From positions 42,160-106,159 of the forward strand of contig CAVKZJ010000003.1 of assembly GCA_963660905.1 (NCBI GenBank): DNA of 64,000 nt. The letters run 5' to 3'. Below are positions 1 through 64,000 of this stretch, piece by piece (position 1 is the stretch's first letter; the number at the start of each line of letters is the position of its first letter). The notes beneath the pieces were generated by a model. It was not told the DNA's origin. It saw only the letters and a program-made list of their open reading frames with translations, and did no database searches. The translations under genes were made by a program, and so were the position numbers. The DNA comes from a bacterium (GTDB lineage: Bacteria > Bacillota_I > Bacilli_A > RFN20 > CAG-288).

Positions 1-7
1 AATCTGT

Positions 8-871
8 TTACAATTTGCCTCCAAATACCGGGAAGAAACCGAATTTGCCATAATCCTTGATTTTTTCTATGTGTTTGAGGATTTCCATATCCTCATCTGT
101 GATGACAAAGTCAACAGTGCCATTGGCTTTCATATGCTCTGGATTTGCTGCTTTCGGAAGAACAATCATGCCAAGCTGAATGTCAAAGCGGATGCATAGC
201 TGCGGAATTGTCACGTCATATTTTTTAGCCATTTCAGCGATTGCCTTGTTTTTCAGCATCTCACCATGGGCGACTGGGGAATAGGCTTCCATCACGATGC
301 CCTTCTTTTGACAGGAATCAATCAGTGCTAAGGGAGAATTGGAAATATGGCAGAGAACTTGATTGACCATAGGTTTGATTTGTGCTGTCTCATAAAGGCT
401 TTCGATATCCTCTTGTAAGAAGTTGGAAACGCCGATTGCACGAAGCTTTCCGACTTTGTAAGCGTCTTCAAGCGCTCTCCATGCTGCACGGTTTCCTTCC
501 ACATAACGATCATTGCTCTGATTCACCTTGTCCCATGGCTGCGGGCTATGAATGATCATCATATCAAGATAGTCAAGCTTCATATCAGCAAGGGTCTTGT
601 CAATGCTTGCCGCTGCCGCTTCATATGTCTTATGTTCTGCGGCAATCTTCGACGTGACAAAGATCTGTTCTCTTTGGATGCCACAGGTACGGATTCCTTC
701 GCCTACACCACGCTCATTTCCATAAGCTTGAGCTGTATCGATATGACGATATCCGATCTGCAGTGCAGATTTTACGGCATCGGCTGCCTTATTATCGTCG
801 ATAAGCCAGGTACCCAAAGCCAGTACAGGAATTTCCACTCCATTGCGAAGCATCATCGTTTTACAAAACAT
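8..871 (-). CDS. aldo/keto reductase family oxidoreductase
   Basis: 287-aa ORF with AKR family hallmarks (IDTAQAYGNE, IIHSP, LRAIGVSNF motifs); GGAGG RBS 9 nt upstream of the ATG at 871. Confidence 0.85.
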   Translation of the reverse strand: MFCKTMMLRNGVEIPVLALGTWLIDDNKAADAVKSALQIGYRHIDTAQAYGNERGVGEGIRTCGIQREQIFVTSKIAAEHKTYEAAAASIDKTLADMKLDYLDMMIIHSPQPWDKVNQSNDRYVEGNRAAWRALEDAYKVGKLRAIGVSNFLQEDIESLYETAQIKPMVNQVLCHISNSPLALIDSCQKKGIVMEAYSPVAHGEMLKNKAIAEMAKKYDVTIPQLCIRFDIQLGMIVLPKAANPEHMKANGTVDFVITDEDMEILKHIEKIKDYGKFGFFPVFGGKL

Positions 872-874
872 TTC

Positions 875-1201
875 TTATTCCTCCGTCCATACTTCCTTGG
901 CGAGATTGAATACAGCCCAGGCCTTCGGCCATCCTGTATAAAACGCCACATGCGTGACAATCGCGGCGATTTCCTTCTTCGTGACGCCGTGATTCTTTGC
1001 GTTCTGAAGATGATATTTCAAGGACGAATCCGTAATCCCCTGTGCCATCAAAGCGACCACAGTGATGATGCTCCTTGTCTTCAGATCGATATCTTCATTG
1101 TTCCAGTTTTCTCCAAAAAGAACGTCGTCATTGAAATGTGCGAACTCTGGAGCAAACTCCCCAAGTGCATCTCTTCCTGCTGTCTGAACGATCTTTTTCA
1201 T
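875..1201 (-). CDS. carboxymuconolactone decarboxylase (AhpD-like) family protein
   Basis: 108-aa ORF; the HVAFYTGWP..A motif region is typical of the CMD/AhpD fold; sits 3 nt downstream of the AKR gene on the same strand. Confidence 0.75.
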   Translation of the reverse strand: MKKIVQTAGRDALGEFAPEFAHFNDDVLFGENWNNEDIDLKTRSIITVVALMAQGITDSSLKYHLQNAKNHGVTKKEIAAIVTHVAFYTGWPKAWAVFNLAKEVWTEE

Positions 1202-1359
1202 GTTGATTTATCCTCCATTCCACTAATATTATTATAGGTTGCTGTTAAGAATATTCTCTTATAAGCAATAGCATCTAGATTGTTTATATTTATTCTGGTA
1301 AATGCCGAATATCTGCTGATGCATTTTCTTTCTTGTGCTTCCGTTTATGGCTGCAGAGT

Positions 1360-1794
1360 TTATTTTAGGCTGTTGTATTGTTCATCAGTCACCGGTTCGC
1401 ACCACTCGTTGTGGCACTGTTCTCCAGGGACTTCGATGGCAATGTGAGAAAACCAGCTATCCTTTTTTGCTCCATGCCAATGCTTGACATTTGCCGGAAT
1501 CATCACAACGCTTCCTTCGTGCAGGCTCACTGCATCTTTTCCTTCTTCCTGATACCATCCTTCTCCGGCAGTACAGATAAGCAACTGTCCGCCACCGCTT
1601 TTTGCATGATGGATGTGCCAGTTGTTTCGGCATCCCGGTTCGAAAGTTACATTCGCTGCAAAGAGACCTTCTTTTGAATCTGTAAGGGGATTTAAGAAGG
1701 AATTTCCGATAAAGTACTTTGCGTATGCTGTATTGGCAGTTCCGGTTCCAAACATATTGTGCTGTTCAAATGTATCCTTGTCATTGAATTTCAT
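1360..1794 (-). CDS. cupin domain protein
   Basis: 144 aa; His-rich cupin motifs (WHIHH...GEG, H..H near the C-terminus); GGGAGG RBS upstream. Confidence 0.7.
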   Translation of the reverse strand: MKFNDKDTFEQHNMFGTGTANTAYAKYFIGNSFLNPLTDSKEGLFAANVTFEPGCRNNWHIHHAKSGGGQLLICTAGEGWYQEEGKDAVSLHEGSVVMIPANVKHWHGAKKDSWFSHIAIEVPGEQCHNEWCEPVTDEQYNSLK

Positions 1795-1815
1795 GATAAT
1801 GCCTCCCTTGGAATT

Positions 1816-2493
1816 TTATGCGACTTTATATCGAATCCAGACAGCACCGCTTTCAAACGACTTTACCTGTATAAGCTTTAATGGTGTTACAGGCCTATTC
1901 ATCGGAAGTCCATCAAATACAGCATTCATTCCGCCTCGTCCGTCAATGCCTGCTCCAATCAGAATGCTGATTTCATCAAGGAGTCCTGCTGCGAGAAATC
2001 CTGCGTTGATATTTCCGCCTCCGACCACGGCCATTCTTTCGACAGCGAAATCATCTGCGAGAATTTCGCATGCACGTTTTAGATCAATACGTTTCTTGCC
2101 ACAGGCAATCCAGGAGATATGTCTTTTTTTCAGATAATCAAGATAGTCTTGATTGACATCCTCGCTGGTCAGAACAAGTAAGGGATGCTTTTCGTCTGTC
2201 TGATCCTCCCAGAGCAATGTTCCATGAGTATCTGCCACGACCTCGTATTCACTGGCAGTCGCTGCTTTATGAAACGCTTCTTTTCCAAGCGGAGCATGAA
2301 CCTCGCTTGAAAATCTTCCCGGCAATGCCATCTCAAGTTCCGCCGTCACACGTCCGCTGATTCTTGTTGGTGCATCAAAGGAATCCAAAGTATTGTAATA
2401 TTCTTCTACACCTGGCAGCTGCTCCGTCATGGCACAGTCAATTCGGCCATCCAGTGCTGTCATCATGTGGCAAATGATATAGGGTTTCTTCAT
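1816..2493 (-). CDS. dihydrofolate reductase family (RibD C-terminal domain) protein
   Basis: ORF trimmed to the internal MKKPYIICHMMTALDGRID start, which has a GGGAGGA RBS; the ALDG..D and VVGGG motifs match the RibD_C/DHFR-like fold. Confidence 0.75.
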   Translation of the reverse strand: MKKPYIICHMMTALDGRIDCAMTEQLPGVEEYYNTLDSFDAPTRISGRVTAELEMALPGRFSSEVHAPLGKEAFHKAATASEYEVVADTHGTLLWEDQTDEKHPLLVLTSEDVNQDYLDYLKKRHISWIACGKKRIDLKRACEILADDFAVERMAVVGGGNINAGFLAAGLLDEISILIGAGIDGRGGMNAVFDGLPMNRPVTPLKLIQVKSFESGAVWIRYKVA

Positions 2494-2559
2494 CCAAGTA
2501 TTCCTCCCGTCAGTATCTTGAAACACATCATTACACGTGCTATATTTACGATAAACCAT

Positions 2560-2610
2560 GAACCTGACTTTAGGTCAAGTGTTTTTGAAAGATAATTTTG
2601 GAGGTATGCC
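2560..2610. promoter_or_regulatory. divergent promoter region with imperfect dyad (TGAC-ttta-GGTCA), possible MerR operator
   Basis: Inverted repeat lies between the divergent DHFR-like and MerR genes; spacing of promoter elements not verified. Confidence 0.25.
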
Positions 2611-3066
2611 ATGTATACGATAGGACAGGTAGCAGAGATGTTTGATCTCCCGATTTCGACGCTTCGCTATTACGATAAACAGGGGCTTTTCCCGCAGCTT
2701 ACAAGAGAATCTGGAATTCGCAAATTCAGCGATCATGAAATTGAAGCGCTCCGAGTGATTGAGTGCTTAAAGAAATCTGGTCTTGAAATCAAGGATATCA
2801 AACTTTTCATGGAATGGTGTGCAAAGGGTTCTGATACGTATTCGAATCGTTATGAACTTATCCATAGACAAAAAGAACGCGTCGAAGCAGAAATTTTGCA
2901 GTTGCATAAGACATTGGATATGCTCACCTACAAATGCTGGTATTACACACAGGCCATGAAGGATGGCAATGAGGACAATGCAAAAGCATTGACTCCAGAG
3001 GGTCTGCCAAAAGATATCCGAAAAGCCTATGATAATTCGCACAATGAATGTCCTGATAAAAAATAA
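2611..3066 (+). CDS. MerR family transcriptional regulator
   Basis: N-terminal MerR-type HTH (YTIGQVAEMFDLPISTLRYYDKQGL); GGAGG RBS. Confidence 0.85.
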   Translation: MYTIGQVAEMFDLPISTLRYYDKQGLFPQLTRESGIRKFSDHEIEALRVIECLKKSGLEIKDIKLFMEWCAKGSDTYSNRYELIHRQKERVEAEILQLHKTLDMLTYKCWYYTQAMKDGNEDNAKALTPEGLPKDIRKAYDNSHNECPDKK

Positions 3067-3094
3067 ATCGAATTTGACATAAGGGTTTTCTGAA

Positions 3095-3126
3095 AAAATA
3101 AAAAAACTCAGCAATTGCTGAGTCAA
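3095..3126. terminator. bidirectional rho-independent terminator (CTCAGCAATTGCTGAG hairpin flanked by A-run/T-run)
   Basis: Perfect 16-nt palindrome; T-run on the minus strand terminates the tRNA, A-rich plus-strand side follows the merR-like gene. Confidence 0.5.
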
Positions 3127-3134
3127 TCATTCAT

Positions 3135-3209
3135 TGGTAGCGGGGAAAGGATTCGAACCGATGACCTCCAGGTTATGAGCCTGGCGAGCTACCACTGCTC
3201 CACCCCGCG
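3135..3209 (-). tRNA. tRNA with CAT anticodon (Met, or Ile2 if lysidinylated); T-stem appears mismatched
   Basis: Manual fold: 7-bp acceptor stem, GAGC/GCTC D-stem, CCAGG/CCTGG anticodon stem with CTCATAA loop, TTCGAAT T-loop and 3' CCA. The T-stem pairs ATCGG with CCTTT, so only 3 of 5 pairs form. Confidence 0.7.
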
Positions 3210-3320
3210 ATGTAGTTGCTATCTTTCTAGCGACGTTTATTCTATCACGCCTTGGATGGATATGCAAGACTTTTCGATGCTTGCTACTGTCTTGTGGTTG
3301 TTTTGCCTTTCTTATTTTCT

Positions 3321-4046
3321 TTATTCGATTTCGATTTCTGATAAGGATTCATGGATCGAAGAGGTAATCTTATCGACTTTTGACTGCACGAGTTCGGGTG
3401 AGGAAATAAACGTGAAAGAAGTATCGACTTTTTCGAGCATGGAGATGTCGTTATAGGAGTCTCCCATGCCATAGATGAAGTCGATGTTCATCAACTTCTT
3501 TAGTCGAAGGATGGCCTCCCCTTTTGAACATCCATTTGCCGTGATATCGACAAATGGACCGTTGTTATAGGCCTTGACCGGATAGAATGCATTAAGATGC
3601 TGACAGATATCATAGGCTTTAGCAGTGCTCTCTGTCAGAAAAGAGATGCCATAGACATGTGAAGGAAGCATATTGAGATCCTTCATCTGGACAACGATTT
3701 CATATTCATCGAAAAGAGAATAGAAATTGTCTCCACAGTTATAAGCTAGATGATACTTCTCTTGATATTCCTGGGTGATCTTCAAAACAGCATCGATGTC
3801 GATTGTCTTCGAAAAGATCGGATCTTTCCGGCTATCGAGTATCAGAGAACCGGTGGCAAGAATATAAAAATCGAAATGAATCCTTTCCTTTACTGGAACA
3901 AGAACGCCATAGAGGCTTCTTCCTGTGCAGACACCAAAAAGGAGACCTGCCTTTTGTTTTCTTTCGATGGCAAGGAGATCTTTTTCTCTGAAGCCGTCCT
4001 TGAAGTAGAGGGTATTGTCAAAATCGGAAGCAAAGGCCTTTTTCAT
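3321..4046 (-). CDS. HAD-superfamily Cof-type phosphatase
   Basis: Start trimmed to MKKAFASDFDNTL (DxD HAD motif I), which has an AAAGGAGAAG RBS; C-terminal GDSYNDISM motif (HAD motif IV). Confidence 0.8.
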   Translation of the reverse strand: MKKAFASDFDNTLYFKDGFREKDLLAIERKQKAGLLFGVCTGRSLYGVLVPVKERIHFDFYILATGSLILDSRKDPIFSKTIDIDAVLKITQEYQEKYHLAYNCGDNFYSLFDEYEIVVQMKDLNMLPSHVYGISFLTESTAKAYDICQHLNAFYPVKAYNNGPFVDITANGCSKGEAILRLKKLMNIDFIYGMGDSYNDISMLEKVDTSFTFISSPELVQSKVDKITSSIHESLSEIEIE

Positions 4047-4099
4047 GAATCTTCTCCTTTCTAGTGAAAACAAGAAACAAAATCATTATAATACAAAGG

Positions 4100-4594
4100 A
4101 TGAAAATCTTGGCTCTCTCTGATCTTCATAATGATCAGGAATATACTCGTGCAATGATTGAGCTCTTCAAGGAAGAAAAGTTCGATAAGATGTATATTCT
4201 TGGTGATATCCTTGAAGATTCCATTCGGATGCTCAATCCATTCAGCGAAAAAATCTTAGCAGTCAAGGGAAACTGTGATGGCACGACGGAGGAAGACCTT
4301 GCTCGGTTTCCTCTTCCCTATATTACGTATGACTATGCCTTTTCGAAACTGATTGTCTTGACGCACGGGCATTATTATAACCCGTATAATTATGATCAGC
4401 CCTTCGATATTATGCTCTTAGGACATTCTCATCAAAGCGGAATCTTTGTAGATGACAAAAAGAGAATCATCGCCAATCCCGGTTCGATTTCCCGTCCGAG
4501 AGATGGATATCATTCCTATATGACGATCAATGAAAAAGGGATCACCATCTTTGACTACAATTCCAGAGGTGTGATTCATAAGCTCGATTTCTAA
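4100..4594 (+). CDS. metallophosphoesterase, YfcE/MJ0936 family
   Basis: MKILALSDLHN ... GDILED ... GNCD ... LTHGH ... GHSH metal-binding motifs; start trimmed to the MKIL ATG. Confidence 0.8.
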   Translation: MKILALSDLHNDQEYTRAMIELFKEEKFDKMYILGDILEDSIRMLNPFSEKILAVKGNCDGTTEEDLARFPLPYITYDYAFSKLIVLTHGHYYNPYNYDQPFDIMLLGHSHQSGIFVDDKKRIIANPGSISRPRDGYHSYMTINEKGITIFDYNSRGVIHKLDF

Positions 4595-4607
4595 GGAGGA
4601 AAAGAAA

Positions 4608-5147
4608 ATGACAAATATTCTGATTGGTTCTGATATTCATGGAAGCTATAAGTTCGCAAAAATATTTTTTGGAAAGGTGGAGAAATATGCTCCGAAGAAG
4701 ATTCTTCTCTGTGGTGATTTTTATTACAATGGAGCAAGAAATGTACCGCCGGAGGAATATTCTCCCAAGGATGTTGTCTCCCTTTTGAATGAATATGCAG
4801 ATAAGATCATTGCGGTGAAAGGAAACTGTGAATCTGAGGTGGACCAGTGGGTAAGCAATTTCCCGATTTCCGATATGGCGACTCTCTATCTCTTCGATAA
4901 GGAAATTCTGATGACGCACGGACATCATTTTTCCTTTGAGAATCTTCCAAAAAATCCTGGTGATATCTTCCTTCAGGGCCATACCCATATCGGTGTTCTG
5001 GAAAAGAAGGAGAATCTGATCTTGATGAATCCGGGAAGCATTTCTCTTCCTAAGGATGGACATCATTCCTATATCCTGATGAATGAAGAAGGAATCAAGC
5101 TTCTTGATCTATTCGACGATCATGTCTATAAGGAACTGAAATTTTAG
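4608..5147 (+). CDS. metallophosphoesterase, YfcE/MJ0936 family (tandem paralog)
   Basis: Same motif set (GSDIHG, GDFYYNG, GNCE, MTHGH, GHTH); AAGGAGGA RBS; 13 nt after the upstream paralog. Confidence 0.8.
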   Translation: MTNILIGSDIHGSYKFAKIFFGKVEKYAPKKILLCGDFYYNGARNVPPEEYSPKDVVSLLNEYADKIIAVKGNCESEVDQWVSNFPISDMATLYLFDKEILMTHGHHFSFENLPKNPGDIFLQGHTHIGVLEKKENLILMNPGSISLPKDGHHSYILMNEEGIKLLDLFDDHVYKELKF

Positions 5148-5207
5148 CATAGGAAAAAGGTAGGCTTTCTTCTCACTACATGGATTGTAGTCAGAGCCTA
5201 CCTTTTT

Positions 5208-7154
5208 CTATAGCTTTCTCAATTCGTCAAGAAGGGTATCTGGACAGCTGTCCGAAGCCATTCTATAGTCTCCTCTCGGTGAGAGGGTGACACTGCCGAC
5301 TTTCGGACCATCAGGAAGACAGCTTCTCTTGAAATGCTGGCTGAAGAAGCGATGATAGAAATTTTCTAAACTCTTCTTTACATGTTCTTTTGTTTCTTCC
5401 GGATAGGCAAGAAGCGTGAGAATCATGATCTTTTCAGGGGAGAATCCATAGCGGAGGAAATAGAAAAGGAAGAAGTCGTTGAGATCATATTTTCCGATTC
5501 TTTCCTCGGTCTTTTGGGCAATCTTTCCATCCTTATTCGGTGTGAGTTCGGGAGAAATCGGAGTATCAATGATGCTTTTGAGTGTCTTGCTCAATTTTTC
5601 GTCGGCCAAGGTATCGCTATAGGCTTCCACGATGTATTTGACGAGCGTTTTCGGAATCGAGCTGTTGACGGCATACATAGACATATGATCTCCGTTGTAG
5701 GTGCACCAGCCGAGAGCCAATTCGCTGAGGTCTCCTGTTCCGACGACCATTCCCGATTCCATATTGGCAATATCCATCAGGATATAGGTTCGCATTCTTG
5801 CCTGCGCGTTCTCATAGGCCACATCCTTTTCTCCTTCATAGGATAGAGGATGATGGATATCCTTCAGATGCTCTTCGACGGTCTTTCGAATCGGAATCTC
5901 TCGGATTTCGACATCGAGTTCTTTCATGAGGTCGAAGGCATTGTTTTTTGTCAGATTGCTCGTCATTCCTTCACTGGGCATGGTGATGCCGATGATATGG
6001 ATTTCCGGGACGATTTTCTTTGCCTGACTGGCCACAAGAAGGGCTAAAGTGGAATCGAGTCCGCCGGAGATGCCGATGACAAGGTTATGTATCTTGGTGT
6101 TCTTCACTCTCGTGGCCAAGCCATGGGCCTGAATCGAAAGGATTTCAAGACATCTTTCCTTTCTTTCATCTTTCTTATCGGGAACGAAAGGGTTTCGAGT
6201 AATTGGATAATTTTCTTTCTTAAGAGCGCTGACCTTTTCCTCGAGAGATTGCTCGTCCTGGACAAATTTCCTCAGACGGACGGGAATGATCCGATAGCTG
6301 TCGTTTCTGTTTTCGAATGTGGATTGATGCATGCGGTTGTAGGTGGATTTATCGATATCGAGAATTCCGGAAATGGAAGACGGTGTTGTTGGGAAGAAGG
6401 TTTCATTTCGAATGCTTCCATTTTCGACAATCAGATTATGTCCGGAGAAGACAAGATCCTGAGAGGATTCATCAAAGCTGCTCGAGCAATACAGATAGGA
6501 ACAATATAGCGTTGATGACTGCATTCTGACGAGATCGTTTCTATATTTTCTTTTGGCAACATTTTCATCGCTTGCTGAAAGATTGAGAATGATGTTTGCT
6601 CCGTTTAGACAGGCTTTGGTCGAAGGCTTGTCTCCGACCCAGAGATCCTCACAGATTTCCGATGCGATGACAGCCGAAGAGTTCTCATCTTTTAAAAGAA
6701 GGTCGATTCCAAAAGGAACCTCTTCCCCATGGATCGAAATCGTTTTTCCAGTGATTTCTTTTCCAGAGGCAAACCAACGTGCCTCATAGAATTCGCCATA
6801 ATTCGGAATATAGGATTTTGGAACGACACCGATTATTTTCCCGTTAGAGAGATAGACTGCACAATTATAAAGCCGATTCTGAAATAGAAGAGGGGCACCG
6901 ACAACCAAGAGATTTTCCTGATGTGCGGTCATGTCCCTGAGCAGGAATAAGGCTTTTTCGATTTCATCGAAATATGACTTCTGAAAAAAGAGATCCTGAG
7001 CGGTATATCCGATCAGAGAGAGCTCGGGAGTCAAAAGAATCGCCGCGTCTTTCTTTTCGAGATAGAGCTTTTTGATGCTTTCCGTATTGAAATGAATATC
7101 GGCTATCTTCAGTTCAGGGATTAGGCAGGCAGCCTTCAATAGATTAAGGGACAT
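5208..7154 (-). CDS. nadE: glutamine-dependent NAD+ synthetase (N-terminal CN-hydrolase domain plus NadE domain)
   Basis: 648 aa; N-terminal nitrilase-like domain followed by the PP-loop ATPase motif GISGGLDS. Confidence 0.9.
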   Translation of the reverse strand: MSLNLLKAACLIPELKIADIHFNTESIKKLYLEKKDAAILLTPELSLIGYTAQDLFFQKSYFDEIEKALFLLRDMTAHQENLLVVGAPLLFQNRLYNCAVYLSNGKIIGVVPKSYIPNYGEFYEARWFASGKEITGKTISIHGEEVPFGIDLLLKDENSSAVIASEICEDLWVGDKPSTKACLNGANIILNLSASDENVAKRKYRNDLVRMQSSTLYCSYLYCSSSFDESSQDLVFSGHNLIVENGSIRNETFFPTTPSSISGILDIDKSTYNRMHQSTFENRNDSYRIIPVRLRKFVQDEQSLEEKVSALKKENYPITRNPFVPDKKDERKERCLEILSIQAHGLATRVKNTKIHNLVIGISGGLDSTLALLVASQAKKIVPEIHIIGITMPSEGMTSNLTKNNAFDLMKELDVEIREIPIRKTVEEHLKDIHHPLSYEGEKDVAYENAQARMRTYILMDIANMESGMVVGTGDLSELALGWCTYNGDHMSMYAVNSSIPKTLVKYIVEAYSDTLADEKLSKTLKSIIDTPISPELTPNKDGKIAQKTEERIGKYDLNDFFLFYFLRYGFSPEKIMILTLLAYPEETKEHVKKSLENFYHRFFSQHFKRSCLPDGPKVGSVTLSPRGDYRMASDSCPDTLLDELRKL

Positions 7155-7258
7155 GATTCTTCTTTTTCTTTCTTTTCGAAAAAGTATAATCCAAAACCTT
7201 TTCTTTGTCCACAGAATCGAAGGCAGTCATAAGGGTTGATGAACAAAAGATGTCAATC

Positions 7259-7287
7259 TTGACAAAGAGACACAGGGGGGGTAAAAT
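7259..7287 (+). promoter_or_regulatory. sigma-A-like promoter for the LytTR gene (TTGACA, 17-nt spacer, TAAAAT), spacer contains a G7 tract
   Basis: -35 hexamer at 7259-7264, -10 hexamer at 7282-7287, exactly 17 nt between them; GGGGGGG at 7275-7281. Confidence 0.4.
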
Positions 7288-7356
7288 TTCCACGAAAAAT
7301 GCCGTAAGTCGTCTTCTTTTGAGAAGCCGAAGCCGACATTTGGAGGATGGAAAACG

Positions 7357-8067
7357 ATGAAAGTGGCTATTGTCGGAAAGGATATATCCACGTATGAAAC
7401 TCTTGTGGATATTCTCCATGGATATTCTTCAGAAAACCATATGGAGATCGAAATCCAGCAATATGAGCAAGGACATCTGTTTTTGAAAAACCTTTCCCAT
7501 ATCTTTGATTTGGTTTTTATCGACACATCACTAGAAGATATGGACGGATTTGATGTTGCACGGAAATTGAAGGCTTTTGACGACAATGTCTTTCTTATTT
7601 TCACATCAGAGAATGAGAAACTTGCCATCAAGGGATATGAATTGAATGCAGTCGACTTTCTTCTGAAGCCGATTGACCAATCTTATCTTCTTCAGAAATT
7701 GCCTCGTGTCATTCTTTATATTAAGAAGGAGCAGGATAAATATCGAAAGATTATGATCAGCAATGAGAATGGCAGTCTGATTCTCAACAGCTACGAAATC
7801 AAATATGTCGAAATCATCAACCACAGGCTTTTCTATCATACGACCAAGGGTGTCTATGATACATATGGTTCACTTTCTGAAATCGAAAAGATTCTTCCCT
7901 CTATTTTTGTCCGATGCAATCACTGTTATCTTGTCAATCTCAGCTATGTATCCGGCATCAATAAATATACAGTCTATGTCGGAAAAGATGAATTGATGAT
8001 TTCGCATCCGAAGAAAAAGGAATTCCAGGATGCCTTGACGAAATATCTGAAAATGTATGGGCCTTGA
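7357..8067 (+). CDS. LytTR-family response regulator (orphan; no cognate histidine kinase in window)
   Basis: N-terminal receiver-like domain followed by a C-terminal LytTR DNA-binding domain (YEIKYVEI...FVRCNHCYLVNLSYV); GGAGG RBS. Confidence 0.85.
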   Translation: MKVAIVGKDISTYETLVDILHGYSSENHMEIEIQQYEQGHLFLKNLSHIFDLVFIDTSLEDMDGFDVARKLKAFDDNVFLIFTSENEKLAIKGYELNAVDFLLKPIDQSYLLQKLPRVILYIKKEQDKYRKIMISNENGSLILNSYEIKYVEIINHRLFYHTTKGVYDTYGSLSEIEKILPSIFVRCNHCYLVNLSYVSGINKYTVYVGKDELMISHPKKKEFQDALTKYLKMYGP

Positions 8068-8289
8068 TTGGGTGAATAAGAGATATCGAAAGATATCCAA
8101 TTTTTTATGTTGAAAAACACTTTCCGCAAGGATTTGCATTGATTACAGATTCGTGAAAATGACTATACAAATGAATAAATGTGTTAATTATCTTGCTTGA
8201 ATTCATCTTTCTTTGAGAGTGTATCCGCTTACATCTACGAAAATAATACGACAACTTACGAAGCCAAAAGAAGAAGTTAAGCGGTTACA

Positions 8290-8318
8290 TTGATTTACAA
8301 AATTCTTTTTCCTAGAAT
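8290..8318 (+). promoter_or_regulatory. candidate promoter of first GH3 gene (TTGATT, 17-nt spacer, TAGAAT)
   Basis: Hexamers and spacing read directly from the sequence; about 78 nt upstream of the ATG at 8396. Confidence 0.35.
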
Positions 8319-8395
8319 GCATTTGTCGATAAAAGGAACACTCTGTTAGTCCCCAATAACGGTCGTTCCATGGTTTTATTCTAAGGAGGTAACAT

Positions 8396-11300
8396 ATGAA
8401 AAAAACCAAAAAGAAGGCATTCTTCGCTGTTGCTGCACTGATGGGATTTGGACTTTTATCTGGTGAACTTGGTACGTCTGTTACAGGAAAAACTGGGCTG
8501 AAAGGGGCGAATGCAGCATCGACGGGCAAGAAATTCTATTCTGCCTATGCGTCGATGGAAGACGTTGGCGAAGCCGGAAACAAACTCACAAGAGAGATTG
8601 CCGGTGAAGGCATCGTCATGCTGAAGAACAAAGACAATGTTCTTCCGTTCACGAATGTGCACAATGTCACGGTCTTCGGCAAGAACTCGACTGCCACTTC
8701 AATCGGTGGAGGCGGTTCTGGTGCTTCGAAGGGATATTATCCTTCTGCCGGTATCTATGACACTCTTGAGGAAGCGGGATTCAATGTCAACCCTGCCCAG
8801 AAGGCATTCTATGAGGATGACACCCGTTCTGGCACTGCCCGTACATCAGGAGGTATGTTCTCTTCGGGTGGATTCACCATCGGTGAAACCCCAGTTTCGA
8901 GTTATGAGGATTCTGTCAAGGAGACATGGAACACCTATAATGATGCAGCCATCATCACCCTCGTCCGTTCTGGATCTGAAGGTGCCGATGAACCGGTGAC
9001 GGGCGTTGTCGATCATGTCGGTGACAATCCGGTCGATTCGGAAGGAAAGACGATTGATCATCATTATCTTGAACTCTCTGAAAATGAGAAAGACATGATC
9101 AAGATGGTCAAGGAATCCGGAAAGTTCAGCAAGATTGTTGTCGTTCTCAATGCGACGAACGTCATGGAACTTGGTGATTTGCAGGATGATGACATGATTG
9201 ATGCCATGTTGTGGACCGGTGGTGTCGGTGGAACGGGCTTCTATGCCATCGGCGATATTCTCACTGGAAAAGTCAATCCGTCCGGAAAGACGGTCGATGT
9301 CTATCCAAGAGATCTTCTGAAAGATCCGACCTCCCTCAACTTCGGAACCAACGCACAGAATCAGGAAGACAATGCTCAGAACTATTTCCTTTCCCCTGAT
9401 AAGACGGATGCGAATTATGAGTCGAAATACAAAGACGTCTGGTATAGCAAGGATAGAGAAGGCAACTATTCGACGACGGAAGTCGCCAATATCGCTGCAT
9501 ATACCAATTATGAGGAAGGTGTCTACCTTGGCTATAAGTATTATGAAACGATGTTCACCATCAAAGGCGGCGATTCGAGCGAGACAGCCAAGCAGTGGTA
9601 CAAGGAGAATGTCGTTTATCCATTCGGCTATGGCTTGAGCTTCACTAAGTTTGATGTCTCGAAGACGACGGAAGTCTCCTATAATGAAACCACTCATGAC
9701 ATGACGATGGGCGTGAAGGTGAAAAACACGGGTTCCGTTGCTGGCAAGAAGACTGTCCAGATCTATGTCGAAGCACCGTACTTCGAGGGTCAGATTGAAA
9801 AGCCATCCGCTGTCTTGGTCGCTTTTGCAAAGACAAAGATCCTTCAGCCGGGCGAGGAAGAAACACTCACATTGTCCTGGAAGGATACCGATGTTGCTTC
9901 CTATGACTACAACGATGCCAACAACAATGGCTTCAAGGGCTATGAATTGGATGCCGGACAATATAGTTTCAAGATTGCCGATGATTCCCATGATTACTTC
10001 GAAACGGTCACTTGGAATCTGGAAACAGGAAAGAAGTTGACAACTGACGGCTATACAGACAACAATGTCCATAACCTTTTCAGCGATTACATCGCGACGG
10101 ACAACACAACGGATACGACAACAAAGAATCCATATCGTTCCTTGCCGATGGAAGGCGATGGCCTTGTCGTCGAACAGCTTTCGAGAGCAAAGGGCAAGGA
10201 TTTGGCCAATATCAATAAGCCGAAAGCCCATGGAGATGCCGAAAGCACAGTCAAAGGCGATGCCTTAGCCATCATGTCTGGCATTGTCACCGGCGTGAGC
10301 ATGGAAGGAAATGACAACATCAATGGCTACATGCCAAGCAGCATGAAGAAGACCAAGGCGGATGTTGAGGCGGAATTCGGAACAGACTATACGCAAGGCG
10401 ATACGACTGTCACGGAAGATTTCTATTCGCTTGCCGGTGTCGATCCATCCACTGAGGAAGGAAAGAAACTCTACAACAAAGTCATCAACAAGATGAGTTG
10501 GGAAGACCTCTACAAGGCCTTGGATGATTGCGGATGGCATAATGCGGCCATCAAGTCCATCAACAAGCCGCAGACAACCGATGTCGATGGTCCTTCTGCC
10601 ATCTATAGAGTCGACTATCCTGTCGCCTGCACCTTGGCTGCCACCTTCAATATTGATCTGGCTACCAAATTTGGAACCCTCATCGGTGAAGAATCCTTAT
10701 GGGGTATCCGTCCAGGCTGGTATGGCCCTGCCATGGATACACATCGTTCGGCATTCAGCGGACGTAATTTCGAATATTATTCTGAGGATGGTCTCTTGGG
10801 CGGCATGATCGGCGCCTACTCCATCAAGGCTGCTCAGGCGAAAGGCTGCTATGCCTTCATGAAGCACATGGCTTTAAATGACTGCGAAACACAGCGTAAC
10901 GGCAACCATGCCTTCGTTTCTGAACAGGCCATGAGAGAAATTTACTTCAAGCCATTCCGTCTCTCTGTCGAAATCGGCGACTGCAAAGCCGTCATGGGTG
11001 GCATGAACTCTATCGGTTATATTGCCAACTACAACAACACAGCTGAAATGACGTATATGCTCCGTGATGAATGGGGATTCAACGGCTTCACCGAAACGGA
11101 TGCCGGATCCTTCAACTATGGAACCTCTCCATATTCCAATGGCTTCATGGCCAGAGTCGCCGGCATGGATACATTGCTCGGCTTTGGCGGAAGTCCGTCT
11201 GGATTGGGAACTTGGGATGCGACAAAGAAAGTTCCTGTCCAGGACGAAACTGAGTTATGGACTATCTACTATTACTATAGAAAGTCCATGATCAACCTTC

Positions 11301-12196
11301 TCTATGTCACTGCCAATTCTTCCATCACACAGAATGGAATCAGCTTCAGCAAGTGGGATGCTGAGAATGCCACATTCAATGCTCCAGCAGGAACAGCTTT
11401 CAATGAATCCTTGAGAGCCAGCGAAAGCGTCGGCACAACCGATGTCTGGTATGAAGTGACTGATGGAACCTTGCCAGAGGGCATCTCGCTTGACCGCTAT
11501 GGCAACTTCACTGGATCAAGCACAGCCAAGGGAAGCTATACCTTCACCGTCACGATGCATGCGGATGGATGGATCACGCATACGAAGCAGTACACATTGA
11601 ATGTCATCGACGCTTTCCAGATCGATAAGACAGAAATCACCGTCGGTGAAGACTTCGAAGCACAGATTTCCTCCGACTATGTCAAAGCAGAGGGAAGAAC
11701 GACCGTCACCTATATGGATCCGGAAGGAACCTTGCCGGAAGGCTTGACAATTTCCGCGGATGGAAAGATCACAGGAAAAGCCACGAAGAATGGAACCTAT
11801 GTCTTCAAACTCCATGTCATTCAGTTCACTCCTGGAAGCGGCTGGTACACTCCTGCAGTCACCAATGAATATGATCAGGAAATCGTCCTGACCGTCAAGG
11901 GCGGAACAGAAGAACATGTTGTCACTGCCGATGAGGCAAAAGAAGCTGCCGATGCTGCCAAGACTGCTGCTGATGCAGCAAAGACTGCTGCAGATGCAGC
12001 AAAGACGGCTGCTGACACTGCCAAGACAACAGCTGATGAAGCTAAGAAGACTGCCGATGAAGCCAAGACCGCTGCCGAAAGCAAGGCTGAAAATAAAGGC
12101 TGTGGCGGAAGCATCATCGCTGCCTCCTCTGCCTTGGGCGCAATGGCTCTCTTGGGAGTCGCTCTTGCCTTCAAGAAGAAGAGAGAAGAGAAGTAA
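8396..12196 (+). CDS. cell-surface glycoside hydrolase family 3 (domain-permuted) with signal peptide, two Ig-like (He_PIG-type) domains, an A-D-A-A-K-T repeat stalk and a C-terminal TM anchor
   Basis: 1266 aa. The GH3 C-terminal sandwich-like segment (VVVLNATNVMELG...WTGGVGG...GKVNPSGK) and the Fn3-like segment (YPFGYGLSFTKF...VKVKNTGSVAGK) come before the barrel segment. The barrel segment holds a KHMALND (KHF-type) motif and FTETDAGSF with the putative nucleophile Asp. LPEG..S.DG.ITG Ig-like repeats follow. The C-terminal hydrophobic helix is followed by KKKREEK. Confidence 0.85.
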   Translation: MKKTKKKAFFAVAALMGFGLLSGELGTSVTGKTGLKGANAASTGKKFYSAYASMEDVGEAGNKLTREIAGEGIVMLKNKDNVLPFTNVHNVTVFGKNSTATSIGGGGSGASKGYYPSAGIYDTLEEAGFNVNPAQKAFYEDDTRSGTARTSGGMFSSGGFTIGETPVSSYEDSVKETWNTYNDAAIITLVRSGSEGADEPVTGVVDHVGDNPVDSEGKTIDHHYLELSENEKDMIKMVKESGKFSKIVVVLNATNVMELGDLQDDDMIDAMLWTGGVGGTGFYAIGDILTGKVNPSGKTVDVYPRDLLKDPTSLNFGTNAQNQEDNAQNYFLSPDKTDANYESKYKDVWYSKDREGNYSTTEVANIAAYTNYEEGVYLGYKYYETMFTIKGGDSSETAKQWYKENVVYPFGYGLSFTKFDVSKTTEVSYNETTHDMTMGVKVKNTGSVAGKKTVQIYVEAPYFEGQIEKPSAVLVAFAKTKILQPGEEETLTLSWKDTDVASYDYNDANNNGFKGYELDAGQYSFKIADDSHDYFETVTWNLETGKKLTTDGYTDNNVHNLFSDYIATDNTTDTTTKNPYRSLPMEGDGLVVEQLSRAKGKDLANINKPKAHGDAESTVKGDALAIMSGIVTGVSMEGNDNINGYMPSSMKKTKADVEAEFGTDYTQGDTTVTEDFYSLAGVDPSTEEGKKLYNKVINKMSWEDLYKALDDCGWHNAAIKSINKPQTTDVDGPSAIYRVDYPVACTLAATFNIDLATKFGTLIGEESLWGIRPGWYGPAMDTHRSAFSGRNFEYYSEDGLLGGMIGAYSIKAAQAKGCYAFMKHMALNDCETQRNGNHAFVSEQAMREIYFKPFRLSVEIGDCKAVMGGMNSIGYIANYNNTAEMTYMLRDEWGFNGFTETDAGSFNYGTSPYSNGFMARVAGMDTLLGFGGSPSGLGTWDATKKVPVQDETELWTIYYYYRKSMINLLYVTANSSITQNGISFSKWDAENATFNAPAGTAFNESLRASESVGTTDVWYEVTDGTLPEGISLDRYGNFTGSSTAKGSYTFTVTMHADGWITHTKQYTLNVIDAFQIDKTEITVGEDFEAQISSDYVKAEGRTTVTYMDPEGTLPEGLTISADGKITGKATKNGTYVFKLHVIQFTPGSGWYTPAVTNEYDQEIVLTVKGGTEEHVVTADEAKEAADAAKTAADAAKTAADAAKTAADTAKTTADEAKKTADEAKTAAESKAENKGCGGSIIAASSALGAMALLGVALAFKKKREEK
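11923..12083 (+). repeat. imperfect 21-bp (7-aa A-A-D-A-A-K-T) tandem repeats, about 7 units, within the GH3 gene
   Basis: gctgc(c/t)gatgc(t/a)gc(c/a)aagac(t/g) units visible in the DNA; protein reads AADAAKTAADAAKTAADAAKTAADTAKTTADEAKKTADEAKTAAE. Confidence 0.75.
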
Positions 12197-12220
12197 TATT
12201 TGATACGCTTTCAAAAAGGA

Positions 12221-12250
12221 CACCCGATTGAAAAATCGGGTGTCTTCTCT
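12221..12250 (+). terminator. rho-independent terminator after GH3 gene 1
   Basis: GACACCCGATT-gaaaa-ATCGGGTGTC hairpin followed by TTCTCT. Confidence 0.5.
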
Positions 12251-12370
12251 ATATATTCATCACTTACGCTCTAAAAATTCAAAGTTAAGGGATTTGCTTT
12301 CTATCCATGATTTTTTTACTAAAATCAAAGTAAACGCATACATCTTTCTAAAGAAAGGAGATTATTATCT

Positions 12371-13135
12371 ATGAAAAAGAATTTGTTGCCTTTGTTGCTA
12401 TTGCCTTTGCTTGTCTCTTGCGGTGAGACATCCAACAACTCGAATACGAGTTCCACCAAGCCGGCTGATACTGCCGATACAGCCAAGACCACAGAGAATC
12501 AGAATACGACACCTGCTGCCTCCGATACGGCAGCAGACTCGACGGCTGCTCCAACAAGCACGTCCACCGAAGAACCGGGCACCCTTGTCGTGGAAGCAGA
12601 GTTCTCTCCCGATATCGAATGGGCCGAGGATTATCCTGGCTTTTCCGGATCACAGAGCGGAGAACATATCATCGTTCCGGATACAACCGGCGCATTCCAG
12701 GCTTCGAACGGCTACTATGTTTCCTATTTGTATAAGTATGGTGCCTCAATCGGATTTACCATCACAGCCAGCAAGGCCTGCACTGCAAAGCTGACCTGGA
12801 GAATCTCGGGCGAATTCTTCAACAATCAGACCTATACGATGGCAAACAACCAGATTACCATCAATGAGGCACCGGTTGTCTATGCTCAGATTTCGTTTAC
12901 GGACATTCCTTCTCAGACAGAAAAGAAGAGCAAGCCTTTCACGGACAAAGTCTTAGGCACAATCAATTTGGTTGAAGGTGAAAACCACCTTGTCTACACA
13001 ACCACGAACAATAATCGTTTAGGTGGAACAATGTCGGCCACGGCTCCGATTATCGACTGCTTCAAATTGACTGATTTCGGAGATGCTGAATTGGAATTCT
13101 CCGATAAGAAGACGGATTACGACGCTTTCGCATGA
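12371..13135 (+). CDS. lipoprotein with putative carbohydrate-binding (CBM6/35-like) beta-sandwich domain
   Basis: Lipobox LLVSC; Ser/Thr/Ala-rich linker; the globular domain opens with VVEAEF, which resembles CBM6/CBM35 starts. The CBM assignment is an inference. Confidence 0.6.
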   Translation: MKKNLLPLLLLPLLVSCGETSNNSNTSSTKPADTADTAKTTENQNTTPAASDTAADSTAAPTSTSTEEPGTLVVEAEFSPDIEWAEDYPGFSGSQSGEHIIVPDTTGAFQASNGYYVSYLYKYGASIGFTITASKACTAKLTWRISGEFFNNQTYTMANNQITINEAPVVYAQISFTDIPSQTEKKSKPFTDKVLGTINLVEGENHLVYTTTNNNRLGGTMSATAPIIDCFKLTDFGDAELEFSDKKTDYDAFA

Positions 13136-13151
13136 ACGGATGAAAAAACTT

Positions 13152-13182
13152 TGGCCTGCGGGTCAAAGCTTTTTTTATGCCG
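13152..13182 (+). terminator. rho-independent terminator after lipoprotein gene
   Basis: CTTTGGCC-tgcg-GGTCAAAG hairpin (one G-U pair) followed by CTTTTTTT. Confidence 0.5.
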
Positions 13183-13321
13183 AAAAATCCATTGACAACT
13201 TACGCTAGGAAAAAAGAAGTATAAGATAAAAAAATGAAAATGTAAGGGGTTTACCATAGAATATTACCAATCAACTTCTTTTCAATTGGGGAATGAAAAG
13301 CAGGCTGATCAGGGAGGAAAT

Positions 13322-16252
13322 ATGGATAATCAAAATCAAAAAAAACGTAATCCTTTTGCTGTCATTTTCCGACATGTCGGAAGCCGTGTTTGGTTTATCG
13401 TGACAGCTGTTGTCGCTGTTCTTCTGATTGTTGTGACGCCTCTTGCTTTGAGCAGGCAGGTGTTGGGTGGCGTTTTGGATCGACTCTTCGGCGGCGATCG
13501 TGCCATCGCGAAATCAGGTTCGACGGTCACGACGGCCTTTGAACTCGACGAAGATGTCAAGGAAGGGGATAAGGCAAGTGCCCAGGAACATGGAAACAAA
13601 GTCAACAATGAACTTTGTGAAGAGGGCATGGTTCTTTTGAAAAATAAGAATAATGCTCTTCCAGCCAAGACAGACTCCACAAAGAAAATTTCTGTCTTCG
13701 GACGCAATTCCATCAATATGGCAATTGCTGGATCCGGTTCGGCTGGCAATTCGACGGATAGCAAGACGAAAGATATTTATGATTCCTTGACGGATGCTGG
13801 CTATGAAGTCAACCCGACGTTGAAGGACTTCTATAAGAATGATAAGACGGAACGTTCTTCCAATCCGGGTATGGATTCCGGAGGCTCGGCGACATTGAAC
13901 GTCGGTGAGACACCGATTGCGAATTATACGGATTCGGTCAAGTCCACGTTCACTTCCTATTCTGATATGGCAATCATCTTCCTCACCCGTATCGGTGGCG
14001 AAGGATTCGATCTTCCAAGAGCCCAGCCGGGTGACTCATCCAAGACTTTCCTTGATCTCGACAAGGATGAGGAAGCCATGATCAACATGGTCACTTCAGC
14101 AGGATTCAAGAAAGTCGTTGTCTTGGTCAATGCGGCCAACCAGCTCAACTGCACAGCCTTAGAGGAAAATGATAAGATCGATGGTATTTTATGGATTGGT
14201 TTCCCAGGGGCCCAGGGAACCATGGCTGTCGGAAAGATTCTCAATGGCAGTGTGAACCCATCTGGACATCTCACCGACACGTATGTCAAGGACTTCAAGT
14301 CGATTCCTTCGTATTACAACTTCGGTGACAATTCCCAGTGTGAAGGCATCGGAGACTATGGCGATTCGTTCCTGATCAATTCGGGCGGAAAACTTAGAAA
14401 TTCTCTTTATTATTTCACCAACTATGAAGAAGGTGTCTATATCGGCTATCGCTATTATGAGACCAGAGGCGAAAACAATGAGAATTGGTATACGCAGAAT
14501 GTTCTCTATCCTTTCGGATATGGTCTCAGTTATTCGACATTCGAATGGACGATTACCAATGAAAGTTCTCTCAATGGCAAGGAATTGACTAAAGATCCAT
14601 TTGATGTCAAGGTGAAAGTCACCAACACATCCGATGTCGCTGGCAAGGATGTCGTTCAGATCTATATGGGCGGAACCTATTATGCCGGTGGAATCGAAAA
14701 ATCTTCCAAGGTACTTGTCGGCTTTGCCAAGACAGGACTTCTTGAGCCTGGCAAGTCAGAGGAACTCACCATCAACATCGATCCATATTATCTTGCCAAC
14801 TATGACTACAATGATGCAAATAAGAATGATTTCAAGGGCTATGAACTCGATAAGGGTGCCTATTCCTTGTATGTCGCCTCGACAGCTCATGATTCCTCAA
14901 GAAAGATTTCGATGAATTGTGAAAATGGACTGAAGTTCGAAAATGACAATGTCACTGGAACGAAAGTCGAAAATCATTTTGATGGATCAGATTCGAATTG
15001 TCAGTCGACGCTGTCGAGAAATGATTGGGAAGGAACATTCCCCGCTCCCTCGACGCAGGAAGAAAGAACCATCGATACGAAGTTCCGCGATCTTCTTAAG
15101 AACAACAATACCTCCGTGGATGATGCCAACCCTTATGTCAATGGAACCAAGACGGCGGAAATGCCGACCTATGGTGCCGATAATGGCATGAAGCTCATCG
15201 ACTTGCAGGGCAAGGATTTCGATGATCCGTTGTGGGACAAGCTTCTTGATCAGACGACCTATGATGAACAGCTGACCATGTATCTTGACGCTGGCTTCCA
15301 TACCGAAAAGATGGATTCCATCACGAAGCCTACCACCATCGATGCCGATGGCCCGGTTGGATTGACCGCATTCATGGGAGACCCGACCATCAACAATACC
15401 GTCATGTATTGCTGTGAAGTCATCACGGCCTCGACATGGAATGTCGACCTCCTTGAGAAATTAGGTGAATCGGTCGGCAATGAAGGTCTTGTTGGTCAGA
15501 ATGGTGTTCCGTATACCGGCTGGTATGCGCCTGCCATGAATCTCCACCGCAATCCATTCGGTGGAAGATGCTGTGAATATTTCTCTGAAGATCCATTCCT
15601 TTCCGGCATGATGGGTGCCTATGAAGTCAAGGGTGCCAACAAGAAGGGCATGACAACCTACTTGAAGCATTTTGTCGGAAATGAAGGCGAAACACACCGC
15701 GACGCCAATGGCGACTGCACGTTCGTCAATGAGCAGGCTCTTCGTGAACTCTATCTCAGACCATTCGAGATCACTGTCAAAGTCGGAAAGAGCCGTGGCA
15801 TCATGACCTCCTTCAACCGTATCGGAACCCGTTGGTCTGGTGCGACCTATAGTCTGACCACAACCATTCTGAGAGAAGAATGGGGATTCCACGGCGCTGT
15901 CATCACCGACTTCAATACACATCACAACAAAGGTGACTACATGCAGGTCAAGCCGGCTCTCTATGCCGGTGGAACGCTCGACCTCTGCTCACAGACGGCC
16001 GATAGTTCTCTCTTCGATTCGAAGAATGCGACGGATTGTCTGATGCTCAGAAATGCGACACATGAGACACTCTATGCTGTCTGCAATTCGAACATCCTTG
16101 GCGTTGAAATCGATCATTATGCGATGGCCTATTGGAAGATCGTTCTCATGATCGTCGATATCGCTGTTCCGGTCGGATTGGTCACTTGGGGATTCTTTGC
16201 AATCCGCAAGGCCTATAAGGACGAAAAGACGAAAGCAGCAGAAGAGAAGTAA
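13322..16252 (+). CDS. membrane-anchored glycoside hydrolase family 3 (domain-permuted) paralog 2, N-terminal and C-terminal TM helices
   Basis: Start chosen at MDNQNQ because of the AGGGAGGA RBS; N-terminal signal-anchor VWFIVTAVVAVLLIVV; motifs YPFGYGLSYSTF, KHFVGNEGETHRD and AVITDFNT; C-terminal TM helix followed by a basic tail. Confidence 0.85.
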   Translation: MDNQNQKKRNPFAVIFRHVGSRVWFIVTAVVAVLLIVVTPLALSRQVLGGVLDRLFGGDRAIAKSGSTVTTAFELDEDVKEGDKASAQEHGNKVNNELCEEGMVLLKNKNNALPAKTDSTKKISVFGRNSINMAIAGSGSAGNSTDSKTKDIYDSLTDAGYEVNPTLKDFYKNDKTERSSNPGMDSGGSATLNVGETPIANYTDSVKSTFTSYSDMAIIFLTRIGGEGFDLPRAQPGDSSKTFLDLDKDEEAMINMVTSAGFKKVVVLVNAANQLNCTALEENDKIDGILWIGFPGAQGTMAVGKILNGSVNPSGHLTDTYVKDFKSIPSYYNFGDNSQCEGIGDYGDSFLINSGGKLRNSLYYFTNYEEGVYIGYRYYETRGENNENWYTQNVLYPFGYGLSYSTFEWTITNESSLNGKELTKDPFDVKVKVTNTSDVAGKDVVQIYMGGTYYAGGIEKSSKVLVGFAKTGLLEPGKSEELTINIDPYYLANYDYNDANKNDFKGYELDKGAYSLYVASTAHDSSRKISMNCENGLKFENDNVTGTKVENHFDGSDSNCQSTLSRNDWEGTFPAPSTQEERTIDTKFRDLLKNNNTSVDDANPYVNGTKTAEMPTYGADNGMKLIDLQGKDFDDPLWDKLLDQTTYDEQLTMYLDAGFHTEKMDSITKPTTIDADGPVGLTAFMGDPTINNTVMYCCEVITASTWNVDLLEKLGESVGNEGLVGQNGVPYTGWYAPAMNLHRNPFGGRCCEYFSEDPFLSGMMGAYEVKGANKKGMTTYLKHFVGNEGETHRDANGDCTFVNEQALRELYLRPFEITVKVGKSRGIMTSFNRIGTRWSGATYSLTTTILREEWGFHGAVITDFNTHHNKGDYMQVKPALYAGGTLDLCSQTADSSLFDSKNATDCLMLRNATHETLYAVCNSNILGVEIDHYAMAYWKIVLMIVDIAVPVGLVTWGFFAIRKAYKDEKTKAAEEK

Positions 16253-16274
16253 AAAGACGATAACTTATCTATAG

Positions 16275-16305
16275 GGCTAAGGAGAGGCTTCCTTAGCCCT
16301 TTCTT
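16275..16305 (+). terminator. hairpin terminator after GH3 paralog 2
   Basis: AGGGCTAAGG-agaggcttc-CTTAGCCCT hairpin followed by TTCTT; the T-run is weak. Confidence 0.4.
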
Positions 16306-16310
16306 AAAGA

Positions 16311-16721
16311 ATGATGCTCAAGAAAATCAGATCTCATCCAATCAGCAGCCTCTTTCTCTTCTTCTCCTGGATTCTCTCTTTTTTATCGATTCTTTTTCTC
16401 TTTCTTTTTATTCCTCTGGAATGGAAAGGAATGCTTTGTGTTTGCTTTCTCTTTCTTTTTCTTGGAATCAGCATTTCTTCCTTCTTCGTGAAGGAGAATC
16501 TATCCTTCCTTCTTTCTCTTTTCTGTCCTGTTCTTCTTTCCATTTCTCTTGGCCTTCTTGTGTATTGCACGGTGTATGACTTTGTCGATTTCTTCCAAGG
16601 CATTGCGATGTTTGGAAATCCTGCTCTTGCACCATTTGATTTTGCAATCCTTCTTTTTCTTCTTCTTTCCTTAATCAGTTTCTTTCTCTTTTTCTTTCTG
16701 GATTGTCATCATGAAAAATAA
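16311..16721 (+). CDS. small highly hydrophobic Phe/Leu-rich protein (about 4 predicted TM segments), possibly translationally coupled to GH3 paralog 3
   Basis: 136-aa ORF in a CT-rich, low-complexity region; its stop overlaps the ATG of the downstream gene by 11 nt, and that gene has no RBS of its own; it could instead be a non-coding leader. Confidence 0.35.
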   Translation: MMLKKIRSHPISSLFLFFSWILSFLSILFLFLFIPLEWKGMLCVCFLFLFLGISISSFFVKENLSFLLSLFCPVLLSISLGLLVYCTVYDFVDFFQGIAMFGNPALAPFDFAILLFLLLSLISFFLFFFLDCHHEK

Positions 16722-19680
16722 AAAGTCTGCCGTTTTGTCATCTCTGTTTCTTTCTTTTTCCATCCTCCTTCTTTTTGTGTTTCTGATTTTTAATGAGAAC
16801 CAAGATAGTGTCAACAATTTTCTGCATATCACCACCTCGAAGGTGGTCAATGAGGATGATGCCTCTTCTGCTCTTTATTATGAACCGGATATCGGAGATC
16901 ATTCTCTTTCTGATGAGAATTTCGATGAACTCGAAAGGCTCTGCCGAGAGGAAGGGATCGAGGAGGAAACGGAAGGCGCTGTTCTTCTGTACAATGAGAA
17001 CGAAGCCCTCCCTCTGAAAGAGAAAAAAAGGATTACGCTCTTAGGCCATGCGAGTGTCAATCCGGTCTATAAGGCAAGCTCTGCAGGAAACTATGTGACA
17101 GAAGAAAGACCGTATCGCATCGACTTGAAGATGGCTATGGAGAATAATGGCTTTCTTATCAATGAGGAAGTCTATCAGGCGTTGCAGAAAGGAACAGCAA
17201 AAAGAAGGACATTGCCGATACCATCCAATCCATCTATGCAAGGCTATTCCGCATCCTTGAGTGAGGAGCCTCTTTCGTTTTATCAGAAATTGGAGTCTTC
17301 TTTTGAAGGCTATAGGGATTGCTGCATCATCACGCTTTCTCGTGTCGGTTCAGAAGGAGTCGACCTGCTGATGGATGACGTGGATGATGATGGGGTGAGC
17401 ATTCTTTCCTCATTGGCTCTTCATCAGAATGAGGAGGCATTGCTTTCCTTTGCTCGGGAGAAGTTCTCCAAGGTGATTGTGCTTCTGAATTCTTCGAATC
17501 AGATGGAAATCGAGAAAATAAAAGAATATGCGGATGCTATCATGGCGATCGGCCAACCGGGTCTGACAGGCTTTCAGGGAGTGGCGGATCTTCTGTGCGG
17601 AAAGGCAAATCCAAGCGGAAAGCTTGTCGACACGTATGCGGTCAACTCCTTATCTTCCCCGGCTGTCGTCAATTCCGGAACGAGAACACCTTTCTTTGAA
17701 AACGTCTCTTCCATGGATAAGAACATGACCATCAAGGAAAAAGCTAAGCTAGTATCTTTTCAGGCGGAGAACATTTATGTCGGATATAAATATTATGAAA
17801 CGAGGTATGCGGATTGTATCCTCAACCGTTTTTCAGCAAAAAGCGATGTCGGATCATCTGATCATCAGGAATGGAATTATGCAAAAGAGATTTCCTATCC
17901 TTTTGGATATGGATTAAGCTATACGACCTTTGATCAGGAAATCATCGATTCCTCAGTATCGAAAAAGGAAATCACCCTGAAAGTCCGCGTTCGGAATACA
18001 GGATCCGTTTCTGGGAAGGATGTTGTCCAGGTGTATGCCTCAACGCCCTATGGGGAATATGAAAAGGATAATGACGTCGAGAAAAGTGCCATCGTCCTTG
18101 TCGGATTCTCAAAGACAAAGGAACTTTTGCCGAATGAGGAAGAGATCCTGATGATTTCGATTGATCCTTATTTCCTTTCAAGCTACGACGCTTATCAAGC
18201 CAAGACCTATATTCTTTCTGAAGGATATTATTTCCTTTCCATCGGAAAGGATTGCCATGATGCTCTCAATCAGATTCTATCCTTTCAGAATCGGGAAGGC
18301 CTTTTTGATGAGGAAGGAAAGGGATACACTAGTGTAAAACGAAATGTTGTCTCATTTTCATGGAATTTTGATAAAGAAACATTTTCTATAAGCAATGGAA
18401 AAAAGGTGACCAATCTCTTTTCTGATTGTGATATTCATTCCTATAAGGACAAAAAGGAATACACCTATCTCTCTCGAAAGGATTATCAAAACACATATCC
18501 TGTTTCCCAGACAAGTGTTTCTGTCAATGATGAAATGATGGATTCTCTTCGAGGTGAATTCTATCAGGCGAATTCTTCCTTTGATGTTCTTCCTGAATCT
18601 CAGAATGAAAATATCCCGTTGATTGCTCTGAAGGGAGTTCCTCTTGATGATCCATTATGGGAAAAGTTTATCAATCAGGCGAGTTTAGATGATTTAGCCC
18701 TGACGACAGCGGAATCCTTCACTTGTCCGAGCATCGCATCACTTTCACAGCCTGAGGTTTATACAGGGGATGGCATGGATTCATTGGGAAGGACCTATTT
18801 TTATCAGGATGGGTCGAAGATGGAAACAATGACTTTTCCATGCAAGAACATTCTCACATCGACATGGAACGAATCTCTTTATGAGAAAAGAGGAAATCTC
18901 ATGGGAAACGAATCCCTGTTTACGAAATCCTTTGAGAATTATTGCATCGGGCCGAACCTTCATCGGACTCCTTTCGGTGGAAGAAATTTCGAATATATGT
19001 CTGAAGATAGCCATATGACTTATTTGGCCAGCATCAAAGAAATTCAGGCGATGGAGAAACTAGGCGTTCATGCGGCACCGAAGCATTTTGCCGGCAATGA
19101 TCAGGAGACAGGAAGAGAAGGAGTGAGCGTCTTCTTCAATGAACAGGCTTTCCGAGAAAATGATCTGCGTGCTTTCGAAGGAGCCGTCAAGAAGGGAAAA
19201 TGTCAAGGCATCATGCAGAGTTTTGAGAGAATCGGACTGACTTTTGCATCCTCCTCGTATGCTCTCAACACGTCTCTTTTAAGAGAAGAATGGGGATTTC
19301 AAGGCAATATCGTGACAGATGCCACGTATGGAGCGACCAGCGGATATAAAGGACATGTCAGAGAGATTCTCTCAAGCGGAACCAATCAGTTCTGCTTGGA
19401 TGGCAATGCCATAGCCGGGAAAAGAATCGTGAAATATATAAAGGAAGAAAATGACCTTGCATTATATCATCTTCTTCTTGAATCGGCGAAGAATTGGGAA
19501 TATCAGATTGTCAATTCCTGTGCAATGAATGGAATTGCCAAGACATCCAAAATCGTAAAAATCGTACCCTATTGGTTCATTCTTTTCATTTCGCTGATTG
19601 CTTTCTTCATGTTGCTTTCCTTGTTCTTCTTCGCATGGTTCATATGGAAAAACAAAAAGCTGGCAAAACGCCAGCTTTGA
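16711..19680 (+). CDS. membrane-anchored glycoside hydrolase family 3 (domain-permuted) paralog 3, N-terminal and C-terminal TM helices
   Basis: 989 aa; motifs YPFGYGLSYTTF, KHFAGNDQETGRE and NIVTDATYG; N-terminal TM SAVLSSLFLSFSILLLFVFLIF; C-terminal TM helix followed by KNKKLAKRQL; more AT-rich than paralogs 1 and 2. Confidence 0.8.
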   Translation: MKNKKSAVLSSLFLSFSILLLFVFLIFNENQDSVNNFLHITTSKVVNEDDASSALYYEPDIGDHSLSDENFDELERLCREEGIEEETEGAVLLYNENEALPLKEKKRITLLGHASVNPVYKASSAGNYVTEERPYRIDLKMAMENNGFLINEEVYQALQKGTAKRRTLPIPSNPSMQGYSASLSEEPLSFYQKLESSFEGYRDCCIITLSRVGSEGVDLLMDDVDDDGVSILSSLALHQNEEALLSFAREKFSKVIVLLNSSNQMEIEKIKEYADAIMAIGQPGLTGFQGVADLLCGKANPSGKLVDTYAVNSLSSPAVVNSGTRTPFFENVSSMDKNMTIKEKAKLVSFQAENIYVGYKYYETRYADCILNRFSAKSDVGSSDHQEWNYAKEISYPFGYGLSYTTFDQEIIDSSVSKKEITLKVRVRNTGSVSGKDVVQVYASTPYGEYEKDNDVEKSAIVLVGFSKTKELLPNEEEILMISIDPYFLSSYDAYQAKTYILSEGYYFLSIGKDCHDALNQILSFQNREGLFDEEGKGYTSVKRNVVSFSWNFDKETFSISNGKKVTNLFSDCDIHSYKDKKEYTYLSRKDYQNTYPVSQTSVSVNDEMMDSLRGEFYQANSSFDVLPESQNENIPLIALKGVPLDDPLWEKFINQASLDDLALTTAESFTCPSIASLSQPEVYTGDGMDSLGRTYFYQDGSKMETMTFPCKNILTSTWNESLYEKRGNLMGNESLFTKSFENYCIGPNLHRTPFGGRNFEYMSEDSHMTYLASIKEIQAMEKLGVHAAPKHFAGNDQETGREGVSVFFNEQAFRENDLRAFEGAVKKGKCQGIMQSFERIGLTFASSSYALNTSLLREEWGFQGNIVTDATYGATSGYKGHVREILSSGTNQFCLDGNAIAGKRIVKYIKEENDLALYHLLLESAKNWEYQIVNSCAMNGIAKTSKIVKIVPYWFILFISLIAFFMLLSLFFFAWFIWKNKKLAKRQL

Positions 19681-19688
19681 GCATGATT

Positions 19689-20606
19689 TTACTTCGCCTT
19701 GTAGAAATATCTTAGTAGGCTTTTGAAATATTCGTCAATCGGTGCATAGAATGTCATTCTCTTCAGGGTTCCTGGATGGATCAGAGATAAGGAATAGGCA
19801 TGGAGAGCCTGACCTTTTGATGCGACATCCTCTCTTCTTTTTCCGTAAAGAGGATCGCCGACAATGGGATATCCGATATAGGCAAGATGGGCTCTGATCT
19901 GATGGGTTCTTCCGGTTTCGAGTGTCACTTTCAGAAGGGAGACCTTGCCATTGTTGGCTAAAAGCTGACAATGGGTGATGGCATCTCTTCCCTTGTAGAT
20001 GTCGACTTCGGCTTTTCTGTGCGTATGGTTCGGTCTTGTCAGGGGAGCATCGATGCGGAATTTCTTGTGTTCCACATTTCCATAGACCAAAGCGAGATAG
20101 GTGCGATGGAACTCGCCTTCGCGAATTTCGTTCTGAAGAATGGTCTGGGATTCGATGTTGTTGGCAATGGCAAGCAGTCCAGAGGTGTCCTTATCGATTC
20201 TATGGACGATGCCAGGTCGGTTGTTTTCCTCGTCGTTGGGATCGAATTCGAATTTATCGTCCTGCATGAGATAGTTGACCAGGGTGTCATCATTGTGCCC
20301 GGGTGCTGGATGGACGACCATACCGCGCGGTTTGTTGAGAATGGAGATGTCCTCATCCTGATAGACGAAATCGAGATCGATTTTTTCCTTTGCCACTGCG
20401 ACGGCCGGCTTCTTTTCTTCGAGGACATAGGAGATTTCCTGATCCGGGGCCACTTTATAGGAAGCGGAGGAAACCATTTTCCCGTCGACAAAGACATTTT
20501 CTGATTTGATGAGCTTGCTCACTTGGGAGCGGGATAGCCCGCTAAGAGAAGAAAGGACGATATCGAGTCGTCCCTGAATATCACTTTTGAATGTTTTTGT
20601 TTCCAT
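19689..20606 (-). CDS. rluD: 23S rRNA pseudouridine synthase, RluA/RluD family
   Basis: S4 domain at the N-terminus, HRIDKDTSGLL catalytic motif, RTHQIRAH motif; AAGGAGA RBS; conserved lspA-rluD adjacency. Confidence 0.9.
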   Translation of the reverse strand: METKTFKSDIQGRLDIVLSSLSGLSRSQVSKLIKSENVFVDGKMVSSASYKVAPDQEISYVLEEKKPAVAVAKEKIDLDFVYQDEDISILNKPRGMVVHPAPGHNDDTLVNYLMQDDKFEFDPNDEENNRPGIVHRIDKDTSGLLAIANNIESQTILQNEIREGEFHRTYLALVYGNVEHKKFRIDAPLTRPNHTHRKAEVDIYKGRDAITHCQLLANNGKVSLLKVTLETGRTHQIRAHLAYIGYPIVGDPLYGKRREDVASKGQALHAYSLSLIHPGTLKRMTFYAPIDEYFKSLLRYFYKAK

Positions 20607-21330
20607 CGGTGTTCTCCTTCATGAGGGATTCGCTTTCCTTCTTTTCCAATTCGGAAAGCTTGCTGGCCATGTCTTCCTTTTCCTGTTCGGCTTCCGGGGA
20701 ATTCTTTTCCTGCTTTTCTCTTTCTTCCTCTTCCTTCATCTGTTTGTATTCTTTCTTGAATTCGAAGAAGAAGCCAATCAAGAGGACGACGATTCCGACG
20801 GTCAGACAATAGTCGGCGATGTTGCAGATGGCAAAGGATTTCCAGAAGGAAAACTGAAGGAAATCAATCACGCCCTTGTCATAAGGGACAGCCTTGCAGG
20901 CAAATCCGATGCGGTCAATGAGATTTCCGACCGCACCAGGCAGCATCAATGTGATGCCGATTGTCATGCCCCAGTTGTATTTGCGAAAACGAAACACGAG
21001 ATTGACGCTGAGCATGATGGAGGCAATCATGCTGACGGGAATCAAGAACCAAGACCATCCGGACATGCTTCCAAAGGCAGCGCCTTTATTGCCGACGAGA
21101 TTGAGATCGATAAGTCCGGGAATGAGGGTGATGATCTCTCCTGCTTGGAGACGGGGGTCGTTATATGCGGCACGCTTGGTGAAATAATCAAGAAGGAAAA
21201 GTCCGATTGAAATCAGAATCATCAGTATCCATAAAGGGTAGTTCAGATTTCTGAAGTAATCATGGAAATAGTTCTTCAGTCTGTTAGGAAGTTCCTTGAT
21301 GAACTTCTTTGCTTTGTTGTTATTCTCCAT
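20581..21330 (-). CDS. lspA: lipoprotein signal peptidase II with N-terminal and Glu/Lys-rich C-terminal extensions
   Basis: LVGNKGAAFG and AVGNLIDR signature motifs; overlaps the rluD start by 26 nt; 3 nt downstream of ileS; the start could alternatively be the internal MILISIG. Confidence 0.85.
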   Translation of the reverse strand: MENNNKAKKFIKELPNRLKNYFHDYFRNLNYPLWILMILISIGLFLLDYFTKRAAYNDPRLQAGEIITLIPGLIDLNLVGNKGAAFGSMSGWSWFLIPVSMIASIMLSVNLVFRFRKYNWGMTIGITLMLPGAVGNLIDRIGFACKAVPYDKGVIDFLQFSFWKSFAICNIADYCLTVGIVVLLIGFFFEFKKEYKQMKEEEEREKQEKNSPEAEQEKEDMASKLSELEKKESESLMKENTDGNKNIQK

Positions 21331-21333
21331 AGA

Positions 21334-24075
21334 TCAGTCTTTGTTTTCTTTCTTCAGAGATGAAATGACATCGAAGCAGCGCTGGCAGACATGATGATTT
21401 TCATCATCGAGAAGACATTCATCGAAGTAGTTCCAGCAGCGTTCGCATTTTTCGCCTTCATGCTTGATGACATTGTCCTTTTCGCCCAGGACGAAATGGG
21501 AAACCTGAAGAATCTTCGCCAATTCATCGAAGGAGAATTTCTTGATGACTTCATTTTCTTCCTTGGATTTCGGAAGATAAGTGACGCTGGCTTCCTGGGA
21601 TGAACCGATGACACCATCTTTTCGATAGGGTTCCATCACGGCGTTGACATGGTCTCTCAGCAAGAGGAAATGTTCATATTCCTTTGAGAGAGTCTCATCG
21701 ATTGCACCGAGGTCTGGATAGGACTCCAAGGCAACAGAATTCTTTCTTTCTTCGATCGGGATGGCACGATAGATTTCTTCACATGTGAAGGAAAGAATCG
21801 GAGAATAGGCAATCGCCAAGGATTTGATGATCGTGTATAGGACATATTGGGTATTTCTTCGGCTTGCCGAATCTTTTCCATCACAATAGAGGGTATCCTT
21901 CTTGAAGTCGAGATAGAAACTTGAAAGGTCATTGACGAAGAAATTCATGACAGTGTTGCTGACCAAGGAGAAATCATAGGTGTCGTATCCCTTCTTCATA
22001 TCCGCAAGGACGACTTTCAGCTTGTTGATCATCATCTGATCAACCAAGGAAAGATTATTTGGCTTATAGGTGATGTCGAAATGGTTTCCATTTTCATCAT
22101 CATCCAAATTCGTGATCATGAATTTGAAGGTGTTGCGAATCTTTCGATACTGATCCGAGCAGACCTTGAGAAGCTCCTGGGTCAATTTGATTTCGGCCGT
22201 CGTATAGTCGATGCTTGTTGTCCATAAGCGGAGAATGTCCGCGCCGAACTGATTGCAGATCGTAACTGGGTCGATACCGTTTTTCTTTGACTTGGAGAAT
22301 TTCTCACCATTCTGATCGACGATGAAGCCATGGGTGAGAATCTGCTTGTATGGAGATTTTCCGGTATAGGCAACAGAAAGAATCATCGAGGAATTGTACC
22401 ATCCACGGTATTGATCATTTCCTTCGAAATAGACATCAGCCGGGAAGGGGTGATTCAATGCGATATCCGAACCAAGGAAGGAGGAACCGGAATCAAACCA
22501 GACATCCATGATGTCCTTTTCCTTTGTGAAGAGCCCATTGGGGGAGTGTGGATTTGTATATCCTTCCGGAAGAAGATCTTTTGCTTCCTTTTCATACCAG
22601 ATATCGGAACCATATTCTGAGAAGAGCTTTTCGATGTGCTCGAAGAGGGCTTTGTCAAGAAGAGCTTCGCCATCCTCGCCATAGAAAATCGGAATCGGAA
22701 CACCCCAGAGTCTTTGTCTGGAGATGCACCAGTCTTCTCTTCCGGTGAGCATGTTTTCGAAACGGACTTTGCCCCAGGAAGGCTTGTATTTGACTTTTTC
22801 GGCTTCTTCGAGAAGCTTATTCTTGATCTTTCCGACGGAGCAGAACCACTGCGCTGTGGCGCGGAAGATGACCGGCTTCTTTGTTCTCCAGTCATGCGGA
22901 TAGGCATGGATTAGTTCCTTTGTGGATAAAAGGTTTCCGTTTCCTTTGAGAATCTCGATGACCTTTGTGGAGCAGTCTTCATAGAAAAGACCATTGACTT
23001 CCTCGCCGGCATCGATCATATGTCCCTTGGAATCGACTGTGCAGATGATGGGAAGCCCATATTTCTTTCCGACGCGATAGTCGTCAGCACCATGTCCAGG
23101 ACCAAGATGGACAATGCCTGTACCGGAATCGGAGGTGACATAATCATCCACGCAGACTGGAACAAGTCTGTCTTGGTAAGGATGATGAACCTTGACGCCT
23201 TCGACTTCTCTTCCTGTGAAGGACTTGAGAAGTTCCATCGATTCGAAAGGAATCTCTTCCTTCATTTTCTCAGCCAAGCTCTTGAGCATAACAAAATTGC
23301 CTTTTTCGGTATGGAAAAGACCATATTCCATGGAAGGGTTCAGGCAGAGACCTTGGTTGGACGGAATCGTCCACCCGGTGGTTGTCCAGACAAGGAAGCA
23401 GTCACCCTTGCCGACGAATTCATTTCCTTCTTCGACGGGGAAGCGGAAATAGATGGTAGTGGCAGAGACATCCTTGTATTCGACCTCGGCTTCCGCCAAG
23501 GCGGATTCGCTTGACCAAGACCAGATGACAGGCTTCAATCCCTTGTAGATGAGACCATCCATCGCCATTTTGGCGAAAATCCTGACCTGATTGACTTCAT
23601 AGTCTCTGTCCAAGGTGAGATAGGGGTGATGATAGTCGCCGATCACACCCAAGCGGAGCATCTGACCTCTTTGCTTATCGACTTGGGTCAATGCGTATTC
23701 GCGGCATTTCTTTCTGAAGTCGGCAGGAGCAGTCGTTCTTCTGTCGATTCCCATTTTGGTTACGCAATTCTCGATCGGAAGACCATGGGTATCCCATCCT
23801 GGGGTATATGGAACGTAGTATCCTTCAAGATTCTTGGAACGTAAGATGATGTCCTTGATGATCTTATTCAGGGCATGTCCTGCATGAATTTCATTATTTG
23901 CATATGGAGGGCCATCATGAAGATAGAAGGGATCCTTATTCATGTGAGCCTGCAGAAGCTGCTCATAAAGATTCGCGCTATCCCATCCCTTTGCCATATC
24001 ACCTTCCCAGGAAGGAAGATTGGCGCGCATCGGGAATTTTCCTTTCGGCATAATCAATGTTTTCTTTAATTCCAT
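21334..24075 (-). CDS. ileS: isoleucyl-tRNA synthetase
   Basis: 913 aa; HAGH (HIGH-class) motif, KFSKSK (KMSKS) motif, C-terminal CxxC...CxxC zinc finger; GGAGG RBS. Confidence 0.95.
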   Translation of the reverse strand: MELKKTLIMPKGKFPMRANLPSWEGDMAKGWDSANLYEQLLQAHMNKDPFYLHDGPPYANNEIHAGHALNKIIKDIILRSKNLEGYYVPYTPGWDTHGLPIENCVTKMGIDRRTTAPADFRKKCREYALTQVDKQRGQMLRLGVIGDYHHPYLTLDRDYEVNQVRIFAKMAMDGLIYKGLKPVIWSWSSESALAEAEVEYKDVSATTIYFRFPVEEGNEFVGKGDCFLVWTTTGWTIPSNQGLCLNPSMEYGLFHTEKGNFVMLKSLAEKMKEEIPFESMELLKSFTGREVEGVKVHHPYQDRLVPVCVDDYVTSDSGTGIVHLGPGHGADDYRVGKKYGLPIICTVDSKGHMIDAGEEVNGLFYEDCSTKVIEILKGNGNLLSTKELIHAYPHDWRTKKPVIFRATAQWFCSVGKIKNKLLEEAEKVKYKPSWGKVRFENMLTGREDWCISRQRLWGVPIPIFYGEDGEALLDKALFEHIEKLFSEYGSDIWYEKEAKDLLPEGYTNPHSPNGLFTKEKDIMDVWFDSGSSFLGSDIALNHPFPADVYFEGNDQYRGWYNSSMILSVAYTGKSPYKQILTHGFIVDQNGEKFSKSKKNGIDPVTICNQFGADILRLWTTSIDYTTAEIKLTQELLKVCSDQYRKIRNTFKFMITNLDDDENGNHFDITYKPNNLSLVDQMMINKLKVVLADMKKGYDTYDFSLVSNTVMNFFVNDLSSFYLDFKKDTLYCDGKDSASRRNTQYVLYTIIKSLAIAYSPILSFTCEEIYRAIPIEERKNSVALESYPDLGAIDETLSKEYEHFLLLRDHVNAVMEPYRKDGVIGSSQEASVTYLPKSKEENEVIKKFSFDELAKILQVSHFVLGEKDNVIKHEGEKCERCWNYFDECLLDDENHHVCQRCFDVISSLKKENKD

Positions 24076-24528
24076 ATAAAAGCCTCCAAAAAAGAAATGT
24101 TATTAAAACTTTAGTATTATATACTAACTGCTCGTGTAGAGCAACGAACAAGAAGGAGTCACAGACTGAAAATCAACCTTTTGCCGACAATTTTCAAGAG
24201 GAGATGAAAGTCATCTGGCTTAGGCTGAGAAGGAACGGATAGAAAATGACTTATCGAGCTATAGGGAAATGAACGCGAAAGGCATTTTAGAAAACTTCCC
24301 TTTCATCTGATTTTTCAATGTGCTTTTTCGTGGAATCGATTCATTTCTATTCGCATGCCAATCGATCATTATTATGATAACTTTGTATTGATAATATAAA
24401 TTGCTTTCCGATTTTATGAAAAATAAATCTATATTTTCCTCTAAAAGATAGTTTTATAGGAATAAATATAATTTTGATTCCGTTGCCCCATATTGATCAC
24501 GGGATGATTTTAAAGCCAGGATTCATAA

Positions 24529-24567
24529 GAAAAGGACTGCCGAGCAAGAAAATGCTTTGGCAGTCCT
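24529..24567 (-). terminator. rho-independent terminator of the hydrolase/methyltransferase operon
   Basis: AGGACTGCC...GGCAGTCCT 9-bp stem with a T-run on the minus strand, directly downstream of the stop at 24589. Confidence 0.5.
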
Positions 24568-24588
24568 GATGAAATCCGATTCAGGAAT

Positions 24589-25527
24589 TTAGAATTCGTT
24601 CTCCTGCTGTGTCGAAAAATCGTCTCCGCTTGGATCGATCTGAGAGAAAATCTCTCCGAATGTCGGGATGACATATCCATCTTCATCCAACTTGACTTTT
24701 TCTTCATTCTCTTCTTTGTTAACAGGCTGAACGAATTGGACAGAATTCTCAAGATGGAAAGGCGTATCGAAGCAGAAATGGAATATATCCTCATAGACGA
24801 TCCCGTTTAAACGGACACTTTTGAGAATGCCGTGGGACATCTTTGGATAAAGGTAGGTTTCCTTTTCTCCTTTGATTTTCCTTGTGATCTTTCGTAAGGA
24901 ATGCTCGGTGCAGAGAATATCTTCCTTTCCCCGGATGAGAAGCGTCGGCTGTTCGACCTTCTTGAAATATTTTCGATTCTGAAGAATGGAAAAGAGAATG
25001 GCCAGCAAGAGTTTTGGAAGACCTTTGACAGTCTGTCTTCCGATGGCCTTGGAGACCTTTTTTCCATACTTCTTATTCAGTTTGTGGAATTTCCATGCGT
25101 ATTTGATATATCCGGAGATCATATGGTTGAGAATCGTATCATAGACAGGAGCCACAAGAATCACTCGGAGAATATCCTTCTGATATTTCCTGGCCATCTT
25201 GCAGATCAAGGCAGCCGAAAAGGAATAGCCCATGAGATAGATGTTGTATCCTTTTTGAATGTATTCCTGTATTTTCTTCTCGAGCTCATGCTCAAAGGAA
25301 AGATGGCGATGTGTTTTTGTTCTTGATGGCTCGAAGAGCTTCACAAGTGCGATTTCACATTCCGGGAAATCATTCTGAAAGGAATTGTTGAAGTATTCCT
25401 GCATGGGAAGAGAATCATGGGTATCGGTGGTTTGGAATCCGTTTGTACATAAAAGCACGGTCTTTCTTAGAGGCCGATAGACTTCGATCTTTGGATTTCT
25501 TTCTTTGATGACTTGAATGGCTTCCAT
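24589..25527 (-). CDS. alpha/beta-hydrolase fold protein
   Basis: Start trimmed to MEAIQVIKERN, which has an AGGAG RBS; LMGYSFSAA nucleophile-elbow-like motif; general alpha/beta-hydrolase architecture. Confidence 0.65.
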   Translation of the reverse strand: MEAIQVIKERNPKIEVYRPLRKTVLLCTNGFQTTDTHDSLPMQEYFNNSFQNDFPECEIALVKLFEPSRTKTHRHLSFEHELEKKIQEYIQKGYNIYLMGYSFSAALICKMARKYQKDILRVILVAPVYDTILNHMISGYIKYAWKFHKLNKKYGKKVSKAIGRQTVKGLPKLLLAILFSILQNRKYFKKVEQPTLLIRGKEDILCTEHSLRKITRKIKGEKETYLYPKMSHGILKSVRLNGIVYEDIFHFCFDTPFHLENSVQFVQPVNKEENEEKVKLDEDGYVIPTFGEIFSQIDPSGDDFSTQQENEF

Positions 25528-25540
25528 TCTTTTTTGACTC

Positions 25541-26263
25541 CTAGTTCTTCTTGAAACGATACATGAAGATTCCTGCTGCAACGCCGACGTTGAGGGAATC
25601 GATTCCACTCATTTCGATTTTGATTTTTTCTCCCAGAGAGAGATTCTTTGGATTGACGCCTCTCCCTTCATTTCCCATGACCAAGGCAAAAGGCAAGGGA
25701 AGGGAAGAGAATTTTCTTTCATCCTCACCATCCAAGGTGGTCAGATAGATGTGATATTCTTTTTCTTTTAGAAGAGAGAGATCGCCTCTGGCGACAGGTA
25801 GATGAAATATGGCTCCTTTTGTGGATTGGATGACTTTACTATTATACAATGAAACCGAGTCAGTTGAAAGCATGACCCCCGTATACTGGAAACTCAGAGC
25901 GGTGCGGATGATGGTTCCGACATTGCCGGGATCCTGCACACCATCAAGATAGATAACCCTTTCTCCGAGCATGGAGCAGTCGACCATATCGACATGAGCG
26001 ATGCCCATCGCCTTTGGCAAAGACTGATAAGAGGAGAGTTCTCGATACAATCCTTGCTTCAGTCCATAGATTGGAAGATTGATCATCGGCATCTTTGTTC
26101 CGTCAGGAACGATGACGGCGGTCAGTTTTCCTTCCTTGTAGGCTTCGTTGAGAAGGTCTTCTCCTTCAATCAGGAACAACCCGTTTTTTGGATCACCTTT
26201 TTTCAGTCGGACAAGGTCTTTATAGGTTTTGTTTTCTTTGCTCTCAATGACTTTAAATGACAT
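25541..26263 (-). CDS. SpoU/TrmH-family RNA 2'-O-methyltransferase
   Basis: Start trimmed to MSFKVIESKE, which has an AAGGAGAAA RBS; C-terminal SPOUT motifs (VMGNEGRGV, LNVGVAAGIFMYRF). Confidence 0.85.
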   Translation of the reverse strand: MSFKVIESKENKTYKDLVRLKKGDPKNGLFLIEGEDLLNEAYKEGKLTAVIVPDGTKMPMINLPIYGLKQGLYRELSSYQSLPKAMGIAHVDMVDCSMLGERVIYLDGVQDPGNVGTIIRTALSFQYTGVMLSTDSVSLYNSKVIQSTKGAIFHLPVARGDLSLLKEKEYHIYLTTLDGEDERKFSSLPLPFALVMGNEGRGVNPKNLSLGEKIKIEMSGIDSLNVGVAAGIFMYRFKKN

Positions 26264-26945
26264 AATCTTGGCTTTCTCCTTCAAATTCTCCGTTCTCAAT
26301 CTGACGATCGAGATAATCGTAGAGTGGGCAATATAATTTTACGATTGTGTAGAATCTTTCGTTATGATGGACTTCATAGGTATGGGCAATTTCATGGATG
26401 ATGACGCTGTCCATGACTTCCGGCTTGTAGGCAAAGAGTCGATAATCGAATTTGAACTGATGCTTCGTTGGAAAACAGACTGCATAGTAGGAAAGGAAGA
26501 GTCCTGTTCGGATAACATAGGAAGAAAGATCTTTTCCCATTTTCCTTCCGAGAAGATTCACTCTTTCTCTCAGATAGGCAAGAAAGAGTTTCTTGTATTT
26601 TGTCAATGGATCTTTCGTGTTGCTTGGAAGAAAGAAATAATTCGAATCATCCTTCTTGCTTGGATCATAGGTAAAATATCTTTTCTTTCCTAGCATATAG
26701 ATATAGACGTTTTCCTTCATGAATGGTCTATTCAGAATCTTGCCTTTGAACTTGTTATAGGCAGAGGAGACGAATTTATCCATGTCGGAAAAGGTCGTAT
26801 AGGTGGAAATGTAAATTTCCATTTCACCATAGACGGCACGGATGGAGATTCCGCGGTTGTTTGATTTCCGATAAATTTTAGCCACAAAAGAATTTCCGTC
26901 TGTCATATGATATTCTCTTTGGCCGATATAAGTGCGTTTATCCAT
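26253..26945 (-). CDS. YgjP-like (DUF45/WLM-type) zinc metallohydrolase
   Basis: HEIAHTYEVHHNERF matches the H-E-x-x-H...N-H-S-x-R-F signature of the YgjP family; the ORF's N-terminal extension translates the tRNA-Leu gene and was trimmed; start is uncertain. Confidence 0.7.
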   Translation of the reverse strand: MDKRTYIGQREYHMTDGNSFVAKIYRKSNNRGISIRAVYGEMEIYISTYTTFSDMDKFVSSAYNKFKGKILNRPFMKENVYIYMLGKKRYFTYDPSKKDDSNYFFLPSNTKDPLTKYKKLFLAYLRERVNLLGRKMGKDLSSYVIRTGLFLSYYAVCFPTKHQFKFDYRLFAYKPEVMDSVIIHEIAHTYEVHHNERFYTIVKLYCPLYDYLDRQIENGEFEGESQDYVI

Positions 26946-27022
26946 AAAATGTATGCAAAATATTTTATAAAAAACTTGCAATAATAGCAAAGGTTTGGTA
27001 TGATTTATAGGCTTAAAGATAT

Positions 27023-27106
27023 GCGGACGTGGCGAAATTGGTAGACGCGTACGTTTGAGGGGCGTATGGGCTTCCCATGTCGGTTCGATTCCGACCGTCC
27101 GCACCA
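27023..27106 (+). tRNA. tRNA-Leu (GAG anticodon), type II with long variable arm
   Basis: Manual fold: GCGGACG/CGTCCGC acceptor stem, 3-bp D-stem, TACGT/GCGTA anticodon stem with loop TTGAGGG (anticodon GAG), GGGCTTCCC variable hairpin, GTCGG/CCGAC T-stem, 3' CCA. Confidence 0.8.
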
Positions 27107-27123
27107 TTAAGAAAAAAATGACC

Positions 27124-27146
27124 CGAGAAATCGGGCTTTTTTTGTG
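27124..27146 (+). terminator. rho-independent terminator after tRNA-Leu
   Basis: CCCGAGAAATCGGG hairpin followed by CTTTTTTT. Confidence 0.55.
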
Positions 27147-27506
27147 TTTCGTGAACAGCATTCATATTGTCTGATGAGTGAAACTTTGATAGGAATGGCA
27201 TTATAGTCACATTGTAAGGTATTAGTATAACATCGTGATATATAGAATGAAAAAAATGAGTGTAAAGGTTACATAAAATAACGAAAAGCGATTTTATGCA
27301 TGATGATGAACTTGTGATGTGATGATTTCACTTAGCGGATATATATTAAGTGAGAATGAATCTTTGATTGATATCCCGTTTTCCTTTTCAGAGATAAGAA
27401 AAGCGACCAAGAAGGAATTTGGTCGAAGAGCATGGCAATTATTCCACACTCGATAAAGGGGAAAACATATAACGAAGTATAAAGATCCTTTATCTTACTT
27501 TCTGTT

Positions 27507-28010
27507 CTAGCTTAATACCTTTTCTACGTATTCAGCAAGCAATTCTGCTACATACTCTGGACTCTCTTCTTTTTCTTCTGCTATCCACATTTCGATTGTC
27601 TTGATTAGTCCCATCACAGCGAAAGTCGTCTGATAGGAATCAAGTTCGACGGAATAGATATGATGACATTTTTCTGCAAGCTTTTTTGTGAGATTTTCCT
27701 GAAGATGAATGTAGCATTGGAAGTATTTATCTTCCTTTAGTTTTTTCAATAAGAGAGTGAGAAGCAGTGATAAATCATCTTTTGTATCTTTGTATTTGAT
27801 GACATCGTCATATTTTTCTTCAATCCAGTGGCAGTAATCATGGTAGAGATCATCAAGGGAATCATAATGATTGTAGAAGGTATTTTTGCTGATATTTGCC
27901 AGGGTGATGAATTCGTTTAGGCTTAGTTCCTTTGGATTATGGCTCTTTAGGATATCAGGAAGCAGGTTCAGAATCCTTATTCTTGTGTTCTCATATTTTG
28001 TTGTTTTCAT
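27507..28010 (-). CDS. TetR/AcrR family transcriptional regulator
   Basis: N-terminal TetR-type HTH (LSLNEFITLANISKNTFYNHY); 167 aa. Confidence 0.85.
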   Translation of the reverse strand: MKTTKYENTRIRILNLLPDILKSHNPKELSLNEFITLANISKNTFYNHYDSLDDLYHDYCHWIEEKYDDVIKYKDTKDDLSLLLTLLLKKLKEDKYFQCYIHLQENLTKKLAEKCHHIYSVELDSYQTTFAVMGLIKTIEMWIAEEKEESPEYVAELLAEYVEKVLS

Positions 28011-28239
28011 GCATAATCCCTCTGTTGAATTTTTTTACATTGGCTCATTGTTTGTTTGATTATGTCGACTTCCTATCTTTGTATTTCCCAAGCGAGCCCT
28101 TTCATATAGTATATCCTTTTTTTAGAGAAAGTGAACCGATAATACGAAAACGGTTCTTTTCTATTCCCTTTTTAAGAGTGATAATATTTATAAAGATATG
28201 TCTAAGAAAACTTGATGACGTAACATAAGGAGATATTAT

Positions 28240-28917
28240 ATGAAAAAAACAAAGATTGTCGGATTTGCCTTTTTGACACTTCTTTCATCCTGTGGAAATG
28301 AATGGCGTGAGGTCACAAGCATTCAGGGACCGCGTTATCATTCGAAATTGGAGTTCCCAAAGAAATCGTTCTATACAGCATGCGATCCGCATTATCTGTA
28401 TTCGACGGATGAGCATCTCCTGGATACGATGATGAAGGATGAGACATTCTTTTCGAGCAAAATCAAATCGAGAAAAAGAGTCTCAAATCAGGTTTATGTG
28501 ATAACAGAAGATCATGACGCTTATCAATTTGTGGATTTGAATTCCACAAACACAAGAGATAATGCAGTCTATCATAGTTATTGGGCTGATGCTTCCATCT
28601 GCTATATAAAAGATGGTGATGTGAAAAGCATGGTTTATTTTCCAAATTATTTTGTTCTGAGTGAAGCGGACATCGGAAATAAATCATTCAGCAAAACCTT
28701 TGTCATCGATACCGCACACAAATCTGAAAATGCATCCTTCGATTCCTTTGCTGAATTTTATAGAGATTTAGGAATGGAAATTCAAGATGACAAAATCTAT
28801 CTGGATTGTTTTTTGGGAATGAGCAGCGAGAGTCAGGATCTTCAGATAAAAAAGAAGATGATTCTTTCTGTGAAGGAAAACGAATTTACTTTCCATTTGG
28901 AAGAAGATAAGGAATGA
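28240..28917 (+). CDS. lipoprotein, function unknown
   Basis: Signal peptide with lipobox LLSSC; AAGGAGA RBS. Confidence 0.65.
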   Translation: MKKTKIVGFAFLTLLSSCGNEWREVTSIQGPRYHSKLEFPKKSFYTACDPHYLYSTDEHLLDTMMKDETFFSSKIKSRKRVSNQVYVITEDHDAYQFVDLNSTNTRDNAVYHSYWADASICYIKDGDVKSMVYFPNYFVLSEADIGNKSFSKTFVIDTAHKSENASFDSFAEFYRDLGMEIQDDKIYLDCFLGMSSESQDLQIKKKMILSVKENEFTFHLEEDKE

Positions 28918-28972
28918 GAAAAAAGAGTCTGCTTAGAAGAAACATTTAAGTTTCTCCAGCAGACCCTTTTCT

Positions 28973-29908
28973 TTAGTCGTTGTTTTCTAAAAGCAGCTTA
29001 GCCACTTTTTCTCTCAGGATATCCGAGACGATTTCTTCTTTGCGGCTGGAAAGGAATTCGTCGATCTTGTCATCGGGGAGATGATAGGTATTCTTGAAAA
29101 GCTGAACTTTTTGGTTGATTTCTTCTTCGGTGGGAAGAAGGTTTTCTTTTTCGCCGATATATTGGGCAATCATATCCGTCTTGGCAGTATTCTCTGCTTC
29201 CTTAAGGATGGTTTGCTCGAATTTTGCCTTATCCATGCCGATAGCCTGGAGATAAGTATCGAGTGTCATGCCATACTGGCTGACGGCAGAGGCATAGTAT
29301 TCGATGATGCGATCCTTGCATTTGCTGATCTGTTCAGGCGTCGGTTCAAGAGAAGAAGTCATGACGAGATGACGAAGCAGTTTCTCGAGATATTTATTTT
29401 TGGCATCGTTCTGATGGACGATTTCGAGATTGGCCTTGATGGCATATTTGAGTTCATCGACCGATTTGTATCCCAAATGAGCAGCGAATTCATCGTTGAG
29501 TTCCGGCTTCGATTTCGTCTTGACTTCATGGATTTTGCATTTGAAGACTGTTTCTTTTCCGGCCAGGTTGGCTGCCTGATAATTCTGTGGGAAGGTGACT
29601 TTGACTTCGACATCCTCTCCGGCAACATGCCCGACAAGCTGATCCTCGAATCCGGGAATGAAGGAATGGGATCCCAATTCGAGATCGTAGTGTTCTCCTT
29701 TTCCTCCATCGAAGGCGATGCCATCGAGGAATCCTTCGAAATCGATGTTGACGATATCTCCATTTTCTGATGGGCCTTCTTTCTTCTTTCCGTGATTATG
29801 CTCTGAAAGAAGATGACTGATCTCATGATCGATTTCTTCTTGAGTGACGGCTTCGGCACTTTCTTTTCCGATGTGATTGCCTTTGTAGGCGGCAAAGATG
29901 TTTACCAT
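28973..29908 (-). CDS. trigger-factor-like FKBP-type peptidyl-prolyl isomerase lacking the N-terminal ribosome-binding domain
   Basis: Start trimmed to MVNIFAAYKG, which has an AGGAGAAAAT RBS; FKBP PPIase segment (FEGFLDGIAFDGGKGE...GSHSFIPGFEDQLVGH) plus a TF C-terminal-like domain; no GFRxGxxP-type N-domain. Confidence 0.65.
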   Translation of the reverse strand: MVNIFAAYKGNHIGKESAEAVTQEEIDHEISHLLSEHNHGKKKEGPSENGDIVNIDFEGFLDGIAFDGGKGEHYDLELGSHSFIPGFEDQLVGHVAGEDVEVKVTFPQNYQAANLAGKETVFKCKIHEVKTKSKPELNDEFAAHLGYKSVDELKYAIKANLEIVHQNDAKNKYLEKLLRHLVMTSSLEPTPEQISKCKDRIIEYYASAVSQYGMTLDTYLQAIGMDKAKFEQTILKEAENTAKTDMIAQYIGEKENLLPTEEEINQKVQLFKNTYHLPDDKIDEFLSSRKEEIVSDILREKVAKLLLENND

Positions 29909-29955
29909 ATATTTTCTCCTATTTTGTACTTGAATAGTATATCGTATCGAAGGTA

Positions 29956-29992
29956 AAACAAAAACACTATTCCCCGAAAAAGAGGAATAGTG
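29956..29992 (-). terminator. rho-independent terminator after kdgK
   Basis: CACTATTCC...GGAATAGTG hairpin with a T-run on the minus strand. Confidence 0.45.
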
Positions 29993-30011
29993 CAAATGAA
30001 TTTCAGATGGA

Positions 30012-31037
30012 TTATCTCTGAACTCTGCCGGAACCATTGCCGTTGGCAAGAGTTTCGACTTCATTCCAGGAGACAAGGTTGTAGTCGCCTTCGATGGAGT
30101 GCTTCAAGCAAGAGGCAGCAACAGCCAATTCGATAACCTGCTGATCATCATATCCCTTGAGGATAGCAGCAATCAAGCCGCCACCGAAGGAATCGCCGCC
30201 GCCGACTCTGTCGACGATGCGCATAGCATATTTCTTGGAAGTATAGAACTTTCCATCGCTATAGAGCATGGCAGACCAATTGTTGTCAGAAGCAGAGAGA
30301 GATTCTCTCAAAGTGATGGCAACCTTCTTGAAACCGAATTTGCTGACAAGCTGATTGCAGACATCTTCATAACCTTTGGCAGAAAGCTTGCCGGTGTTGA
30401 TGTCGGTATCTGTTGCCTTGATTCCGAAGACATCGGAGGCATCTTCTTCATTGGCGATGCAGACATCGACATATTTGCAGACTTCAGTCATGACCTTGTT
30501 GGCCTGTTCCTTGCTCCAGAGCTTCTTACGGAAGTTGAGGTCAGTGGAAACGGTCAAACCGAGCTTCTTTGCAGCCTTGACAGCTTCGATGGTGATTTCA
30601 GCCATATTTTCAGAGATGGCTGGTGTGATACCCGTGACATGGAACCATGTGGCACCGGCAAAGATCTTTTCCCAATCGAAGTCGGATGGCTTGGCTTCGG
30701 AAATAGCGGAATGAGCTCTGTCATAGATGACCTTGCTTGGACGCTGGGAAGCACCCTTTTCGCAATAATAGATACCGACCTTGTCACCACCACGAACGAT
30801 GAGGGAAGTGTCAACACCGAATTTTCTCAAGGAATTGACGGCAGCCTGACCGATTTCATGGCTAGGAAGCTTTGTGACGAAAGCAGCATCGATGCCATAG
30901 TTGGCCAAAGAGACGGCAACATTGGCTTCGGCACCACCATAGGTGGCTTCCATCGTATCGGACTGGACAAAACGGAGATAGCCCATCGGGGCAAGGCGAA
31001 GCATGACTTCACCGAACGTAATGACTTTCTGAGACAT
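30012..31037 (-). CDS. kdgK: 2-dehydro-3-deoxygluconokinase (PfkB family sugar kinase)
   Basis: PfkB N-terminal motif (GGAEANVAVSLA) and C-terminal GGGDSFGGGL motif; adjacent to eda. Confidence 0.85.
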   Translation of the reverse strand: MSQKVITFGEVMLRLAPMGYLRFVQSDTMEATYGGAEANVAVSLANYGIDAAFVTKLPSHEIGQAAVNSLRKFGVDTSLIVRGGDKVGIYYCEKGASQRPSKVIYDRAHSAISEAKPSDFDWEKIFAGATWFHVTGITPAISENMAEITIEAVKAAKKLGLTVSTDLNFRKKLWSKEQANKVMTEVCKYVDVCIANEEDASDVFGIKATDTDINTGKLSAKGYEDVCNQLVSKFGFKKVAITLRESLSASDNNWSAMLYSDGKFYTSKKYAMRIVDRVGGGDSFGGGLIAAILKGYDDQQVIELAVAASCLKHSIEGDYNLVSWNEVETLANGNGSGRVQR

Positions 31038-31062
31038 TGTTTTCTTTTTCCTTTTCTATTTA

Positions 31063-31710
31063 TTACTTCGAATACTGAGCACGAGCCTTCTTGACTTCAT
31101 CGACAAAGGCTTTGGCGTTGTCGATGATCTTTTCATATTCACCGGTCTTGGCTGGAGCAGTCAAGGAAGAACCGGCAGAGACAGCGACAGCACCGAACTT
31201 GATCCAGTCATTGATGTTTTCAAGGGAAACACCGCCGGAAGGAAGAAGCTTGGCCTTCGGGAACGGTCCATGGACATCCTTGAAGTAGCTCGGCTTGCAG
31301 ACGGAGCCAGGGAAGACTTTGACAACCTTGACACCCTTCTTCATTGCATTGTAGATTTCGGTTGGAGTGAAGCAGCCAGCGAAATATGGAATATCCACAG
31401 ATTTGCAGAATTCATTGACGCCATCATCAAAGCAAGGAGAAACGATGAACTTGGCACCTTTGGAATAAGCCAATTTTGCGGTTTCTTCATTTAAGACAGT
31501 TCCGGCACCGACAACAGCATCGACCTTGTCAGCAACCAACTTTTCGATGACTTTGTCTGCATCGGGAACAGTGAAGGTGATTTCCAAACCTTTGATACCA
31601 CCTTTGGCAGCATAGCTGGCCATTTTGACGGCCTCGTCAACAGAATTGGCTCTGATGACAGCTAAGACGCCGGAATCGACAATCGCCTGAATGATTTCAT
31701 CTGAATTCAT
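31063..31710 (-). CDS. eda: 2-keto-3-deoxy-6-phosphogluconate / 4-hydroxy-2-oxoglutarate aldolase
   Basis: 215 aa; class I KDPG aldolase motifs (GLEITFT, KVFPG); AAAGAGG RBS. Confidence 0.85.
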   Translation of the reverse strand: MNSDEIIQAIVDSGVLAVIRANSVDEAVKMASYAAKGGIKGLEITFTVPDADKVIEKLVADKVDAVVGAGTVLNEETAKLAYSKGAKFIVSPCFDDGVNEFCKSVDIPYFAGCFTPTEIYNAMKKGVKVVKVFPGSVCKPSYFKDVHGPFPKAKLLPSGGVSLENINDWIKFGAVAVSAGSSLTAPAKTGEYEKIIDNAKAFVDEVKKARAQYSK

Positions 31711-31887
31711 AGTACTTACCTCTTTTCATATGAATCTGACATCTTCTATAACTTGTATACAAGATATCTCCTAAGTTCAAGTATAGCCCTTTCACTATAA
31801 ATAGTAAAGTCTCTTTTTACTTCTTTGTTCTTTTGTAACAAAAAAAATCTTGCAATAGATTATTTGTATACAAATAAGTCATTCTAT

Positions 31888-32661
31888 CTATTTGTCATCT
31901 GAAGGGGAAATTCCGATGACTTTCAGATATTGTCTATAGAAAGTGGAATAGTCATTGAAGTTGAGTCTTTCACAGACATCCTGAGGCTTGGCTCCTCCCT
32001 GGATCAGAGAGTGAGCGTGTATAATCTTTTTCGAGCGAATATATTTCATGATTGGGATATGCATCTCTTTTTTGAAGCAATTCGAGATATACGATTCCGA
32101 ATAGGAAAGATCCTGGCTCATTTTGGTTAGGCTGAGATTGTCCTCAAGATGCAATTCGATATAGTTCGTGATCTTGGAGATGACGGAGAGCTCGCGGTTG
32201 CTATCCAGTGCCTGCTTGGTGTTGTCTAATAGGGCAAGCAGTTCCCAAAGCTTGGCTATCGCCATGACATACATATCTTCATCCGTCATCTGATTGTAGT
32301 AGTTGTCCAAGGATTTGAAGATGCTGACTTCCTCTGAGGTCAGATGGAAGAAAGGTGCCTTGGTATGGAACTTGAGGCGAATGGGCTCCGGAAAAAGATT
32401 TTCAGGGAATTTCAGGACATAGCGTTCATAGAGAATCGTTTTGTTGACTTCGGCAAAGTGGAATTTTCCCGGCTGGATGAGGATGCAGTCCCCGGAACGG
32501 AGTTTTCTCACCTCACCTTCCACGTTGTATTTCGCATCTCCGGAGACGAAATAAAGAATCTCAAAGAAGGGATGCATATGCTTTCCATATTCATCCTTGG
32601 GGGAGGAGGCATGGTCGAGTTTGTGACTGAAATCGAGGCTCCGGTATGTGAAATTGAACAT
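31888..32661 (-). CDS. AraC-family transcriptional regulator with N-terminal cupin sensor domain
   Basis: C-terminal AraC HTH signature; N-terminal cupin; sits between kdgK-eda and the divergent uxuAB genes. Confidence 0.8.
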   Translation of the reverse strand: MFNFTYRSLDFSHKLDHASSPKDEYGKHMHPFFEILYFVSGDAKYNVEGEVRKLRSGDCILIQPGKFHFAEVNKTILYERYVLKFPENLFPEPIRLKFHTKAPFFHLTSEEVSIFKSLDNYYNQMTDEDMYVMAIAKLWELLALLDNTKQALDSNRELSVISKITNYIELHLEDNLSLTKMSQDLSYSESYISNCFKKEMHIPIMKYIRSKKIIHAHSLIQGGAKPQDVCERLNFNDYSTFYRQYLKVIGISPSDDK

Positions 32662-32770
32662 ATGAGATTATTATAGGAGATTATTTCATTTTTTGCAAAC
32701 TATCAAACATAAAATTGCAATGGTAAGAATGACAGCGCTTTACTAAAATAGGTGCAAAGGAGAAAAACAT

Positions 32771-33814
32771 ATGAAACTGTCTTTTCGATGGTATGGCTTA
32801 AACGATTCCATCCCGCTTACCTATATCAAGCAGATACCGAATATGTATTCTGTCGTCACGTCCGTTTACGATAAGAAACCAGGTGAAGTCTGGGATAAGG
32901 AAAGCCTTCTTGCCTTGAAGGAACATAGTGCAAAACATGGTCTTGCCATGGAAGTCATCGAGTCCATTCCAGTCAGCGAAGACATCAAGATGGGTTCCGC
33001 AAAAAGAGATGAACACATCGCCGCCTTCCGCAAGAACCTCGCCTTATGTGGTGAAGTCGGAGTCAAATGCGTCTGCTATAATTTCATGCCGGTCTTCGAT
33101 TGGCTGAGAACCAACATGCATCATCAAAATCCGGATTATTCGAATTCCCTTAGCTATTCCGCTGATGATTTTGCCAAGGTTGATCCGAATCATCTTCATC
33201 TTCCCGGATGGGATGAATCCTATTCTCCGGATGAATTGCAGAACCTTTTGCATATCTATCAGGGAATCAGCCATGAGGAATACTTCAAGAACTTAGTTTA
33301 TTTCCTCAATTCCATCATGGATGTCTGCGATCAGTACGATATCAATATGGCCATCCATCCGGATGATCCGCCGTGGGATATCTTCTCTCTTCCGAGAATC
33401 GTCTCCAACGAAAAGAATCTCGATAGCATGTTCGCCGCAGTCCCGAATAAGCACAACGGCTTGACTCTCTGCACAGGATCATTTGGTGCCGGAAGAAAGA
33501 ATGATGTTCCGCACATGGCTGAAAAATATGCCAAGGAAGGAAGAATCTATTTTGCTCATCTCCGCAACGTCCTGTACACGGATGATAAGGATTCCTTCGT
33601 GGAAGTCGGACATTATTCCAATGCGGGTTCATTGGATATGTTCAAGATCGTCAAGAATCTTGTCGACAATGGTTTTGATGGCTATGTGAGACCAGATCAT
33701 GGAAGAAATATCTTTGGCGAAGAAGAAAAGCCAGGATATGGACTTTATGACCGTGCCCTTGGCTGTGCCTACATCAATGGCCTATTCGAAGCTGCTGAAA
33801 AAATGAAGAAATAA
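32771..33814 (+). CDS. uxuA: mannonate dehydratase
   Basis: N-terminal M.LSFRWYG...D motif characteristic of UxuA; 347 aa; GGAGA RBS. Confidence 0.85.
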   Translation: MKLSFRWYGLNDSIPLTYIKQIPNMYSVVTSVYDKKPGEVWDKESLLALKEHSAKHGLAMEVIESIPVSEDIKMGSAKRDEHIAAFRKNLALCGEVGVKCVCYNFMPVFDWLRTNMHHQNPDYSNSLSYSADDFAKVDPNHLHLPGWDESYSPDELQNLLHIYQGISHEEYFKNLVYFLNSIMDVCDQYDINMAIHPDDPPWDIFSLPRIVSNEKNLDSMFAAVPNKHNGLTLCTGSFGAGRKNDVPHMAEKYAKEGRIYFAHLRNVLYTDDKDSFVEVGHYSNAGSLDMFKIVKNLVDNGFDGYVRPDHGRNIFGEEEKPGYGLYDRALGCAYINGLFEAAEKMKK

Positions 33815-33833
33815 AAAAAGAGGAATCAAGAAA

Positions 33834-34688
33834 ATGAAAGTCAATGAATTGCCGTTTGCCACCAATCTGAAGGATAAGGTGGCAGTCATCACCGGTGCCG
33901 GTGGTGTTCTCTGCTCCTTGATGGGCAAGGCCTTAGCCTGCTGTGGTGCCAAAGTCGCCATCATGGATCTTCACCTCACCTCCGCTCAGAAAGTCGTCGA
34001 TGAGATTGTTGCCGAAGGCTATGTTGCCAAGGCCTATGAAGCAAACTGCCTCGACAAGAATTCTCTTCTTGCTGCCCATGCCGCAATCCTGAAGGATCTC
34101 GGAAAGTGCGATATCCTCATCAATGGTGCCGGAGGAAATTCGCCGAAGGCTTCCACAACCCAGGAATTCTATGCTCCGAAGGTCGATGAAGACACCATCA
34201 CCTTCTTCGACTTGAAGGAAGAAGGATTCGAATTCGTCTTCAACCTCAACATCATGGCGACCTTGGTCACGACTCAGATCTTCGCTGCCGATATGATCGG
34301 CCGTGAAGGATGCTCGATCCTCAACATCTCTTCCATGAATGCCTTCACTCCGCTGACCAAGATTCCAGCTTACTCCTCTGCCAAAGCCGGTGTCTCCAAT
34401 TTTACTAAGTGGTTGGCCACCTATTTCGCAAAGGAAGGCATTCGCGTCAATGCCATCGCTCCTGGATTCTTTGCCACCAAGCAGAATCAGGCTCTTCTCT
34501 TCAATCCCGATGGCACGCCAACGGCGAGAACCGGAAAGATTCTCAACAATACCCCGATGGGAAGATTCGGTACACCGGAAGAACTTCTCGGCGCTGTCCT
34601 GTTCCTTACTGATAGCAAGGCTGCCAGCTTCGTCACCGGTGTCGTTCTCCCGATCGATGGTGGCTTCTCTGCCTATTCTGGTGTCTAA
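33834..34688 (+). CDS. uxuB: SDR-family oxidoreductase, likely D-mannonate/fructuronate oxidoreductase
   Basis: TGAGGVLC Rossmann motif, YSSAK active-site motif; position immediately downstream of uxuA. Confidence 0.75.
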   Translation: MKVNELPFATNLKDKVAVITGAGGVLCSLMGKALACCGAKVAIMDLHLTSAQKVVDEIVAEGYVAKAYEANCLDKNSLLAAHAAILKDLGKCDILINGAGGNSPKASTTQEFYAPKVDEDTITFFDLKEEGFEFVFNLNIMATLVTTQIFAADMIGREGCSILNISSMNAFTPLTKIPAYSSAKAGVSNFTKWLATYFAKEGIRVNAIAPGFFATKQNQALLFNPDGTPTARTGKILNNTPMGRFGTPEELLGAVLFLTDSKAASFVTGVVLPIDGGFSAYSGV

Positions 34689-34711
34689 TCCGATTCGATT
34701 TTGATTCAATG

Positions 34712-34756
34712 TGCCTAGACTTTCCTTTTTGGAAGGCCTAGGTTTTTTTCTTTGAA
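34712..34756 (+). terminator. hairpin terminator after uxuB
   Basis: GCCTAGACTTTCC-ttttt-GGAAGGCCTAGG followed by TTTTTTT. Confidence 0.45.
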
Positions 34757-34760
34757 AAGT

Positions 34761-34790
34761 CTTTTAGCAATCCTAATGAAAACGTATAAT
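34761..34790 (+). promoter_or_regulatory. candidate promoter of the McrBC-like island (TTAGCA ... TATAAT)
   Basis: Perfect -10 hexamer TATAAT at 34785-34790; the -35-like hexamer sits at sub-optimal 15-nt spacing. Confidence 0.3.
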
Positions 34791-34817
34791 GAAAGGAAAT
34801 CAAAAGGAGGTATTCAA

Positions 34818-35222
34818 ATGGCCTATTATCTACAGCAGAGTGGGCAAAATCTTGTCGTCGCTAAAGAAATTATGGTTCTTTTCTCGACCGATCGAGTTGA
34901 GATCGTCAATTTAGGAAAGAACACAAAGGATACAAGATCATTCCCAAATAAAATCTATGATATTGTCTATCAGCCTGAATTGAAATCGGATCTATATGAA
35001 TTGAGAGTCTATCTGTTCGAAACATATATTCCCATCGATCGAGTGTATTTCAATGTGGAGAATCTGATGAAGACAAAAGAAGAGCTTCCCCCGCAGACAA
35101 AAAGAAAGATTATGGAAGTGAAGAAGGAAGTGAAAATCAAAACGACGAAAACAAAAGTGGAATCCTTAAAGAATGAGTTCCAGGAAAAGGTAAAGGAGAT
35201 TGTGAAAAATGTACTTGAATAA
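34818..35222 (+). CDS. hypothetical protein (134 aa), first gene of McrBC-like island
   Basis: Start at MAYYLQ chosen for its AAAAGGAGG RBS; no recognisable domain; Lys/Glu-rich C-terminus; its stop overlaps the next gene's start. Confidence 0.5.
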   Translation: MAYYLQQSGQNLVVAKEIMVLFSTDRVEIVNLGKNTKDTRSFPNKIYDIVYQPELKSDLYELRVYLFETYIPIDRVYFNVENLMKTKEELPPQTKRKIMEVKKEVKIKTTKTKVESLKNEFQEKVKEIVKNVLE

Positions 35223-36132
35223 AGAAAATCTGTCATCCATGAGTGAAGCGGAAATTGAGAGACTATGTACGATTGCGAGCGTTGAAAGACTGAAAAACAT
35301 CCTGATTGATTATTATGGAGATGAATCAACTAGAAGAAAGCATTACGGAAAAGGATCGAAAGAGTGGAATAATAAAGACAAAAAAAATCCGCCAGCCTCC
35401 TTTGTGAAGAGTTTCTTTGTGTTTCTCTTCACCAAGGAAGAGAATGTTCCTGAAAAATATTATCAGCTGTTCGAAGAGAAACTTTTGAAGACGATTGTCG
35501 GGAAGGAAAAATATCAGAATGCCTCTGCGGAGATGATCCATTCTTCTATCGATGAGGATGAGAAATATAGCCAGAGAGACTATAAGGCGATTCTCTATAA
35601 GGCTTTTGGTTTTGAGTTGGAAAAGGAAGAAGACCTCCCTGTAGAGGAAGCCGACGAAGAGGAAGAAAAGGAAGAAGTGAAAACCAAATTCTCCTTGCCT
35701 AAGATTTCCAAGAAGGATGATGTGGAGACAAGAATCAATCAAGCTGTCAGCAAGCAGGCCAAGGAAGACAAGAAAAACTACGATGACCTGAAGAAGAAAT
35801 ATGACGCATCGGAAAACAAGCTCAAAAAAGCTCAAGAGGATCTTTCTGTTCTGAAGAATTCCTACTCCACGCTGAAAAAAGAACGCGATGGATTCGAAAA
35901 AAAGAATGCGGAGAATGAGGAAAAATTATCTTCCATCCTGAAAAAACTGAATACTCTATCGAAAAGAAAGATGGCTGATCTTGATAAAAATACGCTTTTG
36001 GTTGAGCAGAGCAATGCCGTGGAAATTCTTCAGCTGGCCATCGATGAATTGAAGAAATCCCATTATTCTCTCTCGATGGATCAGATTGTGAAGGCCTATG
36101 TGATTTTAGGTCTTCTTGAGAAGGGAGAATGA
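35209..36132 (+). CDS. coiled-coil protein (307 aa), function unknown
   Basis: Globular N-terminal domain, acidic linker (EEADEEEEKEE), long heptad-like Lys/Glu-rich segment; 14-nt overlap with the upstream gene and ATGA overlap with the downstream gene. Confidence 0.55.
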   Translation: MYLNKENLSSMSEAEIERLCTIASVERLKNILIDYYGDESTRRKHYGKGSKEWNNKDKKNPPASFVKSFFVFLFTKEENVPEKYYQLFEEKLLKTIVGKEKYQNASAEMIHSSIDEDEKYSQRDYKAILYKAFGFELEKEEDLPVEEADEEEEKEEVKTKFSLPKISKKDDVETRINQAVSKQAKEDKKNYDDLKKKYDASENKLKKAQEDLSVLKNSYSTLKKERDGFEKKNAENEEKLSSILKKLNTLSKRKMADLDKNTLLVEQSNAVEILQLAIDELKKSHYSLSMDQIVKAYVILGLLEKGE

Positions 36133-38087
36133 GAATGGAACAGGAAATGGATTTTAGCGGACTGAGCGAGAAATTCGACGAGGTTTCTGATCATGTCGTT
36201 TTGGCTGTTCTCTATAAGACCTTCATGATGCAAAGTCAGAACCATTGCTATTTGCAATGTGCACTTCTTCCGATTTCGGATGAACCGGATATTCTTCTAG
36301 AGAATGAATCGGTTTTCTGGAGCAAAGCCATGATTGATGGGAAATCCTGCTATACTGTCACAGGTGACAACCTTTTGCAGTATCTTGGCAAATGGGATGG
36401 ATATTCTTCTGAATCCGAGGAGGATGTGAGAAGACAAGAGGAAATCATTGTCGAAGCGATGAAGGAGAAAATGCTTCTTTTCACTCCGTATTACAAATAT
36501 GATGAGAGAAAGAATATTTTCTACAAAAATGTCGATTCCAATGAGGACGTCTTGACTCTTCCGCTTCATTATCTCAATGAAAGCTACTTTGTTGTCCCGA
36601 TTCTCAATGAACAGAATTTCAGACTGTTTTTGGCCCACAAAACCTTCTCTCTTTCCAATTGGAATCTGAGTCTCTTTGGAAAACCGAAATATATTCTCTA
36701 TGGAAACCACCTTATTCTTGCTCCTTTAACGACAAGCGAGAACTCGGATTACAACTGCCAATGGGAAAAGAAAGATAAGGATTATCTTGATCTCGAGTTC
36801 GACTTCGATGATTTCGTCTCTAACGGTTTCCTTTACTATGAAAATGGATCGGGATACTGCTTCTTGGAAAAGGCAAGCCTTCCTCTCATGAGGAAAATGC
36901 AGTCCCTTCCTTTCCAAGACGATGATTCACAGGATGAGATGGAGAAAATCGTCCAGCCTTCCGATCAGTATGATACAAGAAAAGCCTTACTCGGCTTTGA
37001 GTCCTATCTGAAAAGCAAGAATCTCTACTATTATGATGACGATGTCAAGAATTTTCATGCCTGTCTGAAATGCCGGCTTCTGACGATTCTTGCTGGCATG
37101 TCGGGAACGGGAAAGACACGTCTTCCCTTGGAATATGCAAACTACTTCAACATGACAGAGGAGAACGGCACGCTTCTTTTTGTTCCGATTTCGCCAAGCT
37201 ATACGGAGCCGAGCGATATGCTCGGATTCTATAATCCGGCCAATGAAAACTATATGTCCAGTGAGACGGGCTTGGTTAGTTTTCTTAAGCATGCCTCAGA
37301 AAATCCTGACAAGATGCATATGGTGGTTTTCGATGAGATGAATCTTGCACAGATCGAATATTATTTTGCTCCCTTCCTTTCGATATTGGAAAGAGAAAAA
37401 GACCGTCGGATTCTTCGACTCTACGACCAAAACCTGGAATGCAAGAATAAGGAACTCTATCCCGATTCCATCAAAATCGGAGACAATGTCCTTTTTGTCG
37501 GAACCATCAATCTTGATGATACGACAAAAGAGCTTTCCGAAAGACTTCTTGACCGTTCATTTGTGATTTCCTTGCGCCGTGCTTCGTTTGATAAATACAA
37601 TGGCGTCATGCTCGATAGGGCAGAAGAAAACGGAAAGATCTATGAAGGGGAATTGATGTCCTTGATGCCAAAGATGGCAAAGACGTTCAACTTCAACTCC
37701 TTTCTGACTCCGACGATGCGAGAATTCTTCGATGAATTCAATCGTCTCCTCTCGGAGAAGGACCCACAGAAAGGCATCTCCTTCAGAACTGTTCGCAACA
37801 TCTCTCTCTATCTTGCCAATTCGAGAATGGAGGAAGACGGTCTACTCGATGACATCGGGGCAAAACAGGCTTTTGACTTTGTTTTCCGTCAGACGGTTTT
37901 AAGAAGAATCCGAGGAAGTGACGAGATTTTGAGCGAAGTGCTTGGATGTCGTACGGAAGATGGTAAAATTCATTCTCCAATCTATGATCTGCTTGAGAAA
38001 TATGGCGAGATATCCTCGTTTGAGCTTTCCAAGCAGGAAATCGCCAATAAAATACTTGAATTGAAGCGGTATGGCTATGTCCGATAA
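36129..38087 (+). CDS. McrB-like AAA+ GTPase (AAA_5 type) with novel about 300-aa N-terminal domain
   Basis: Walker A GMSGTGKT, Walker B VVFDEMN, and McrB-signature GTINLDD...LDRSF (compare McrB GTMNxxD...RRF); the first 300 aa match nothing recognisable. Confidence 0.8.
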   Translation: MRMEQEMDFSGLSEKFDEVSDHVVLAVLYKTFMMQSQNHCYLQCALLPISDEPDILLENESVFWSKAMIDGKSCYTVTGDNLLQYLGKWDGYSSESEEDVRRQEEIIVEAMKEKMLLFTPYYKYDERKNIFYKNVDSNEDVLTLPLHYLNESYFVVPILNEQNFRLFLAHKTFSLSNWNLSLFGKPKYILYGNHLILAPLTTSENSDYNCQWEKKDKDYLDLEFDFDDFVSNGFLYYENGSGYCFLEKASLPLMRKMQSLPFQDDDSQDEMEKIVQPSDQYDTRKALLGFESYLKSKNLYYYDDDVKNFHACLKCRLLTILAGMSGTGKTRLPLEYANYFNMTEENGTLLFVPISPSYTEPSDMLGFYNPANENYMSSETGLVSFLKHASENPDKMHMVVFDEMNLAQIEYYFAPFLSILEREKDRRILRLYDQNLECKNKELYPDSIKIGDNVLFVGTINLDDTTKELSERLLDRSFVISLRRASFDKYNGVMLDRAEENGKIYEGELMSLMPKMAKTFNFNSFLTPTMREFFDEFNRLLSEKDPQKGISFRTVRNISLYLANSRMEEDGLLDDIGAKQAFDFVFRQTVLRRIRGSDEILSEVLGCRTEDGKIHSPIYDLLEKYGEISSFELSKQEIANKILELKRYGYVR

Positions 38088-39747
38088 ACTCTTCGTCACG
38101 ATAAATAAAGAGGAACCGATTGCCTTTGATCTTTTAAAGGAAAAGGAAAGAATCCTCTTTTCAATGAATGATACCTGCCACCTTCGTGTTTCTTTTCATA
38201 CGGATTCCAACGGCCGGTTTTCCATGCAGTGCTATCAGGCATTGAATGAAAAGAAGAACAAGAAAATCACGATTGAAAAAAACATCCTCCTCTTGGATAA
38301 GGATGTTACGTATTATGTTTCCGGAGGAAGCGAATATTATTACCTTCCGGGAGTCTATTGTCTTTACTATGAATGCACCACGGGCAAGAAGACATTCTAT
38401 TTTGAAGTGAAAAATAATTCTGTCTTGGGAAAGGATGGATTTGGAAACATCATCGTAAGACTCGAATCGATTCTTCAGAATATCACCCGTGAGCTTTCCA
38501 GGAAAGGCGATGTGGATTCTTCCGAGCAGTCCTATCCTCTTTTGGCACATCGATTGGAAGAAAATTTTCCTTCCTTCAAGGAACTTGAAAGAAGGATGCT
38601 TTCCTGTCTGAAGGAGGATGTGGTGACGGTCTATGGCTTTTTTTCCTCTGGAAGAGAAGACTACAAGACATTCAGGAGAAACGTCACGCATCCTTTTTCG
38701 GAAAAGATGACGAAGAAAAAAAGACTCTCCTATGATTCGAACGAAAACCGTTTTCTGAAGTATCGGATGAATGCCTTCAAAAGAAAGATATCTTCCCTTT
38801 TGAATTCCCTGAAGGAACAAGAGGTGAAAAATCATCTCTTGCAAAAGGAAGGGATGGAAAAACAGGAAGAGCTTACCAAAAAAAGAGAAGAGAATCTCTA
38901 TATGGATGCTCGGCTTTCCAAGGAAGACCTTGTTCTCCAAAAGAAACAGAATGAGCTGCGAGGAGAAGACAAAGTCATATCTGGCCTGATGGAAATTTTG
39001 ATGAGATACTATCGCATCTGCGGTTCCTTTCTGCAAGATGAAAGAATCAAGAAGGTCAGACTTCTCTCGACACCATCCTATTTATCTTCCTCGCCGATGG
39101 CAAAAGAAATCCGTGACATGCAAAAGAAGATTTTTCCAGATAAGGATAAAGTCTCCTATAAACCGGCTCGCGAACTGTTCGAACTCTATGGCTATTATCT
39201 GATCCACACGGCTTTGATGGAACTCGGCTATCAAAAAACAGACCAATCTCTTTCTGTCCTCAAGGAAAATGAAAGCTTTTTTGTCTATGAAAGTGAACAG
39301 AGGATGGTCAAGGTTCTCTATGGTCCCTTCTGTAAGGATTTCCTTACCAATAAAGAGATGGATTGCACGGTCAGCATCAATTCTCATCACCGATCGCCTG
39401 ATTTCATCATGGAAGTCTATGATTCAAACACAAATGTCTTCCTTTTCGATTTGGTTTTGGAAATCAAATATATCCCGATTTTCAAGTTTGAGGAAAAACC
39501 GGATCTGAAAAAGGATATTTTATTGACAGCGAGCGACTATCTCCAATTCGGCTTTGTCTCTTCAGAAGGATTGCGAGTCGGTGCCGTGAGAAAAGTGATG
39601 ATTCTTTTCCCATCATTGGAAGAGAAAATTGACGACTATCTTTCTTTCCATAAGATTTATCTCTTAGGCATCGACATGAATAAGGAGACCGATGAAAGCA
39701 TGGTCTATTCCTTCCTGAGAGAAGAATTAAGCAAAGAAAATGAATGA
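38071..39747 (+). CDS. McrC-like PD-(D/E)xK endonuclease with long N-terminal extension
   Basis: C-terminal PDF...D-x-EIK motif (SPDFIMEVYD...FLFDLVLEIKY) consistent with the McrC nuclease core; coiled-coil segment in the middle; 17-nt overlap with the McrB-like gene. Confidence 0.65.
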   Translation: MAMSDKLFVTINKEEPIAFDLLKEKERILFSMNDTCHLRVSFHTDSNGRFSMQCYQALNEKKNKKITIEKNILLLDKDVTYYVSGGSEYYYLPGVYCLYYECTTGKKTFYFEVKNNSVLGKDGFGNIIVRLESILQNITRELSRKGDVDSSEQSYPLLAHRLEENFPSFKELERRMLSCLKEDVVTVYGFFSSGREDYKTFRRNVTHPFSEKMTKKKRLSYDSNENRFLKYRMNAFKRKISSLLNSLKEQEVKNHLLQKEGMEKQEELTKKREENLYMDARLSKEDLVLQKKQNELRGEDKVISGLMEILMRYYRICGSFLQDERIKKVRLLSTPSYLSSSPMAKEIRDMQKKIFPDKDKVSYKPARELFELYGYYLIHTALMELGYQKTDQSLSVLKENESFFVYESEQRMVKVLYGPFCKDFLTNKEMDCTVSINSHHRSPDFIMEVYDSNTNVFLFDLVLEIKYIPIFKFEEKPDLKKDILLTASDYLQFGFVSSEGLRVGAVRKVMILFPSLEEKIDDYLSFHKIYLLGIDMNKETDESMVYSFLREELSKENE

Positions 39748-39910
39748 AAATGTTTTCACGAAGTTATGAAAATATTTTCAAAATAGGTTGTTTTTCCGAT
39801 TTGATGATGTGACTAGATTCTTGAAACCCCTTCCCATCATGAAATGTTTCTTTGAAAGATTTTTATACGTGATATAATTTTTTTTGTTCAGAATCCAAGG
39901 AGCTCTTCAA

Positions 39911-41140
39911 ATGAAAGAATTCGTTGCAAAAAGAAGTAGACAGGGCGTTTCCAAGACGGACATCATTGCAATCAACTCTCAGGCTTTGAAGGATGCAAAA
40001 GAAGGCAATAAGGTCATCAACGCATCCATCGGCACTTTCCTAGACGATGATAAGAAAGTCGGATCTGTTCCATTGATCAAGGAAGCTATAAAGGATCACA
40101 TCACGGATAACTTGGGTTATTCGGGAACTTCCGGTGTCGCCTCCTATCTGGATGGCGTGATGAAGTATGTTTTTGCTGACAAATTAGAGTCCGTTCAGTC
40201 TCTCTACACACCTTTTGTAGGCGGAACTCTTGGTGGCACGGGTGCGATTTCCATCGCTTTCAATCTCTTTTTGGAGGAAGGCGAAGCGGTTTTGCTTCCG
40301 GATGTCATGTGGACGAACTACAAACTGATTGCCAAGAAGGCACATGCTACTTACATGACGTATACGATGTTTGATGAAAAAGGTGGATTGAATCTTCCTT
40401 CCATCCGTAAGACGATTCAAGAGGCAAGAGAAAAATATCACCACGTGCTTTTGGTCATCAATGATCCCTGCCAGAATCCGACAGGATATTGCATGACGAA
40501 GGAAGAATATGATGAATTGTTTGTCATTCTCAATGAGGAAGGAAGAAAAGGATATCTGACTGTCTTATTCGATATCGCCTATATCTCCTTCTTCCATATC
40601 GATGGAAAAGAGTGCGGCCTGATTGAGAAACTCGCAGAAGGAAAATGCGATTTCCTTCCGCTTGTCTGCTTCTCCTGCTCGAAACTGTTTGGCCTTTATG
40701 GACTTCGTGTCGGCGCCTTGATTGTGCTTTGCCCGAATGAGGAGAATCAGATCGAAGTCAAAAGAGCGTTCGGTGCCATGGCAAGAGGAACCTATTCCGT
40801 TCCGAACGGTCCTGCCCAAATTGCCGTCAGCCAGGTTCTCAATGATCCTGAGAAAATCGCTGAACTGAATGCACAGGTCCAGAAGAATTCGGATATTCTT
40901 GCGGAAAGAAGCAAAATTCTGATGGAAGAACTTGAAAAAGCGGGAATCGAATATTATCCCTATAAGAGTGGTTTCTTCATCACCTTGAAGATCAAGGATG
41001 CATTCGAAGTCTCCAAGAAACTTGTCGCTTCCCATATGTATGTCGTTCCGATGAATGAGGACTCAATCCGTTTAGCCATATCCGGCATGACGAAAGAAGA
41101 AGTCGCTCTTCTCATCCAGGAAATCAAGAAAGTCCAATAA
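39911..41140 (+). CDS. class I/II pyridoxal-phosphate aminotransferase (aspartate/aromatic type)
   Basis: Start trimmed to MKEFVAK, which has an AAGGAG RBS; fold-type I aminotransferase with a conserved Lys region (SCSKLFGLYGLRVG). Confidence 0.85.
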   Translation: MKEFVAKRSRQGVSKTDIIAINSQALKDAKEGNKVINASIGTFLDDDKKVGSVPLIKEAIKDHITDNLGYSGTSGVASYLDGVMKYVFADKLESVQSLYTPFVGGTLGGTGAISIAFNLFLEEGEAVLLPDVMWTNYKLIAKKAHATYMTYTMFDEKGGLNLPSIRKTIQEAREKYHHVLLVINDPCQNPTGYCMTKEEYDELFVILNEEGRKGYLTVLFDIAYISFFHIDGKECGLIEKLAEGKCDFLPLVCFSCSKLFGLYGLRVGALIVLCPNEENQIEVKRAFGAMARGTYSVPNGPAQIAVSQVLNDPEKIAELNAQVQKNSDILAERSKILMEELEKAGIEYYPYKSGFFITLKIKDAFEVSKKLVASHMYVVPMNEDSIRLAISGMTKEEVALLIQEIKKVQ

Positions 41141-41144
41141 AAAA

Positions 41145-41185
41145 AGAAAACGATCGATCACATTGTGGGTCGGTCGTTTTTTAGA
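41145..41185 (+). terminator. rho-independent terminator after aminotransferase gene
   Basis: AAACGATCGATC...GGTCGGTCGTTTTTT imperfect hairpin followed by a T-run. Confidence 0.45.
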
Positions 41186-41207
41186 AGATAAATATGGCAA
41201 TGAGATG

Positions 41208-41567
41208 TTATTTATCGACGATTTCGATTTTGGAGACGTTATTGAGCTTTGGAGGATAGACAAGGGAAACCGTTCCGTCATAGGTGATCTTTAATTTGTC
41301 ACCTTCCTTGATATCCTCGAATTTTGCTTCTTGTCCGTTCTTGATCACCTTGGAAATGTCATTCTGCTCAAAGGTATAGAAATAATCTTCTGTGCCGGTA
41401 TCCGTAACATTCAGTCCCCAGAAGTTATTGACATTCTTGTAGGTTCCGGAAATGATGAATTCGTTGTTTTTTTCAATTTCCATTCCTTTGATGCCCTGAT
41501 TATCCTCATGGTATTTGGAGAAGTTGGACACTAAAGACAACGCGGCAAAAAGAAAATTTTTCTTCAT
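41208..41567 (-). CDS. small secreted protein, function unknown
   Basis: Start at MKKNFL has an AAGGAGAGG RBS at good spacing; signal peptide. Confidence 0.5.
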   Translation of the reverse strand: MKKNFLFAALSLVSNFSKYHEDNQGIKGMEIEKNNEFIISGTYKNVNNFWGLNVTDTGTEDYFYTFEQNDISKVIKNGQEAKFEDIKEGDKLKITYDGTVSLVYPPKLNNVSKIEIVDK

Positions 41568-41609
41568 GTTCATCCTCTCCTTTCCATTCGGTTTATTTAT
41601 TATAAAATA

Positions 41610-42539
41610 TTACACCCGTTTTGTGTAGTTGCTGAAAAATCTTTTTACATAGGGTGCGACTTTTTCATTTCCATAGAGGTTCTTCAGTCTTCCGAATACA
41701 GTATCGACGCTTCTTGAGGCTCCTTTTGGGATTTCCATATGGAAAACTTCTTCCATCTTTTTCCATTCGACTAAAAAGGTATATCGTGCAATGACGCTTG
41801 ATACCGCAACGGAAGGATAATAAGTTTCTCCTTTTGTTCTGAAATAGAGTGGATTTTTGATAATGTCATCGGCAACGTATTTCCGATAATTGTCTTCGGC
41901 AAGAAATTGGTCGACATAGGTGATGAGAAAATCAGGAAGACCATATTTTTCCATCAGTCCACGATGGGCGTGGTTATGTGCAATGGAAAGCGCTTTATCG
42001 ATATTGATGTGATTGTCATGGAGTTTGGAAAGCTTATCAGCGGAAATCAGGACGATATAGTTCTTGATTTTCTTTTTTAGGGCAGGTCCGATCTCTAGGA
42101 TGTAGTCATCATTCATTTTCTTGGAATCATTGATCTTCATCTTCTCTAAATAGGGGATATCTTCTTTTCCGACGTAGCTTGCAGTGACAATCAACGGACC
42201 AAAAAAATCACCTTTTCCGACTTCGTCTGATCCAATCTGAGGACCAAAGTCCTCCCATCCTTCGATGATATTATGGGATTTTGTCTCTTTTGGCTCAGTT
42301 TTCTTGATCGTAAAATCCTTAGAAAAAATACTGACAAGTTCTCTTGTCTTTTCTTCCTCTCCTGAAAAAGAGATGGTATAGATTTCTTTTTTGTTTTTAT
42401 AGGCATGGATATGGACGCCCTGATAGGTTGTATCGAAATAGTCATAAGGATGCTTTTCGTCAGAGATTTCGCTTGCTTGAAGGAAATCCTTGATTTCGCT
42501 GGCCTTGGCCAAGTCTGTCTTGATGGTTATGTAAGTCAT
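41610..42539 (-). CDS. rnhC: ribonuclease HIII
   Basis: 309 aa; N-terminal extra domain plus RNase HII-fold core with a DEVGKGDFFGPL catalytic motif. Confidence 0.8.
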   Translation of the reverse strand: MTYITIKTDLAKASEIKDFLQASEISDEKHPYDYFDTTYQGVHIHAYKNKKEIYTISFSGEEEKTRELVSIFSKDFTIKKTEPKETKSHNIIEGWEDFGPQIGSDEVGKGDFFGPLIVTASYVGKEDIPYLEKMKINDSKKMNDDYILEIGPALKKKIKNYIVLISADKLSKLHDNHINIDKALSIAHNHAHRGLMEKYGLPDFLITYVDQFLAEDNYRKYVADDIIKNPLYFRTKGETYYPSVAVSSVIARYTFLVEWKKMEEVFHMEIPKGASRSVDTVFGRLKNLYGNEKVAPYVKRFFSNYTKRV

Positions 42540-42658
42540 AGGAATATTATAAAGGATTTCCTATGTGGATAGAAAACTCTTTCTCATTCCAGAAAGGGAC
42601 AAAATCTCCTTCCAGTGCGATATAATACCTATTATGCATAGAAAATGAGAATGAGAAT

Positions 42659-45010
42659 ATGGAAGAAAATTATTTGAACCACGAAGTGGATGAAGTCATC
42701 GAAAAACTGAAAGGTTTCTTTTCTCTTCAGGGGATGAAGAAAAACTTCAGCCGTGAAAGATATCTTGCGACCTCGAAGGATGATATCCTTCTTTCCCATG
42801 AATATCTGGACGAGTTTTCTCGGCTTCTTCATGATGGAAATGAAATCAATATTCCTTCCCTTCTTGATTTTGAGCCGATTTTCATCTCTCTTGAGAAACA
42901 GTCGGTTCTCTCCTGCGCGGAGTTGAATTCCATAGCGGATCTTCTTTCTGCAAGCGAAGGACTTTATGATCTTCTTTATGACAAGAAGCAATATTTTCAT
43001 CTGAATGATGATGCATTGGATCTCAATCCTCTTGTCCAGCTAAAAAGAGACTTGGTGAATTGCATCGAACCGGATCTGACTGTTTCGGATAATGCAAGTG
43101 CTCCGCTTCGCGATTGCCGAAGTGCTTTGCGAAGCATCCGAAGACAACTTTCGAATATCATGAATTCGTATAAAAACCGCTATAGCGCCTATCTCTCGAG
43201 CGATAGCATCGCCTTAAGAGACAATCAGGAAGTCCTGGCAGTCCGAACATCGGACAAAGGGTTTGTCAAAGGAAGTGTGATTTCCTATTCCTCGACGGGA
43301 GAAACGGTCTTCATGGTTCCCTATGAGGCATTGGAACTGAGGAACAAGGAATCGAGTCTTGTTCAGGAAGAGGCCACCGAGGTGATGAAGGTTCTCTCCG
43401 ATCTTTCCTTGAAGGCCTACAAGCAGATCAAATATCTCAAAAGGGATTATGAGATCATCCTGAACTTTGACCGCTACCTCGGGGCTGTCCGGTTTGGCGC
43501 ATCCTATAATGGATGCATTTCTGAGATGACCGAGAATGAATTCTCTTTGAAGGAACTTTTCCATCCTCTTCTTAAGGCAAAAAACGTCGTCAAGAATAGT
43601 ATTTCCCTAGGCGGAAAGGAACCAAAGGTTCTTCTGATCACCGGACCCAATGCCGGTGGAAAATCCATTTTCATCAAGGCCTGTGCCTTGACTGTCATGA
43701 TGGATAAGCTTGGCTTGATGGCTCCTTGCATGTATGAATGCAAGATCCCCTATATCGATGAAGTCTATTTCCTTGGCGGAGACAATCAGTCAGTGATGGA
43801 CAATCTCTCCACTTTCTCGAGTCACCTTTTGGGAATCAAGAATATCACGACATCCGCAACGAAGAATTCCCTTGTCATCATCGATGAAGTCGGTGAGGGA
43901 ACATCTCCGAAAGATGGGGAAGCGCTCGGCGTCGGGCTTCTTCGCTTCTTTGAGAAAAAAGGTTGTTTGACCATGCTGACATCCCATTTCGATGGATTGA
44001 AGATTTATGCAGCAAATGATGAGAAATGCCTCACGGGGGCCATGGAATTCAATACGACTGGGCTCAAGCCGACGTATCGTCTTCTTCTTCATACGACAGG
44101 AAAATCCTATGGTATCCTTTTGGCAAGACAGATGGGACTGGATGAGGAAATTCTTTCTGATGCCATCGATTTCCAGAATCAGAGAAGCAATAAGGATACC
44201 GATGCCTTGATGGAGAAGCTCACCCAGCAGGTGATGGACAATGAGAAGAAGGCAAGAGAACTCGACAATGCCAAAAAGGATCTCGAGAAGCTCGCGGAAA
44301 AAAGACAGAAGGCGATTGACGCTCTCAATGAGGAAAGAAATTCCATCAAGATGAAGGCGGAAAATAAAATCAATCGTCTTGTCGATGAAAGAATCGAAGA
44401 AATCAATCGCATCTGGAAACAGGAATCGAATAAGAAGGATTCTTCCATGAACTATTCGGATGTCTCTCAGAAGAAAGGACAGCTCAATAAGATCAAGGAA
44501 GAAAAATCGCCGAGTCTTTCTCCTTTGGGGAAAAGCGAAGCCCTCAAGGATATCAAGGTGGGCGACCTTCTTTTGGATGAAGACAAAAGGCAGGGAAAAG
44601 TTCTCGAAGTCAAAAAGAATGAAGTCCTTCTGGATATGTCCGGTCTCCGCATCCGAAGAAAGATTCAGGGGCTCACTCGAGCCAAGCTCACAGCCTTGGA
44701 TGTCAAGACGAAGAAGACGCCAACTGCCTTGATTGACCAGACCATATTGAATATCGGCTCATCCCAGGGGTTGGAACTCAACATCATCGGCCAGCATGTC
44801 GACGAAGCCATGCGAAACGTGGTGTCTTTCCTCGATTCGGCACGGATCCGTAAATTCTCCTGTGTGCGCATCATCCATGGAACAGGAACATTCGCCTTGA
44901 AGAATGCTCTTTGGAAATATCTTTCCAATCATAAGGAATTTGTCAAGGATTACCAATTCGGAAATGAAGGGGAAGGCGGGCTTGGTGCGACCGTTATTCA
45001 TTTGAAATAG
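42659..45010 (+). CDS. mutS2: endonuclease MutS2 (MutS-family ATPase with C-terminal Smr domain)
   Basis: Walker A LITGPNAGGKS; C-terminal Smr motif (IIGQHVDEAM...IIHGTGT). Confidence 0.9.
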   Translation: MEENYLNHEVDEVIEKLKGFFSLQGMKKNFSRERYLATSKDDILLSHEYLDEFSRLLHDGNEINIPSLLDFEPIFISLEKQSVLSCAELNSIADLLSASEGLYDLLYDKKQYFHLNDDALDLNPLVQLKRDLVNCIEPDLTVSDNASAPLRDCRSALRSIRRQLSNIMNSYKNRYSAYLSSDSIALRDNQEVLAVRTSDKGFVKGSVISYSSTGETVFMVPYEALELRNKESSLVQEEATEVMKVLSDLSLKAYKQIKYLKRDYEIILNFDRYLGAVRFGASYNGCISEMTENEFSLKELFHPLLKAKNVVKNSISLGGKEPKVLLITGPNAGGKSIFIKACALTVMMDKLGLMAPCMYECKIPYIDEVYFLGGDNQSVMDNLSTFSSHLLGIKNITTSATKNSLVIIDEVGEGTSPKDGEALGVGLLRFFEKKGCLTMLTSHFDGLKIYAANDEKCLTGAMEFNTTGLKPTYRLLLHTTGKSYGILLARQMGLDEEILSDAIDFQNQRSNKDTDALMEKLTQQVMDNEKKARELDNAKKDLEKLAEKRQKAIDALNEERNSIKMKAENKINRLVDERIEEINRIWKQESNKKDSSMNYSDVSQKKGQLNKIKEEKSPSLSPLGKSEALKDIKVGDLLLDEDKRQGKVLEVKKNEVLLDMSGLRIRRKIQGLTRAKLTALDVKTKKTPTALIDQTILNIGSSQGLELNIIGQHVDEAMRNVVSFLDSARIRKFSCVRIIHGTGTFALKNALWKYLSNHKEFVKDYQFGNEGEGGLGATVIHLK

Positions 45011-45011
45011 C

Positions 45012-46829
45012 ATGTCTTATCTTGATTATCCTGTTCTGAAACAGAAGATATCCCTTTTGCCTGATGTTCCCGGCTCCTATCAGATGAAGGATGCCAACGG
45101 CACCATCATTTATGTCGGAAAGGCAAAATCCCTTGTCAAAAGAGTGAAACAGTATTTCACAAGGCCCCAGGTCGGAAAAGTGAAGAGAATGGTTGATGAA
45201 ATCCGAGATTTCGATTATATCGAGACGAATTCCGAGAAAGAGGCTCTTCTTCTTGAAATTTCCCTGATTCATAAATATTATCCGAAATACAACATCATGC
45301 TGATGGATGATCGCATGTATCCTTATATTGCCTTGAAGAAGAAGGAAGATCCCTATCTGAAGATTGCCAGAAGCGATAAGGAGAAGGGATACTATTATTT
45401 CGGTCCTTTTCCCAACAGCTCGGACGCCTTCAAGATGATCGACCTTCTCAACAAAATCTATCCCTTGAGAAAATGCAAGAATATCCCTTCAAAGCCATGT
45501 CTTTATTATCACATGTCGCAATGCCTTGCTCCCTGCATCAAGAAAGTCGAGGAGAAGGAGTATCAGAAGATGGTGGAGGAAATCAACCGATTCCTCAATG
45601 GGGATTCTTCCTCCCTGGAAGCACAGATGAAGGCTAAGATGAAGGAATATGCCGATAAGATGGAATTCGAAAGAGCGCAGGACTATAAGAATCTTCTTGC
45701 AAGCATTCAAAAGATCACCTCTTCCCAGAAAATCATCTTTAAGGACCATGTCTCGAGAGACATTGTGGGCTATTCCATCCGTGAAGGCTATATCTGCGTG
45801 GTTTTCCTGCTCTATCGAAAAGGCGTTCTTTTAGGAAAGAATACCTATATTGAGGAACTGCAGGATGATATCGATGATCTTCTTGAGGAAATCATTCTGG
45901 AATTCTATGAAAAGCACAAGGATTATCCAAAGGAACTGATTGTTCCTTCTGATTCGATCAAGGATGTCCTTTCGCAGTCCTTGTCGATTAAGGTTTATTG
46001 TCCGACAAGAGGAAAGAAAAGAGACCTGATGGCGATGGCTTTGGAAAATTCAAAGCAGATGCTTGACCAGCATTTCCAGACTGCCCGTTTGGAGGATGAT
46101 GTCCTAGTTCTTCTTGAGGAACTGAAGAGCAAACTCGGACTGAAGAAGACGCCTTTGGATATCGAACTGTATGATAACTCCCATACCCAGGGCTATGATC
46201 CAGTCGGGGCGATGGTCAAATACATCAATGGCGAAAAGGCGCCGCAGCAGTATCGGAAATACAAAATCACCCAACCCAATCCCCAAGACGACTTGGCCAG
46301 CATGTACGAAGTGTTGACCCGTCGCTTCTCCAGGCTCAAGGAAGAGAATGCCAAGATGCCAGATCTCATCATTCTCGATGGCGGCACCACCCAATGTCAG
46401 GTTGGCCTAAAAGCCAAGGAGGACGTCGGCGTGGAGATTCCTCTTGCCGGTCTGCAGAAGAATGACAAGCATGAAACGGATACCCTCATCAATGCGGATA
46501 CGGGAGAAGAGATTCCCCTAGAGAAGAATTCGCCTCTCTTCTTTCTTCTGATGAGAATGCAGGATGAGATTCATCGCTTTGCCATCACCTATCATCGTGG
46601 GAAGAGAGGCAAATCGGTTTTCAAGACCATCTATGATGATGTGAAGAATATCGGCGAAAAAAGAAAGCAGAAGCTTCTTGACCTCTATCCGACCATGGAG
46701 TCCTTGGAGGGCGTCAAAGAGGAGGAACTATCCCAGATTGTTCCCTTGGAATCCGCAAAAGCGATTCTAAAGAAGAGAGATGATTATTTTCTGGAAAAGA
46801 AAAAACTGGAAGGAAGGAATAAATCATGA
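45012..46829 (+). CDS. uvrC: excinuclease ABC subunit C
   Basis: N-terminal GIY-YIG motif (GSYQMKD...IIYVGKA), UvrBC-interacting region, C-terminal RNase H-like and HhH domains; 605 aa. Confidence 0.95.
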   Translation: MSYLDYPVLKQKISLLPDVPGSYQMKDANGTIIYVGKAKSLVKRVKQYFTRPQVGKVKRMVDEIRDFDYIETNSEKEALLLEISLIHKYYPKYNIMLMDDRMYPYIALKKKEDPYLKIARSDKEKGYYYFGPFPNSSDAFKMIDLLNKIYPLRKCKNIPSKPCLYYHMSQCLAPCIKKVEEKEYQKMVEEINRFLNGDSSSLEAQMKAKMKEYADKMEFERAQDYKNLLASIQKITSSQKIIFKDHVSRDIVGYSIREGYICVVFLLYRKGVLLGKNTYIEELQDDIDDLLEEIILEFYEKHKDYPKELIVPSDSIKDVLSQSLSIKVYCPTRGKKRDLMAMALENSKQMLDQHFQTARLEDDVLVLLEELKSKLGLKKTPLDIELYDNSHTQGYDPVGAMVKYINGEKAPQQYRKYKITQPNPQDDLASMYEVLTRRFSRLKEENAKMPDLIILDGGTTQCQVGLKAKEDVGVEIPLAGLQKNDKHETDTLINADTGEEIPLEKNSPLFFLLMRMQDEIHRFAITYHRGKRGKSVFKTIYDDVKNIGEKRKQKLLDLYPTMESLEGVKEEELSQIVPLESAKAILKKRDDYFLEKKKLEGRNKS

Positions 46830-47518
46830 AAGATCAAATCGAAAAGAAACAATTCATACCAAATCTCATAAGTCTTCTTTTTTCCATCAGCATGTTTTTA
46901 TTGATGATGGTTCCGCATTCACAATACGATCTTCTCAATGAGATGCTGACATTGTCCAATAAGGAGAGCATCAATCTCTTTGTCATTCTTCCAAGCATCG
47001 CAACGGTGTTTGTCATCATTTCGTATTGCTTTGTCGGCATGATGTCGCTTCTTTCTTTTTTGATTTCCTATTTCTATAATTATCATTTTGTCAGCCGAGG
47101 CATCCTGATTGCCTTCTGGATCTCTGTGGTTCTCCAATCCTTCTATTTCTTCTTTGGACTTGGCGGGGTATTGGACAATGGTCAGAGTGTGATTGCTGTG
47201 GGAAATGGCATCATCTATGCCCTGAATCTTCTTTTCTTGGGAGTCTATTCCTATCTCTATTTCCGCTTGATTGAGCATCCTTATCAGAAAATCAAAAAGG
47301 AAGCTTCCTTGCTTCTGAAAGAGGAAAAAGAGAAAACCATATCTTCTTTGGATGCAAAAGAAGAAAAGGAAGAAAAGAAAGAAGAGCCAAAGGAGAATAA
47401 GACAAAAGATGATCTTCAGAAAACCATTCTGAAGATGGTCAGTGAAGGAAAAATGAAAGTGGAGGATGCCAATAACATTCTGCAGGAACTGAACAAGGAG
47501 AACCGGGACGCAAAGTAA
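46826..47518 (+). CDS. integral membrane protein with Lys/Glu-rich C-terminal tail, function unknown
   Basis: 4-5 predicted TM helices; ATGA overlap with uvrC. Confidence 0.5.
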   Translation: MKDQIEKKQFIPNLISLLFSISMFLLMMVPHSQYDLLNEMLTLSNKESINLFVILPSIATVFVIISYCFVGMMSLLSFLISYFYNYHFVSRGILIAFWISVVLQSFYFFFGLGGVLDNGQSVIAVGNGIIYALNLLFLGVYSYLYFRLIEHPYQKIKKEASLLLKEEKEKTISSLDAKEEKEEKKEEPKENKTKDDLQKTILKMVSEGKMKVEDANNILQELNKENRDAK

Positions 47519-47582
47519 AAAAATCCTTGAAATAGACGGGTGGTTAAAATATAATTGTAAAGCCTATCGAAAGGTGGGTGTT

Positions 47583-47659
47583 CGGGACGTAGCGCAGCTT
47601 GGTAGCGCACTTCCTTGGGGTGGAAGGGGTCATGGGTTCAAATCCCATCGTTCCGACCA
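47583..47659 (+). tRNA. tRNA-Pro (GGG anticodon)
   Basis: Manual fold: CGGGACG/CGTTCCG acceptor stem, GCGC D-stem, CTTCC/GGAAG anticodon stem with loop TTGGGGT, ATGGG/CCCAT T-stem, 3' CCA. Confidence 0.85.
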
Positions 47660-47671
47660 TGATAGTCAAAG

Positions 47672-47700
47672 ATGCCTCTTCGGGGGCGTTTTTTTATGGA
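47672..47700 (+). terminator. rho-independent terminator after tRNA-Pro
   Basis: GCCTC-ttcg-GGGGC hairpin followed by GTTTTTTTAT. Confidence 0.45.
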
Positions 47701-47844
47701 AAAAGACATCTTGTGGATGTTTTCTTGTTTCTGAGATTGACAAATATACTATTATGTCATGCTACATTCTAATTTTCTTTTCTTCTATCCATTTCTTTTT
47801 GATTTCTGTCTTATCTGTGTATACAATATACACTAAAGGAGAAA

Positions 47845-50800
47845 ATGTATTATATGATGCTCGAAGTTAGGCATCTGATGCGTACATACAGGGTGAAGAA
47901 TGCCGATCCTGTCTATGCGCTGAATGATGTGTCATTGAAATTCCCGGAAACGGGTCTTGTCTTTATTTTAGGTAAATCTGGTTCAGGAAAATCCACTCTT
48001 CTCAACGTCATGGGCGGATTGGATAAGGCGGATGATGGCGAAATCATCATCAATGGAAAATCCTCGAAGGAATTTTCGGGAAGCGAGATGGATTCCTATC
48101 GTAACACCTATCTCGGCTTCATCTTTCAGGAATACAATATTCTTTCTGATTTCACGGTCAAGGAGAATATTGCCCTTGCTCTGCAATTGCAGCATAAGAA
48201 GGCCACCGATGAGGCCATTGAGAACATTCTTAAGGAAGTCGATCTTTCCGGATATGGAAAAAGAAAGCCGAATGAACTCTCCGGCGGTCAGAAGCAGAGA
48301 GTCGCCATCGCCAGAGCCTTGGTCAAGGAACCGAAAATCATCTTCGGCGATGAACCGACTGGTGCCTTGGATAGCAATACAGGAAAGCAGGTTTTCGAAA
48401 CACTGAAGAAGCTTTCGAAGACGAAGCTGGTCGTCATCGTTTCCCATGACCGTGATTTTGCAGAACACTTCGGTGACAGAGTCATCGAACTGAAGGATGG
48501 GAAAGTCATTTCGGATATCACCAAGACGAGTGTAGAAAGCATCAAGGCTACTTCAGGTCTGTCCTTGATTGGCGACAACATGATCCGAATCGAAAAGAAC
48601 CGACCTTTGACAGCGGAAGATCTTCCCTTGATCAACAAAGCCATCGAGAACGCGAGTAGCGATATCTATATCACCGCCGATAGCCATGCCAATGAAGCAC
48701 TCTGTGAAGCGGCAAGAATCGATAAGGATGGAAATCGTCAGGAATTTGTTTCCACTGATCCAGATAAGATCAAGATGGGAAATGATTCCTTCGATGTCGT
48801 CAAAAGCCGTTTCTCTTTAGGCCATGCCTTCAGAATGGGTGGAAAATCCATGCGAGTGAAGCCTTTCCGTTTGGTTTTCACGATTTTCCTATCGACCATC
48901 TCCTTCTCTTTGTTCGGAACAAGCGCCACTTTGGCGATGTTCTCTGAAAAGAGTGCGGTCAAGAATGTCATCCAGGATAACAAGATCGATGTTCTTTCCC
49001 TCCGCTATTCGGATAAAACGGAAAACGGCAAACAATCGGAAGGATTGAGCGAAGAGAAGATTGCCGAAGTCAAGAAGGAAACCGGGGTGCAGATTTATAC
49101 CTCCAAATACAGCAATCTCAATCTGAATGTGAATACATCAGGCAATGACTTTTTCCATGCGACACAGATGAATTATGCCATGGAAGCAAGTCAGCAGATG
49201 ATGGATGATCTTGGCTTTTCATTGACATGCGGAAATCTTCCGACAAACGAGAGTGAAATCTGTCTTTCCCTTTATGCCTACTATTCTTTGCAGGATTTGG
49301 GAACGAGCACCATCGAGAAGCCGGAGGATGTCCTCGGCATGGAATTCAGCGTTTATCAGTATTCCTCTTCCTCGTCAAGGACATTGACGCTCACGGGCAT
49401 TATCGATACGAAGCTTCCTGAAAAGTATCTCCAGTACCGAACTTCGACGGAGAAACTCGATTGGAGCAATCCGGATTATCAGGCTCTCATGAATTTGAGA
49501 AACAATAGTTCGATTCATACGACCTATTTCTATGGAGGCTCTCAGGGTTCTCAAGGACAGGACAGCGATATCATCATAAATACAAATCTTATGCCGGATG
49601 GTGATAAGTACTACAATCTTTCCTTGGCCTATTATGCCAATCATGCCGATACCTATTTCTTCGATAAGAGCAAGACGAGTCTTTCTTCTGAAGAGGCACT
49701 TGTCTCATCCGAATATTTCCTCAATCTTTTAAGCCAGTCGTCATCTTCCACAAGTGAAAACACATATAGTTTTACCTTCACGGGTGCGCCGGAATACTTT
49801 GGAGGAACCGATTATTCCTTCACGGATGAATCAGAGAACATGATTTCAGAGCATATTCAGCAGGCCGCAAGTTATAAGACAATCAATGACAAGTATAGTG
49901 ATTTCTACCAGAATGATTTTGCGATAGCAAAAGCAATCAATGAAGGAACTGGTTCATACGATCGATGTACTGTGATCATGCCTTCTTATGATTCCGCGTC
50001 TGGAACTGAGGTCTATAAAGATGAAGACTATCAGAATGCGACGAATGAACAGAAGTATCAGCTGTTCAGCTATTATTTCAATAACTATATCCGAAATCAG
50101 AACGACATTTCCTCTTCTTATTACAATTACTATCTGGATGCCATTTCGGGATATCAGAAGGAATTGGCAAACAAATATTCCAACCTGACTGCAGAGTTCA
50201 TCAATCAACAGACTAATGATATTTCTATGAAACTGCAAAATGAATATATTTCGAAATACTATGAGGAAGCCTATCAGAAATACAAAAATCAGTCGTATTA
50301 TGCGGATGCAATCAATCAATTGAAAAAGCAGTACAAAGTCGATGAAGTGACGGATGCCATCAAAAAAGATGTTTTCCAAATGTACTTCTATCAGACTTCA
50401 TATTATAAGCAGTATCAAAGCGACTATAAGAAAAAACAGAAAGAAATCTTCCAGAATTATGATTTCTCGTCTCTGAATTTGAGCATTGTCCCATCAAGTT
50501 CGGAAGATGATAAATATTCTCTCTCCTTCCCGACCTTCCGTGTTGTCGGCGTAGACTTCGACCTGAATTACATGAACATGGCCATCTCCAAGAATGATGC
50601 GGAAACTCTCAAGGCCAAAGAAAATGAAATGGGAATCAGCTACGAAAATCAAATCACGACGGGATATGTCGGCATCTCCAATCAGAATATGGATAAATTC
50701 CTCGATTTCTATTTCAAAAAGAAGAAGTCGCTCGAGGATTATGAATCTGCGGCAGTTGGTTCCTGGAAGTTTGCGATTACCAATAGCGAAGTTTCGACAA

Positions 50801-51234
50801 CAGAGAGCTATGCCTATATGATTGCCATACTGACTCAGGTCTTCCTTTATGTCGGTATTGTCCTAGCCATATTCAGTATGCTTCTCTTCTATAACTTCAT
50901 CTCCGTGTCCATCAATAACAAGAAGAGAGAAATCGGTATTCTCAGGGCAGTCGGTGCCAAGAGAAGCGATGTCTTCAAGATCTTCTATTCCGAAGCCTTC
51001 ATCATCGCGATGTTCAACTTTGTCTTCTCTACCATCATCACCTTCATTCTCTCCTACATCCTAAATCAGGGATTCAAGGAAGCAGCCAGCTTATCCTTCA
51101 ACCTCATGAATCCGAATATCCTAATTATTTTGCTTCTGTTCGGCGTTGCCATCCTGACGAGTTTCATCTCCTCGATTCTTCCTGTCACGAAGATTGCCAA
51201 CAAGAAGCCAATCGACGCAATTCAGAATCGTTAA
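47845..51234 (+). CDS. fused ABC transporter ATPase plus MacB/FtsX-type permease with about 650-aa extracytoplasmic domain
   Basis: N-terminal Walker A GKSGSGKST, ABC signature LSGGQKQR, Walker B IFGDEP; a TM segment at about residue 340, then a long Tyr/Ser/Asn-rich extracellular region; C-terminal FtsX-like 3-TM bundle; the start could be 47854. Confidence 0.85.
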   Translation: MYYMMLEVRHLMRTYRVKNADPVYALNDVSLKFPETGLVFILGKSGSGKSTLLNVMGGLDKADDGEIIINGKSSKEFSGSEMDSYRNTYLGFIFQEYNILSDFTVKENIALALQLQHKKATDEAIENILKEVDLSGYGKRKPNELSGGQKQRVAIARALVKEPKIIFGDEPTGALDSNTGKQVFETLKKLSKTKLVVIVSHDRDFAEHFGDRVIELKDGKVISDITKTSVESIKATSGLSLIGDNMIRIEKNRPLTAEDLPLINKAIENASSDIYITADSHANEALCEAARIDKDGNRQEFVSTDPDKIKMGNDSFDVVKSRFSLGHAFRMGGKSMRVKPFRLVFTIFLSTISFSLFGTSATLAMFSEKSAVKNVIQDNKIDVLSLRYSDKTENGKQSEGLSEEKIAEVKKETGVQIYTSKYSNLNLNVNTSGNDFFHATQMNYAMEASQQMMDDLGFSLTCGNLPTNESEICLSLYAYYSLQDLGTSTIEKPEDVLGMEFSVYQYSSSSSRTLTLTGIIDTKLPEKYLQYRTSTEKLDWSNPDYQALMNLRNNSSIHTTYFYGGSQGSQGQDSDIIINTNLMPDGDKYYNLSLAYYANHADTYFFDKSKTSLSSEEALVSSEYFLNLLSQSSSSTSENTYSFTFTGAPEYFGGTDYSFTDESENMISEHIQQAASYKTINDKYSDFYQNDFAIAKAINEGTGSYDRCTVIMPSYDSASGTEVYKDEDYQNATNEQKYQLFSYYFNNYIRNQNDISSSYYNYYLDAISGYQKELANKYSNLTAEFINQQTNDISMKLQNEYISKYYEEAYQKYKNQSYYADAINQLKKQYKVDEVTDAIKKDVFQMYFYQTSYYKQYQSDYKKKQKEIFQNYDFSSLNLSIVPSSSEDDKYSLSFPTFRVVGVDFDLNYMNMAISKNDAETLKAKENEMGISYENQITTGYVGISNQNMDKFLDFYFKKKKSLEDYESAAVGSWKFAITNSEVSTTESYAYMIAILTQVFLYVGIVLAIFSMLLFYNFISVSINNKKREIGILRAVGAKRSDVFKIFYSEAFIIAMFNFVFSTIITFILSYILNQGFKEAASLSFNLMNPNILIILLLFGVAILTSFISSILPVTKIANKKPIDAIQNR

Positions 51235-51617
51235 AAAAGAAAGGCGATCAATTCACTTGTCTATTTCTAGGTCAGTGATTGATTGCTTTTTTCTTATGGG
51301 AGAAGACGATATTCATTTATAGGATGTATCCATGAATGGTCAATCTCGATATAGGTACTGCTTTTTTATGACTTTGATGGATACAAGATAATTCATTTCA
51401 TGATTTCATTGATACAGACATTTGGACCAAATCGTTTTTCTTATCGTTCGTGTATTGATAAATACTGTACATTTTTGCACTAGATAATGAATTTCAAGAT
51501 GGGTTAATATAAAAAACTATATTTTTTTAAGGCTTTTGCTTGAAAAAATGATGGAAAGCGATTATCATTTAACATGAGCCTATGGTTTTGCCGTAGGTGT
51601 AAAGAGAGGATTGAGAT

Positions 51618-51845
51618 ATGATTATTGTCAACGTCGATGTCGAACTTGCCAAGCACAAGATGACGGTCACGGAACTGTCCGAGAAACTTGGCCTTACCAT
51701 GGCGAATGTTTCCATTCTGAAGAATGGAAAGCTCAAGGCCATCAAATTGAAGACCTTGGACAAACTCTGTGAGATTTTTGACTGCCAGCCGAGCGATCTC
51801 TTCGAATATCGTCCGGATGTCAAGGAAGACGAAGAAGAGAAGTAA
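51618..51845 (+). CDS. XRE/Cro-type HTH transcriptional regulator (YozG-like)
   Basis: 75 aa; HTH MTVTELSEKLGLTMANVSILKNGK; acidic C-terminal tail. Confidence 0.8.
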   Translation: MIIVNVDVELAKHKMTVTELSEKLGLTMANVSILKNGKLKAIKLKTLDKLCEIFDCQPSDLFEYRPDVKEDEEEK

Positions 51846-51848
51846 ACA

Positions 51849-52208
51849 ATGAAAGAAAAAAAGGCTGTTGACCAAGCGGAAGCGGAAGCGAGAAAAATGC
51901 ATCTTCCTCCATTCTATTTGGGATACAGCCTTTTTGTGTTGTGCGGAATCCTTTCCATGCTCATCATTCTCTTCTTTGCAGTCTTCACCTCGGAAAATCA
52001 TTCCGGAGACCTGATGCTGCACGCCGTCTTGATTGTCGAACTTGCCGGAATCGGCTATTTTCTTCCATTCTACTTCCTTCCGGAAGTCTTGGGTATCACT
52101 CGATATGAAAAAATGAGAAAACCAAACCTGATCTTCTTGATCATCAACACGGTTTTGTTTTCCTGCTTCTATCCGATTCTATCTTTGCTTTTCTCGCTTA
52201 CATGCTAA
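51849..52208 (+). CDS. small membrane protein (DUF2975-like partner of the YozG-type regulator)
   Basis: 119 aa, 3-4 TM helices; 4 nt after the HTH gene; such pairs are common in Firmicutes, and the family assignment is by architecture only. Confidence 0.55.
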   Translation: MKEKKAVDQAEAEARKMHLPPFYLGYSLFVLCGILSMLIILFFAVFTSENHSGDLMLHAVLIVELAGIGYFLPFYFLPEVLGITRYEKMRKPNLIFLIINTVLFSCFYPILSLLFSLTC

Positions 52209-52992
52209 AGAAAGGCGCTGTTTCAGAGACCATGATTTCCTTATCCCCGATGAGGAATTTTTTTTGTTTTCCTATGTAAATCTCGATTGTGTTTTCCTGT
52301 CGGATGGGAAGATTCATGAACCCATAGCGGATACGATATTCCATAAGGGAATGGATGATCAGCTTTTCATTTCTGAAGGAAATGTCCATGCTCGCTTCCT
52401 TGAAGTCGGGATAGGAGTCGAATTTTCCTCGATTTTTTATGGATAGGGAAAGATGGCAGTGAGTGATTTTTGGGTTCAGGGAAAGAGAATAGGTCTCCTC
52501 TTCCTTATGGATGGATTTGATTCCATCTAAAATGATGTCTTCCGGGAATAGATTCTGGATTGTCATGGATTTCTCGTTTTCTTCTTCCTGGAAGAGTTCA
52601 TTGAGAATCTCATCCTTTTTTCTTGGCTGACAGAAAACCGAATATTTTTTCTGGCAGAGTTTCCCATATGTTTGGATGTAGGTTTGATAATCATATTCCT
52701 TCGGATTCTTTTTTAGGAGATCCGTCTTGTCTTTTCCTTGGTATTCCTTAATCTTGCCATGATTGTCATCGATGGTGAAACTCGCAAAATGGACAAAGCA
52801 GGAATCCGAGAGAGTGGTGATCATGCTTTTCTCTTCCATATAGAAGGCATCTGAATATGTTTTCTGTGTTGTCTCGATGCCCATTAAGGAGACAAAGGAA
52901 AGAGTCTCGGAATGAAGATAGAGTTCATCCTGGGAAAGATAGAAATCCAGGTTGGACAATAAATCTTGAATCAGGTTTTCTTTTACGTTCAT
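52198..52992 (-). CDS. hypothetical protein, paralog of the C-terminal part of the membrane protein at 58428-59663
   Basis: Shared block KKNPKEYDYQTYIQTYGKLCQKKY versus KKNNTPKEYTYDEYIQSYGKLLQGSYY and downstream similarity; no TM segment; start is uncertain (trimmed to MNVKEN, weak RBS). Confidence 0.45.
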   Translation of the reverse strand: MNVKENLIQDLLSNLDFYLSQDELYLHSETLSFVSLMGIETTQKTYSDAFYMEEKSMITTLSDSCFVHFASFTIDDNHGKIKEYQGKDKTDLLKKNPKEYDYQTYIQTYGKLCQKKYSVFCQPRKKDEILNELFQEEENEKSMTIQNLFPEDIILDGIKSIHKEEETYSLSLNPKITHCHLSLSIKNRGKFDSYPDFKEASMDISFRNEKLIIHSLMEYRIRYGFMNLPIRQENTIEIYIGKQKKFLIGDKEIMVSETAPFFSM

Positions 52993-53074
52993 ATGTTTAT
53001 TATACCATTGTACTTTTTCTGGCCAAGCAAAAGAAAAAATATGATATGATAAATGCAAGAAGGAGTTATGAACA

Positions 53075-53977
53075 ATGTCCATATTCACAGTCAAAATCAA
53101 TGATGAATTTTCTCTCAGGGGAAATGATTATCTCATCGAGAATTCGAAAGCCCATCTTCTTGCCATCACAGGCATGAATGAGCATTCTTCCCGTTATGAG
53201 ACGTTCGCTAAGGAACTCAATGCCCATGGCTATTCGGTTTCGGTCTTGGATCATTTCGGCCAGGGAGAGAATGCTCCAAATCCCGATGATCAGGAAAAAT
53301 GGCCGGTTGGCGCATGGAAGATGATGCTCAAGGCTTTGAACAACAAAGTGCAGGAACTGAGAAAGGATGGCAAGCCCGTCTATCTGATGGGACATTCCAT
53401 GGGAAGCTTTGCCATGCAGGCCTACTTGGAAAACTATCCAGACACGATTGACAAGATCATCATCATGTCGAGCAATGGAATGAATAATAGACTCGCCATT
53501 AAGATGGGCTATTGTCTTTCCAAGATGACAACCAATAAGAAGAATTTCGACAAAGAAGATAAATTGATGGCCAAGATGTCTCTCGGTCCTTATATCAAAT
53601 CGGTAAAGGATCGTGAGGATGACAATGACTGGCTTTCCTTCAACAAGGAAAATGTCAAATGCTACAATGCCGATCCGTATTGCGGACACTATAATACCCA
53701 TGGCTTTTTCTTAGGCTTCATGACGGGATTGAAGGAACTCTATAAAAAGAAGAATCTCGCCAAGATTTCCAAGAACGAAAAGATTCTCATTGTGGCAGGA
53801 ACGGAAGATCCGGTGGGCGCCTTTGCAAAAGGACCAAAATCCCTCGAAAAAATGTATCGTTCTTTGGGTATAAAGGATGTCACGCTGATTCTTTATCCAA
53901 ATATGCGTCATGAAATCCTCAATGAAACAGAAAGAGACAAAGTCGTCAACGATATCATTTCCTTCCTCGATAAGTGA
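53075..53977 (+). CDS. alpha/beta hydrolase (lysophospholipase / monoacylglycerol lipase-like)
   Basis: GHSMGS nucleophile elbow; a conserved Asp and HE.L near the C-terminus make a plausible catalytic triad; 300 aa. Confidence 0.8.
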   Translation: MSIFTVKINDEFSLRGNDYLIENSKAHLLAITGMNEHSSRYETFAKELNAHGYSVSVLDHFGQGENAPNPDDQEKWPVGAWKMMLKALNNKVQELRKDGKPVYLMGHSMGSFAMQAYLENYPDTIDKIIIMSSNGMNNRLAIKMGYCLSKMTTNKKNFDKEDKLMAKMSLGPYIKSVKDREDDNDWLSFNKENVKCYNADPYCGHYNTHGFFLGFMTGLKELYKKKNLAKISKNEKILIVAGTEDPVGAFAKGPKSLEKMYRSLGIKDVTLILYPNMRHEILNETERDKVVNDIISFLDK

Positions 53978-54004
53978 TTCGAAAAAAGGAATAGACCCTA
54001 GGAT

Positions 54005-57000
54005 CTATTCCCAATAGCAGAAGTAGGCGTTGTTCTTCAAGGAATCCGGATAGGCTGAACTGGAAGACCAATCGCTTGTGACGGATTTTGTTTTCGACTT
54101 CCCGTTGTCAGTCGGTGTTCCTGCGGATTCCACTGCGCTGATTTCGTAGATGTCGGAACCGAGTTCATCATAGACGAGATTCCAATATTCATAATATCGT
54201 TTCATATAGGTCTTTGCCGTACTGGCGGAGACCTTTTCTAGACGGCTCAGTGTGAATGTGTTGACGCTCGACGAGGAGGTGATATTGACCGTCAGAACGG
54301 AAACAGATAGCATTCCATCAATGGCAATGGATTTCAGGGGCTTATAGGATTTGCCGTTGAGGGTCGTTTCATCCTCATGCTTGATCGTAAGCTTGAGCGA
54401 ATCGATTGAGGCAGGAGATATGTTGAGGAAATCCTTGAGGTTGAGGTCAAGGACGAAAGTGTTCGTCGAAGAATCATAGGATGTGGAATCGGCCTTGATG
54501 ATGGTGGAGAAGTCATTGCTCATGGAGGCAGTGCTATCACTGGAATTCATCGCTTTATAGATTTCGTTGAGAGCGATGTTCCCAGATTCGACAAAAAGTG
54601 TTTTCACGCTTCCGATATTCATCGAATAGTCGAGGATATAGTAAGCTATATTCTTAACGATGTTTTCGCTTGTTGTCTTGTAATAGGTGGAAGAAGCTGT
54701 ATAACGGTATTCTGTTTTTCGATTGAAAATAGAACCGGTTTTCTGTGTTTCGCTTGAAATTGTCGTCTGGTTGACTAGGACTTCCTTTTCCTTGATGAAA
54801 TATTCCGTGACCCTGTTGCCACTATCCGTGACTTTCTTGTTGAACGCGTTGATTCTCAAATAGGCATATGCGGTTTCATTTTCGACGTAGATTTCCGCAT
54901 AGGCACTTGCAGTCACATTTTCGAGTGAAATACCGATGGCTTTGATGTCCAAACTCAAAGTTCCGCTTATCTCGAAGAAGTTGTTTTCCGTGGTATCAAT
55001 TGTACATTCAAGCAGAATTTTGAATCCATCGATATCGACAAAGGAAGAGGATGTGACGTCGGAAACATATTCGAGCATGGTCTTGCTTTCCTTTGTCTTG
55101 GATGTATCCTGCGTCAATGTGCGGGCATAGGATTTCTCATTTCCTGCTTTGAGTGAAAGCGAGAGATCAAGATTGGTCGTCTTTGTCTTTTCATCGACGA
55201 GGTGAATGTATTTTGCCTTGATGGATGCGCCTGTGACCTTCTTTTCCGTGGTGTCATATTGGATTGTCAGAACAGCTTCACTTCCCTCGAGCGAATCGCT
55301 TTTCACAAGCTTCGGATCCAAGCAAAGCGTGATGCTTCCTTCCTGGAAGGATAAGGATTTTAGATATTTGTAGGCAAAGATTCCTGATGTCGACAAGGCT
55401 TTTCCATTGATGACATCCATCAGTGGCGAACCACTTGTCTCGACGACCGAATTCATGAATTTCAGATAACGGAAGAGAAGATTCGAATCGCTGTCGACGC
55501 CATTGATCGTATTCATGATGGAATAGAGATCGCTGTTTTCCATCTTGACGTGCATGTTGTCATTGTATTCCAAAGTGAATTGGCTTCTGTTGACTAGGTT
55601 ATGGGAATTGTTTTCGATCTGTCCATCCAGATCCTGAAGAGCGAATTCGAGTTTCTGGTCTGAGGATGCCTTGCTGGAGTCATTGATATCCTTGTGGGTC
55701 AGGGTGACTTCCCCGGAGATATCCTTCTTTTCACCTGTCATGTCTGCGCTGAGACCTGAGCCTTCCTTGATGGATAAAGTGGGAACGCTGTCTCCTTCAT
55801 TCTGAAGCGTTCCGCTTAAGGATAAGTCGAACTGCTTCAGATCGGTCGGAAGAGAGAAGAGAGATTCAGACAAGGCTTCGAAATTCGTAATCGGAGGATA
55901 GTCAGTTACATTGAAGGAAGAAGAATGATCTTTAACCTGATCAGAGAAGTTCATGCTGAAGGCGAGATTGCATCCGTTTGCTTTTCCTTTGATGGACAAG
56001 GAAAGGATTTCATTTGTCTCAGACAGGGTCAAAACGAATTTCTCTGTATTGCTTTCGTATTTGCTTCCGGCAAAGAACGTCGATGGGTCAAGCGTGAGCT
56101 TGATCGTTCCCTGTTCATCGCTCGAAAGGGAAACAACTCCATCGAGTCCCTTTAAAGAGAGATGATTGCATAAATCATCCTTGAGTGTCTTGAAGGATTC
56201 GCTCTTCGAAAGTGTCTGAAGAATATCCGACATCGAGAAGATGCTCGAGGACGTGTTGGAAGAATCATCCTGGACTTTGGAGTCGATGAGAGCATACATG
56301 GAACGGATATCGCTATCGCTTAAGGAATTGCGGAAGACATAGTCACTGTCCTGATTATATCCATATCCGAAATAGAGATTTTTATCCGTGCCGGAATAGT
56401 ACATCTCGATTCCCTGTCCGATGATGCTCTTTTCATCATTCTTCGAAGAGGGAAGATTCAGGGAGAGGTAGTAGTCGCCTAAGGATGTATAGAGTGTGTT
56501 CTGATCGATGACTCCATTTTTGGAGACATCGACGCTGATTTCTCCTTCTCCATTGAAGGTGACATTCTGCTGATCGGTGAAGATGAGCGAATAGTCCACG
56601 CTGAGTTTTTTCTTGTCGATGAGATTTGCCAAAGAGGAGAACAGATCAAGGCTTTCCGTATAGGAATCATAGTCTTCCTCATTTGGTGGAGTGATCGTGG
56701 TGAAATTGGAAATGGAGAAGGAAAGATTCTCTATGGCGATATCTCCAAAATCCAGTCTGGAAAGAGTGATATCCTTTACTTCATATCCTTCCTCTTCTAA
56801 ATCATTGAAGGAAACTGTCAAGCTAAGATCATCCTTCAAGGATAAGGAAGTGCCATCCAGGGTGATAGAGAAGGATGTCGAAGAGAAGTGATACGCTTTC
56901 AAGAGACCATTGAGGGGGGATAAATCCCCGTTTTTGATCTTCTCAATGCTGCTTTTGTCAACTTTTTTGAAGATGATATTGAGGTTCTCATCGATTTTTT

Positions 57001-58249
57001 CAATCGTAAAATCATTTAACAGTTTACTGATTGTGTTAAAAGTATCTTTCAATTTGCTGTTATCGATTCTTCCTTTGAAAAAACTGTTGAGAGAAAGATA
57101 ACTGGTGCTTTTCTTGAAGTACAAGTCGATGTCATTCAAGGATTTCCCATCGAATGCTTCCTTTTCGTTCTGATCCAAACAGAGAGCATATTCACCGACA
57201 TTGCTATCCAAGAACACGTCTGTGATATCGCAATCCAGTCTTCCTTTTAGATAGGAAGTCTTCGTTGTGGAGTCGTCGATCTTTTTTGATAAATTCGCTT
57301 TTAGATTTATTGAGAATTGCTTCTTTTCTTCTGTGTTGCCAGCGGAGGAATATTTTCCTGAGAAGATATCAGAAAGCAAGGAAAAGATGGAAGAATCCTG
57401 TGATGTGATATCTGTGGAGGAAGAAGAATGGCTTGTATAGGTTGAGATCTCCTTCACATTCTTGATCGTTCCTTCAAGAGCAAAGGCGGAGGTGACATTC
57501 TTCTCAGTCGAGGAAAGAAGAACTTTGTCTTTTGTCTTGATGGAGGTTGGATTTTCCTGCTTGTCTGAAAAAAGAAGGAGAGATAGATTTTGGATATTCG
57601 TTGTCCCGATTGTGAAATCAGGAAGAGAGACGAGGAAGGAATTCTGTGAATCGGATGTTGTGTTTTCTATCGCATTGGCACTCGCTTTCTGTAAAGAAGA
57701 AAAAAGAGAATACAAAGAAACATTTCCACTTTCCGATTTGGAATTGATGTTTAATCCCAACTGCTTGAGCAATCCAAAGAGGTCATCAAATGTCTTGGGA
57801 AGGCTTGTCTTTATGGCGTTTCCTTTTTCTGTGGAGAGATAGAGGTAGTCGTCGGCTTTGTATTCACAGTCGAGATTGATCTTCAACCCTTTATAGGATG
57901 CTGTCAGATTCGTATAGAAATTGAAGGAAAGGGTATTGCTTCCGCTTAGGTCCAAATCAAGGTCTTTCATTTCCAATGCCAAGACATCATTGACAGAGGA
58001 GATATCGGGTGTGATGCTGATTTTCAAGGTATCCATCTGAATCTGTTTGGCAGAAAAGAAACGATTCAGGGCTGTCGAAAGAGAATTGTCGATTCTGTCA
58101 TTCTGATTCTTGTCGATGTCAGGAAGAATGTTTTCTTGGCAGTTTGACTGCTCTTTCTGGATGGAATTTCTTTGGTCGACAAAAGATTCCTGAAAAGGAG
58201 TGATCAAGAAAAGGGTGAAGAAAAGTCCACGAATTGCATTCTTTTTCAT
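54005..58249 (-). CDS. giant Ser/Thr/Asn-rich secreted protein (about 1414 aa), function unknown, probable surface protein
   Basis: Start trimmed to MKKNAIRGLFFTLFLI (signal peptide); low-complexity but non-repetitive polar composition; C-terminal region homologous to the downstream-window part of the gene at 59667. Confidence 0.65.
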   Translation of the reverse strand: MKKNAIRGLFFTLFLITPFQESFVDQRNSIQKEQSNCQENILPDIDKNQNDRIDNSLSTALNRFFSAKQIQMDTLKISITPDISSVNDVLALEMKDLDLDLSGSNTLSFNFYTNLTASYKGLKINLDCEYKADDYLYLSTEKGNAIKTSLPKTFDDLFGLLKQLGLNINSKSESGNVSLYSLFSSLQKASANAIENTTSDSQNSFLVSLPDFTIGTTNIQNLSLLLFSDKQENPTSIKTKDKVLLSSTEKNVTSAFALEGTIKNVKEISTYTSHSSSSTDITSQDSSIFSLLSDIFSGKYSSAGNTEEKKQFSINLKANLSKKIDDSTTKTSYLKGRLDCDITDVFLDSNVGEYALCLDQNEKEAFDGKSLNDIDLYFKKSTSYLSLNSFFKGRIDNSKLKDTFNTISKLLNDFTIEKIDENLNIIFKKVDKSSIEKIKNGDLSPLNGLLKAYHFSSTSFSITLDGTSLSLKDDLSLTVSFNDLEEEGYEVKDITLSRLDFGDIAIENLSFSISNFTTITPPNEEDYDSYTESLDLFSSLANLIDKKKLSVDYSLIFTDQQNVTFNGEGEISVDVSKNGVIDQNTLYTSLGDYYLSLNLPSSKNDEKSIIGQGIEMYYSGTDKNLYFGYGYNQDSDYVFRNSLSDSDIRSMYALIDSKVQDDSSNTSSSIFSMSDILQTLSKSESFKTLKDDLCNHLSLKGLDGVVSLSSDEQGTIKLTLDPSTFFAGSKYESNTEKFVLTLSETNEILSLSIKGKANGCNLAFSMNFSDQVKDHSSSFNVTDYPPITNFEALSESLFSLPTDLKQFDLSLSGTLQNEGDSVPTLSIKEGSGLSADMTGEKKDISGEVTLTHKDINDSSKASSDQKLEFALQDLDGQIENNSHNLVNRSQFTLEYNDNMHVKMENSDLYSIMNTINGVDSDSNLLFRYLKFMNSVVETSGSPLMDVINGKALSTSGIFAYKYLKSLSFQEGSITLCLDPKLVKSDSLEGSEAVLTIQYDTTEKKVTGASIKAKYIHLVDEKTKTTNLDLSLSLKAGNEKSYARTLTQDTSKTKESKTMLEYVSDVTSSSFVDIDGFKILLECTIDTTENNFFEISGTLSLDIKAIGISLENVTASAYAEIYVENETAYAYLRINAFNKKVTDSGNRVTEYFIKEKEVLVNQTTISSETQKTGSIFNRKTEYRYTASSTYYKTTSENIVKNIAYYILDYSMNIGSVKTLFVESGNIALNEIYKAMNSSDSTASMSNDFSTIIKADSTSYDSSTNTFVLDLNLKDFLNISPASIDSLKLTIKHEDETTLNGKSYKPLKSIAIDGMLSVSVLTVNITSSSSVNTFTLSRLEKVSASTAKTYMKRYYEYWNLVYDELGSDIYEISAVESAGTPTDNGKSKTKSVTSDWSSSSAYPDSLKNNAYFCYWE

Positions 58250-58427
58250 TTGTCTATTGTGCTCGGGAGAAAGTATACACATTTTTTGCGTCAAAGAAAA
58301 CAATATTTTCTTCTAACAATCTGACATGAAAACAGTTTTGATATTTAATTATTTTGAAGCTAGAATGTTTATAAAAGAAATATTTTACTTTTGTTTTCTT
58401 TCAACGTATATTTATGTGGTAAAAAAG

Positions 58428-59663
58428 ATGGAAGAAAAAAATAAAGAAGAAAAAGAGAGCCAAGATTTGGTTTGTAAACCAAAAGAAGAAGCACAAAAGC
58501 AGGATGAGGCTCGCATAAAGGAAAAGAACCGAAAAAAGATCAAGGCAAAACCGGATGCCAAGAAGAAAAACTGGATCCCTGTTGCCATTGTCGTCTCCGT
58601 TTCGATTCTTGTCGGTGGAGGAGGAGGCTATCTCCTTTACCGTTGGCAGAATCCGGAATCAGCCACGTTGGCAGGTGCGGGTTTTGAAGGATATGTTCCT
58701 TCCAAGGATGAGATCCAGAAATCGATTTCCAATAATTCATTGGAAAAAGACTATGAAGGAAAATTCTATCAACTGGTGAATTATGCTTTATCGATACAGG
58801 GACAAAGCAAGTACGCGCTGACGATTGGCAAGGCAAAGGTCGTTGCCAATGCAGGTGTCTCCGTCACGCAGAACATCGTTTCCTGCAATTACACGACGCC
58901 GGAAGGAATCTACAATCAGAATGTCTCTTCCTCAAGCGTGGTCAAGACGGCCAACCGCTTCTATGACAATCTCGATGGAAAGGTTCTCGGATATCTCGAG
59001 TCTGTCCCGGATGATTGGAAGAAGAACAATACGCCCAAGGAATATACCTATGACGAATATATCCAAAGCTATGGAAAACTTCTTCAGGGTTCGTATTACT
59101 GCACGACGGTCTTAGATTCGTCCCATGTGACTGAGGCGACGCCGATCTCGGATCGCTATCTGACCTCGGATAAGAGCGTCTATGATTCCTCATCTGAGAA
59201 AAGCAAGCACCATGTCAATGGGGTTGTCATCTATCTCATCGGGCCAAGCAGCGTGAAGAACTCATCCCTTGAGAAAAAGGATGATGGGTATCTTATCTCG
59301 CTTGACCTCTATACAGATAAGGATCGAAAGTCGGCGAGCGATGAAGAAAAAAAGAAGATCTCCATCGGCAATACCTATTATTCTGTTCAGATGCGAACCA
59401 CTGGTGGGCTTAATTCAAGACCATCGTTCTCTCTCACTCATCTCGAATTCACCTTGGATGAAGAACTCCAGCTAGTGTCAACTTATTTCAAGGACGAATA
59501 TTCTGCAACCGTCGGACCGATCAGCTCGACGACCGCAAGCGATATGTATCAGTATTATTTCCGTTCGGAGAGCAATGTCTTCTCCGGCGTGGAAGTCACT
59601 ATTCCCAAAAGCGATGACCCAGATAATTTCGCGGGGTATCAGCTATTTCCTCAGGAGGCTTAG
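58428..59663 (+). CDS. membrane-anchored protein (N-terminal Lys/Glu-rich cytoplasmic tail, single TM, extracellular domain)
   Basis: TM WIPVAIVVSVSILVGGGGGYLLY; 3 nt upstream of the giant-protein gene; start uncertain between 58326 and 58428. Confidence 0.5.
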   Translation: MEEKNKEEKESQDLVCKPKEEAQKQDEARIKEKNRKKIKAKPDAKKKNWIPVAIVVSVSILVGGGGGYLLYRWQNPESATLAGAGFEGYVPSKDEIQKSISNNSLEKDYEGKFYQLVNYALSIQGQSKYALTIGKAKVVANAGVSVTQNIVSCNYTTPEGIYNQNVSSSSVVKTANRFYDNLDGKVLGYLESVPDDWKKNNTPKEYTYDEYIQSYGKLLQGSYYCTTVLDSSHVTEATPISDRYLTSDKSVYDSSSEKSKHHVNGVVIYLIGPSSVKNSSLEKKDDGYLISLDLYTDKDRKSASDEEKKKISIGNTYYSVQMRTTGGLNSRPSFSLTHLEFTLDEELQLVSTYFKDEYSATVGPISSTTASDMYQYYFRSESNVFSGVEVTIPKSDDPDNFAGYQLFPQEA

Positions 59664-59666
59664 AAT

Positions 59667-62600
59667 ATGAAAAAAAACACATGGAAAAGAATCGGAGCAT
59701 TGACACTTTTGGGTGCCTTCAGTGCTTCTGCTTCCGGATCCGCTGTCTATATGATGATGCATGCCACGAAACAGAATCAGGATGCTTCCGACGATATTAC
59801 GATTCCGGATATCGATGACAACAATCAGGAAAAGGAAGAGACCAATCTTTCCAAGACATTGAATTCCTTATTGAATTCCAAGGAGATTTCTTCTGGAAAT
59901 CTTTCCCTGTCCATCAAACCTGTGGGCAAGGAATCCATCGACTTAAAGCTGAACAGTCTCAATGTCGACCTAAGCAAGCTCAACACGAGCGTCGTCAATG
60001 TCGCAACGGATGTCCAGGTTCTTTATGGTAAGTCTTCGACAACAGAGGAAAATGCTGTCAAGAGACTCAATCAGACACTTTCCTTGCGTGTGGAAGAAAA
60101 CGAAGCGTGCTATGTTACCTTCAAGAATCGTAATTTCTGTTTCGATATTCCCCAGAATCTTTCAGATCTGATGGAAATCTTCAAGGCACTCGGCCTTGTC
60201 AAGACAAATGATGCCACTTCAACTTCCTCTTTAGACCTCTCTTCAATCGTCTCGAAAGTCCAGGACTTGGCAGGTGAGATTACGGCGACGGATTCCATTG
60301 AGGATACCGCAAGCGACTTGGTTCATTTCGATATCTCGATTCCAGAAATCACGATTGGCAATACAAAGATCGGAAGCGATGCAGGAAAACTGAATCTGAC
60401 ATTGTATGCGACCAAAGACACCTATCGTCTGAAGAAGATCCAGACGAAGGAAGATATCGCGATCTATTCCAGAAAGGATGAGTCCTCTTCTTTCGAAAAG
60501 AATTTAGCCCTTTCCCTGGATGGACAGATTGAGCTTAAGGAAGTCAGCAGCTATAAGACCTTGACTTCCGAGCAGATCTCGACGTATTCCAATGTCACGG
60601 ATGCCAACACGTCGATTTTCTCGACGATCCAGGATGTCATGGGCAACGATTCGGATGTCTCTTTGGCTGTCCATGTTGAGAAGAGCGTTTCGGATGCTTC
60701 GTCAAGCAGTGTGCAATCCTCCTTCGATGTGAACGGATTGCTTGCGATGGATTGTAAAAAGAATAATTATTCTCTTTCTTTGGACCATCTGAGTGCCGAT
60801 AATGAGAATCTTAATTCCTTGGATGTGAAATTCATCGATAAGAATCTTTATCTGAAGCTGAATGAACTGGTGAAGGGAAGAATATCGGATACCAAGATTA
60901 CCGAGATGTTCTCTTATATTACGAAGATCACGTCTTCTCCATTGATTGAGGTCTTTGCCTCGGAGACACAAACAGTCTTGGGAACTCTGGATATCGACAA
61001 ACTGAAGGATGGCGATATGACGCAGATCCAAGGACTCTTGGATCAGGAGAATACCTATTTCGACTATGATTCCTCCACCTCGAGTTTCACCCTTTCCATC
61101 GATGGAAGCTATCTTGGATTGACGGATGGGGCCATCGTCTTAAAGATCAAATGTTCTTCGGAAAAGAAAATCGAGAAAATCACGATCGAAGGACTCTCCT
61201 TCTCTTCGACGGATTCCACGTCCAATAAGAAAGAGACAACGACGATTTCTCTTTCGATGACTCCAAAAGCATCTACTCAAGAAACCAAAAAGGAATTGAC
61301 TATCAGCGAGGAAGAAAAGAGCCAGTATCAGAATCTTGCCCCGGCCTGTGATATTTTCTCCTCCATTTCGAATTTTGCCCAGAACCAGAAATTCCTGGCA
61401 GATTATACCTTGACCTACAATGACAAGATCAATGACGGAACCAATAATAACTATTCCATGATTTCGGCCAGCGGTTCCATCGGAGCGGATCTTACCTCTG
61501 TGACGAACAAGGGAACAATCCTTGATAAGGTGAGTCAAGGCGATTATCTTCTTTCCATGAAGGCGAGCTGTGGGGAGAGTGTTCATAATCTGAACATGAA
61601 CTATCAGAATCATTGCCTTTATTTTGGATATGACACAATCTATGGAAACAATCCATCGAATACGGTCTTCAAAAACGAAATCGAGAACGTGAATCTCGGA
61701 AAGATGATGACCATCTTAGATAAGAAAACAAATTCCTCGGTTTCCGTTTCCTTTGACCAGGTCTCCAAAGTTCTGGATTTCCTTGGCATGAACGAGGATT
61801 TCCAAAATGCCATCAGGAAAGTCCAGAGCGGTTCTCTTAAAGGCTTTGATGATGTCTTCACTCTCACCTCGAATGAGGATGAGAATGGCGGATATCTCTC
61901 GCTTGTGTTGAATATCGATAAGATTTTCAAATCGGATTCCCTGATCGGAAAGAATCTGAGCAATATCACGATTCTTCTTTCGACGAAAGATAAAAGCATG
62001 AAGAGTCTTTCCATTTCGACAAAGATTTCTTCCACACAGGATTTCTCCTTCACATTGAATTTCTCTTCTTCCTTCACCTCCTTCATCTTGGACGAGGAAG
62101 CCTGCCAAAAATATCAGAAGATCGAGGACTTCAATACGATTGTCGATTCCTTCTACAATCTTGGAAACCAGATTGAGAAATATGGCATCAAGGTCAATGC
62201 GGAATACAAGAAAGACCCGACGCTGGATGAGAACGGAAGCGTTGTCTCCTATGGCAGTGCCTTGACGTTATCTGGTTCGGCTTATTGGGATTTGAGTGTG
62301 AAAGATGATCCGAAATTTGCCGGCAGCCTTGTTCTTTCCCATCCATTTGTCTCAATCGACAACTCACCTCGAATGAGGATGAGAATGGCGGATATCTCTC
62401 GCTTGTGTTGAATATCGATAAGATTTTCAAATCGGATTCCCTGATCGGAAAGAATCTGAGCAATATCACGATTCTTCTTTCGACGAAAGATAAAAGCATG
62501 AAGAGTCTTTCCATTTCGACAAAGATTTCTTCCACACAGGATTTCTCCTTCACATTGAATTTCTCTTCTTCCTTCACCTCCTTCATCTTGGACGAGGAAG

Positions 62601-64000
62601 CCTGCCAAAAATATCAGAAGATCGAGGACTTCAATACGATTGTCGATTCCTTCTACAATCTTGGAAACCAGATTGAGAAATATGGCATCAAGGTCAATGC
62701 GGAATACAAGAAAGACCCGACGCTGGATGAGAACGGAAGCGTTGTCTCCTATGGCAGTGCCTTGACGTTATCTGGTTCGGCTTATTGGGATTTGAGTGTG
62801 AAAGATGATCCGAAATTTGCCGGCAGCCTTGTTCTTTCCCATCCATTTGTCTCAATCGACAACACATTGAGCGTGAAAAAGACCCAGGCTGATCAGAATC
62901 TGAAGTTCAAATATCAGAAGGATTCCTCAAATGATGGCGAACTGACCGCAGACTATAATGAGCATCTTCATGCTGTCTTGCACTCTTCGACCATCAAGGA
63001 TATGGTCAATACCATCTCTTCGACAAGCGAGACATCCTTGTTGAATAATCTCTTGGATACCTCTTCCTCTGTCGCTTCAAATATGCCGATCAAGGACGTC
63101 ATTTCTCTTTCGGCTCCAAGTCTTCTTCTTTCTTACCCATATATTCAGTCCGTGGATTTTTCCGATACGGACAATGAAATCACCATCAAGGTCGATAAGA
63201 GACTCTATAACATCAAGGAAGAAGGGGATTCTGTCATCCTGAAGATCAAATATGAGGATTCTCAGAATCCGATTCTGACTTCTCTCTCTGTTGATCTCTC
63301 CAAGGAAGGAAAGAGTGTCTGCAAAGGAAGCATCGAGCTTGTTCCTTATTCCGAAGAGGAACTTCCCGACGTCTTGGAATACAATGAAGCCAATAAAGGC
63401 AAATTCGTCTCTCTCGATGGATTGAAGAACCTGACGAAGATGATGATCGATACCACGGAAAACAATTACTTCCACTTCCAGGGATATCTCAATCTGGATT
63501 TCACCATGTTTGAGAATTCCACTTCCCAGCAGCCGATCAATCTGGATGCTCTCTGCTTCGATCTGAATTTCAATGTTTCCCTCTATATCGATGAAAACGG
63601 CGATGTGAATACTTATCTGGCATTGAAGGTCGGAAATGAGACGATTCAGCAATCTGGCTATTATGTGACGGAATTTGCCTTCACAAGCAAAGAAGATGTC
63701 GATTATGTCTATATGGACAACACCAGAACGGATGCTGTCTTGGATGAAAACGAGAATGTCGTCAATCAGATTTCCTCGACGGCTTATCGTGTGACCAAGA
63801 AGGAATTCGAAAACAATATTCTCTACTATCTTGTCTCCCAGGGTCTTGGCATCGATGACAGAATCGCGGGAAAGACCGTGATGGCAAATATCTATCAGAC
63901 ACTGAAGAACAAGGAAGACGGAAAGAATTCCTCTTCGACTCAGAAATCAGAGGATGTCTCCTCTTTGACGACGAATCTGTCCATTCAGCTCAATTCGGAT
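59667..64000 (+). CDS. giant Ser/Thr-rich secreted protein paralog; reading frame interrupted by a 500-bp tandem duplication (as assembled: ORF 59667-62411, continuation in +2 frame from 62364 to beyond the window end)
   Basis: Signal peptide MKKNTWKRIGALTLLGAFSASASGSA; the frame opened manually from 62864 has no stop through 64000 and aligns with the C-terminal third of the 54005-58249 protein (IDTTENNYFHF versus IDTTENNFFEI). Confidence 0.6.
61864..62863 (+). repeat. perfect 500-bp direct tandem duplication (2 x 500 bp)
   Basis: Copy 1 at 61864-62363 and copy 2 at 62364-62863 are identical at every anchor checked (cttattggga at 62281 and 62781; ctcaatcgacaac ending at 62363 and 62863); 500 is not divisible by 3. 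Confidence 0.85.

Follow-up and report, generated by a model that had tools for sequence, protein, structure and literature searches.

Domain-permuted GH3 enzymes, a CBM35-like lipoprotein and a kinase-less LytTR regulator as one lineage's probable version of a cassette widespread in Bacillota

The window, that is, the whole 64,000-nucleotide stretch of DNA that was analysed, belongs to an uncultured gut-type Bacilli bacterium. It carries a cluster of three large glycosidase genes, termed P1 to P3, together with a lipoprotein gene and an upstream regulator gene, and the cluster is flanked by nadE, two metallophosphoesterase genes, rluD, lspA and ileS. ORFs, Pfam matches and hydropathy confirmed the overall observation of a first-pass annotation, which had described a paralog array accompanied by a lipoprotein and an orphan LytTR regulator. 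Its coordinates and sizes held for the regulator, P1, the lipoprotein and P3, but P2 comprises 976 rather than 977 aa: a 988-aa ORF opens at TTG 13286, and the likely start is ATG 13322, located after AGGGAGG. A conserved 136-aa hydrophobic ORF between P2 and P3 had been omitted from the earlier list. The features are given below, with the basis of each assignment in brackets; L001 denotes a sister strain.

7357-8067, plus strand: response regulator, receiver and LytTR domains, 236 aa (Pfam Response_reg 1.7e-13, LytTR 1.1e-16)
8252-8281, plus strand: putative LytTR operator, P1 promoter; CAACTTACG, 12-nt spacer, GAAGTTAAG
8396-12196, plus strand: P1, permuted GH3, 1266 aa (Pfam, alignment, repeat finding, hydropathy)
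12219-12244, plus strand: hairpin after P1, 11-bp stem, weak T-tract (sequence)
12260-12289, plus strand: putative LytTR operator, lipoprotein promoter; TCACTTACG, 12-nt spacer, AAAGTTAAG
12371-13135, plus strand: lipoprotein, 254 aa (lipobox, AF2, Foldseek)
13149-13178, plus strand: intrinsic terminator after the lipoprotein gene, 8-bp stem then CTTTTTTTAT (sequence)
13196-13225, plus strand: putative LytTR operator, P2 promoter; CAACTTACG, 12-nt spacer, AAGTATAAG
13322-16252, plus strand: P2, permuted GH3, 976 aa (Pfam, PDB sequence matches, structural alignment of an AF2 model, hydropathy)
16273-16300, plus strand: hairpin after P2, 11-bp stem, 6-nt loop, poor T-tract TTCTTAAAG (read from sequence)
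16311-16721, plus strand: 136-aa hydrophobic ORF (ORF call, conservation in L001)
16711-19680, plus strand: P3, permuted GH3, 989 aa (Pfam, alignment, hydropathy)
19656-19678, minus strand: hairpin across the P3 stop codon, minus-strand T-run (sequence)

GH3 is a family of exo-acting glycosidases. In P1, P2 and P3 alike, Pfam places Glyco_hydro_3_C before an Fn3-like domain and Glyco_hydro_3 last, with every match above the gathering score (in P1, sandwich 73-380, Fn3-like 453-531 and barrel 741-924). PDB sequence matches include the permuted structures 5k6l and 5wug. Structural alignment of the AF2 model of P2 (pLDDT 81.7, pTM 0.86) covered 887-938 columns of 5wug and 5k6m (E ~1e-47), compared to just ~450-490 columns for canonical-order GH3 structures. 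Both the GH3 identity and the sandwich, Fn3, barrel order proposed in the first pass are thus upheld for all three enzymes, and the conventional-order alternative is not borne out. The catalytic residues, assigned by alignment, are E195 and D902 in P1, E227 and D863 in P2, and E215 and D870 in P3; they align to D242 and E458 of TnBgl3B, and their columns are invariant in a 23-sequence alignment that includes the three paralogs. In addition to this acid/base Glu and nucleophile Asp, the subsite -1 Asp, Arg and Lys-His are kept throughout. The paralogs have diverged to pairwise identities of 37%, 34% and 32%, and an NCBIfam search returned no equivalog for them (top score 195-265 bits vs a cutoff of 1300). 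The P2 ortholog of L001 is 95% identical, with 53 non-synonymous and 253 synonymous codon differences. Permutation had been described as confined to "a few" rumen and clostridial enzymes, but more than 8000 relatives have the same architecture and crystal structures exist.

The permuted subfamily was defined in 2016, with GlyA1 from a rumen metagenome (PDB 5K6L-5K6O; Ramirez-Escudero et al., 2016, PMC5104943). Like P1-P3, GlyA1 is built from an (alpha/beta)6 sandwich, an FnIII domain and an (alpha/beta)8 barrel, the sandwich bearing the acid/base Glu and the barrel the nucleophile Asp. It aligns to the P2 model over nearly the full length (887-905 columns, E ~1e-45 to 1e-47, TM on target 0.77-0.78), at ~26% identity. 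Whereas P2 and P3 have a helix at each end, the GlyA1 paper contains no mention of transmembrane segments or a signal peptide (PMC5104943). GlyA1 has an extra soluble C-terminal domain; P1 is extended by He_PIG domains, a stalk and an anchor. The best structural match to the P2 model is the permuted GH3 beta-glucosidase of Paenibacillus barengoltzii (PDB 5WUG/5WVP; 938 columns, E 8e-48). BrGH3A, likewise a permuted GH3 beta-glucosidase, lacks a signal peptide and was proposed to be intracellular (PMC11233000), in contrast to the predicted surface location of P1-P3.

All three enzymes are predicted to be membrane-tethered, with signal peptide cleavage and topology judged from hydropathy and the positive-inside rule. 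P2 contains one N-terminal hydrophobic segment (25-43, a signal-anchor) and one C-terminal segment (940-958), P3 has its counterparts at 8-26 and 956-974, and each helix has basic residues on its outer side, towards the terminus. P1 shows a weaker N-terminal segment, serving as signal sequence, and a C-terminal helix (1240-1258) that is followed by the basic tail KKKREEK. It further carries two He_PIG domains (Pfam), an Ala-rich stalk with a 21-nt (7-residue) tandem repeat at 11945-12078, and a GCGGS motif. These findings match what had been claimed before, namely anchoring of P2 and P3 by N- and C-terminal helices and, for P1, a signal peptide, Ig-like domains, a repeat stalk and a C-terminal TM helix. 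Both terminal helices recur in 106 of the best 120 homologs, drawn from more than 8000. As deduced from the canonical GH3 chain order, the permutation would cut the chain at the canonical barrel-to-sandwich linker; the termini of P2 and P3 should therefore sit side by side, so that the two terminal helices could form a single two-helix anchor. The catalytic bodies would face outward, cleaving end sugars off oligosaccharides at the cell surface.

The lipoprotein starts with an LLVSC lipobox and a Ser/Thr/Ala-rich linker (~18-66), and its remaining part (~70-250) models as a CBM35-like beta-sandwich. In this folded part, the AF2 pLDDT is mostly 78-97 per 10-residue block, with three blocks at 65-67. 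The best Foldseek matches are the CBM35 structures 2w47 and 2w1w (E ~1e-6, TM on target 0.72-0.75), and each of the top 21 is a CBM35, CBM6 or closely related binding module. Pfam gave no CBM_6 or CBM_35 match for the lipoprotein; PF14683, a CBM-like family, matches weakly in 6 of 20 relatives. The CBM35/CBM6-like model and the PF14683 matches agree with the earlier suggestion of a probable carbohydrate-binding module, which would hold the glycan. Compared to known CBM35/CBM6 modules (2W47, 2W1W, 2CDO), the beta-sandwich fold is common to both, but identity is 14-20%, and the window's protein is a free-standing lipoprotein rather than part of an enzyme. Its N-terminal "xEAE" strand and C-terminal "ID[CY]" strand resemble those of CBM35/CBM6 modules. 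The protein belongs to an unannotated family of its own, with ~1000 clusters at 50% identity.

Upstream of P1, the lipoprotein gene and P2 lies a putative direct-repeat operator, which we regard as new at such loci. The -10 elements TAGAAT (8313-8318) of P1, TAAAAT (12320-12325) of the lipoprotein gene and TAGAAT (13257-13262) of P2 are found 31, 30 and 31 nt downstream of it, respectively, and the three sites are alike in box-to-box spacing and in distance to the -10. The motif ACTTACG occurs three times on the plus strand of the 64 kb, each time within one of these promoters. Pairs of 9-bp repeats spaced by 12 bp are the accepted consensus arrangement of LytTR sites (PMC2766830), and AgrA likewise has two 9-bp direct repeats, 12 bp apart, immediately before the agr promoters P2 and P3 (PMC4227749). 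L001 keeps the boxes while the spacers vary, as at P1, where both boxes are kept and the spacer is changed; the intergenic regions are 83-88% identical overall, which limits this footprint. At L002, a related locus with a kinase, the same layout precedes four cassette genes. A regular expression for the operator, its definition drawn from three related genomes, gave 29 matches over 1.49 Mb vs 19.1 expected; ten of the 29 precede cassette genes of these three genomes. The regulator is probably tied functionally to the enzymes, given the LytTR-type operator ahead of P1, the lipoprotein gene and P2.

The regulator shares its receiver-LytTR architecture with AgrA/AgrC-type (LytTR/HPK10) systems, and HATPase_c_5, typical of AgrC-like kinases, is also found in the partner kinases of the window's relatives. 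Here, however, glycosidase genes are the targets, this genome segment lacks the kinase, and the receiver has lost its acidic pocket; Pfam annotation of the 64-kb window contains no autoinducing-peptide or AgrB-like genes. Neither Pfam nor tblastn with 40 related kinases detected a histidine kinase or a remnant of one within the 64 kb, and the LytTR regulator upstream of the enzymes is kinase-less, as first annotated. It shares 47% identity with the regulator that is paired with a kinase at L002, and reads IVGKD where IV[ED]D[ED] is expected. The acidic pair is E/D-D (D-C in L013) in 50 of 50 kinase-adjacent regulators and in four others without an adjacent kinase, and becomes G-K in the window and L001 only (2 of 56 aligned), both of which lack an adjacent kinase. 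Kinase loss together with this exchange appears to be a new trait of the window's lineage, and the regulator would activate the three promoters without phosphorylation. It is rather doubtful that Asp56 is still phosphorylated, by a kinase outside the window or by acetyl phosphate, keeping the locus signal-responsive. Asp56, the phospho-acceptor, is retained along with Ser/Thr at 83-84 and Lys104, and since the contig spans at least 110 kb, of which 64 kb were examined, a kinase elsewhere could still act; several regulator-kinase pairs are frequent in related genomes (L002, L016, L046, L069, L072). The altered pair, however, is the Mg2+-binding one, the acceptor Asp of L001 has become Glu as well, and the receiver evolves faster than the better conserved LytTR domain. 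Non-synonymous to synonymous codon differences vs L001 are 46/68 in the regulator compared to 53/253 in P2.

A neighbourhood scan of 86 sequences (85 loci plus the window) revealed a LytTR regulator and HATPase_c_5 kinase pair within 10 kb of a GH3 gene at ~55 loci. The order regulator, AgrC-like kinase, P1-like GH3, CBM35-like protein, P2-like GH3 is a recurrent Bacillota cassette and is newly described here (L002-L005, L007, L008, L010, L011, L013, L017, L018, L028, L070). The locus is likely one lineage's version of this widespread cassette, in which surface exo-glycosidases of the permuted, GlyA1-like GH3 type are combined with a CBM35-like glycan-binding lipoprotein and a LytTR-type regulator. 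As a whole it is a clear instance of the cassette and no new kind of system, and the permuted subfamily and the LytTR/anchored-GH3 pairing are known parts, double anchoring being common among relatives. In Butyrivibrio proteoclasticus B316, LytTR regulators adjoin secreted GH3s with a C-terminal TM helix in PUL7, PUL21 and PUL33, a pairing read there as carbohydrate sensing and control (Kelly et al., 2010, PMC2914790), which speaks against the rarity implied in the first pass. That paper gives the association in one sentence, presents no operator and discusses neither domain permutation nor a double anchor; the passage concerned terms the proteins two-component response regulators with kinases unnamed (PMC2914790). 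Loci related to the window carry the adjacent kinase, whereas the window does not and its receiver is degenerate. The AgrC-type kinase adjoining an anchored GH3 in ~55 of 80 loci across two phyla would also suit a glycan-sensing module not primarily devoted to nutrient harvest, in which the helices contact the polytopic kinase or the sugar product is its ligand. The frequent presence of a separate regulator-kinase pair beside a GH3 (L069, L016) fits this, as does a passing inspection of the neighbourhoods, in which no peptide-pheromone gene was noticed beside the kinases. We nevertheless consider it quite improbable: its basis is gene neighbourhood, plain substrate-induced control of an enzyme gene accounts for the linkage just as well, and the window's enzymes are under purifying selection in the absence of a kinase and thus function without one.

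Whereas permuted GH3 enzymes, tethering, a CBM-like fold and a kinase-less LytTR regulator all stood, the label of a Gram-positive polysaccharide-utilisation locus (PUL) did not. A complete PUL that binds, degrades and imports beta-glucan or xylan is unlikely, even though several glycoside hydrolases cluster with a CBM-like surface protein and a regulator. GlyA1, as described by Ramirez-Escudero et al. in 2016, reportedly hydrolyses lichenan as well as oligosaccharides, which would favour such a role. Sheridan et al. reportedly defined the Gram-positive PUL in 2016 as one or more degrading enzymes combined with a regulator and a transport system, so that transport is demanded. Published PUL tables provide columns for these three components (PMC5320581). 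Sugar transporters of the ABC, PTS or MFS type are absent from the cluster, from the flanks listed above and from the Pfam-scanned ORFs of the window; six smaller ORFs at 875-5147 fall outside that scan, three of them identified solely through their L001 counterparts. The cluster also contains no endo-acting glycosidase family, its sole enzymes being the exo-acting GH3s, and because transporter and endo-acting enzyme are both lacking, it is not a strict Gram-positive PUL. The missing transporter is also compatible with enzymes that remodel the cell's own capsule, glycolipid or wall polymer instead of dietary glycans, and tethering near the membrane at both ends would limit their reach. We hold this to be very improbable, as the nearest relatives that have been characterised, beta-glucosidases and beta-xylosidases, act on plant-derived oligosaccharides (PMC5104943, PMC11233000), the long P1 stalk would keep P1 off the membrane, a CBM35-like partner is typical of plant-glycan systems, and Pfam shows no glycosyltransferase or capsule genes nearby in the 64-kb window.

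Each gene had also been assigned its own terminator. Hairpins do follow all four genes, but a good T-tract accompanies solely that of the lipoprotein gene (13149-13168). The stem after P1 is kept in L001 by a compensatory change (GATT/AATC to GG/CC), the P2 hairpin is a possible leaky terminator, and the hairpin where P3 ends has a minus-strand T-run and suits rluD, whose terminator it most likely is, although it may act bidirectionally. No LytTR operator was found upstream of P3 or the 136-aa ORF, and the two would be expressed by transcription running through the weak P2 hairpin or from a promoter that escaped recognition. The 136-aa ORF, which overlaps the P3 start by 11 nt and has no match in Pfam or NCBIfam, probably encodes a small protein with about four membrane helices. 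Frame and stop are retained in L001 (135 aa, 67% identity), with 35 synonymous and 44 non-synonymous codon differences.

The three large GH3 genes of the window (termed P1, P2 and P3) belong to a set of six plus-strand genes that, according to ORF calls and Pfam matches, lies between nadE and rluD-lspA-ileS, with both flanks on the minus strand. One member of the set, a short hydrophobic ORF, is missing from the gene list of the first-pass annotation. The genes and their flanks are arranged as follows:

5208-7154, minus strand, nadE (left flank)
7357-8067, plus strand, receiver+LytTR regulator, 236 aa
8396-12196, plus strand, P1, 1266 aa
12371-13135, plus strand, lipoprotein, 254 aa
13286-16252, plus strand, P2, ORF from TTG 13286 with a probable start at ATG 13322 behind AGGGAGG, 976 aa
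16311-16721, plus strand, hydrophobic ORF, 136 aa
16711-19680, plus strand, P3, 989 aa
19689-24075, minus strand, rluD-lspA-ileS (right flank)
20581-21330, minus strand, lspA (Pfam)
21334-24075, minus strand, ileS (right flank)

Among the loci compared, the synteny of the flanking genes is kept only in L001, a near relative. The 136-aa ORF (16311-16721, plus strand) is very hydrophobic, with about four predicted helices, and overlaps the start of P3 by 11 nt. It is kept in frame in L001 at 67% identity, with TVYDFVDFFQGI..MFGNP and a CHHEK end in common; it has no family match and was not found in the other loci examined. Scanning the whole window against Rfam returned three tRNAs as the sole matches (3138-3209, 27023-27103 and 47583-47656), with no riboswitch or leader in the GH3 locus and, at the gathering score, no T-box leader upstream of ileS (24076-24588). 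The IleRS of the window shares 68% identity with that of a 'Bacilli bacterium' MAG and 57% with the Clostridium sp. CAG:288 enzyme; CAG:288 is tentatively placed in the uncultured gut order RFN20.

The first-pass annotation had proposed a permuted domain order for all three enzymes, and this is borne out by Pfam, which places Glyco_hydro_3_C, Fn3-like and Glyco_hydro_3 in this order in P1, P2 and P3, every match exceeding its gathering score. Pairwise, the paralogs are 37% (P1/P2), 34% (P2/P3) and 32% (P1/P3) identical. In a PDB sequence search, canonical GH3 beta-glucosidases matched P2 as two separate, swapped pieces, and the entries 5k6l and 5wug matched in P2's own order. The AF2 model of P2 (pLDDT 81.7, pTM 0.86) aligned with 5wug and 5k6m over 887-938 columns (E about 1e-47) and with canonical-order GH3 structures over about 450-490 columns only, roughly half of the chain. 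At the level of a predicted model, the permutation is directly confirmed for P2 in structural terms. With the acid/base Glu located on the sandwich and the nucleophile Asp on the barrel, the domains (Pfam) and active-site residues (alignment) are:

P1: sandwich 73-380, Fn3-like 453-531, barrel 741-924; E195 (acid/base), D731, R784, K823-H824, D902 (nucleophile)
P2: sandwich 115-388, Fn3-like 455-532, barrel 715-902 (domains in 988-aa numbering); E227 (acid/base), D676, R743, K782-H783, D863 (nucleophile)
P3: sandwich 91-404, Fn3-like 437-514, barrel 708-891; E215 (acid/base), D687, R752, K791-H792, D870 (nucleophile)

A 23-sequence alignment including all three paralogs shows no variation at the catalytic Glu and Asp or at the subsite -1 residues Asp, Arg and Lys-His, and the catalytic pairs align to E458 (Glu) and D242 (Asp) of TnBgl3B. 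Given this invariance, P1, P2 and P3 are likely to be active retaining exo-glycosidases, GH3 being an exo-acting family. We also sought sugar specificity in NCBIfam equivalogs, none of which reached its cutoff for P1-P3; the best, alpha-L-arabinopyranosidase, scored 195-265 bits versus 1300, and the assignment was dropped since all scores fell far under the cutoffs.

Hydropathy revealed one strongly hydrophobic segment close to each terminus of P2 and P3, with basic residues ahead of the first helix and behind the last. Following the positive-inside rule, these flanks predict that both termini are cytoplasmic and the enzyme body is outside. The N-terminal segments, 19-21 residues long and followed by no small-residue cleavage motif, are most likely signal anchors. 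Canonical GH3 chain order suggests how the two ends might be related: the permutation would open the chain at the linker that canonically joins barrel to sandwich, which should bring the new N and C termini out next to each other, and the two terminal helices could be joined as a single two-helix anchor. In P1, the N-terminal hydrophobic stretch is shorter than in P2 and P3, and the barrel is followed by two He_PIG Ig-like domains, an Ala-rich stalk (21-nt repeat), GCGGS, a helix and KKKREEK. No LPXTG motif precedes the C-terminal helices of P1-P3. The permuted GH3 subfamily was defined structurally in 2016 with GlyA1 (PMC5104943), and more members have been characterised since (PMC11233000). 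Whereas the enzymes described here are membrane-tethered by prediction, BrGH3A has no signal peptide (PMC11233000), and a signal peptide or membrane segment is nowhere mentioned for GlyA1 (PMC5104943).

In P1 (window 12098-12196) and in P1-like proteins of several distant Bacillota, a G-C-G-[GS] motif leads directly into a hydrophobic helix, and the chain closes with a Lys/Arg-rich tail; the homologous loci with this ending are L001, L006, L010, L012, L019, L021, L028 and L059. The three-part layout recalls MYXO-CTERM sorting signals, in which the Cys may be lipidated. Because the sole NCBIfam match at the P1 end was weak, a sub-threshold hit to a MYXO-CTERM-anchored family (E 0.0016), we left this C-terminus unassigned to any known sorting signal.

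The lipoprotein between P1 and P2 carries a lipobox of the LLVSC type, read from the sequence as MKKNLLPLLLLPLLVS-C17, and a Ser/Thr/Ala-rich linker. The lipobox Cys column is conserved among its close relatives, and lspA is present in the window. A word-indexed search recovered only 22 relatives and a profile search through all cluster representatives 1024 at E <= 0.001, indicating a genuine, medium-sized family; among the Pfam and NCBIfam models scanned, none is its own. The AF2 model is confident in its folded region, where most 10-residue blocks have a pLDDT of 78-97 and three lie at 65-67. The best PDB matches of the model in Foldseek are all CBM35 or CBM6 modules (2w47, 2w1w, 2vzp, 2cdo and others; probability 1.00, E 1e-6 to 1e-4, TM on target 0.6-0.75). 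Pfam CBM_6 and CBM_35 gave no match to the lipoprotein, and PF14683 ('CBM-like') weakly matched six of 20 relatives (best 3.6e-6) and not the window protein. The protein had been annotated as a probable CBM; this assignment as a putative CBM is supported at the fold level, by the predicted model, and does not extend to sequence membership in the Pfam CBM_6 or CBM_35 families.

Ahead of P1, the lipoprotein gene and P2 we found a common promoter layout, in which a 9-mer ending in TTACG, 12 nt and a 9-mer ending in T(T/A)TAAG are followed, after 30-31 nt, by a -10 element TA(G/A)AAT. The putative operators are:

8252-8281, plus strand, P1 promoter
12260-12289, plus strand, lipoprotein promoter
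13196-13225, plus strand, P2 promoter

Two 9-bp direct repeats with 12 bp between them are the accepted binding layout of LytTR regulators (PMC2766830), and AgrA has the same repeat layout (PMC4227749). On the plus strand, ACTTACG occurs just three times in the 64 kb, each time in one of these promoters. L001, with a 95% identical P2 ortholog, keeps the operator boxes and has changed spacers, and in the kinase-bearing relative L002 (P2 ortholog 60% identical) the same layout precedes four cassette genes. A scan with a relaxed regex over 1.49 Mb, covering more than 80 loci, gave 29 matches, compared to 19.1 in shuffles. Ten of these are cassette promoters of the window, L001 and L002, the only loci with the operator, and since the remainder equals the shuffle expectation, the motif appears to be clade-specific. 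By inference, P1, the lipoprotein gene and P2 are three separate transcription units, each activated by the regulator via its predicted operator. No operator precedes P3 or the 136-aa ORF, which may be expressed by read-through of the weak hairpin after P2. Autoregulation via a reverse-strand ACTTACG ahead of the regulator gene (7303-7309) was considered and rejected because L001 has this segment deleted.

The stretch from the second LytTR box to the -10 element contains a conserved G/C-rich element, GTAAGGGGTTTAC in the P2 promoter of the window (13244-13256). In L002 it reads GAAACCCCTTTTA or GTAAACCCCTTAC, partly the reverse complement, and is found in all four cassette promoters, upstream of 4871, 8935, 9950 and 13120. 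It could be the site of a second protein or a part of the promoter.

We then considered how widespread the enzymes and their genetic arrangement are. P2 has at least 8000 homologs at E <= 0.001. All of the best 120 have the same Pfam order and a similar length, and 106 of them both terminal hydrophobic segments. In a scan of species-representative genomes, P2-like genes were present in Erysipelotrichaceae, Acholeplasmataceae, Lachnospiraceae, Oscillospiraceae and Christensenellaceae, in Streptococcus suis and Gracilibacillus, and in Actinomycetota such as Demequina, Arachnia and Microbacterium. When the ORFs of 85 loci and the window were queried with the window proteins and one relative's kinase, about 55 of 80 loci proved to have both a LytTR regulator and an AgrC-like (HATPase_c_5) kinase no further than 10 kb from the GH3 gene, mostly immediately ahead of it. 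At least 12 loci of different families share the gene order regulator, kinase, P1-like GH3, lipoprotein-like protein, P2-like GH3. The orthologous group of the P1-like proteins is distinct from that of the P2-like proteins, which indicates that the GH3 array is an old, inherited P1/P2 pair instead of the product of a recent local triplication; P3 stands further apart, as a third lineage. In Butyrivibrio proteoclasticus, an association of LytTR regulators with GH3 enzymes that carry a C-terminal anchor has already been remarked on (PMC2914790). The GH3 trio is real and represents a known permuted subfamily in a widespread, earlier noticed LytTR-linked arrangement, to which the present analysis adds the operator definition, the conservation of the cassette and a degenerate regulator that has no kinase. 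The understanding of GH3 enzymes and polysaccharide-utilisation loci (PULs) is unchanged. The locus shows how exo-glycosidases would be displayed in uncultured gut Bacilli, by transmembrane helices and lipid anchors, and points to a large, biochemically untouched branch of membrane-tethered permuted GH3 enzymes tied to a conserved LytTR/AgrC-like pair.

In L002/L003 (13120-16772 and 17328-22895), the cassette has as its third enzyme a GH3 of canonical order (837 aa) with the same operator, placing permuted and canonical GH3 enzymes in one regulon there. It is followed by a 375-aa protein without matches and then by a second regulator-kinase pair and another large permuted GH3.

The regulator of the window consists of a receiver (PF00072, 51.1 bits) and a C-terminal LytTR domain (PF04397, 61.3 bits). 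Among 56 related regulators, 50 have an adjacent HATPase_c_5 kinase, whereas neither Pfam nor tblastn with 40 related kinases detected a kinase or kinase remnant in the 64-kb window, and L001 has no kinase either. On the same tblastn result we dismissed a kinase pseudogene, both in the interval from the regulator to P1 and in the rest of the window. A kinase may be encoded elsewhere in the genome, outside the 64-kb window, which is part of a 110,498-bp contig. The window regulator keeps Asp56, Ser/Thr83-84 and Lys104; in the L001 protein, Glu replaces the phospho-acceptor Asp. Upon alignment of the 56 regulators, the acidic pair after beta1 is G-K (IVGKD) in the window and L001 only; the other 54, 50 of them kinase-adjacent and four without an adjacent kinase, have E/D-D (D-C in L013). 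An intact phospho-acceptor pocket of LytTR response regulators comprises the acidic pair, the acceptor Asp, Thr/Ser and Lys; that of the window protein is incomplete owing to its G-K pair. Moreover, the receiver part has diverged more quickly than the LytTR part, and non-synonymous/synonymous codon differences amount to 46/68 for the regulator vs 53/253 for P2. On the most economical reading, the regulator would now work without phosphorylation.

AgrC-like (HPK10) kinases are classically peptide-pheromone receptors. The cassette, its operator and the coupled kinase loss and receiver decay offer a handle on the signal of AgrC-type kinases where no pheromone-type gene is evident. A bolder scheme, to which we give little credence, is that AgrC-like kinases of many Bacillota and Actinomycetota have been recruited to glycan sensing, with the doubly anchored permuted GH3 as an obligate partner (co-sensor or signal generator), and that in the window the kinase was lost, the regulator became phosphorylation-independent and the regulon was locked on. 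If such a glycan-sensing module existed, the window locus would constitute a natural experiment.

The cluster had also been described as a Gram-positive surface polysaccharide-utilisation locus. A Gram-positive PUL, reportedly as set out by Sheridan et al. 2016, comprises at least one degrading enzyme, a transport system and a regulator. Columns for GH, transport and regulator also appear in at least some published PUL tables (PMC5320581). A linked regulator is indeed present, namely the LytTR regulator at 7357-8067, to which the predicted operators at three promoters correspond. Neither the interval between nadE (5208-7154) and ileS (21334-24075) nor the window ORFs scanned, a set that leaves out six smaller ORFs in 875-5147, contained a sugar transporter. 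By Pfam, the enzymes of the cluster are the three GH3 proteins, with an endo-acting family absent. The regulatory part of the description therefore holds, but because a transporter is not linked and the enzymes are exo-acting only, the cluster falls outside this definition.

Several other features of the window deserve mention. Hexuronate catabolism genes (KDPG aldolase, an AraC-type regulator, uxuA mannonate dehydratase and a short-chain dehydrogenase) occupy 31063-34688, at a distance of 11-15 kb from the GH3 genes; uronic acids are ligands of some CBM35 modules. Three large ORFs at 54005-58303 (minus strand), 58326-59663 (plus) and 59667-62411 (plus), encoding 1432, 445 and 914 aa, have no Pfam match at 1e-4 and no PADLOC match. 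The 1432-aa product, rich in Ser/Thr/Asn/Asp and with an N-terminal hydrophobic segment, looks like a large surface protein. The region 34752-39747 (plus strand) is probably a restriction or defence island. It contains two ORFs without matches (34752-35222 and 35209-36132) ahead of a McrBC-like pair, composed of an AAA_5 protein (36129-38087) and a DUF2357 protein (38071-39747). The AAA_5 (McrB-like) protein gave the sole PADLOC match among the unannotated large ORFs (PDC-M26A, 3.6e-41). Finally, 47845-51234 (plus strand) encodes a MacB-like ABC ATPase fused with an FtsX-type permease in a single 1129-aa protein.

Follow-up and report, generated by a model that had tools for sequence, protein, structure and literature searches.

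Among the McrBC-like systems, the CoCoNuT branch is defined by a shortened N-x-D signature in its GTPase, and its types have been laid out by Bell et al. (2024, eLife 13:RP94800, PMC11090510). In Type I-B, as published, the coiled coil is a protein of its own, CnuA, encoded with an NxD McrB homologue, CnuB, and a McrC homologue, CnuC, that carries DUF2357 and a PD-(D/E)xK nuclease. CnuA consists of an N-terminal PYD/CARD-like helical domain, a coiled coil and a C-terminal REC-like domain, with published domain ranges of 1-142 and 266-352, the latter being the REC-like domain of about 87 residues; CnuB begins with two domains, a CSD-like OB fold and then a YTH-like one, and CnuC has an Ig-like N-terminal β-sandwich ahead of its DUF2357. 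In Type I-A, a helical insert separates the Walker B motif from the NxD signature and the coiled coil is fused to CnuB. For the Pseudo-Type I-B loci of Bacillus, which comprise CnuB and CnuC without CnuA, the same authors propose a non-defence, stress-related role (PMC11090510). Protection of Pseudomonas from RNA phages, and from one DNA phage, has been reported for a Type II CoCoNuT-like locus (bioRxiv 10.64898/2026.04.06.716636), and our literature search found no experiment on any Type I CoCoNuT. Here we describe a four-gene cassette, found in a 64,000-nucleotide stretch of bacterial DNA (the window), and compare it with these systems.

Results

Organization and evolution of the cassette

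Downstream of a terminator, and ahead of the next housekeeping gene, four overlapping open reading frames lie on the forward strand: g1 (34818-35222; 134 aa from its ATG, 156 aa if the TTG at 34752 is used), g2 (35209-36132; 307 aa), g3 (36129-38087; 652 aa, or 650 aa with a start at 36135, the homologues in databases starting two codons downstream) and g4 (38071-39747; 558 aa). The stop/start overlaps at the g1/g2, g2/g3 and g3/g4 junctions are 14, 4 and 17 nt, and Shine-Dalgarno-like sequences precede g1, g2 and g3, that of g4 being weak. All four are real genes: they are under purifying selection (dN/dS 0.07-0.17 against two syntenic relatives, 0.09-0.11 for g2) and their order recurs in unrelated contexts. 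The ORF listing, this recurrence and the selection bear out the four overlapping genes given by the first-pass annotation, including the two conserved accessory genes upstream of g3, which are kept in the four-gene loci.

The same annotation had placed a terminator and a promoter upstream of the cassette. An intrinsic-terminator-like hairpin with a T-run was indeed found on the forward strand at 34714..34750, after the upstream SDR-like gene; the scan put its stem at 34720-34736, and a longer one, CCTAG...CCTAGG followed by TTTTTTT, can be read directly from the sequence. This structure is predicted to end the SDR-like gene and to shield the cassette from upstream transcription. The promoter stands on weaker evidence than the terminator: the forward-strand candidate at 34763..34790, read from the sequence, combines a poor -35 element (TTTAGC), a 16-nt spacer and a perfect -10 element (TATAAT, 34785-34790), and the consensus promoter scan did not report it. 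No terminator was found after g4. In the window the cassette is flanked by housekeeping genes, its GC content is slightly below that of the neighbouring genes, and neither an integrase nor a flanking repeat nor a further defence gene was found near it.

The cassette was located in at least seven neighbourhoods that are unrelated to one another. All loci with a B protein that matches the whole length of g3 have the same order of four genes, of similar sizes. In the window and its close relatives the site is fixed, with sugar-acid metabolism genes on one side of the cassette and an aminotransferase gene on the other; elsewhere the cassette lies directly after smpB-tmRNA (L104), directly after tRNA-Met (L004), or in a defence island among AIPR, Schlafen-type helicase, MazG and HipA genes (L007/L009). 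One relative's cassette precedes an RNA 2'-phosphotransferase-family gene, and another's adjoins RNase R, SmpB and tmRNA. The cassette is common in human-gut Erysipelotrichales-like genomes, and on viral contigs only 7 distant relatives were found. Between the window and a syntenic relative (L010), dN is 0.054-0.109 for the cassette and 0.005-0.023 for the flanking genes, dS being 0.56-0.97 and 0.44-0.52, respectively; the cassette thus evolves several-fold faster than its flanks, and it is a conserved, fast-evolving, mobile unit.

An NxD GTPase and an intact McrC-like nuclease

The GTPase core of g3 contains Walker A (GMSGTGKT, residues 323-330, nt 37095-37118), Walker B (VVFDEMN, residues 399-405, nt 37323-37343), the signature GTINLDDTT (residues 458-466, nt 37500-37526) and RLLDRSF (residues 472-478, nt 37542-37562). 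It matches Pfam AAA_5 (E 1.1e-7) and NCBIfam McrB (E 3.3e-5), and the family profile reaches E. coli McrB in the PDB (6hz4) at a marginal E of 0.0065, with Walker A and Walker B aligned, in agreement with the McrB-like AAA+ GTPase first proposed. The reported GTPase and nuclease motifs are present and invariant or nearly so: in the alignment of g3 relatives G323, G326, G328, K329, E403, D463, R472 and R476 do not vary, and N461 hardly does. What had been called a McrB-type signature is present as a variant, N-x-D instead of the canonical N-x-x-D, since the residue after it, D in g3 (N-L-D-D), is in the relatives either E or D, with a single Q; the pattern is present in g3, and of the 68 relatives scanned just one, a sequence without a pattern match, does not show it.

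Ahead of this core, residues 1-260 (nt 36129-36908) are predicted to form a β-rich module (AF2 model, pLDDT 89). Fold searches gave weak OB-fold matches and did not recover a YTH-like fold, and the structural neighbours of the model, also weak matches, are mostly binders of single-stranded nucleic acid. As the first-pass annotation had stated, the domains differ from those of classical McrB: a Pfam search with residues 1-300 gave no match, and no DUF3578, EVE, SRA or other known modified-DNA reader was detected. The B proteins of three-gene systems have a homologous module (hhalign 99.8%, E 1e-27). Many GTPase relatives match g3 only from about residue 296 onward, and N-terminal regions have been swapped between clades of related GTPases. 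No heptad segment was found in g3.

The sequence of g4 identifies it as a McrC homologue whose catalytic residues are all present. Its N-terminal region (residues 1-135) is predicted from the sequence alignment to be β-rich; a DUF2357 helical domain follows (residues 212-291, nt 38704-38943; Pfam E 2.5e-6, score 27.3 bits, cutoff 23.3), then a coiled-coil-like stretch suggested by weak, coiled-coil-only PDB matches at profile positions 231-349, and a C-terminal PD-(D/E)xK nuclease with E371 (nt 39181-39183), P443-D444 (nt 39397-39402) and E464-I-K466 (nt 39460-39468). Across 22 relatives DUF2357 was detected in 11, PDDEXK_7 in 5 and McrBC in 1; no variation was seen at E371, P443, D444, K466 and Y490, and at position 464 the residue is E or D throughout. 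The DUF2357 score above the Pfam cutoff and the conserved catalytic residues uphold the proposed McrC-like PD-(D/E)xK nuclease.

The accessory proteins g1 and g2

The model of g1, of modest confidence (pLDDT 64), suggests an Ig/FN3-like β-sandwich (residues 1-84), a low-confidence linker (85-108) and a C-terminal amphipathic helix (109-133). This protein is restricted to the four-gene clade.

In g2, an N-terminal region without domain match (residues 1-135) and an acidic linker (136-165) precede a heptad-containing segment (178-232, nt 35740-35904), the only part whose heptad score exceeds that of 95% of shuffles, and a C-terminal tail of about 45 residues. The coil is short, about 55-90 residues, and the SMC and LmuB profiles gave weak matches, in their coiled-coil regions only. 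Relatives are few, with only 7 representatives among 1.84 billion proteins, each of 294-319 aa; the 21 family members all measure 232-319 aa. Since some 45 residues follow the coil and the published REC-like domain (266-352) spans about 87, g2 cannot hold a REC domain. No sequence homology was detectable between g2 and the long CnuA-like proteins of three-gene loci outside the coiled coil, the N-terminal region included, so that the equation of g2 with CnuA is one of position and architecture only.

Comparison with described systems

In the broad sense the locus belongs to the McrBC family, with a GTPase and an adjacent DUF2357/PD-(D/E)xK partner. It shares with E. coli K-12 McrBC this gene pair and the overlapping frames, but the E. 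coli system has two genes, an NxxD signature and a DUF3578 5-methylcytosine reader, whereas the cassette has four genes, NxD and no DUF3578; lacking both NxxD and a known N-terminal reader, it is not a canonical E. coli-type McrBC.

An NxD GTPase, recognized by its motif, and a coiled coil encoded beside it, in g2, point to the CoCoNuT branch. The GTPase core is clearly similar, by eye, to the published Type I-A CnuB rows available to us. As far as those rows go, an assignment to Type I-A is rejected, g3 having neither an insert between Walker B and NxD (about 55 residues from DEMN to NLD, against about 85 in Dorea Type I-A CnuB) nor a fused coil. With Type I-B the cassette shares a separate coiled-coil gene immediately upstream (4-nt overlap) of an NxD GTPase without fused coil, a McrC homologue with an N-terminal extension, DUF2357 and an intact PD-(D/E)xK domain, overlapping frames, Bacillota hosts and, with three-gene loci of that layout, a homologous GTPase N-terminal module. 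It differs from Type I-B in that g2 lacks the C-terminal REC-like domain and, at 307 aa, is shorter than the 347-498 aa A proteins of the three-gene A-B-C systems that we recovered in Bacillota, including on plasmids of Priestia and Lactococcus. Those proteins match the published CnuA ranges, being helical at the N-terminus, coiled-coil in the middle and α/β-looking at the C-terminus. The cassette also has an additional upstream gene, for the Ig/FN3-like protein with its C-terminal helix. In a rough neighbour-joining tree the four-gene loci fall in two groups, one adjoining three-gene loci and the other, which includes the window, sister to two fused-coiled-coil loci.

The Pseudo-Type I-B loci of Bacillus share the branch of the GTPase and the McrC homologue (36.5% identity to g3 over residues 270-652 for a Bacillus cereus example, L092), but lack the coiled-coil and Ig-like proteins and sit among transporter genes. 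Type III-B CnuA offers a precedent for a stand-alone, REC-less coiled-coil protein in a CoCoNuT operon; the cassette, however, lacks the UPF1-like helicase, the Hsp70-like protein and the inactivated McrC nuclease of Type III-B.

The PDC-M26A model, of the PADLOC candidate system PDC-M26, matches g3 (E 3.6e-41) and all its relatives (E 1e-30 to 1e-50), but within the GTPase core only (about positions 290-450 of 724), and the partner proteins of all relatives matched none of the PDC-M26 models, so that a PDC-M26 system would not be called. At E<=1 no PADLOC model matched g1 or g4, and g2 matched only LmuB, marginally (E 0.052) and in its coiled coil.

Discussion

The model we propose, to which we assign a probability of about 0.7, is that the operon encodes a CoCoNuT-type (NxD-clade) machine of the McrBC family, near Type I-B, that acts in defence. 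By homology to McrBC, g3 would assemble as a GTP-hydrolysing AAA+ ring into which g4 would dock through its DUF2357 domain, stimulating GTP hydrolysis and supplying the PD-(D/E)xK nuclease. The fold prediction and the CoCoNuT literature suggest that the target would be chosen by g3's own β-rich, OB-like N-terminal module, which does not appear to be a 5-methylcytosine reader, and the substrate would therefore more probably be a single-stranded or unusual nucleic acid of the invader, RNA or DNA, than methylated duplex DNA. To judge from architecture and conservation, g2 and g1 would form an accessory module that scaffolds, senses for or restrains the motor-nuclease, and that stands in for CnuA, the PYD/CARD-coiled-coil-REC protein that serves the three-gene relatives as their one adaptor. 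The most likely biological role is defence against phages or other mobile DNA, as suggested by the many unrelated neighbourhoods, among them tmRNA- and tRNA-adjacent sites and a defence island, and by the fast evolution. On the other side of the balance we count the housekeeping flanks in the window, the near-neighbour GC content, the few relatives on viral contigs and the pLDDT of g1.

The intact catalytic residues of the GTPase and of the nuclease would suit a conventional modification-dependent Type IV enzyme, in which the N-terminus of g3 recognizes duplex phage DNA by a modified base, g3 and g4 translocate along and cut double-stranded DNA like E. coli McrBC, and g1 and g2 are dispensable; the swapping of GTPase N-termini between clades is likewise what is expected of specificity modules. 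We consider this account unlikely, however, in view of the missing modified-DNA reader, of the structural neighbours of the N-terminal module, and of the prediction by the describers of the NxD clade that it acts at least partly on RNA. Moreover, g1 and g2 are strictly kept with the cassette under purifying selection, which argues against their dispensability. A housekeeping or stress-related module would account for the fixed site in the window and its close relatives, for the relatives beside an RNA 2'-phosphotransferase-family gene or beside RNase R, SmpB and tmRNA, and for the role suggested for the Bacillus paralogues (Bell et al., PMC11090510). Such a module would nevertheless be expected to keep its position and its sequence, whereas the cassette is patchily distributed over many unrelated contexts and evolves much faster than its flanks; this explanation is highly improbable.

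The first-pass annotation had put the four genes forward as an undescribed defence system. The NxD signature, the upstream coil, the extended McrC homologue and the homologous N-terminal module of g3 instead place them most probably in the CoCoNuT branch, closest to the Type I-B layout, an outcome named beforehand as refuting that claim, and the cassette opens no new category of system. Only its front end is possibly undescribed, namely the small Ig-like protein and the short coiled-coil protein that replace the usual single adaptor: the text and supplements of PMC11090510, the 620-row table of Type I-B loci apart, contain no mention of a four-gene form with a REC-less coil and an Ig-like protein. 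Could the cassette then be a distinct, undescribed CoCoNuT subtype, in which two proteins, one Ig/FN3-like with a docking helix and the other a REC-less coil, together replace the adaptor, and the Ig-like protein senses, for example, a phage protein and licenses the motor-nuclease on single-stranded nucleic acid? We hold this to be quite doubtful; if so, recognition of a protein, and not a phosphorelay, would trigger this Type IV-restriction-like machine.

In conclusion, Type I CoCoNuTs are widespread in Bacillota, and the proposed CoCoNuT-type cassette bears on whether they target RNA or DNA and on what their coiled-coil adaptor does. The cassette is compact (about 5 kb) and self-contained, its nuclease is intact, and the adaptor is swapped for two small proteins, so that a comparison with the three-gene relatives offers a clean genetic handle on the adaptor's role. 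Being common in Erysipelotrichales-like genomes of the human gut, it may shape phage-host relations there.

Placement of the cassette among McrB-like systems

The cassette formed by g1, g2, g3 and g4, four overlapping genes of which the third encodes a McrB-like GTPase and the fourth a McrC-like nuclease, is on sequence grounds a member of the CoCoNuT branch, closest to Type I-B, the comparison with this type being drawn from its published description. In Bell et al. 2024 (PMC11090510), the McrB GTPases are split by their signature motif, and the name CoCoNuT is given to those N-x-D systems that are associated with coiled coils. The signature of g3 is G-T-I-N-L-D-D-T-T. Of the 68 relatives collected, one gave no match to the pattern; the others all have N-x-D, then E or D (Q in a single sequence), then S/T and T. 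Since the residue after N-x-D varies between E, D and Q, the conserved motif is N-x-D. The cassette is therefore not the undescribed system that the first-pass annotation had proposed: it carries the N-x-D signature, falls in the CoCoNuT branch and has Type I-B as its nearest type.

The reading of g3 as a McrB-like AAA+ GTPase was borne out by its matches to Pfam AAA_5 (E 1e-7) and NCBIfam McrB (weak, E 3e-5), and by the match of its family profile to the PDB entry 6hz4 of E. coli McrB (E 0.0065), which spans Walker A and B. Every GTPase and nuclease motif previously listed is present and invariant or nearly so among the relatives. The PADLOC model PDC-M26A, from the candidate system PDC-M26, matches g3 with an E-value of 3.6e-41 in the GTPase core only, as in all the relatives tried; the partner models of PDC-M26 matched nothing at the g3 locus or in the relatives tried, and no paper on 'PDC-M26' was found. 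The GTPase core of g3 is visibly similar to the Type I-A CnuB sequences given in the supplement of Bell et al. (PMC11090510), but it is devoid of the insert that these carry between Walker B and N-x-D.

Relatives and gene order

Exact-sequence look-up in the databases gave no name for any of the four proteins, and a genome-collection scan with a single protein as query recovered two close relatives only. A metagenome scan with the family alignment yielded 80 loci, whose gene order was established by simple ORF chaining. All the loci with a full-length match to g3 have the four-gene order, with two genes of ~105-170 aa and 230-315 aa upstream and one of ~560-600 aa downstream. Where the match is confined to the GTPase half, a single upstream gene of 370-480 aa is the usual finding, and its product is helical at the N-terminus, contains a coiled coil and looks α/β at the C-terminus. 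In a third pattern, a long GTPase (the B protein of the relatives) of 700-890 aa has no upstream partner. Abundant human-gut relatives (L063-L071 and L089, B proteins of 874-886 aa; L078-L086, 704-725 aa) have no separate upstream coiled-coil gene and presumably carry a fused coil, as in Type I-A or I-C-like systems. Conserved genes of ~285, 157 and 68 aa stand in front of the 886-aa group.

The three-gene form, in which the coiled-coil A protein, the GTPase B and the McrC-like C follow each other, was found on plasmids of Lactococcus lactis (p275A, 347-664-608 aa) and Priestia megaterium (pFDU301D, 498-674-614 aa), and a two-gene form occurs in Bacillus cereus among transporter genes. These plasmid and Bacillus forms fit Type I-B and Pseudo-Type I-B respectively as these are described in the paper. 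The p275A locus (L093:2047-9058) lies between two ISS1 transposase genes of the same type (IS6 family), like a composite transposon, with a putative phage abortive-infection gene nearby. When the GTPase halves were placed in a rough neighbour-joining tree, the four-gene loci split into two groups: one stands beside the three-gene groups, and the other, with the window in it, is joined to two fused-coiled-coil loci.

Domain architecture of the GTPase and the nuclease

The AlphaFold2 model of the N-terminal module of g3, built from 48 sequences (pLDDT 89), consists of several small β-rich domains. Its fold-search neighbours, all weak, are LEF-3, Teb1, RPA70, SSB, editosome OB proteins and Stn1/Cdc13, together with hSSB1 and Rrp4 (2ba0), the latter being the top match published for the Type I-B CSD (PMC11090510); none of these weak matches was to a YTH domain. 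The module is thus tentatively predicted to be OB-like and to bind nucleic acids. In profile-profile comparison it matches the N-terminal module of the B proteins of the three-gene loci with a probability of 99.8% (E 1e-27, 224 columns), so that g3 and these proteins share one architecture.

In the case of g4, the identification as a McrC-like PD-(D/E)xK nuclease holds: DUF2357 is matched above the Pfam threshold, and among 22 relatives DUF2357 was detected in 11, PDDEXK_7 in five and the McrBC family in one. Since E371, P443-D444, (E/D)464-x-K466 and Y490 are conserved in the alignment, the nuclease looks active. After the DUF2357 match comes a stretch whose only resemblance is to coiled coils, and a profile search of the PDB with g4 and its relatives returned coiled-coil noise and no McrC chain.

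The small proteins and the distance from Type I-B

According to Bell et al. (PMC11090510), Type I-B is found mainly in Bacillota and combines a separate CnuA (PYD/CARD-like, coiled coil and REC-like), a CnuB (CSD, YTH-like and GTPase, without a fused coil) and a CnuC (Ig-like, DUF2357 and PD-DxK); for the CnuA domains, the paper gives the ranges 1-142 and 266-352. No REC or Death-fold match came up when the long A proteins were scanned against Pfam, in agreement with the paper, where these domains are seen only by structure comparison.

No domain match was obtained for g2, which has one heptad-regular segment above shuffled controls (residues 178-232), preceded by an acidic linker, and a tail of ~45 residues after the coiled-coil region; this tail is too short for the REC-like domain of ~87 residues. 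Among 1.84 billion representatives searched exhaustively with HMMER, g2 has only 7 relatives, all of 294-319 aa. Profile-profile comparison of g2 with the long CnuA-like proteins, made for the whole protein and for its N-terminal and C-terminal parts, aligned the coil alone. By position and architecture, g2 thus holds the place of CnuA and has its central feature, the coil, with the alignment confined to that coil and the REC-like domain absent.

The g1 protein evolves very fast, and a profile of its positional equivalents recovered 24 database proteins. The AlphaFold2 model built with these is modest (pLDDT 64, core 70-79): residues 1-84 form a β-domain, to which a linker of low confidence joins a C-terminal helix at 109-133. 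A duplication of the N-terminal region of g4 was considered as its origin and discarded, the two having no sequence similarity. No g1-like gene was found hidden in any of the three-gene loci, and the small gene that follows the Priestia system, tested as a candidate, is not one.

The cassette thus differs from Type I-B by the absence of the REC-like domain from g2 and by the presence of an extra, clade-specific Ig-like gene, g1, and for these two reasons we file it as a variant and not as a Type I-B member.

Coding status and expression signals

The cassette occupies 34818-39747 on the + strand, with g1 at 34818-35222, g2 at 35209-36132, g3 at 36129-38087 (homologues in the databases begin two codons further in) and g4 at 38071-39747. 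The stop/start overlaps are of 14, 4 and 17 nt, and ribosome-binding sites are recognisable before g1, g2 and g3. Purifying selection acts on each of the four genes (dN/dS 0.07-0.17 against two syntenic relatives), and the two small upstream ORFs are therefore real genes; the four-gene observation stands. The terminator announced upstream is also present, as a hairpin followed by a T-run (34714-34750) that closes the preceding gene. The promoter fared less well: a perfect TATAAT lies between the hairpin and g1, but its -35 is poor, leaving a candidate. The next gene after g4 encodes an aminotransferase (Pfam Aminotran_1_2, from the identical contig), just 5' of which stands an extended -10 promoter-like element (TTGAAA, 15-nt spacer, TGaTATAAT; 39853-39881). 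With no terminator detected after g4, transcription of the cassette may run on into the aminotransferase gene.

Genomic neighbourhoods and evolution

The cassette recurs in neighbourhoods unrelated to one another. It is flanked by sugar-acid genes and the aminotransferase gene in the window and in the related loci L010, L011 and L102, and follows nadA and an ABC-F gene in L001. The 86%-identical cassette of L011 (CAVCCX010000020.1) comes from a bin titled Bacteroides uniformis, and its gene content and named relatives (Erysipelotrichaceae, Floccifex, Eubacterium) are those of Bacillota; the contig is probably mis-binned.

The neighbourhoods of tmRNA and tRNA genes are classic integration hotspots for genomic islands. 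In L004, the cassette (4723-9673) begins 216 nt after a tRNA-Met (4433-4507), and in L104 (7873-12676) it begins 370 nt after smpB-tmRNA, the tmRNA (7134-7506) itself following RNase R and SmpB; no integrase was seen near either in the stretches available. Y-family DNA polymerase genes (Pfam IMS, or 'damage repair protein' with a YolD-like gene) adjoin the L004 cassette (L004:9690-11626) and the Priestia three-gene system (L094:629-2244), which may reflect coincidence or a shared mobile-element backbone.

Other cassettes lie among AIPR, Schlafen-type helicase, MazG-like and HipA genes. In L007, an AIPR abortive-infection protein, a Schlafen-group-3-type helicase and a MazG-like gene (L007:1-3484) form a defence-island-like upstream region, and in the variant contig L009 a HipA/HipB-type toxin-antitoxin pair lies downstream (L009:12509-13968). 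In L103, VWA, PP2C-phosphatase, Ser/Thr-kinase and VWA genes (L103:15710-19926, - strand) lie ~3 kb downstream, resembling the 'TerY-P' triad reported beside Type II and III-A CoCoNuTs (Bell et al., PMC11090510); this neighbourhood is common to six similar places, which may all represent one lineage. In the single case of L105, the cassette is followed within 50 nt, on the same strand, by a PTS_2-RNA (Tpt1/KptA-type RNA 2'-phosphotransferase) gene (L105:12568-13122).

Between the window and the syntenic locus L010, the flanking genes have protein identities of 95-99% (dN 0.005-0.023, dS 0.44-0.52) and the cassette genes of 82-91% (dN 0.054-0.109, dS 0.56-0.97). The window contains no integrase, no convincing flanking repeats and no neighbouring defence gene, and only distant relatives occur on viral contigs. 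The patchy spread, the tRNA- and tmRNA-adjacent sites and the fast evolution are as expected of a defence module, for which the case is circumstantial.

Proposed mechanism and significance

By homology to E. coli McrBC, the g3 ring would hydrolyse GTP once g4 inserts its DUF2357 stalk, and g4 would cut with its PD-(D/E)xK site. The choice of target would reside in the OB-like N-terminus of g3; the describers of the CoCoNuTs (PMC11090510) favour targets that are RNA or single-stranded. From their conservation and architecture, g1 and g2 would act as scaffold, sensor or brake. The sole experimental support for the class comes from a Type II-like seven-gene Pseudomonas locus, which reportedly protected its host against RNA phages and one DNA phage (bioRxiv 10.64898/2026.04.06.716636), and no experiment on any Type I system was found in the literature searched. 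In conclusion, the cassette does not define a new category, and offers a compact and tractable example of an untested class.

What the first reader, a model, noticed from the sequence alone, without database searches (positions are those of the whole stretch)
34818..36132. Two unknown proteins, one with a long coiled coil, translationally coupled upstream of McrB-like gene
The 134-aa protein and the 307-aa protein have no recognisable catalytic motifs. The 307-aa protein has a globular N-terminal domain, an acidic linker and a heptad-rich Lys/Glu segment. The first gene's stop overlaps the second gene's start by 14 nt. The second gene's stop overlaps the McrB-like start in an ATGA arrangement. 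This implies tight stoichiometric co-expression. Coiled-coil elements fused to McrB define the recently described CoCoNuT systems. Here the coiled coil is a separate polypeptide, which would be a distinct architecture.
Basis: partly seen in the sequence, partly recalled or inferred. Interest (0 to 1): 0.65.

Follow-up and report, generated by a model that had tools for sequence, protein, structure and literature searches.

The report
Four-gene CoCoNuT-like McrBC defence operon
The two unknown genes are real, conserved accessory subunits of a McrBC-type restriction-like defence system of the recently described CoCoNuT branch; a free-standing coiled-coil subunit is already known there, so this is a variant, not a new kind.

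Summary
A 134-aa gene (A, 34818-35222) and a 307-aa gene (B, 35209-36132) overlap by 14 nt. They lead straight into a McrB-like GTPase gene (C) and a McrC-like nuclease gene (D). B has a helical head, an acidic disordered linker, a coiled coil of about 80 residues and a short helical hairpin.

The layout small ORF + coiled-coil protein + GTPase + nuclease recurs in about 25 loci in unrelated neighbourhoods. In some relatives B is fused to the GTPase. A and B are therefore subunits of the system, not a neighbouring operon.

C carries the N-x-D-[E/D] signature of the CoCoNuT branch. It scores about 80 bits against CoCoNuT CnuB and 27 bits against E. coli McrB.

The novelty claim fails. Bell et al. 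(eLife 2024) already describe a separate coiled-coil protein, CnuA, in Type I-B and III-B CoCoNuTs.

The cassette still differs from Type I-B as described:
- B has no receiver (REC) domain.
- B shows no detectable similarity to CnuA-like proteins of the sister clade.
- The small, fast-evolving gene A is not mentioned in the paper.

Verdict: a new variant of a known kind, of moderate interest. The role of A is unknown.

The parts
34714..34749 (+). Intrinsic-terminator-like hairpin plus T7 run after the upstream short-chain dehydrogenase gene. It marks the 5' boundary of the cassette's transcription unit.
   Evidence: stem 34720-34736 followed by a T run; sequence read.
34803..34810 (+). Ribosome-binding site AAAGGAGG of gene A.
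   Evidence: Sequence; 7 nt upstream of the ATG at 34818.
34818..35222 (+). Gene A: a 134-aa protein. By sequence pattern the N-terminal ~90 residues look beta-rich and the C-terminal ~40 residues look like a Lys/Glu-rich amphipathic helix. No known family.
   Evidence: 10 clusters of ~81-84% identity. Only 7 clusters at 50% identity in 1.84 billion proteins, all 127-150 aa. dN/dS 0.14-0.16. Called as a 134-aa gene in L094.
35209..36132 (+). Gene B: a 307-aa free-standing coiled-coil protein, CnuA-like by position and layout.
   Evidence: dN/dS 0.09-0.10.
35209..35613 (+). B head domain (aa 1-135): six predicted helices, plus a low-confidence loop carrying the conserved motif YGKGSKEW..NP.
   Evidence: AF2 model; alignments A1, A5, A9; hhalign of the head alone against the fused FS proteins, probability 95.9%, E 6e-9.
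35620..35718 (+). B acidic, predicted-disordered linker (aa 138-170).
   Evidence: pLDDT below 50 over residues 138-170; sequence.
35737..35970 (+). B coiled coil (aa ~177-254; one continuous helix 169-252 in the model).
   Evidence: Heptad score 0.82 against shuffle 0.47 +/- 0.10.
35986..36120 (+). B C-terminal helical hairpin (aa 260-304) with a conserved Tyr297. Too short for a receiver domain.
36129..38087 (+). Gene C: McrB/CnuB-like AAA+ GTPase, 652 aa from 36129 or 650 aa from the ATG at 36135.
   Evidence: AAA_5 1.1e-7; PADLOC PDC-M26A 3.6e-41; E. coli McrB structures 1.5e-5; 660 homologues; Type I-A CnuB 69-80 bits; start at 36135 in L094.
36129..36908 (+). C N-terminal region (aa 1-260): a mixed beta/alpha fold modelled with high confidence. 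It is homologous to the N-terminal region of the sister-clade (presumed Type I-B) CnuB proteins. It has weak resemblance to OB folds.
   Evidence: AF2 pLDDT 88.7, pTM 0.84. Foldseek against PDB gave no hit at E<=0.001; the top weak hits are Teb1, LEF-3, RPA70, HIN, editosome OB proteins and SSB. hhalign against the IB N-regions: probability 99.3%, E 3e-20.
37095..37118 (+). Walker A motif GMSGTGKT (aa 323-330).
37509..37520 (+). GTPase signature N461-L-D463-D464. This is the N-x-D-[E/D] variant; most relatives have NLDE.
   Evidence: N461 and D463 are invariant and position 464 is E or D in 23 homologues and in 67 loci.
38071..39747 (+). Gene D: McrC/CnuC-like protein of 558 aa, with an N-terminal part that looks beta-rich, a DUF2357 domain and a PD-ExK nuclease.
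   Evidence: DUF2357 2.5e-6. The family profile matches Type I-A CnuC at E 1e-11 to 1e-12. 17-nt overlap with C.
39397..39468 (+). Nuclease motif: P443-D444 ... E464-I-K466.
   Evidence: PD and [E/D]xK are conserved in all 41 McrC-like homologues aligned.

Best explanation
Genes A and B are the first two genes of a four-gene operon, A-B-C-D. The operon is a CoCoNuT-type McrBC-like (Type IV-restriction-like) defence system.

C is a CnuB-like GTPase of the N-x-D branch. Its N-terminal ~260 residues probably form a nucleic-acid-reading module (OB-like; the counterpart of the CSD-YTH region described for Type I-B CnuB). D is a CnuC-like partner with a DUF2357 domain and an intact PD-ExK nuclease.

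B plays the part that CnuA plays in Type I-B CoCoNuTs. It is a free-standing protein with a helical head, a flexible acidic linker, a coiled coil of about 80 residues and a short helical tail.

Inferred mechanism, not shown here:
1. B dimerises through its coiled coil and docks on the GTPase ring.
2. It then either bridges two GTPase-nuclease complexes or couples its fast-evolving head, acting as a sensor, to GTP-driven activation of the nuclease.
3. A is a small, lineage-specific accessory protein present only where B is free-standing. It probably binds or regulates B, possibly through its C-terminal amphipathic helix.

Shown here: gene structure, conservation, co-occurrence, fusions, motifs and fold classes. 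Inferred: the defence role, the physical contacts, and the target (RNA or DNA).
For: 1. Conserved four-gene layout. A small ORF (100-180 aa), a coiled-coil protein (260-330 aa), a McrB-like gene (~600-670 aa) and a McrC-like gene occur together with overlapping or abutting boundaries. This holds around McrB-like homologues of 36-59% identity in unrelated neighbourhoods and in about 25 of 80 genome loci.

2. Fusions.
- In five Acholeplasmatales/Anaeroplasmataceae loci, B's head and coiled coil are fused directly to the GTPase domain (hhalign 98.5%, E 2e-15; head alone 95.9%, E 6e-9).
- In six other loci a helical-head-plus-coiled-coil module is fused in front of a C-like N-region and GTPase (C N-region against these: 96.6%).
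- Both fused types sit inside the same GTPase clade as the four-gene loci (NJ tree).

3. CoCoNuT branch.
- The N-x-D-[E/D] motif is invariant.
- C scores 69-80 bits against partial Type I-A CnuB sequences from the paper's supplement, against 27 bits for E. coli McrB.
- The D family profile hits Type I-A CnuC at 1e-11 to 1e-12.
- PD...ExK is intact.

4. B anatomy.

5. Real genes: dN/dS 0.09-0.16, with independent gene calls.

6. Own transcription unit. There is a terminator upstream. GC is 37-43% in the cassette and 44-51% in the upstream genes.

7. Every B homologue found by a B-first search with readable context lies in such a cassette.
Against: - No experiment and no structure of any complex exists, so the A-B and B-C contacts are inferred only from gene overlap and fusions.
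- B's model has modest confidence (pLDDT 64.8), and its head gave no significant fold match.
- No sequence similarity was detectable between B and the 430-500-aa coiled-coil proteins of the sister clade (hhalign below 25%). 'CnuA-like' is therefore an analogy of position and layout, not demonstrated homology.
- Homology of A is demonstrable only within the window's own sub-clade. The small ORFs elsewhere may be unrelated.
- The reverse test (B or A without McrBC) is thin. There are only 7 clusters for B. The A representatives have no context, and the metagenome scans found nothing.
- The defence role rests on family membership only. The cassette sits among sugar-acid catabolism and housekeeping genes, not in an obvious defence island.
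Confidence: 0.75

Rival explanations
1. The cassette is simply a member of the already described Type I-B CoCoNuT subtype. B would be a true, highly diverged orthologue of CnuA whose REC domain has decayed to a helical stub. A would be an incidental lineage-specific small gene.
For: - The gene order is the same: coiled-coil protein, then CnuB without a coiled coil, then CnuC.
- C's N-region is homologous over about 230 columns to that of the sister clade that carries 430-500-aa coiled-coil proteins.
- The four-gene clade is sister to that clade.
- CnuA composition already varies in the paper (Type III-B has a coiled coil only).
Against: - hhalign finds no similarity between B's head or tail and the sister-clade proteins.
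- Only about 50 residues follow the coiled coil, and they are modelled as two helices. The sister-clade C-terminal domain has about 90-150 residues with weak alpha/beta matches.
- Foldseek gave no DEATH-fold hit.
- A-like small ORFs are a constant feature of the four-gene clade and are absent from the sister clade.
Confidence: 0.3
2. A and B form an unrelated neighbouring module, such as a small toxin-antitoxin or regulatory pair, that merely sits upstream of a McrBC-like pair.
For: - Neither protein has a recognisable domain.
- The gene C start may leave a 2-nt gap rather than an overlap.
Against: - The quartet stays together in at least five unrelated genomic neighbourhoods.
- B is fused to the GTPase in related loci.
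- No B homologue with readable context lies outside such a cassette.
- There is no terminator between B and C.
Confidence: 0.03
3. B arose by fission of an ancestral coiled-coil-McrB fusion, which is the usual CoCoNuT architecture. It is therefore a detached N-terminal arm of CnuB rather than a CnuA-type subunit, and A is a chaperone or assembly factor needed once the arm is detached.
For: - Fused forms (FS, FL) are interleaved with the four-gene forms in the GTPase tree.
- The gene order B then C matches the domain order in the FL fusions.
- A-like ORFs are absent where the arm is fused.
Against: - The NJ tree has no support values and cannot give the direction of change (fusion or fission).
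- The FL heads show no detectable similarity to B.
- The sister clade also has separate coiled-coil proteins, which makes 'separate' the simpler ancestral state.
Confidence: 0.15

Closest known systems
Type I-B CoCoNuT system (CnuA-CnuB-CnuC), Bell et al., eLife 2024 (PMC11090510)
   Same: - A separate coiled-coil protein is encoded immediately upstream of a CnuB GTPase that itself lacks a coiled coil, followed by a CnuC with DUF2357 and PD-(D/E)xK.
- The GTPase has the N-x-D-[E/D] motif.
- The hosts are Bacillota.
- The CnuB N-terminal region is homologous to that of the sister clade, which has the described architecture.
   Different: - B is 260-330 aa, has no receiver-like C-terminal domain, and shows no detectable similarity to the sister-clade coiled-coil proteins.
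- An additional small gene (A) overlaps B's start.
- The GTPases form their own clade next to the presumed Type I-B and pseudo-I-B loci, not inside them.
- The hosts are mostly uncultured gut or rumen Bacilli, Erysipelotrichaceae and Acholeplasmatales MAGs.
Type III-B CoCoNuT CnuA (coiled coil only)
   Same: It is a free-standing coiled-coil subunit without a REC domain.
   Different: Type III-B systems also encode a CnuH helicase and CnuE effector and have an inactivated PD-(D/E)xK domain. None of these is present here.
Type I-A / I-C CoCoNuT (coiled coil fused to CnuB)
   Same: - Same GTPase branch. C matches Type I-A CnuB at 69-80 bits and D's family matches Type I-A CnuC.
- Relatives of this cassette exist in which B is fused to the GTPase.
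   Different: In the window the coiled coil is a separate polypeptide. In the long fused relatives the coiled coil lies in front of the OB-like region, not between YTH and the GTPase as described for Type I-C.
Canonical E. coli McrBC (Type IV restriction)
   Same: An AAA+ GTPase plus a PD-(D/E)xK nuclease partner encoded by overlapping genes.
   Different: - The signature motif is N-x-D instead of NxxD.
- The N-terminal domain is different.
- The McrC-like protein has a DUF2357-type N-terminus.
- There are two extra subunits.
- Similarity to the E. coli protein is only 27 bits.
PADLOC candidate system PDC-M26
   Same: C matches model PDC-M26A (3.6e-41).
   Different: The match covers only residues 280-435. 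A, B and D hit no PADLOC model. No description of PDC-M26 was found in the paper library.

Membership tests
McrBC-type GTPase-nuclease pair | AAA+ McrB-family GTPase with Walker A/B motifs and the N-x(x)-D signature | tested here: met
   AAA_5 1.1e-7. Alignment to E. coli McrB structures covers residues 312-488. GMSGTGKT, FDEMNL and GTINLDD are conserved.
McrBC-type GTPase-nuclease pair | Adjacent McrC-like partner with a PD-(D/E)xK nuclease | tested here: met
   17-nt overlap with C. DUF2357 2.5e-6. PD...ExK is conserved in 41 homologues.
N-x-D branch of McrB GTPases / CoCoNuT (Bell et al. 2024) | Signature motif shortened to N-x-D, usually followed by E or D | tested here: met
   N461 and D463 are invariant. 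Position 464 is E in most homologues and D in the window. The window sequence alone (NLDD) would be ambiguous; the family alignment resolves it.
N-x-D branch of McrB GTPases / CoCoNuT (Bell et al. 2024) | Long coiled coil associated with the GTPase, either fused or as a separate CnuA | tested here: met
   B has a continuous helix at 169-252 with a strong heptad signal. It is encoded directly upstream of C, and it is fused to the GTPase in related loci.
N-x-D branch of McrB GTPases / CoCoNuT (Bell et al. 2024) | Closer to named CnuB/CnuC sequences than to canonical McrBC | tested here: met
   C against three partial Type I-A CnuB sequences: 69-80 bits. C against E. coli McrB: 27 bits. D family profile against Type I-A CnuC: E 1e-11 to 1e-12.
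Type I-B CoCoNuT | Separate coiled-coil protein, and a CnuB without a coiled coil | tested here: met
   The C N-region model has no long helix.
Type I-B CoCoNuT | CnuA N-terminal pyrin/CARD-like domain | tested here: inconclusive
Type I-B CoCoNuT | CnuA C-terminal receiver (REC) domain | tested here: not met
   Only about 50 residues follow the coiled coil, and they are modelled as two helices. The paper's REC example spans 87 residues, 266-352. There is no Response_reg hit.
Type I-B CoCoNuT | CnuB architecture CSD-YTH-GTPase | tested here: inconclusive
   The N-region is homologous to that of the presumed Type I-B loci (hhalign 99.3%, E 3e-20). The confident AF2 model gives only weak OB-fold matches and no YTH/EVE match. 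There are no Pfam CSD or YTH hits in this family or in the sister clade.
Type I-B CoCoNuT | CnuC architecture Ig-like - DUF2357 - PD-DxK | tested here: inconclusive
   DUF2357 and PD-ExK are met.
Type I-B CoCoNuT | Position inside the Type I-B clade of the CnuB GTPase tree | not testable with these tools
   The paper's Type I-B sequences are cut from the stored supplement. In my NJ tree the four-gene loci form a clade sister to the loci with 430-500-aa coiled-coil proteins plus the Bacillus/Gottfriedia loci that lack one.
Type I-C CoCoNuT | Coiled coil fused between YTH and the GTPase within CnuB, in a two-gene system | tested here: not met
   C has no coiled coil, and the system has four genes.
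PADLOC PDC-M26 | All component models present | tested here: inconclusive
   Only PDC-M26A is matched, and only over part of C. A, B and D have no PADLOC hit.

The most novel reading that the evidence does not exclude
The four-gene cassette may be a distinct CoCoNuT subtype in which the trigger sensor is not the nucleic-acid-reading domain of the GTPase. Instead it would be a detachable module made of the fast-evolving head of the coiled-coil protein B plus the even faster-evolving small protein A.

Observations compatible with this, though they do not show it:
- In the short fused relatives, B's head and coiled coil replace the OB-like domain altogether.
- The heads differ beyond recognition between lineages while the GTPase and nuclease stay conserved.
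- A exists only where B is free-standing.
Probability: 0.2. Interest if true: 0.6.

Novelty: new variant of a known kind. Interest (0 to 1): 0.4.

Why it matters
No CoCoNuT system has been characterised experimentally in any paper I could find. What the coiled-coil subunits do is unknown.

This family offers a compact, four-gene version with three natural states of the same coiled-coil module:
- free-standing with a small partner
- fused in front of the whole GTPase
- fused in place of its N-terminal reader domain

That series is a ready-made set of constructs for asking what the coiled coil and its head do. Candidate roles are bridging complexes, sensing, and regulation.

The work also corrects the record for annotation. 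The two 'hypothetical proteins' upstream of this kind of McrB-like gene are subunits of the system.

Tried and rejected
**Searches on A and B that found nothing**
- Pfam, NCBIfam and PADLOC scans of A and B gave only noise. A Pfam scan of 20 A-like small ORFs showed no recurrent family.
- PDB sequence search with B found nothing meaningful. Foldseek of the B model against PDB gave no hit below E = 3.

**Comparisons that found no similarity**
- hhalign of B (whole, head, tail) against the 430-500-aa coiled-coil proteins of the sister clade gave no significant match. The one 73% hit was caused by including L042, which is really a split sister-clade protein.
- hhalign of A against the N-terminal parts of C and D found nothing.
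- hhalign of A against the small ORFs of more distant four-gene loci found nothing.
- hhalign of the FL heads against B or the sister-clade proteins found only a coiled-coil-level match.

**Sister-clade checks**
- A Pfam scan of sister-clade coiled-coil proteins gave no Response_reg hit. Their C-terminal profile gave only weak alpha/beta matches in PDB.
- A profile of C's N-region against PDB sequences found nothing.

**Scans of other collections**
- Metagenome scans for B relatives found none. Alignment A1 was too divergent to search with.
- A viral-contig scan for the GTPase found none.

**Rejected as artefact**
- B-profile hits to 154-aa minus-strand ORFs in Bacillus/Gottfriedia loci cover only the acidic and coiled-coil part of the profile. 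I treated them as compositional.
Full report
**1. The observation**

The region contains four co-directional ORFs:
- A, 34818-35222, 134 aa
- B, 35209-36132, 307 aa
- C, 36129-38087, 652 aa
- D, 38071-39747, 558 aa

A has a strong ribosome-binding site (AAAGGAGG, 7 nt upstream). B has AAGGAG 10 nt upstream of its ATG, inside the end of A. A and B overlap by 14 nt, and C and D overlap by 17 nt.

The B/C junction can be read as an ATGA overlap. However, gene calls in a near-identical genome (L094) and in relatives (L003) start C at the next ATG (36135), 2 nt after B's stop, and the Shine-Dalgarno-like AAGGGAG is better spaced for that start.

A terminator-like hairpin with a T7 run follows the upstream dehydrogenase gene (34714-34749). 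None lies between the four genes on the + strand at a gene boundary. GC content is 37-43% in the cassette and 44-51% in the genes upstream.

Both small genes evolve under purifying selection: dN/dS is 0.14-0.16 for A and 0.09-0.10 for B.

**2. What A and B look like**

Neither protein matches any Pfam, NCBIfam or PADLOC model or any PDB sequence above noise.

The AlphaFold2 model of B (7-sequence alignment, mean pLDDT 64.8) shows:
- six helices in residues 5-133, with a low-confidence loop at 27-62 that carries the conserved YGKGSKEW..NP motif
- a low-confidence acidic stretch at 138-170
- one continuous helix at 169-252
- a two-helix hairpin at 260-304

A simple heptad score confirms a/d hydrophobic periodicity over residues 177-254 (0.82 against 0.47 +/- 0.10 in shuffles). 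The same feature is found in all 23 B-like proteins examined.

Foldseek of this model against the PDB found nothing.

From its sequence, A looks like a beta-rich ~90-residue domain followed by a Lys/Glu-rich amphipathic helix.

**3. C and D**

- C is an AAA_5/McrB-type GTPase. It matches the PADLOC candidate model PDC-M26A.
- D has a DUF2357 domain. Its PD...ExK motif (P443-D444, E464-x-K466) is conserved in all 41 homologues aligned.
- In 23 diverse homologues of C the signature motif reads G-T-[IV]-N-x-D-[E/D]-T-T. N461 and D463 are invariant, and the following residue is E in most and D in the window. The same holds in 67 loci.
- Bell et al. describe exactly this N-x-D variant 'usually followed by E or D' as the mark of the branch that contains the CoCoNuTs.
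- C scores 69-80 bits against three partial Type I-A CnuB sequences taken from that paper's supplement. It scores 27 bits against E. coli McrB. The D family profile matches Type I-A CnuC at E 1e-11 to 1e-12.
- The N-terminal 278 residues of C fold with high confidence (pLDDT 88.7, pTM 0.84). Foldseek gives no significant PDB match. The weak top hits are almost all OB-fold single-strand binders: Teb1, LEF-3, RPA70, HIN domains, editosome OB proteins and SSB.

**4. Do A and B belong to the system?**

A word-indexed search of 5.8 billion proteins found only 7 clusters for B and 10 for A. Every B cluster with readable context lies in the same quartet. This includes a 36%-identical copy in a different neighbourhood (L001).

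The GTPase family is much larger, with 660 hits. Around homologues of 50%, 47% and 38% identity, in three further unrelated neighbourhoods, independent gene calls show the same pattern:
- a 109-142-aa gene overlapping a 267-308-aa gene by 14-17 nt
- that second gene abutting or overlapping the GTPase gene
- the McrC-like gene following with an 11-17-nt overlap

The B-like proteins align over their whole length.

I fetched 80 genome loci with the GTPase alignment and classified them with six-frame ORFs and jackhmmer. The classes are:
1. About 25 four-gene loci. They come mostly from MAGs labelled Erysipelotrichaceae, Acholeplasmatales, Bacilli or Bacillales, plus some bins with implausible names.
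2. About 17 loci (IB) in Bacillus, Sporosarcina, Jeotgalibacillus, Clostridium, Hathewaya and others. These have a single 430-500-aa coiled-coil protein overlapping the GTPase start.
3. Bacillus and Gottfriedia loci (PS) with no upstream partner.
4. Five loci (FS) in which B's head and coiled coil are fused directly to the GTPase domain, with no OB-like region. hhalign gives 98.5%, E 2e-15, and for the head alone 95.9%, E 6e-9.
5. Six loci (FL) in which a helical-head-plus-coiled-coil module precedes a C-like N-region and GTPase in one 744-886-aa protein. The C N-region against these gives 96.6%.

In a neighbour-joining tree of the GTPase domain, classes 1, 4 and 5 form one clade. That clade is sister to classes 2 and 3. 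The tree has no support values and is only a guide.

Conserved synteny across contexts, together with the fusions, shows that B is a component of the system. It excludes the 'unrelated neighbouring operon' reading.

**5. Gene A**

A full HMMER scan of 1.84 billion representative proteins found only 7 clusters, all 127-150-aa stand-alone proteins.

Sequence homology to A can be shown only in the window's own sub-clade, 19 loci. Every other four-gene locus has a 100-130-aa ORF in the same place, overlapping the B-like gene, but these show no detectable similarity to A. They are either extremely diverged or replaced.

No such ORF accompanies the fused forms. A shows no similarity to the N-terminal parts of C or D.

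**6. Comparison with what is known**

It is not.
- Bell et al. (eLife 2024) define Type I-B CoCoNuTs by a separate coiled-coil protein, CnuA (pyrin/CARD-like head, coiled coil, REC domain). It sits next to a CnuB (CSD-YTH-GTPase, no coiled coil) and a CnuC (Ig-like, DUF2357, PD-DxK). These systems occur mainly in Bacillota.
- They describe a 'pseudo-Type I-B' in Bacillus that has lost CnuA.
- They describe a Type III-B CnuA that is a coiled coil only.

My classes 2 and 3 fit Type I-B and pseudo-I-B by host and architecture. C's N-region is homologous to theirs over about 230 columns (99.3%, E 3e-20).

I could not verify this against the paper's own sequences, because the stored supplement holds only part of the Type I-A sheet.

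**7. How this cassette differs from Type I-B as described**

- B has only about 50 residues after the coiled coil, modelled as two helices, so the REC domain is absent. The sister-clade proteins have a C-terminal domain of about 90-150 residues with weak alpha/beta matches.
- B's head and tail show no detectable similarity to the sister-clade proteins.
- The small gene A has no counterpart in the description.
- The GTPases form their own clade, which also contains the fused forms.

The heads on the coiled coil (B, FL, sister clade) are mutually unrecognisable, while the GTPase and nuclease are well conserved.

**8. Mechanism**

Established knowledge of McrBC is that a GTPase hexamer, whose N-terminal domains read the target, recruits McrC, and GTP hydrolysis drives nuclease action. 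Together with the anatomy above, this suggests that C and D form such a core here, with an OB-like reader and an active PD-ExK nuclease.

B most likely dimerises through its coiled coil and attaches to the GTPase. It would then either bridge two complexes or link a variable head, as a possible sensor, to activation. A may bind or regulate free-standing B.

These steps are inferred. Nothing here shows contacts, targets (RNA or DNA) or a defence phenotype.

**9. Verdict**

The system and the branch are right; the novelty claim is wrong.
- I classify this as a new variant of a known kind: a four-gene, REC-less, CnuA-like-plus-small-protein form of a Type I CoCoNuT-like system, with natural fused relatives.
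- Interest is moderate.

Noticed in passing
L008:10568-11122 (also L009): A gene with Pfam PTS_2-RNA (RNA 2'-phosphotransferase, KptA/Tpt1-like, 184 aa) starts 48 nt after the McrC-like gene of a four-gene cassette. This could bear on the proposed RNA targeting of CoCoNuTs. It was seen only in one group of close relatives.
   Followed up: no
L042:4305-5716 (Fervidicella metallireducens): The coiled-coil gene upstream of the McrB-like gene is split into a 202-aa ORF and a 265-aa ORF. The first matches the head consensus and the second the tail consensus of the 430-500-aa sister-clade proteins. This is either a frameshift or a genuine split.
   Followed up: partly
window 36129-36137: The McrB-like gene has two in-frame ATGs, at 36129 and 36135. 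Public gene calls use the second one (650 aa), which removes the ATGA overlap with gene B.
   Followed up: yes
L003:14135-15184 and L004:8267-9316, compared with window 41140-41610: Close relatives carry a 349-aa DUF4143 ATPase gene between the aminotransferase and RNase HIII genes. The window lacks it. This is a small strain-variable insertion next to the cassette.
   Followed up: no
L067-L090 (Gottfriedia/Bacillus loci), minus strand, about 3 kb downstream of the McrC-like gene: A conserved ~154-aa ORF is hit by the iterated B profile at E 1e-18 to 1e-26, but only over the acidic and coiled-coil part of the profile. I treated this as compositional. Its identity was not checked.
   Followed up: partly
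window 34818-35222: The exact 134-aa product of gene A is not in the 15-billion-protein collection, whereas B and C from the same genome are. The best A hit was 84% identical. A near-identical genome does have the gene called (L094).
   Followed up: partly
L015, L018, L029, L064, L066 (record titles): Several loci carrying this Bacillota-type cassette come from MAG bins named Bacteroides uniformis, Alistipes, Bacteroidales or Sodaliphilus. These names are probably binning or labelling errors rather than real hosts.
   Followed up: no
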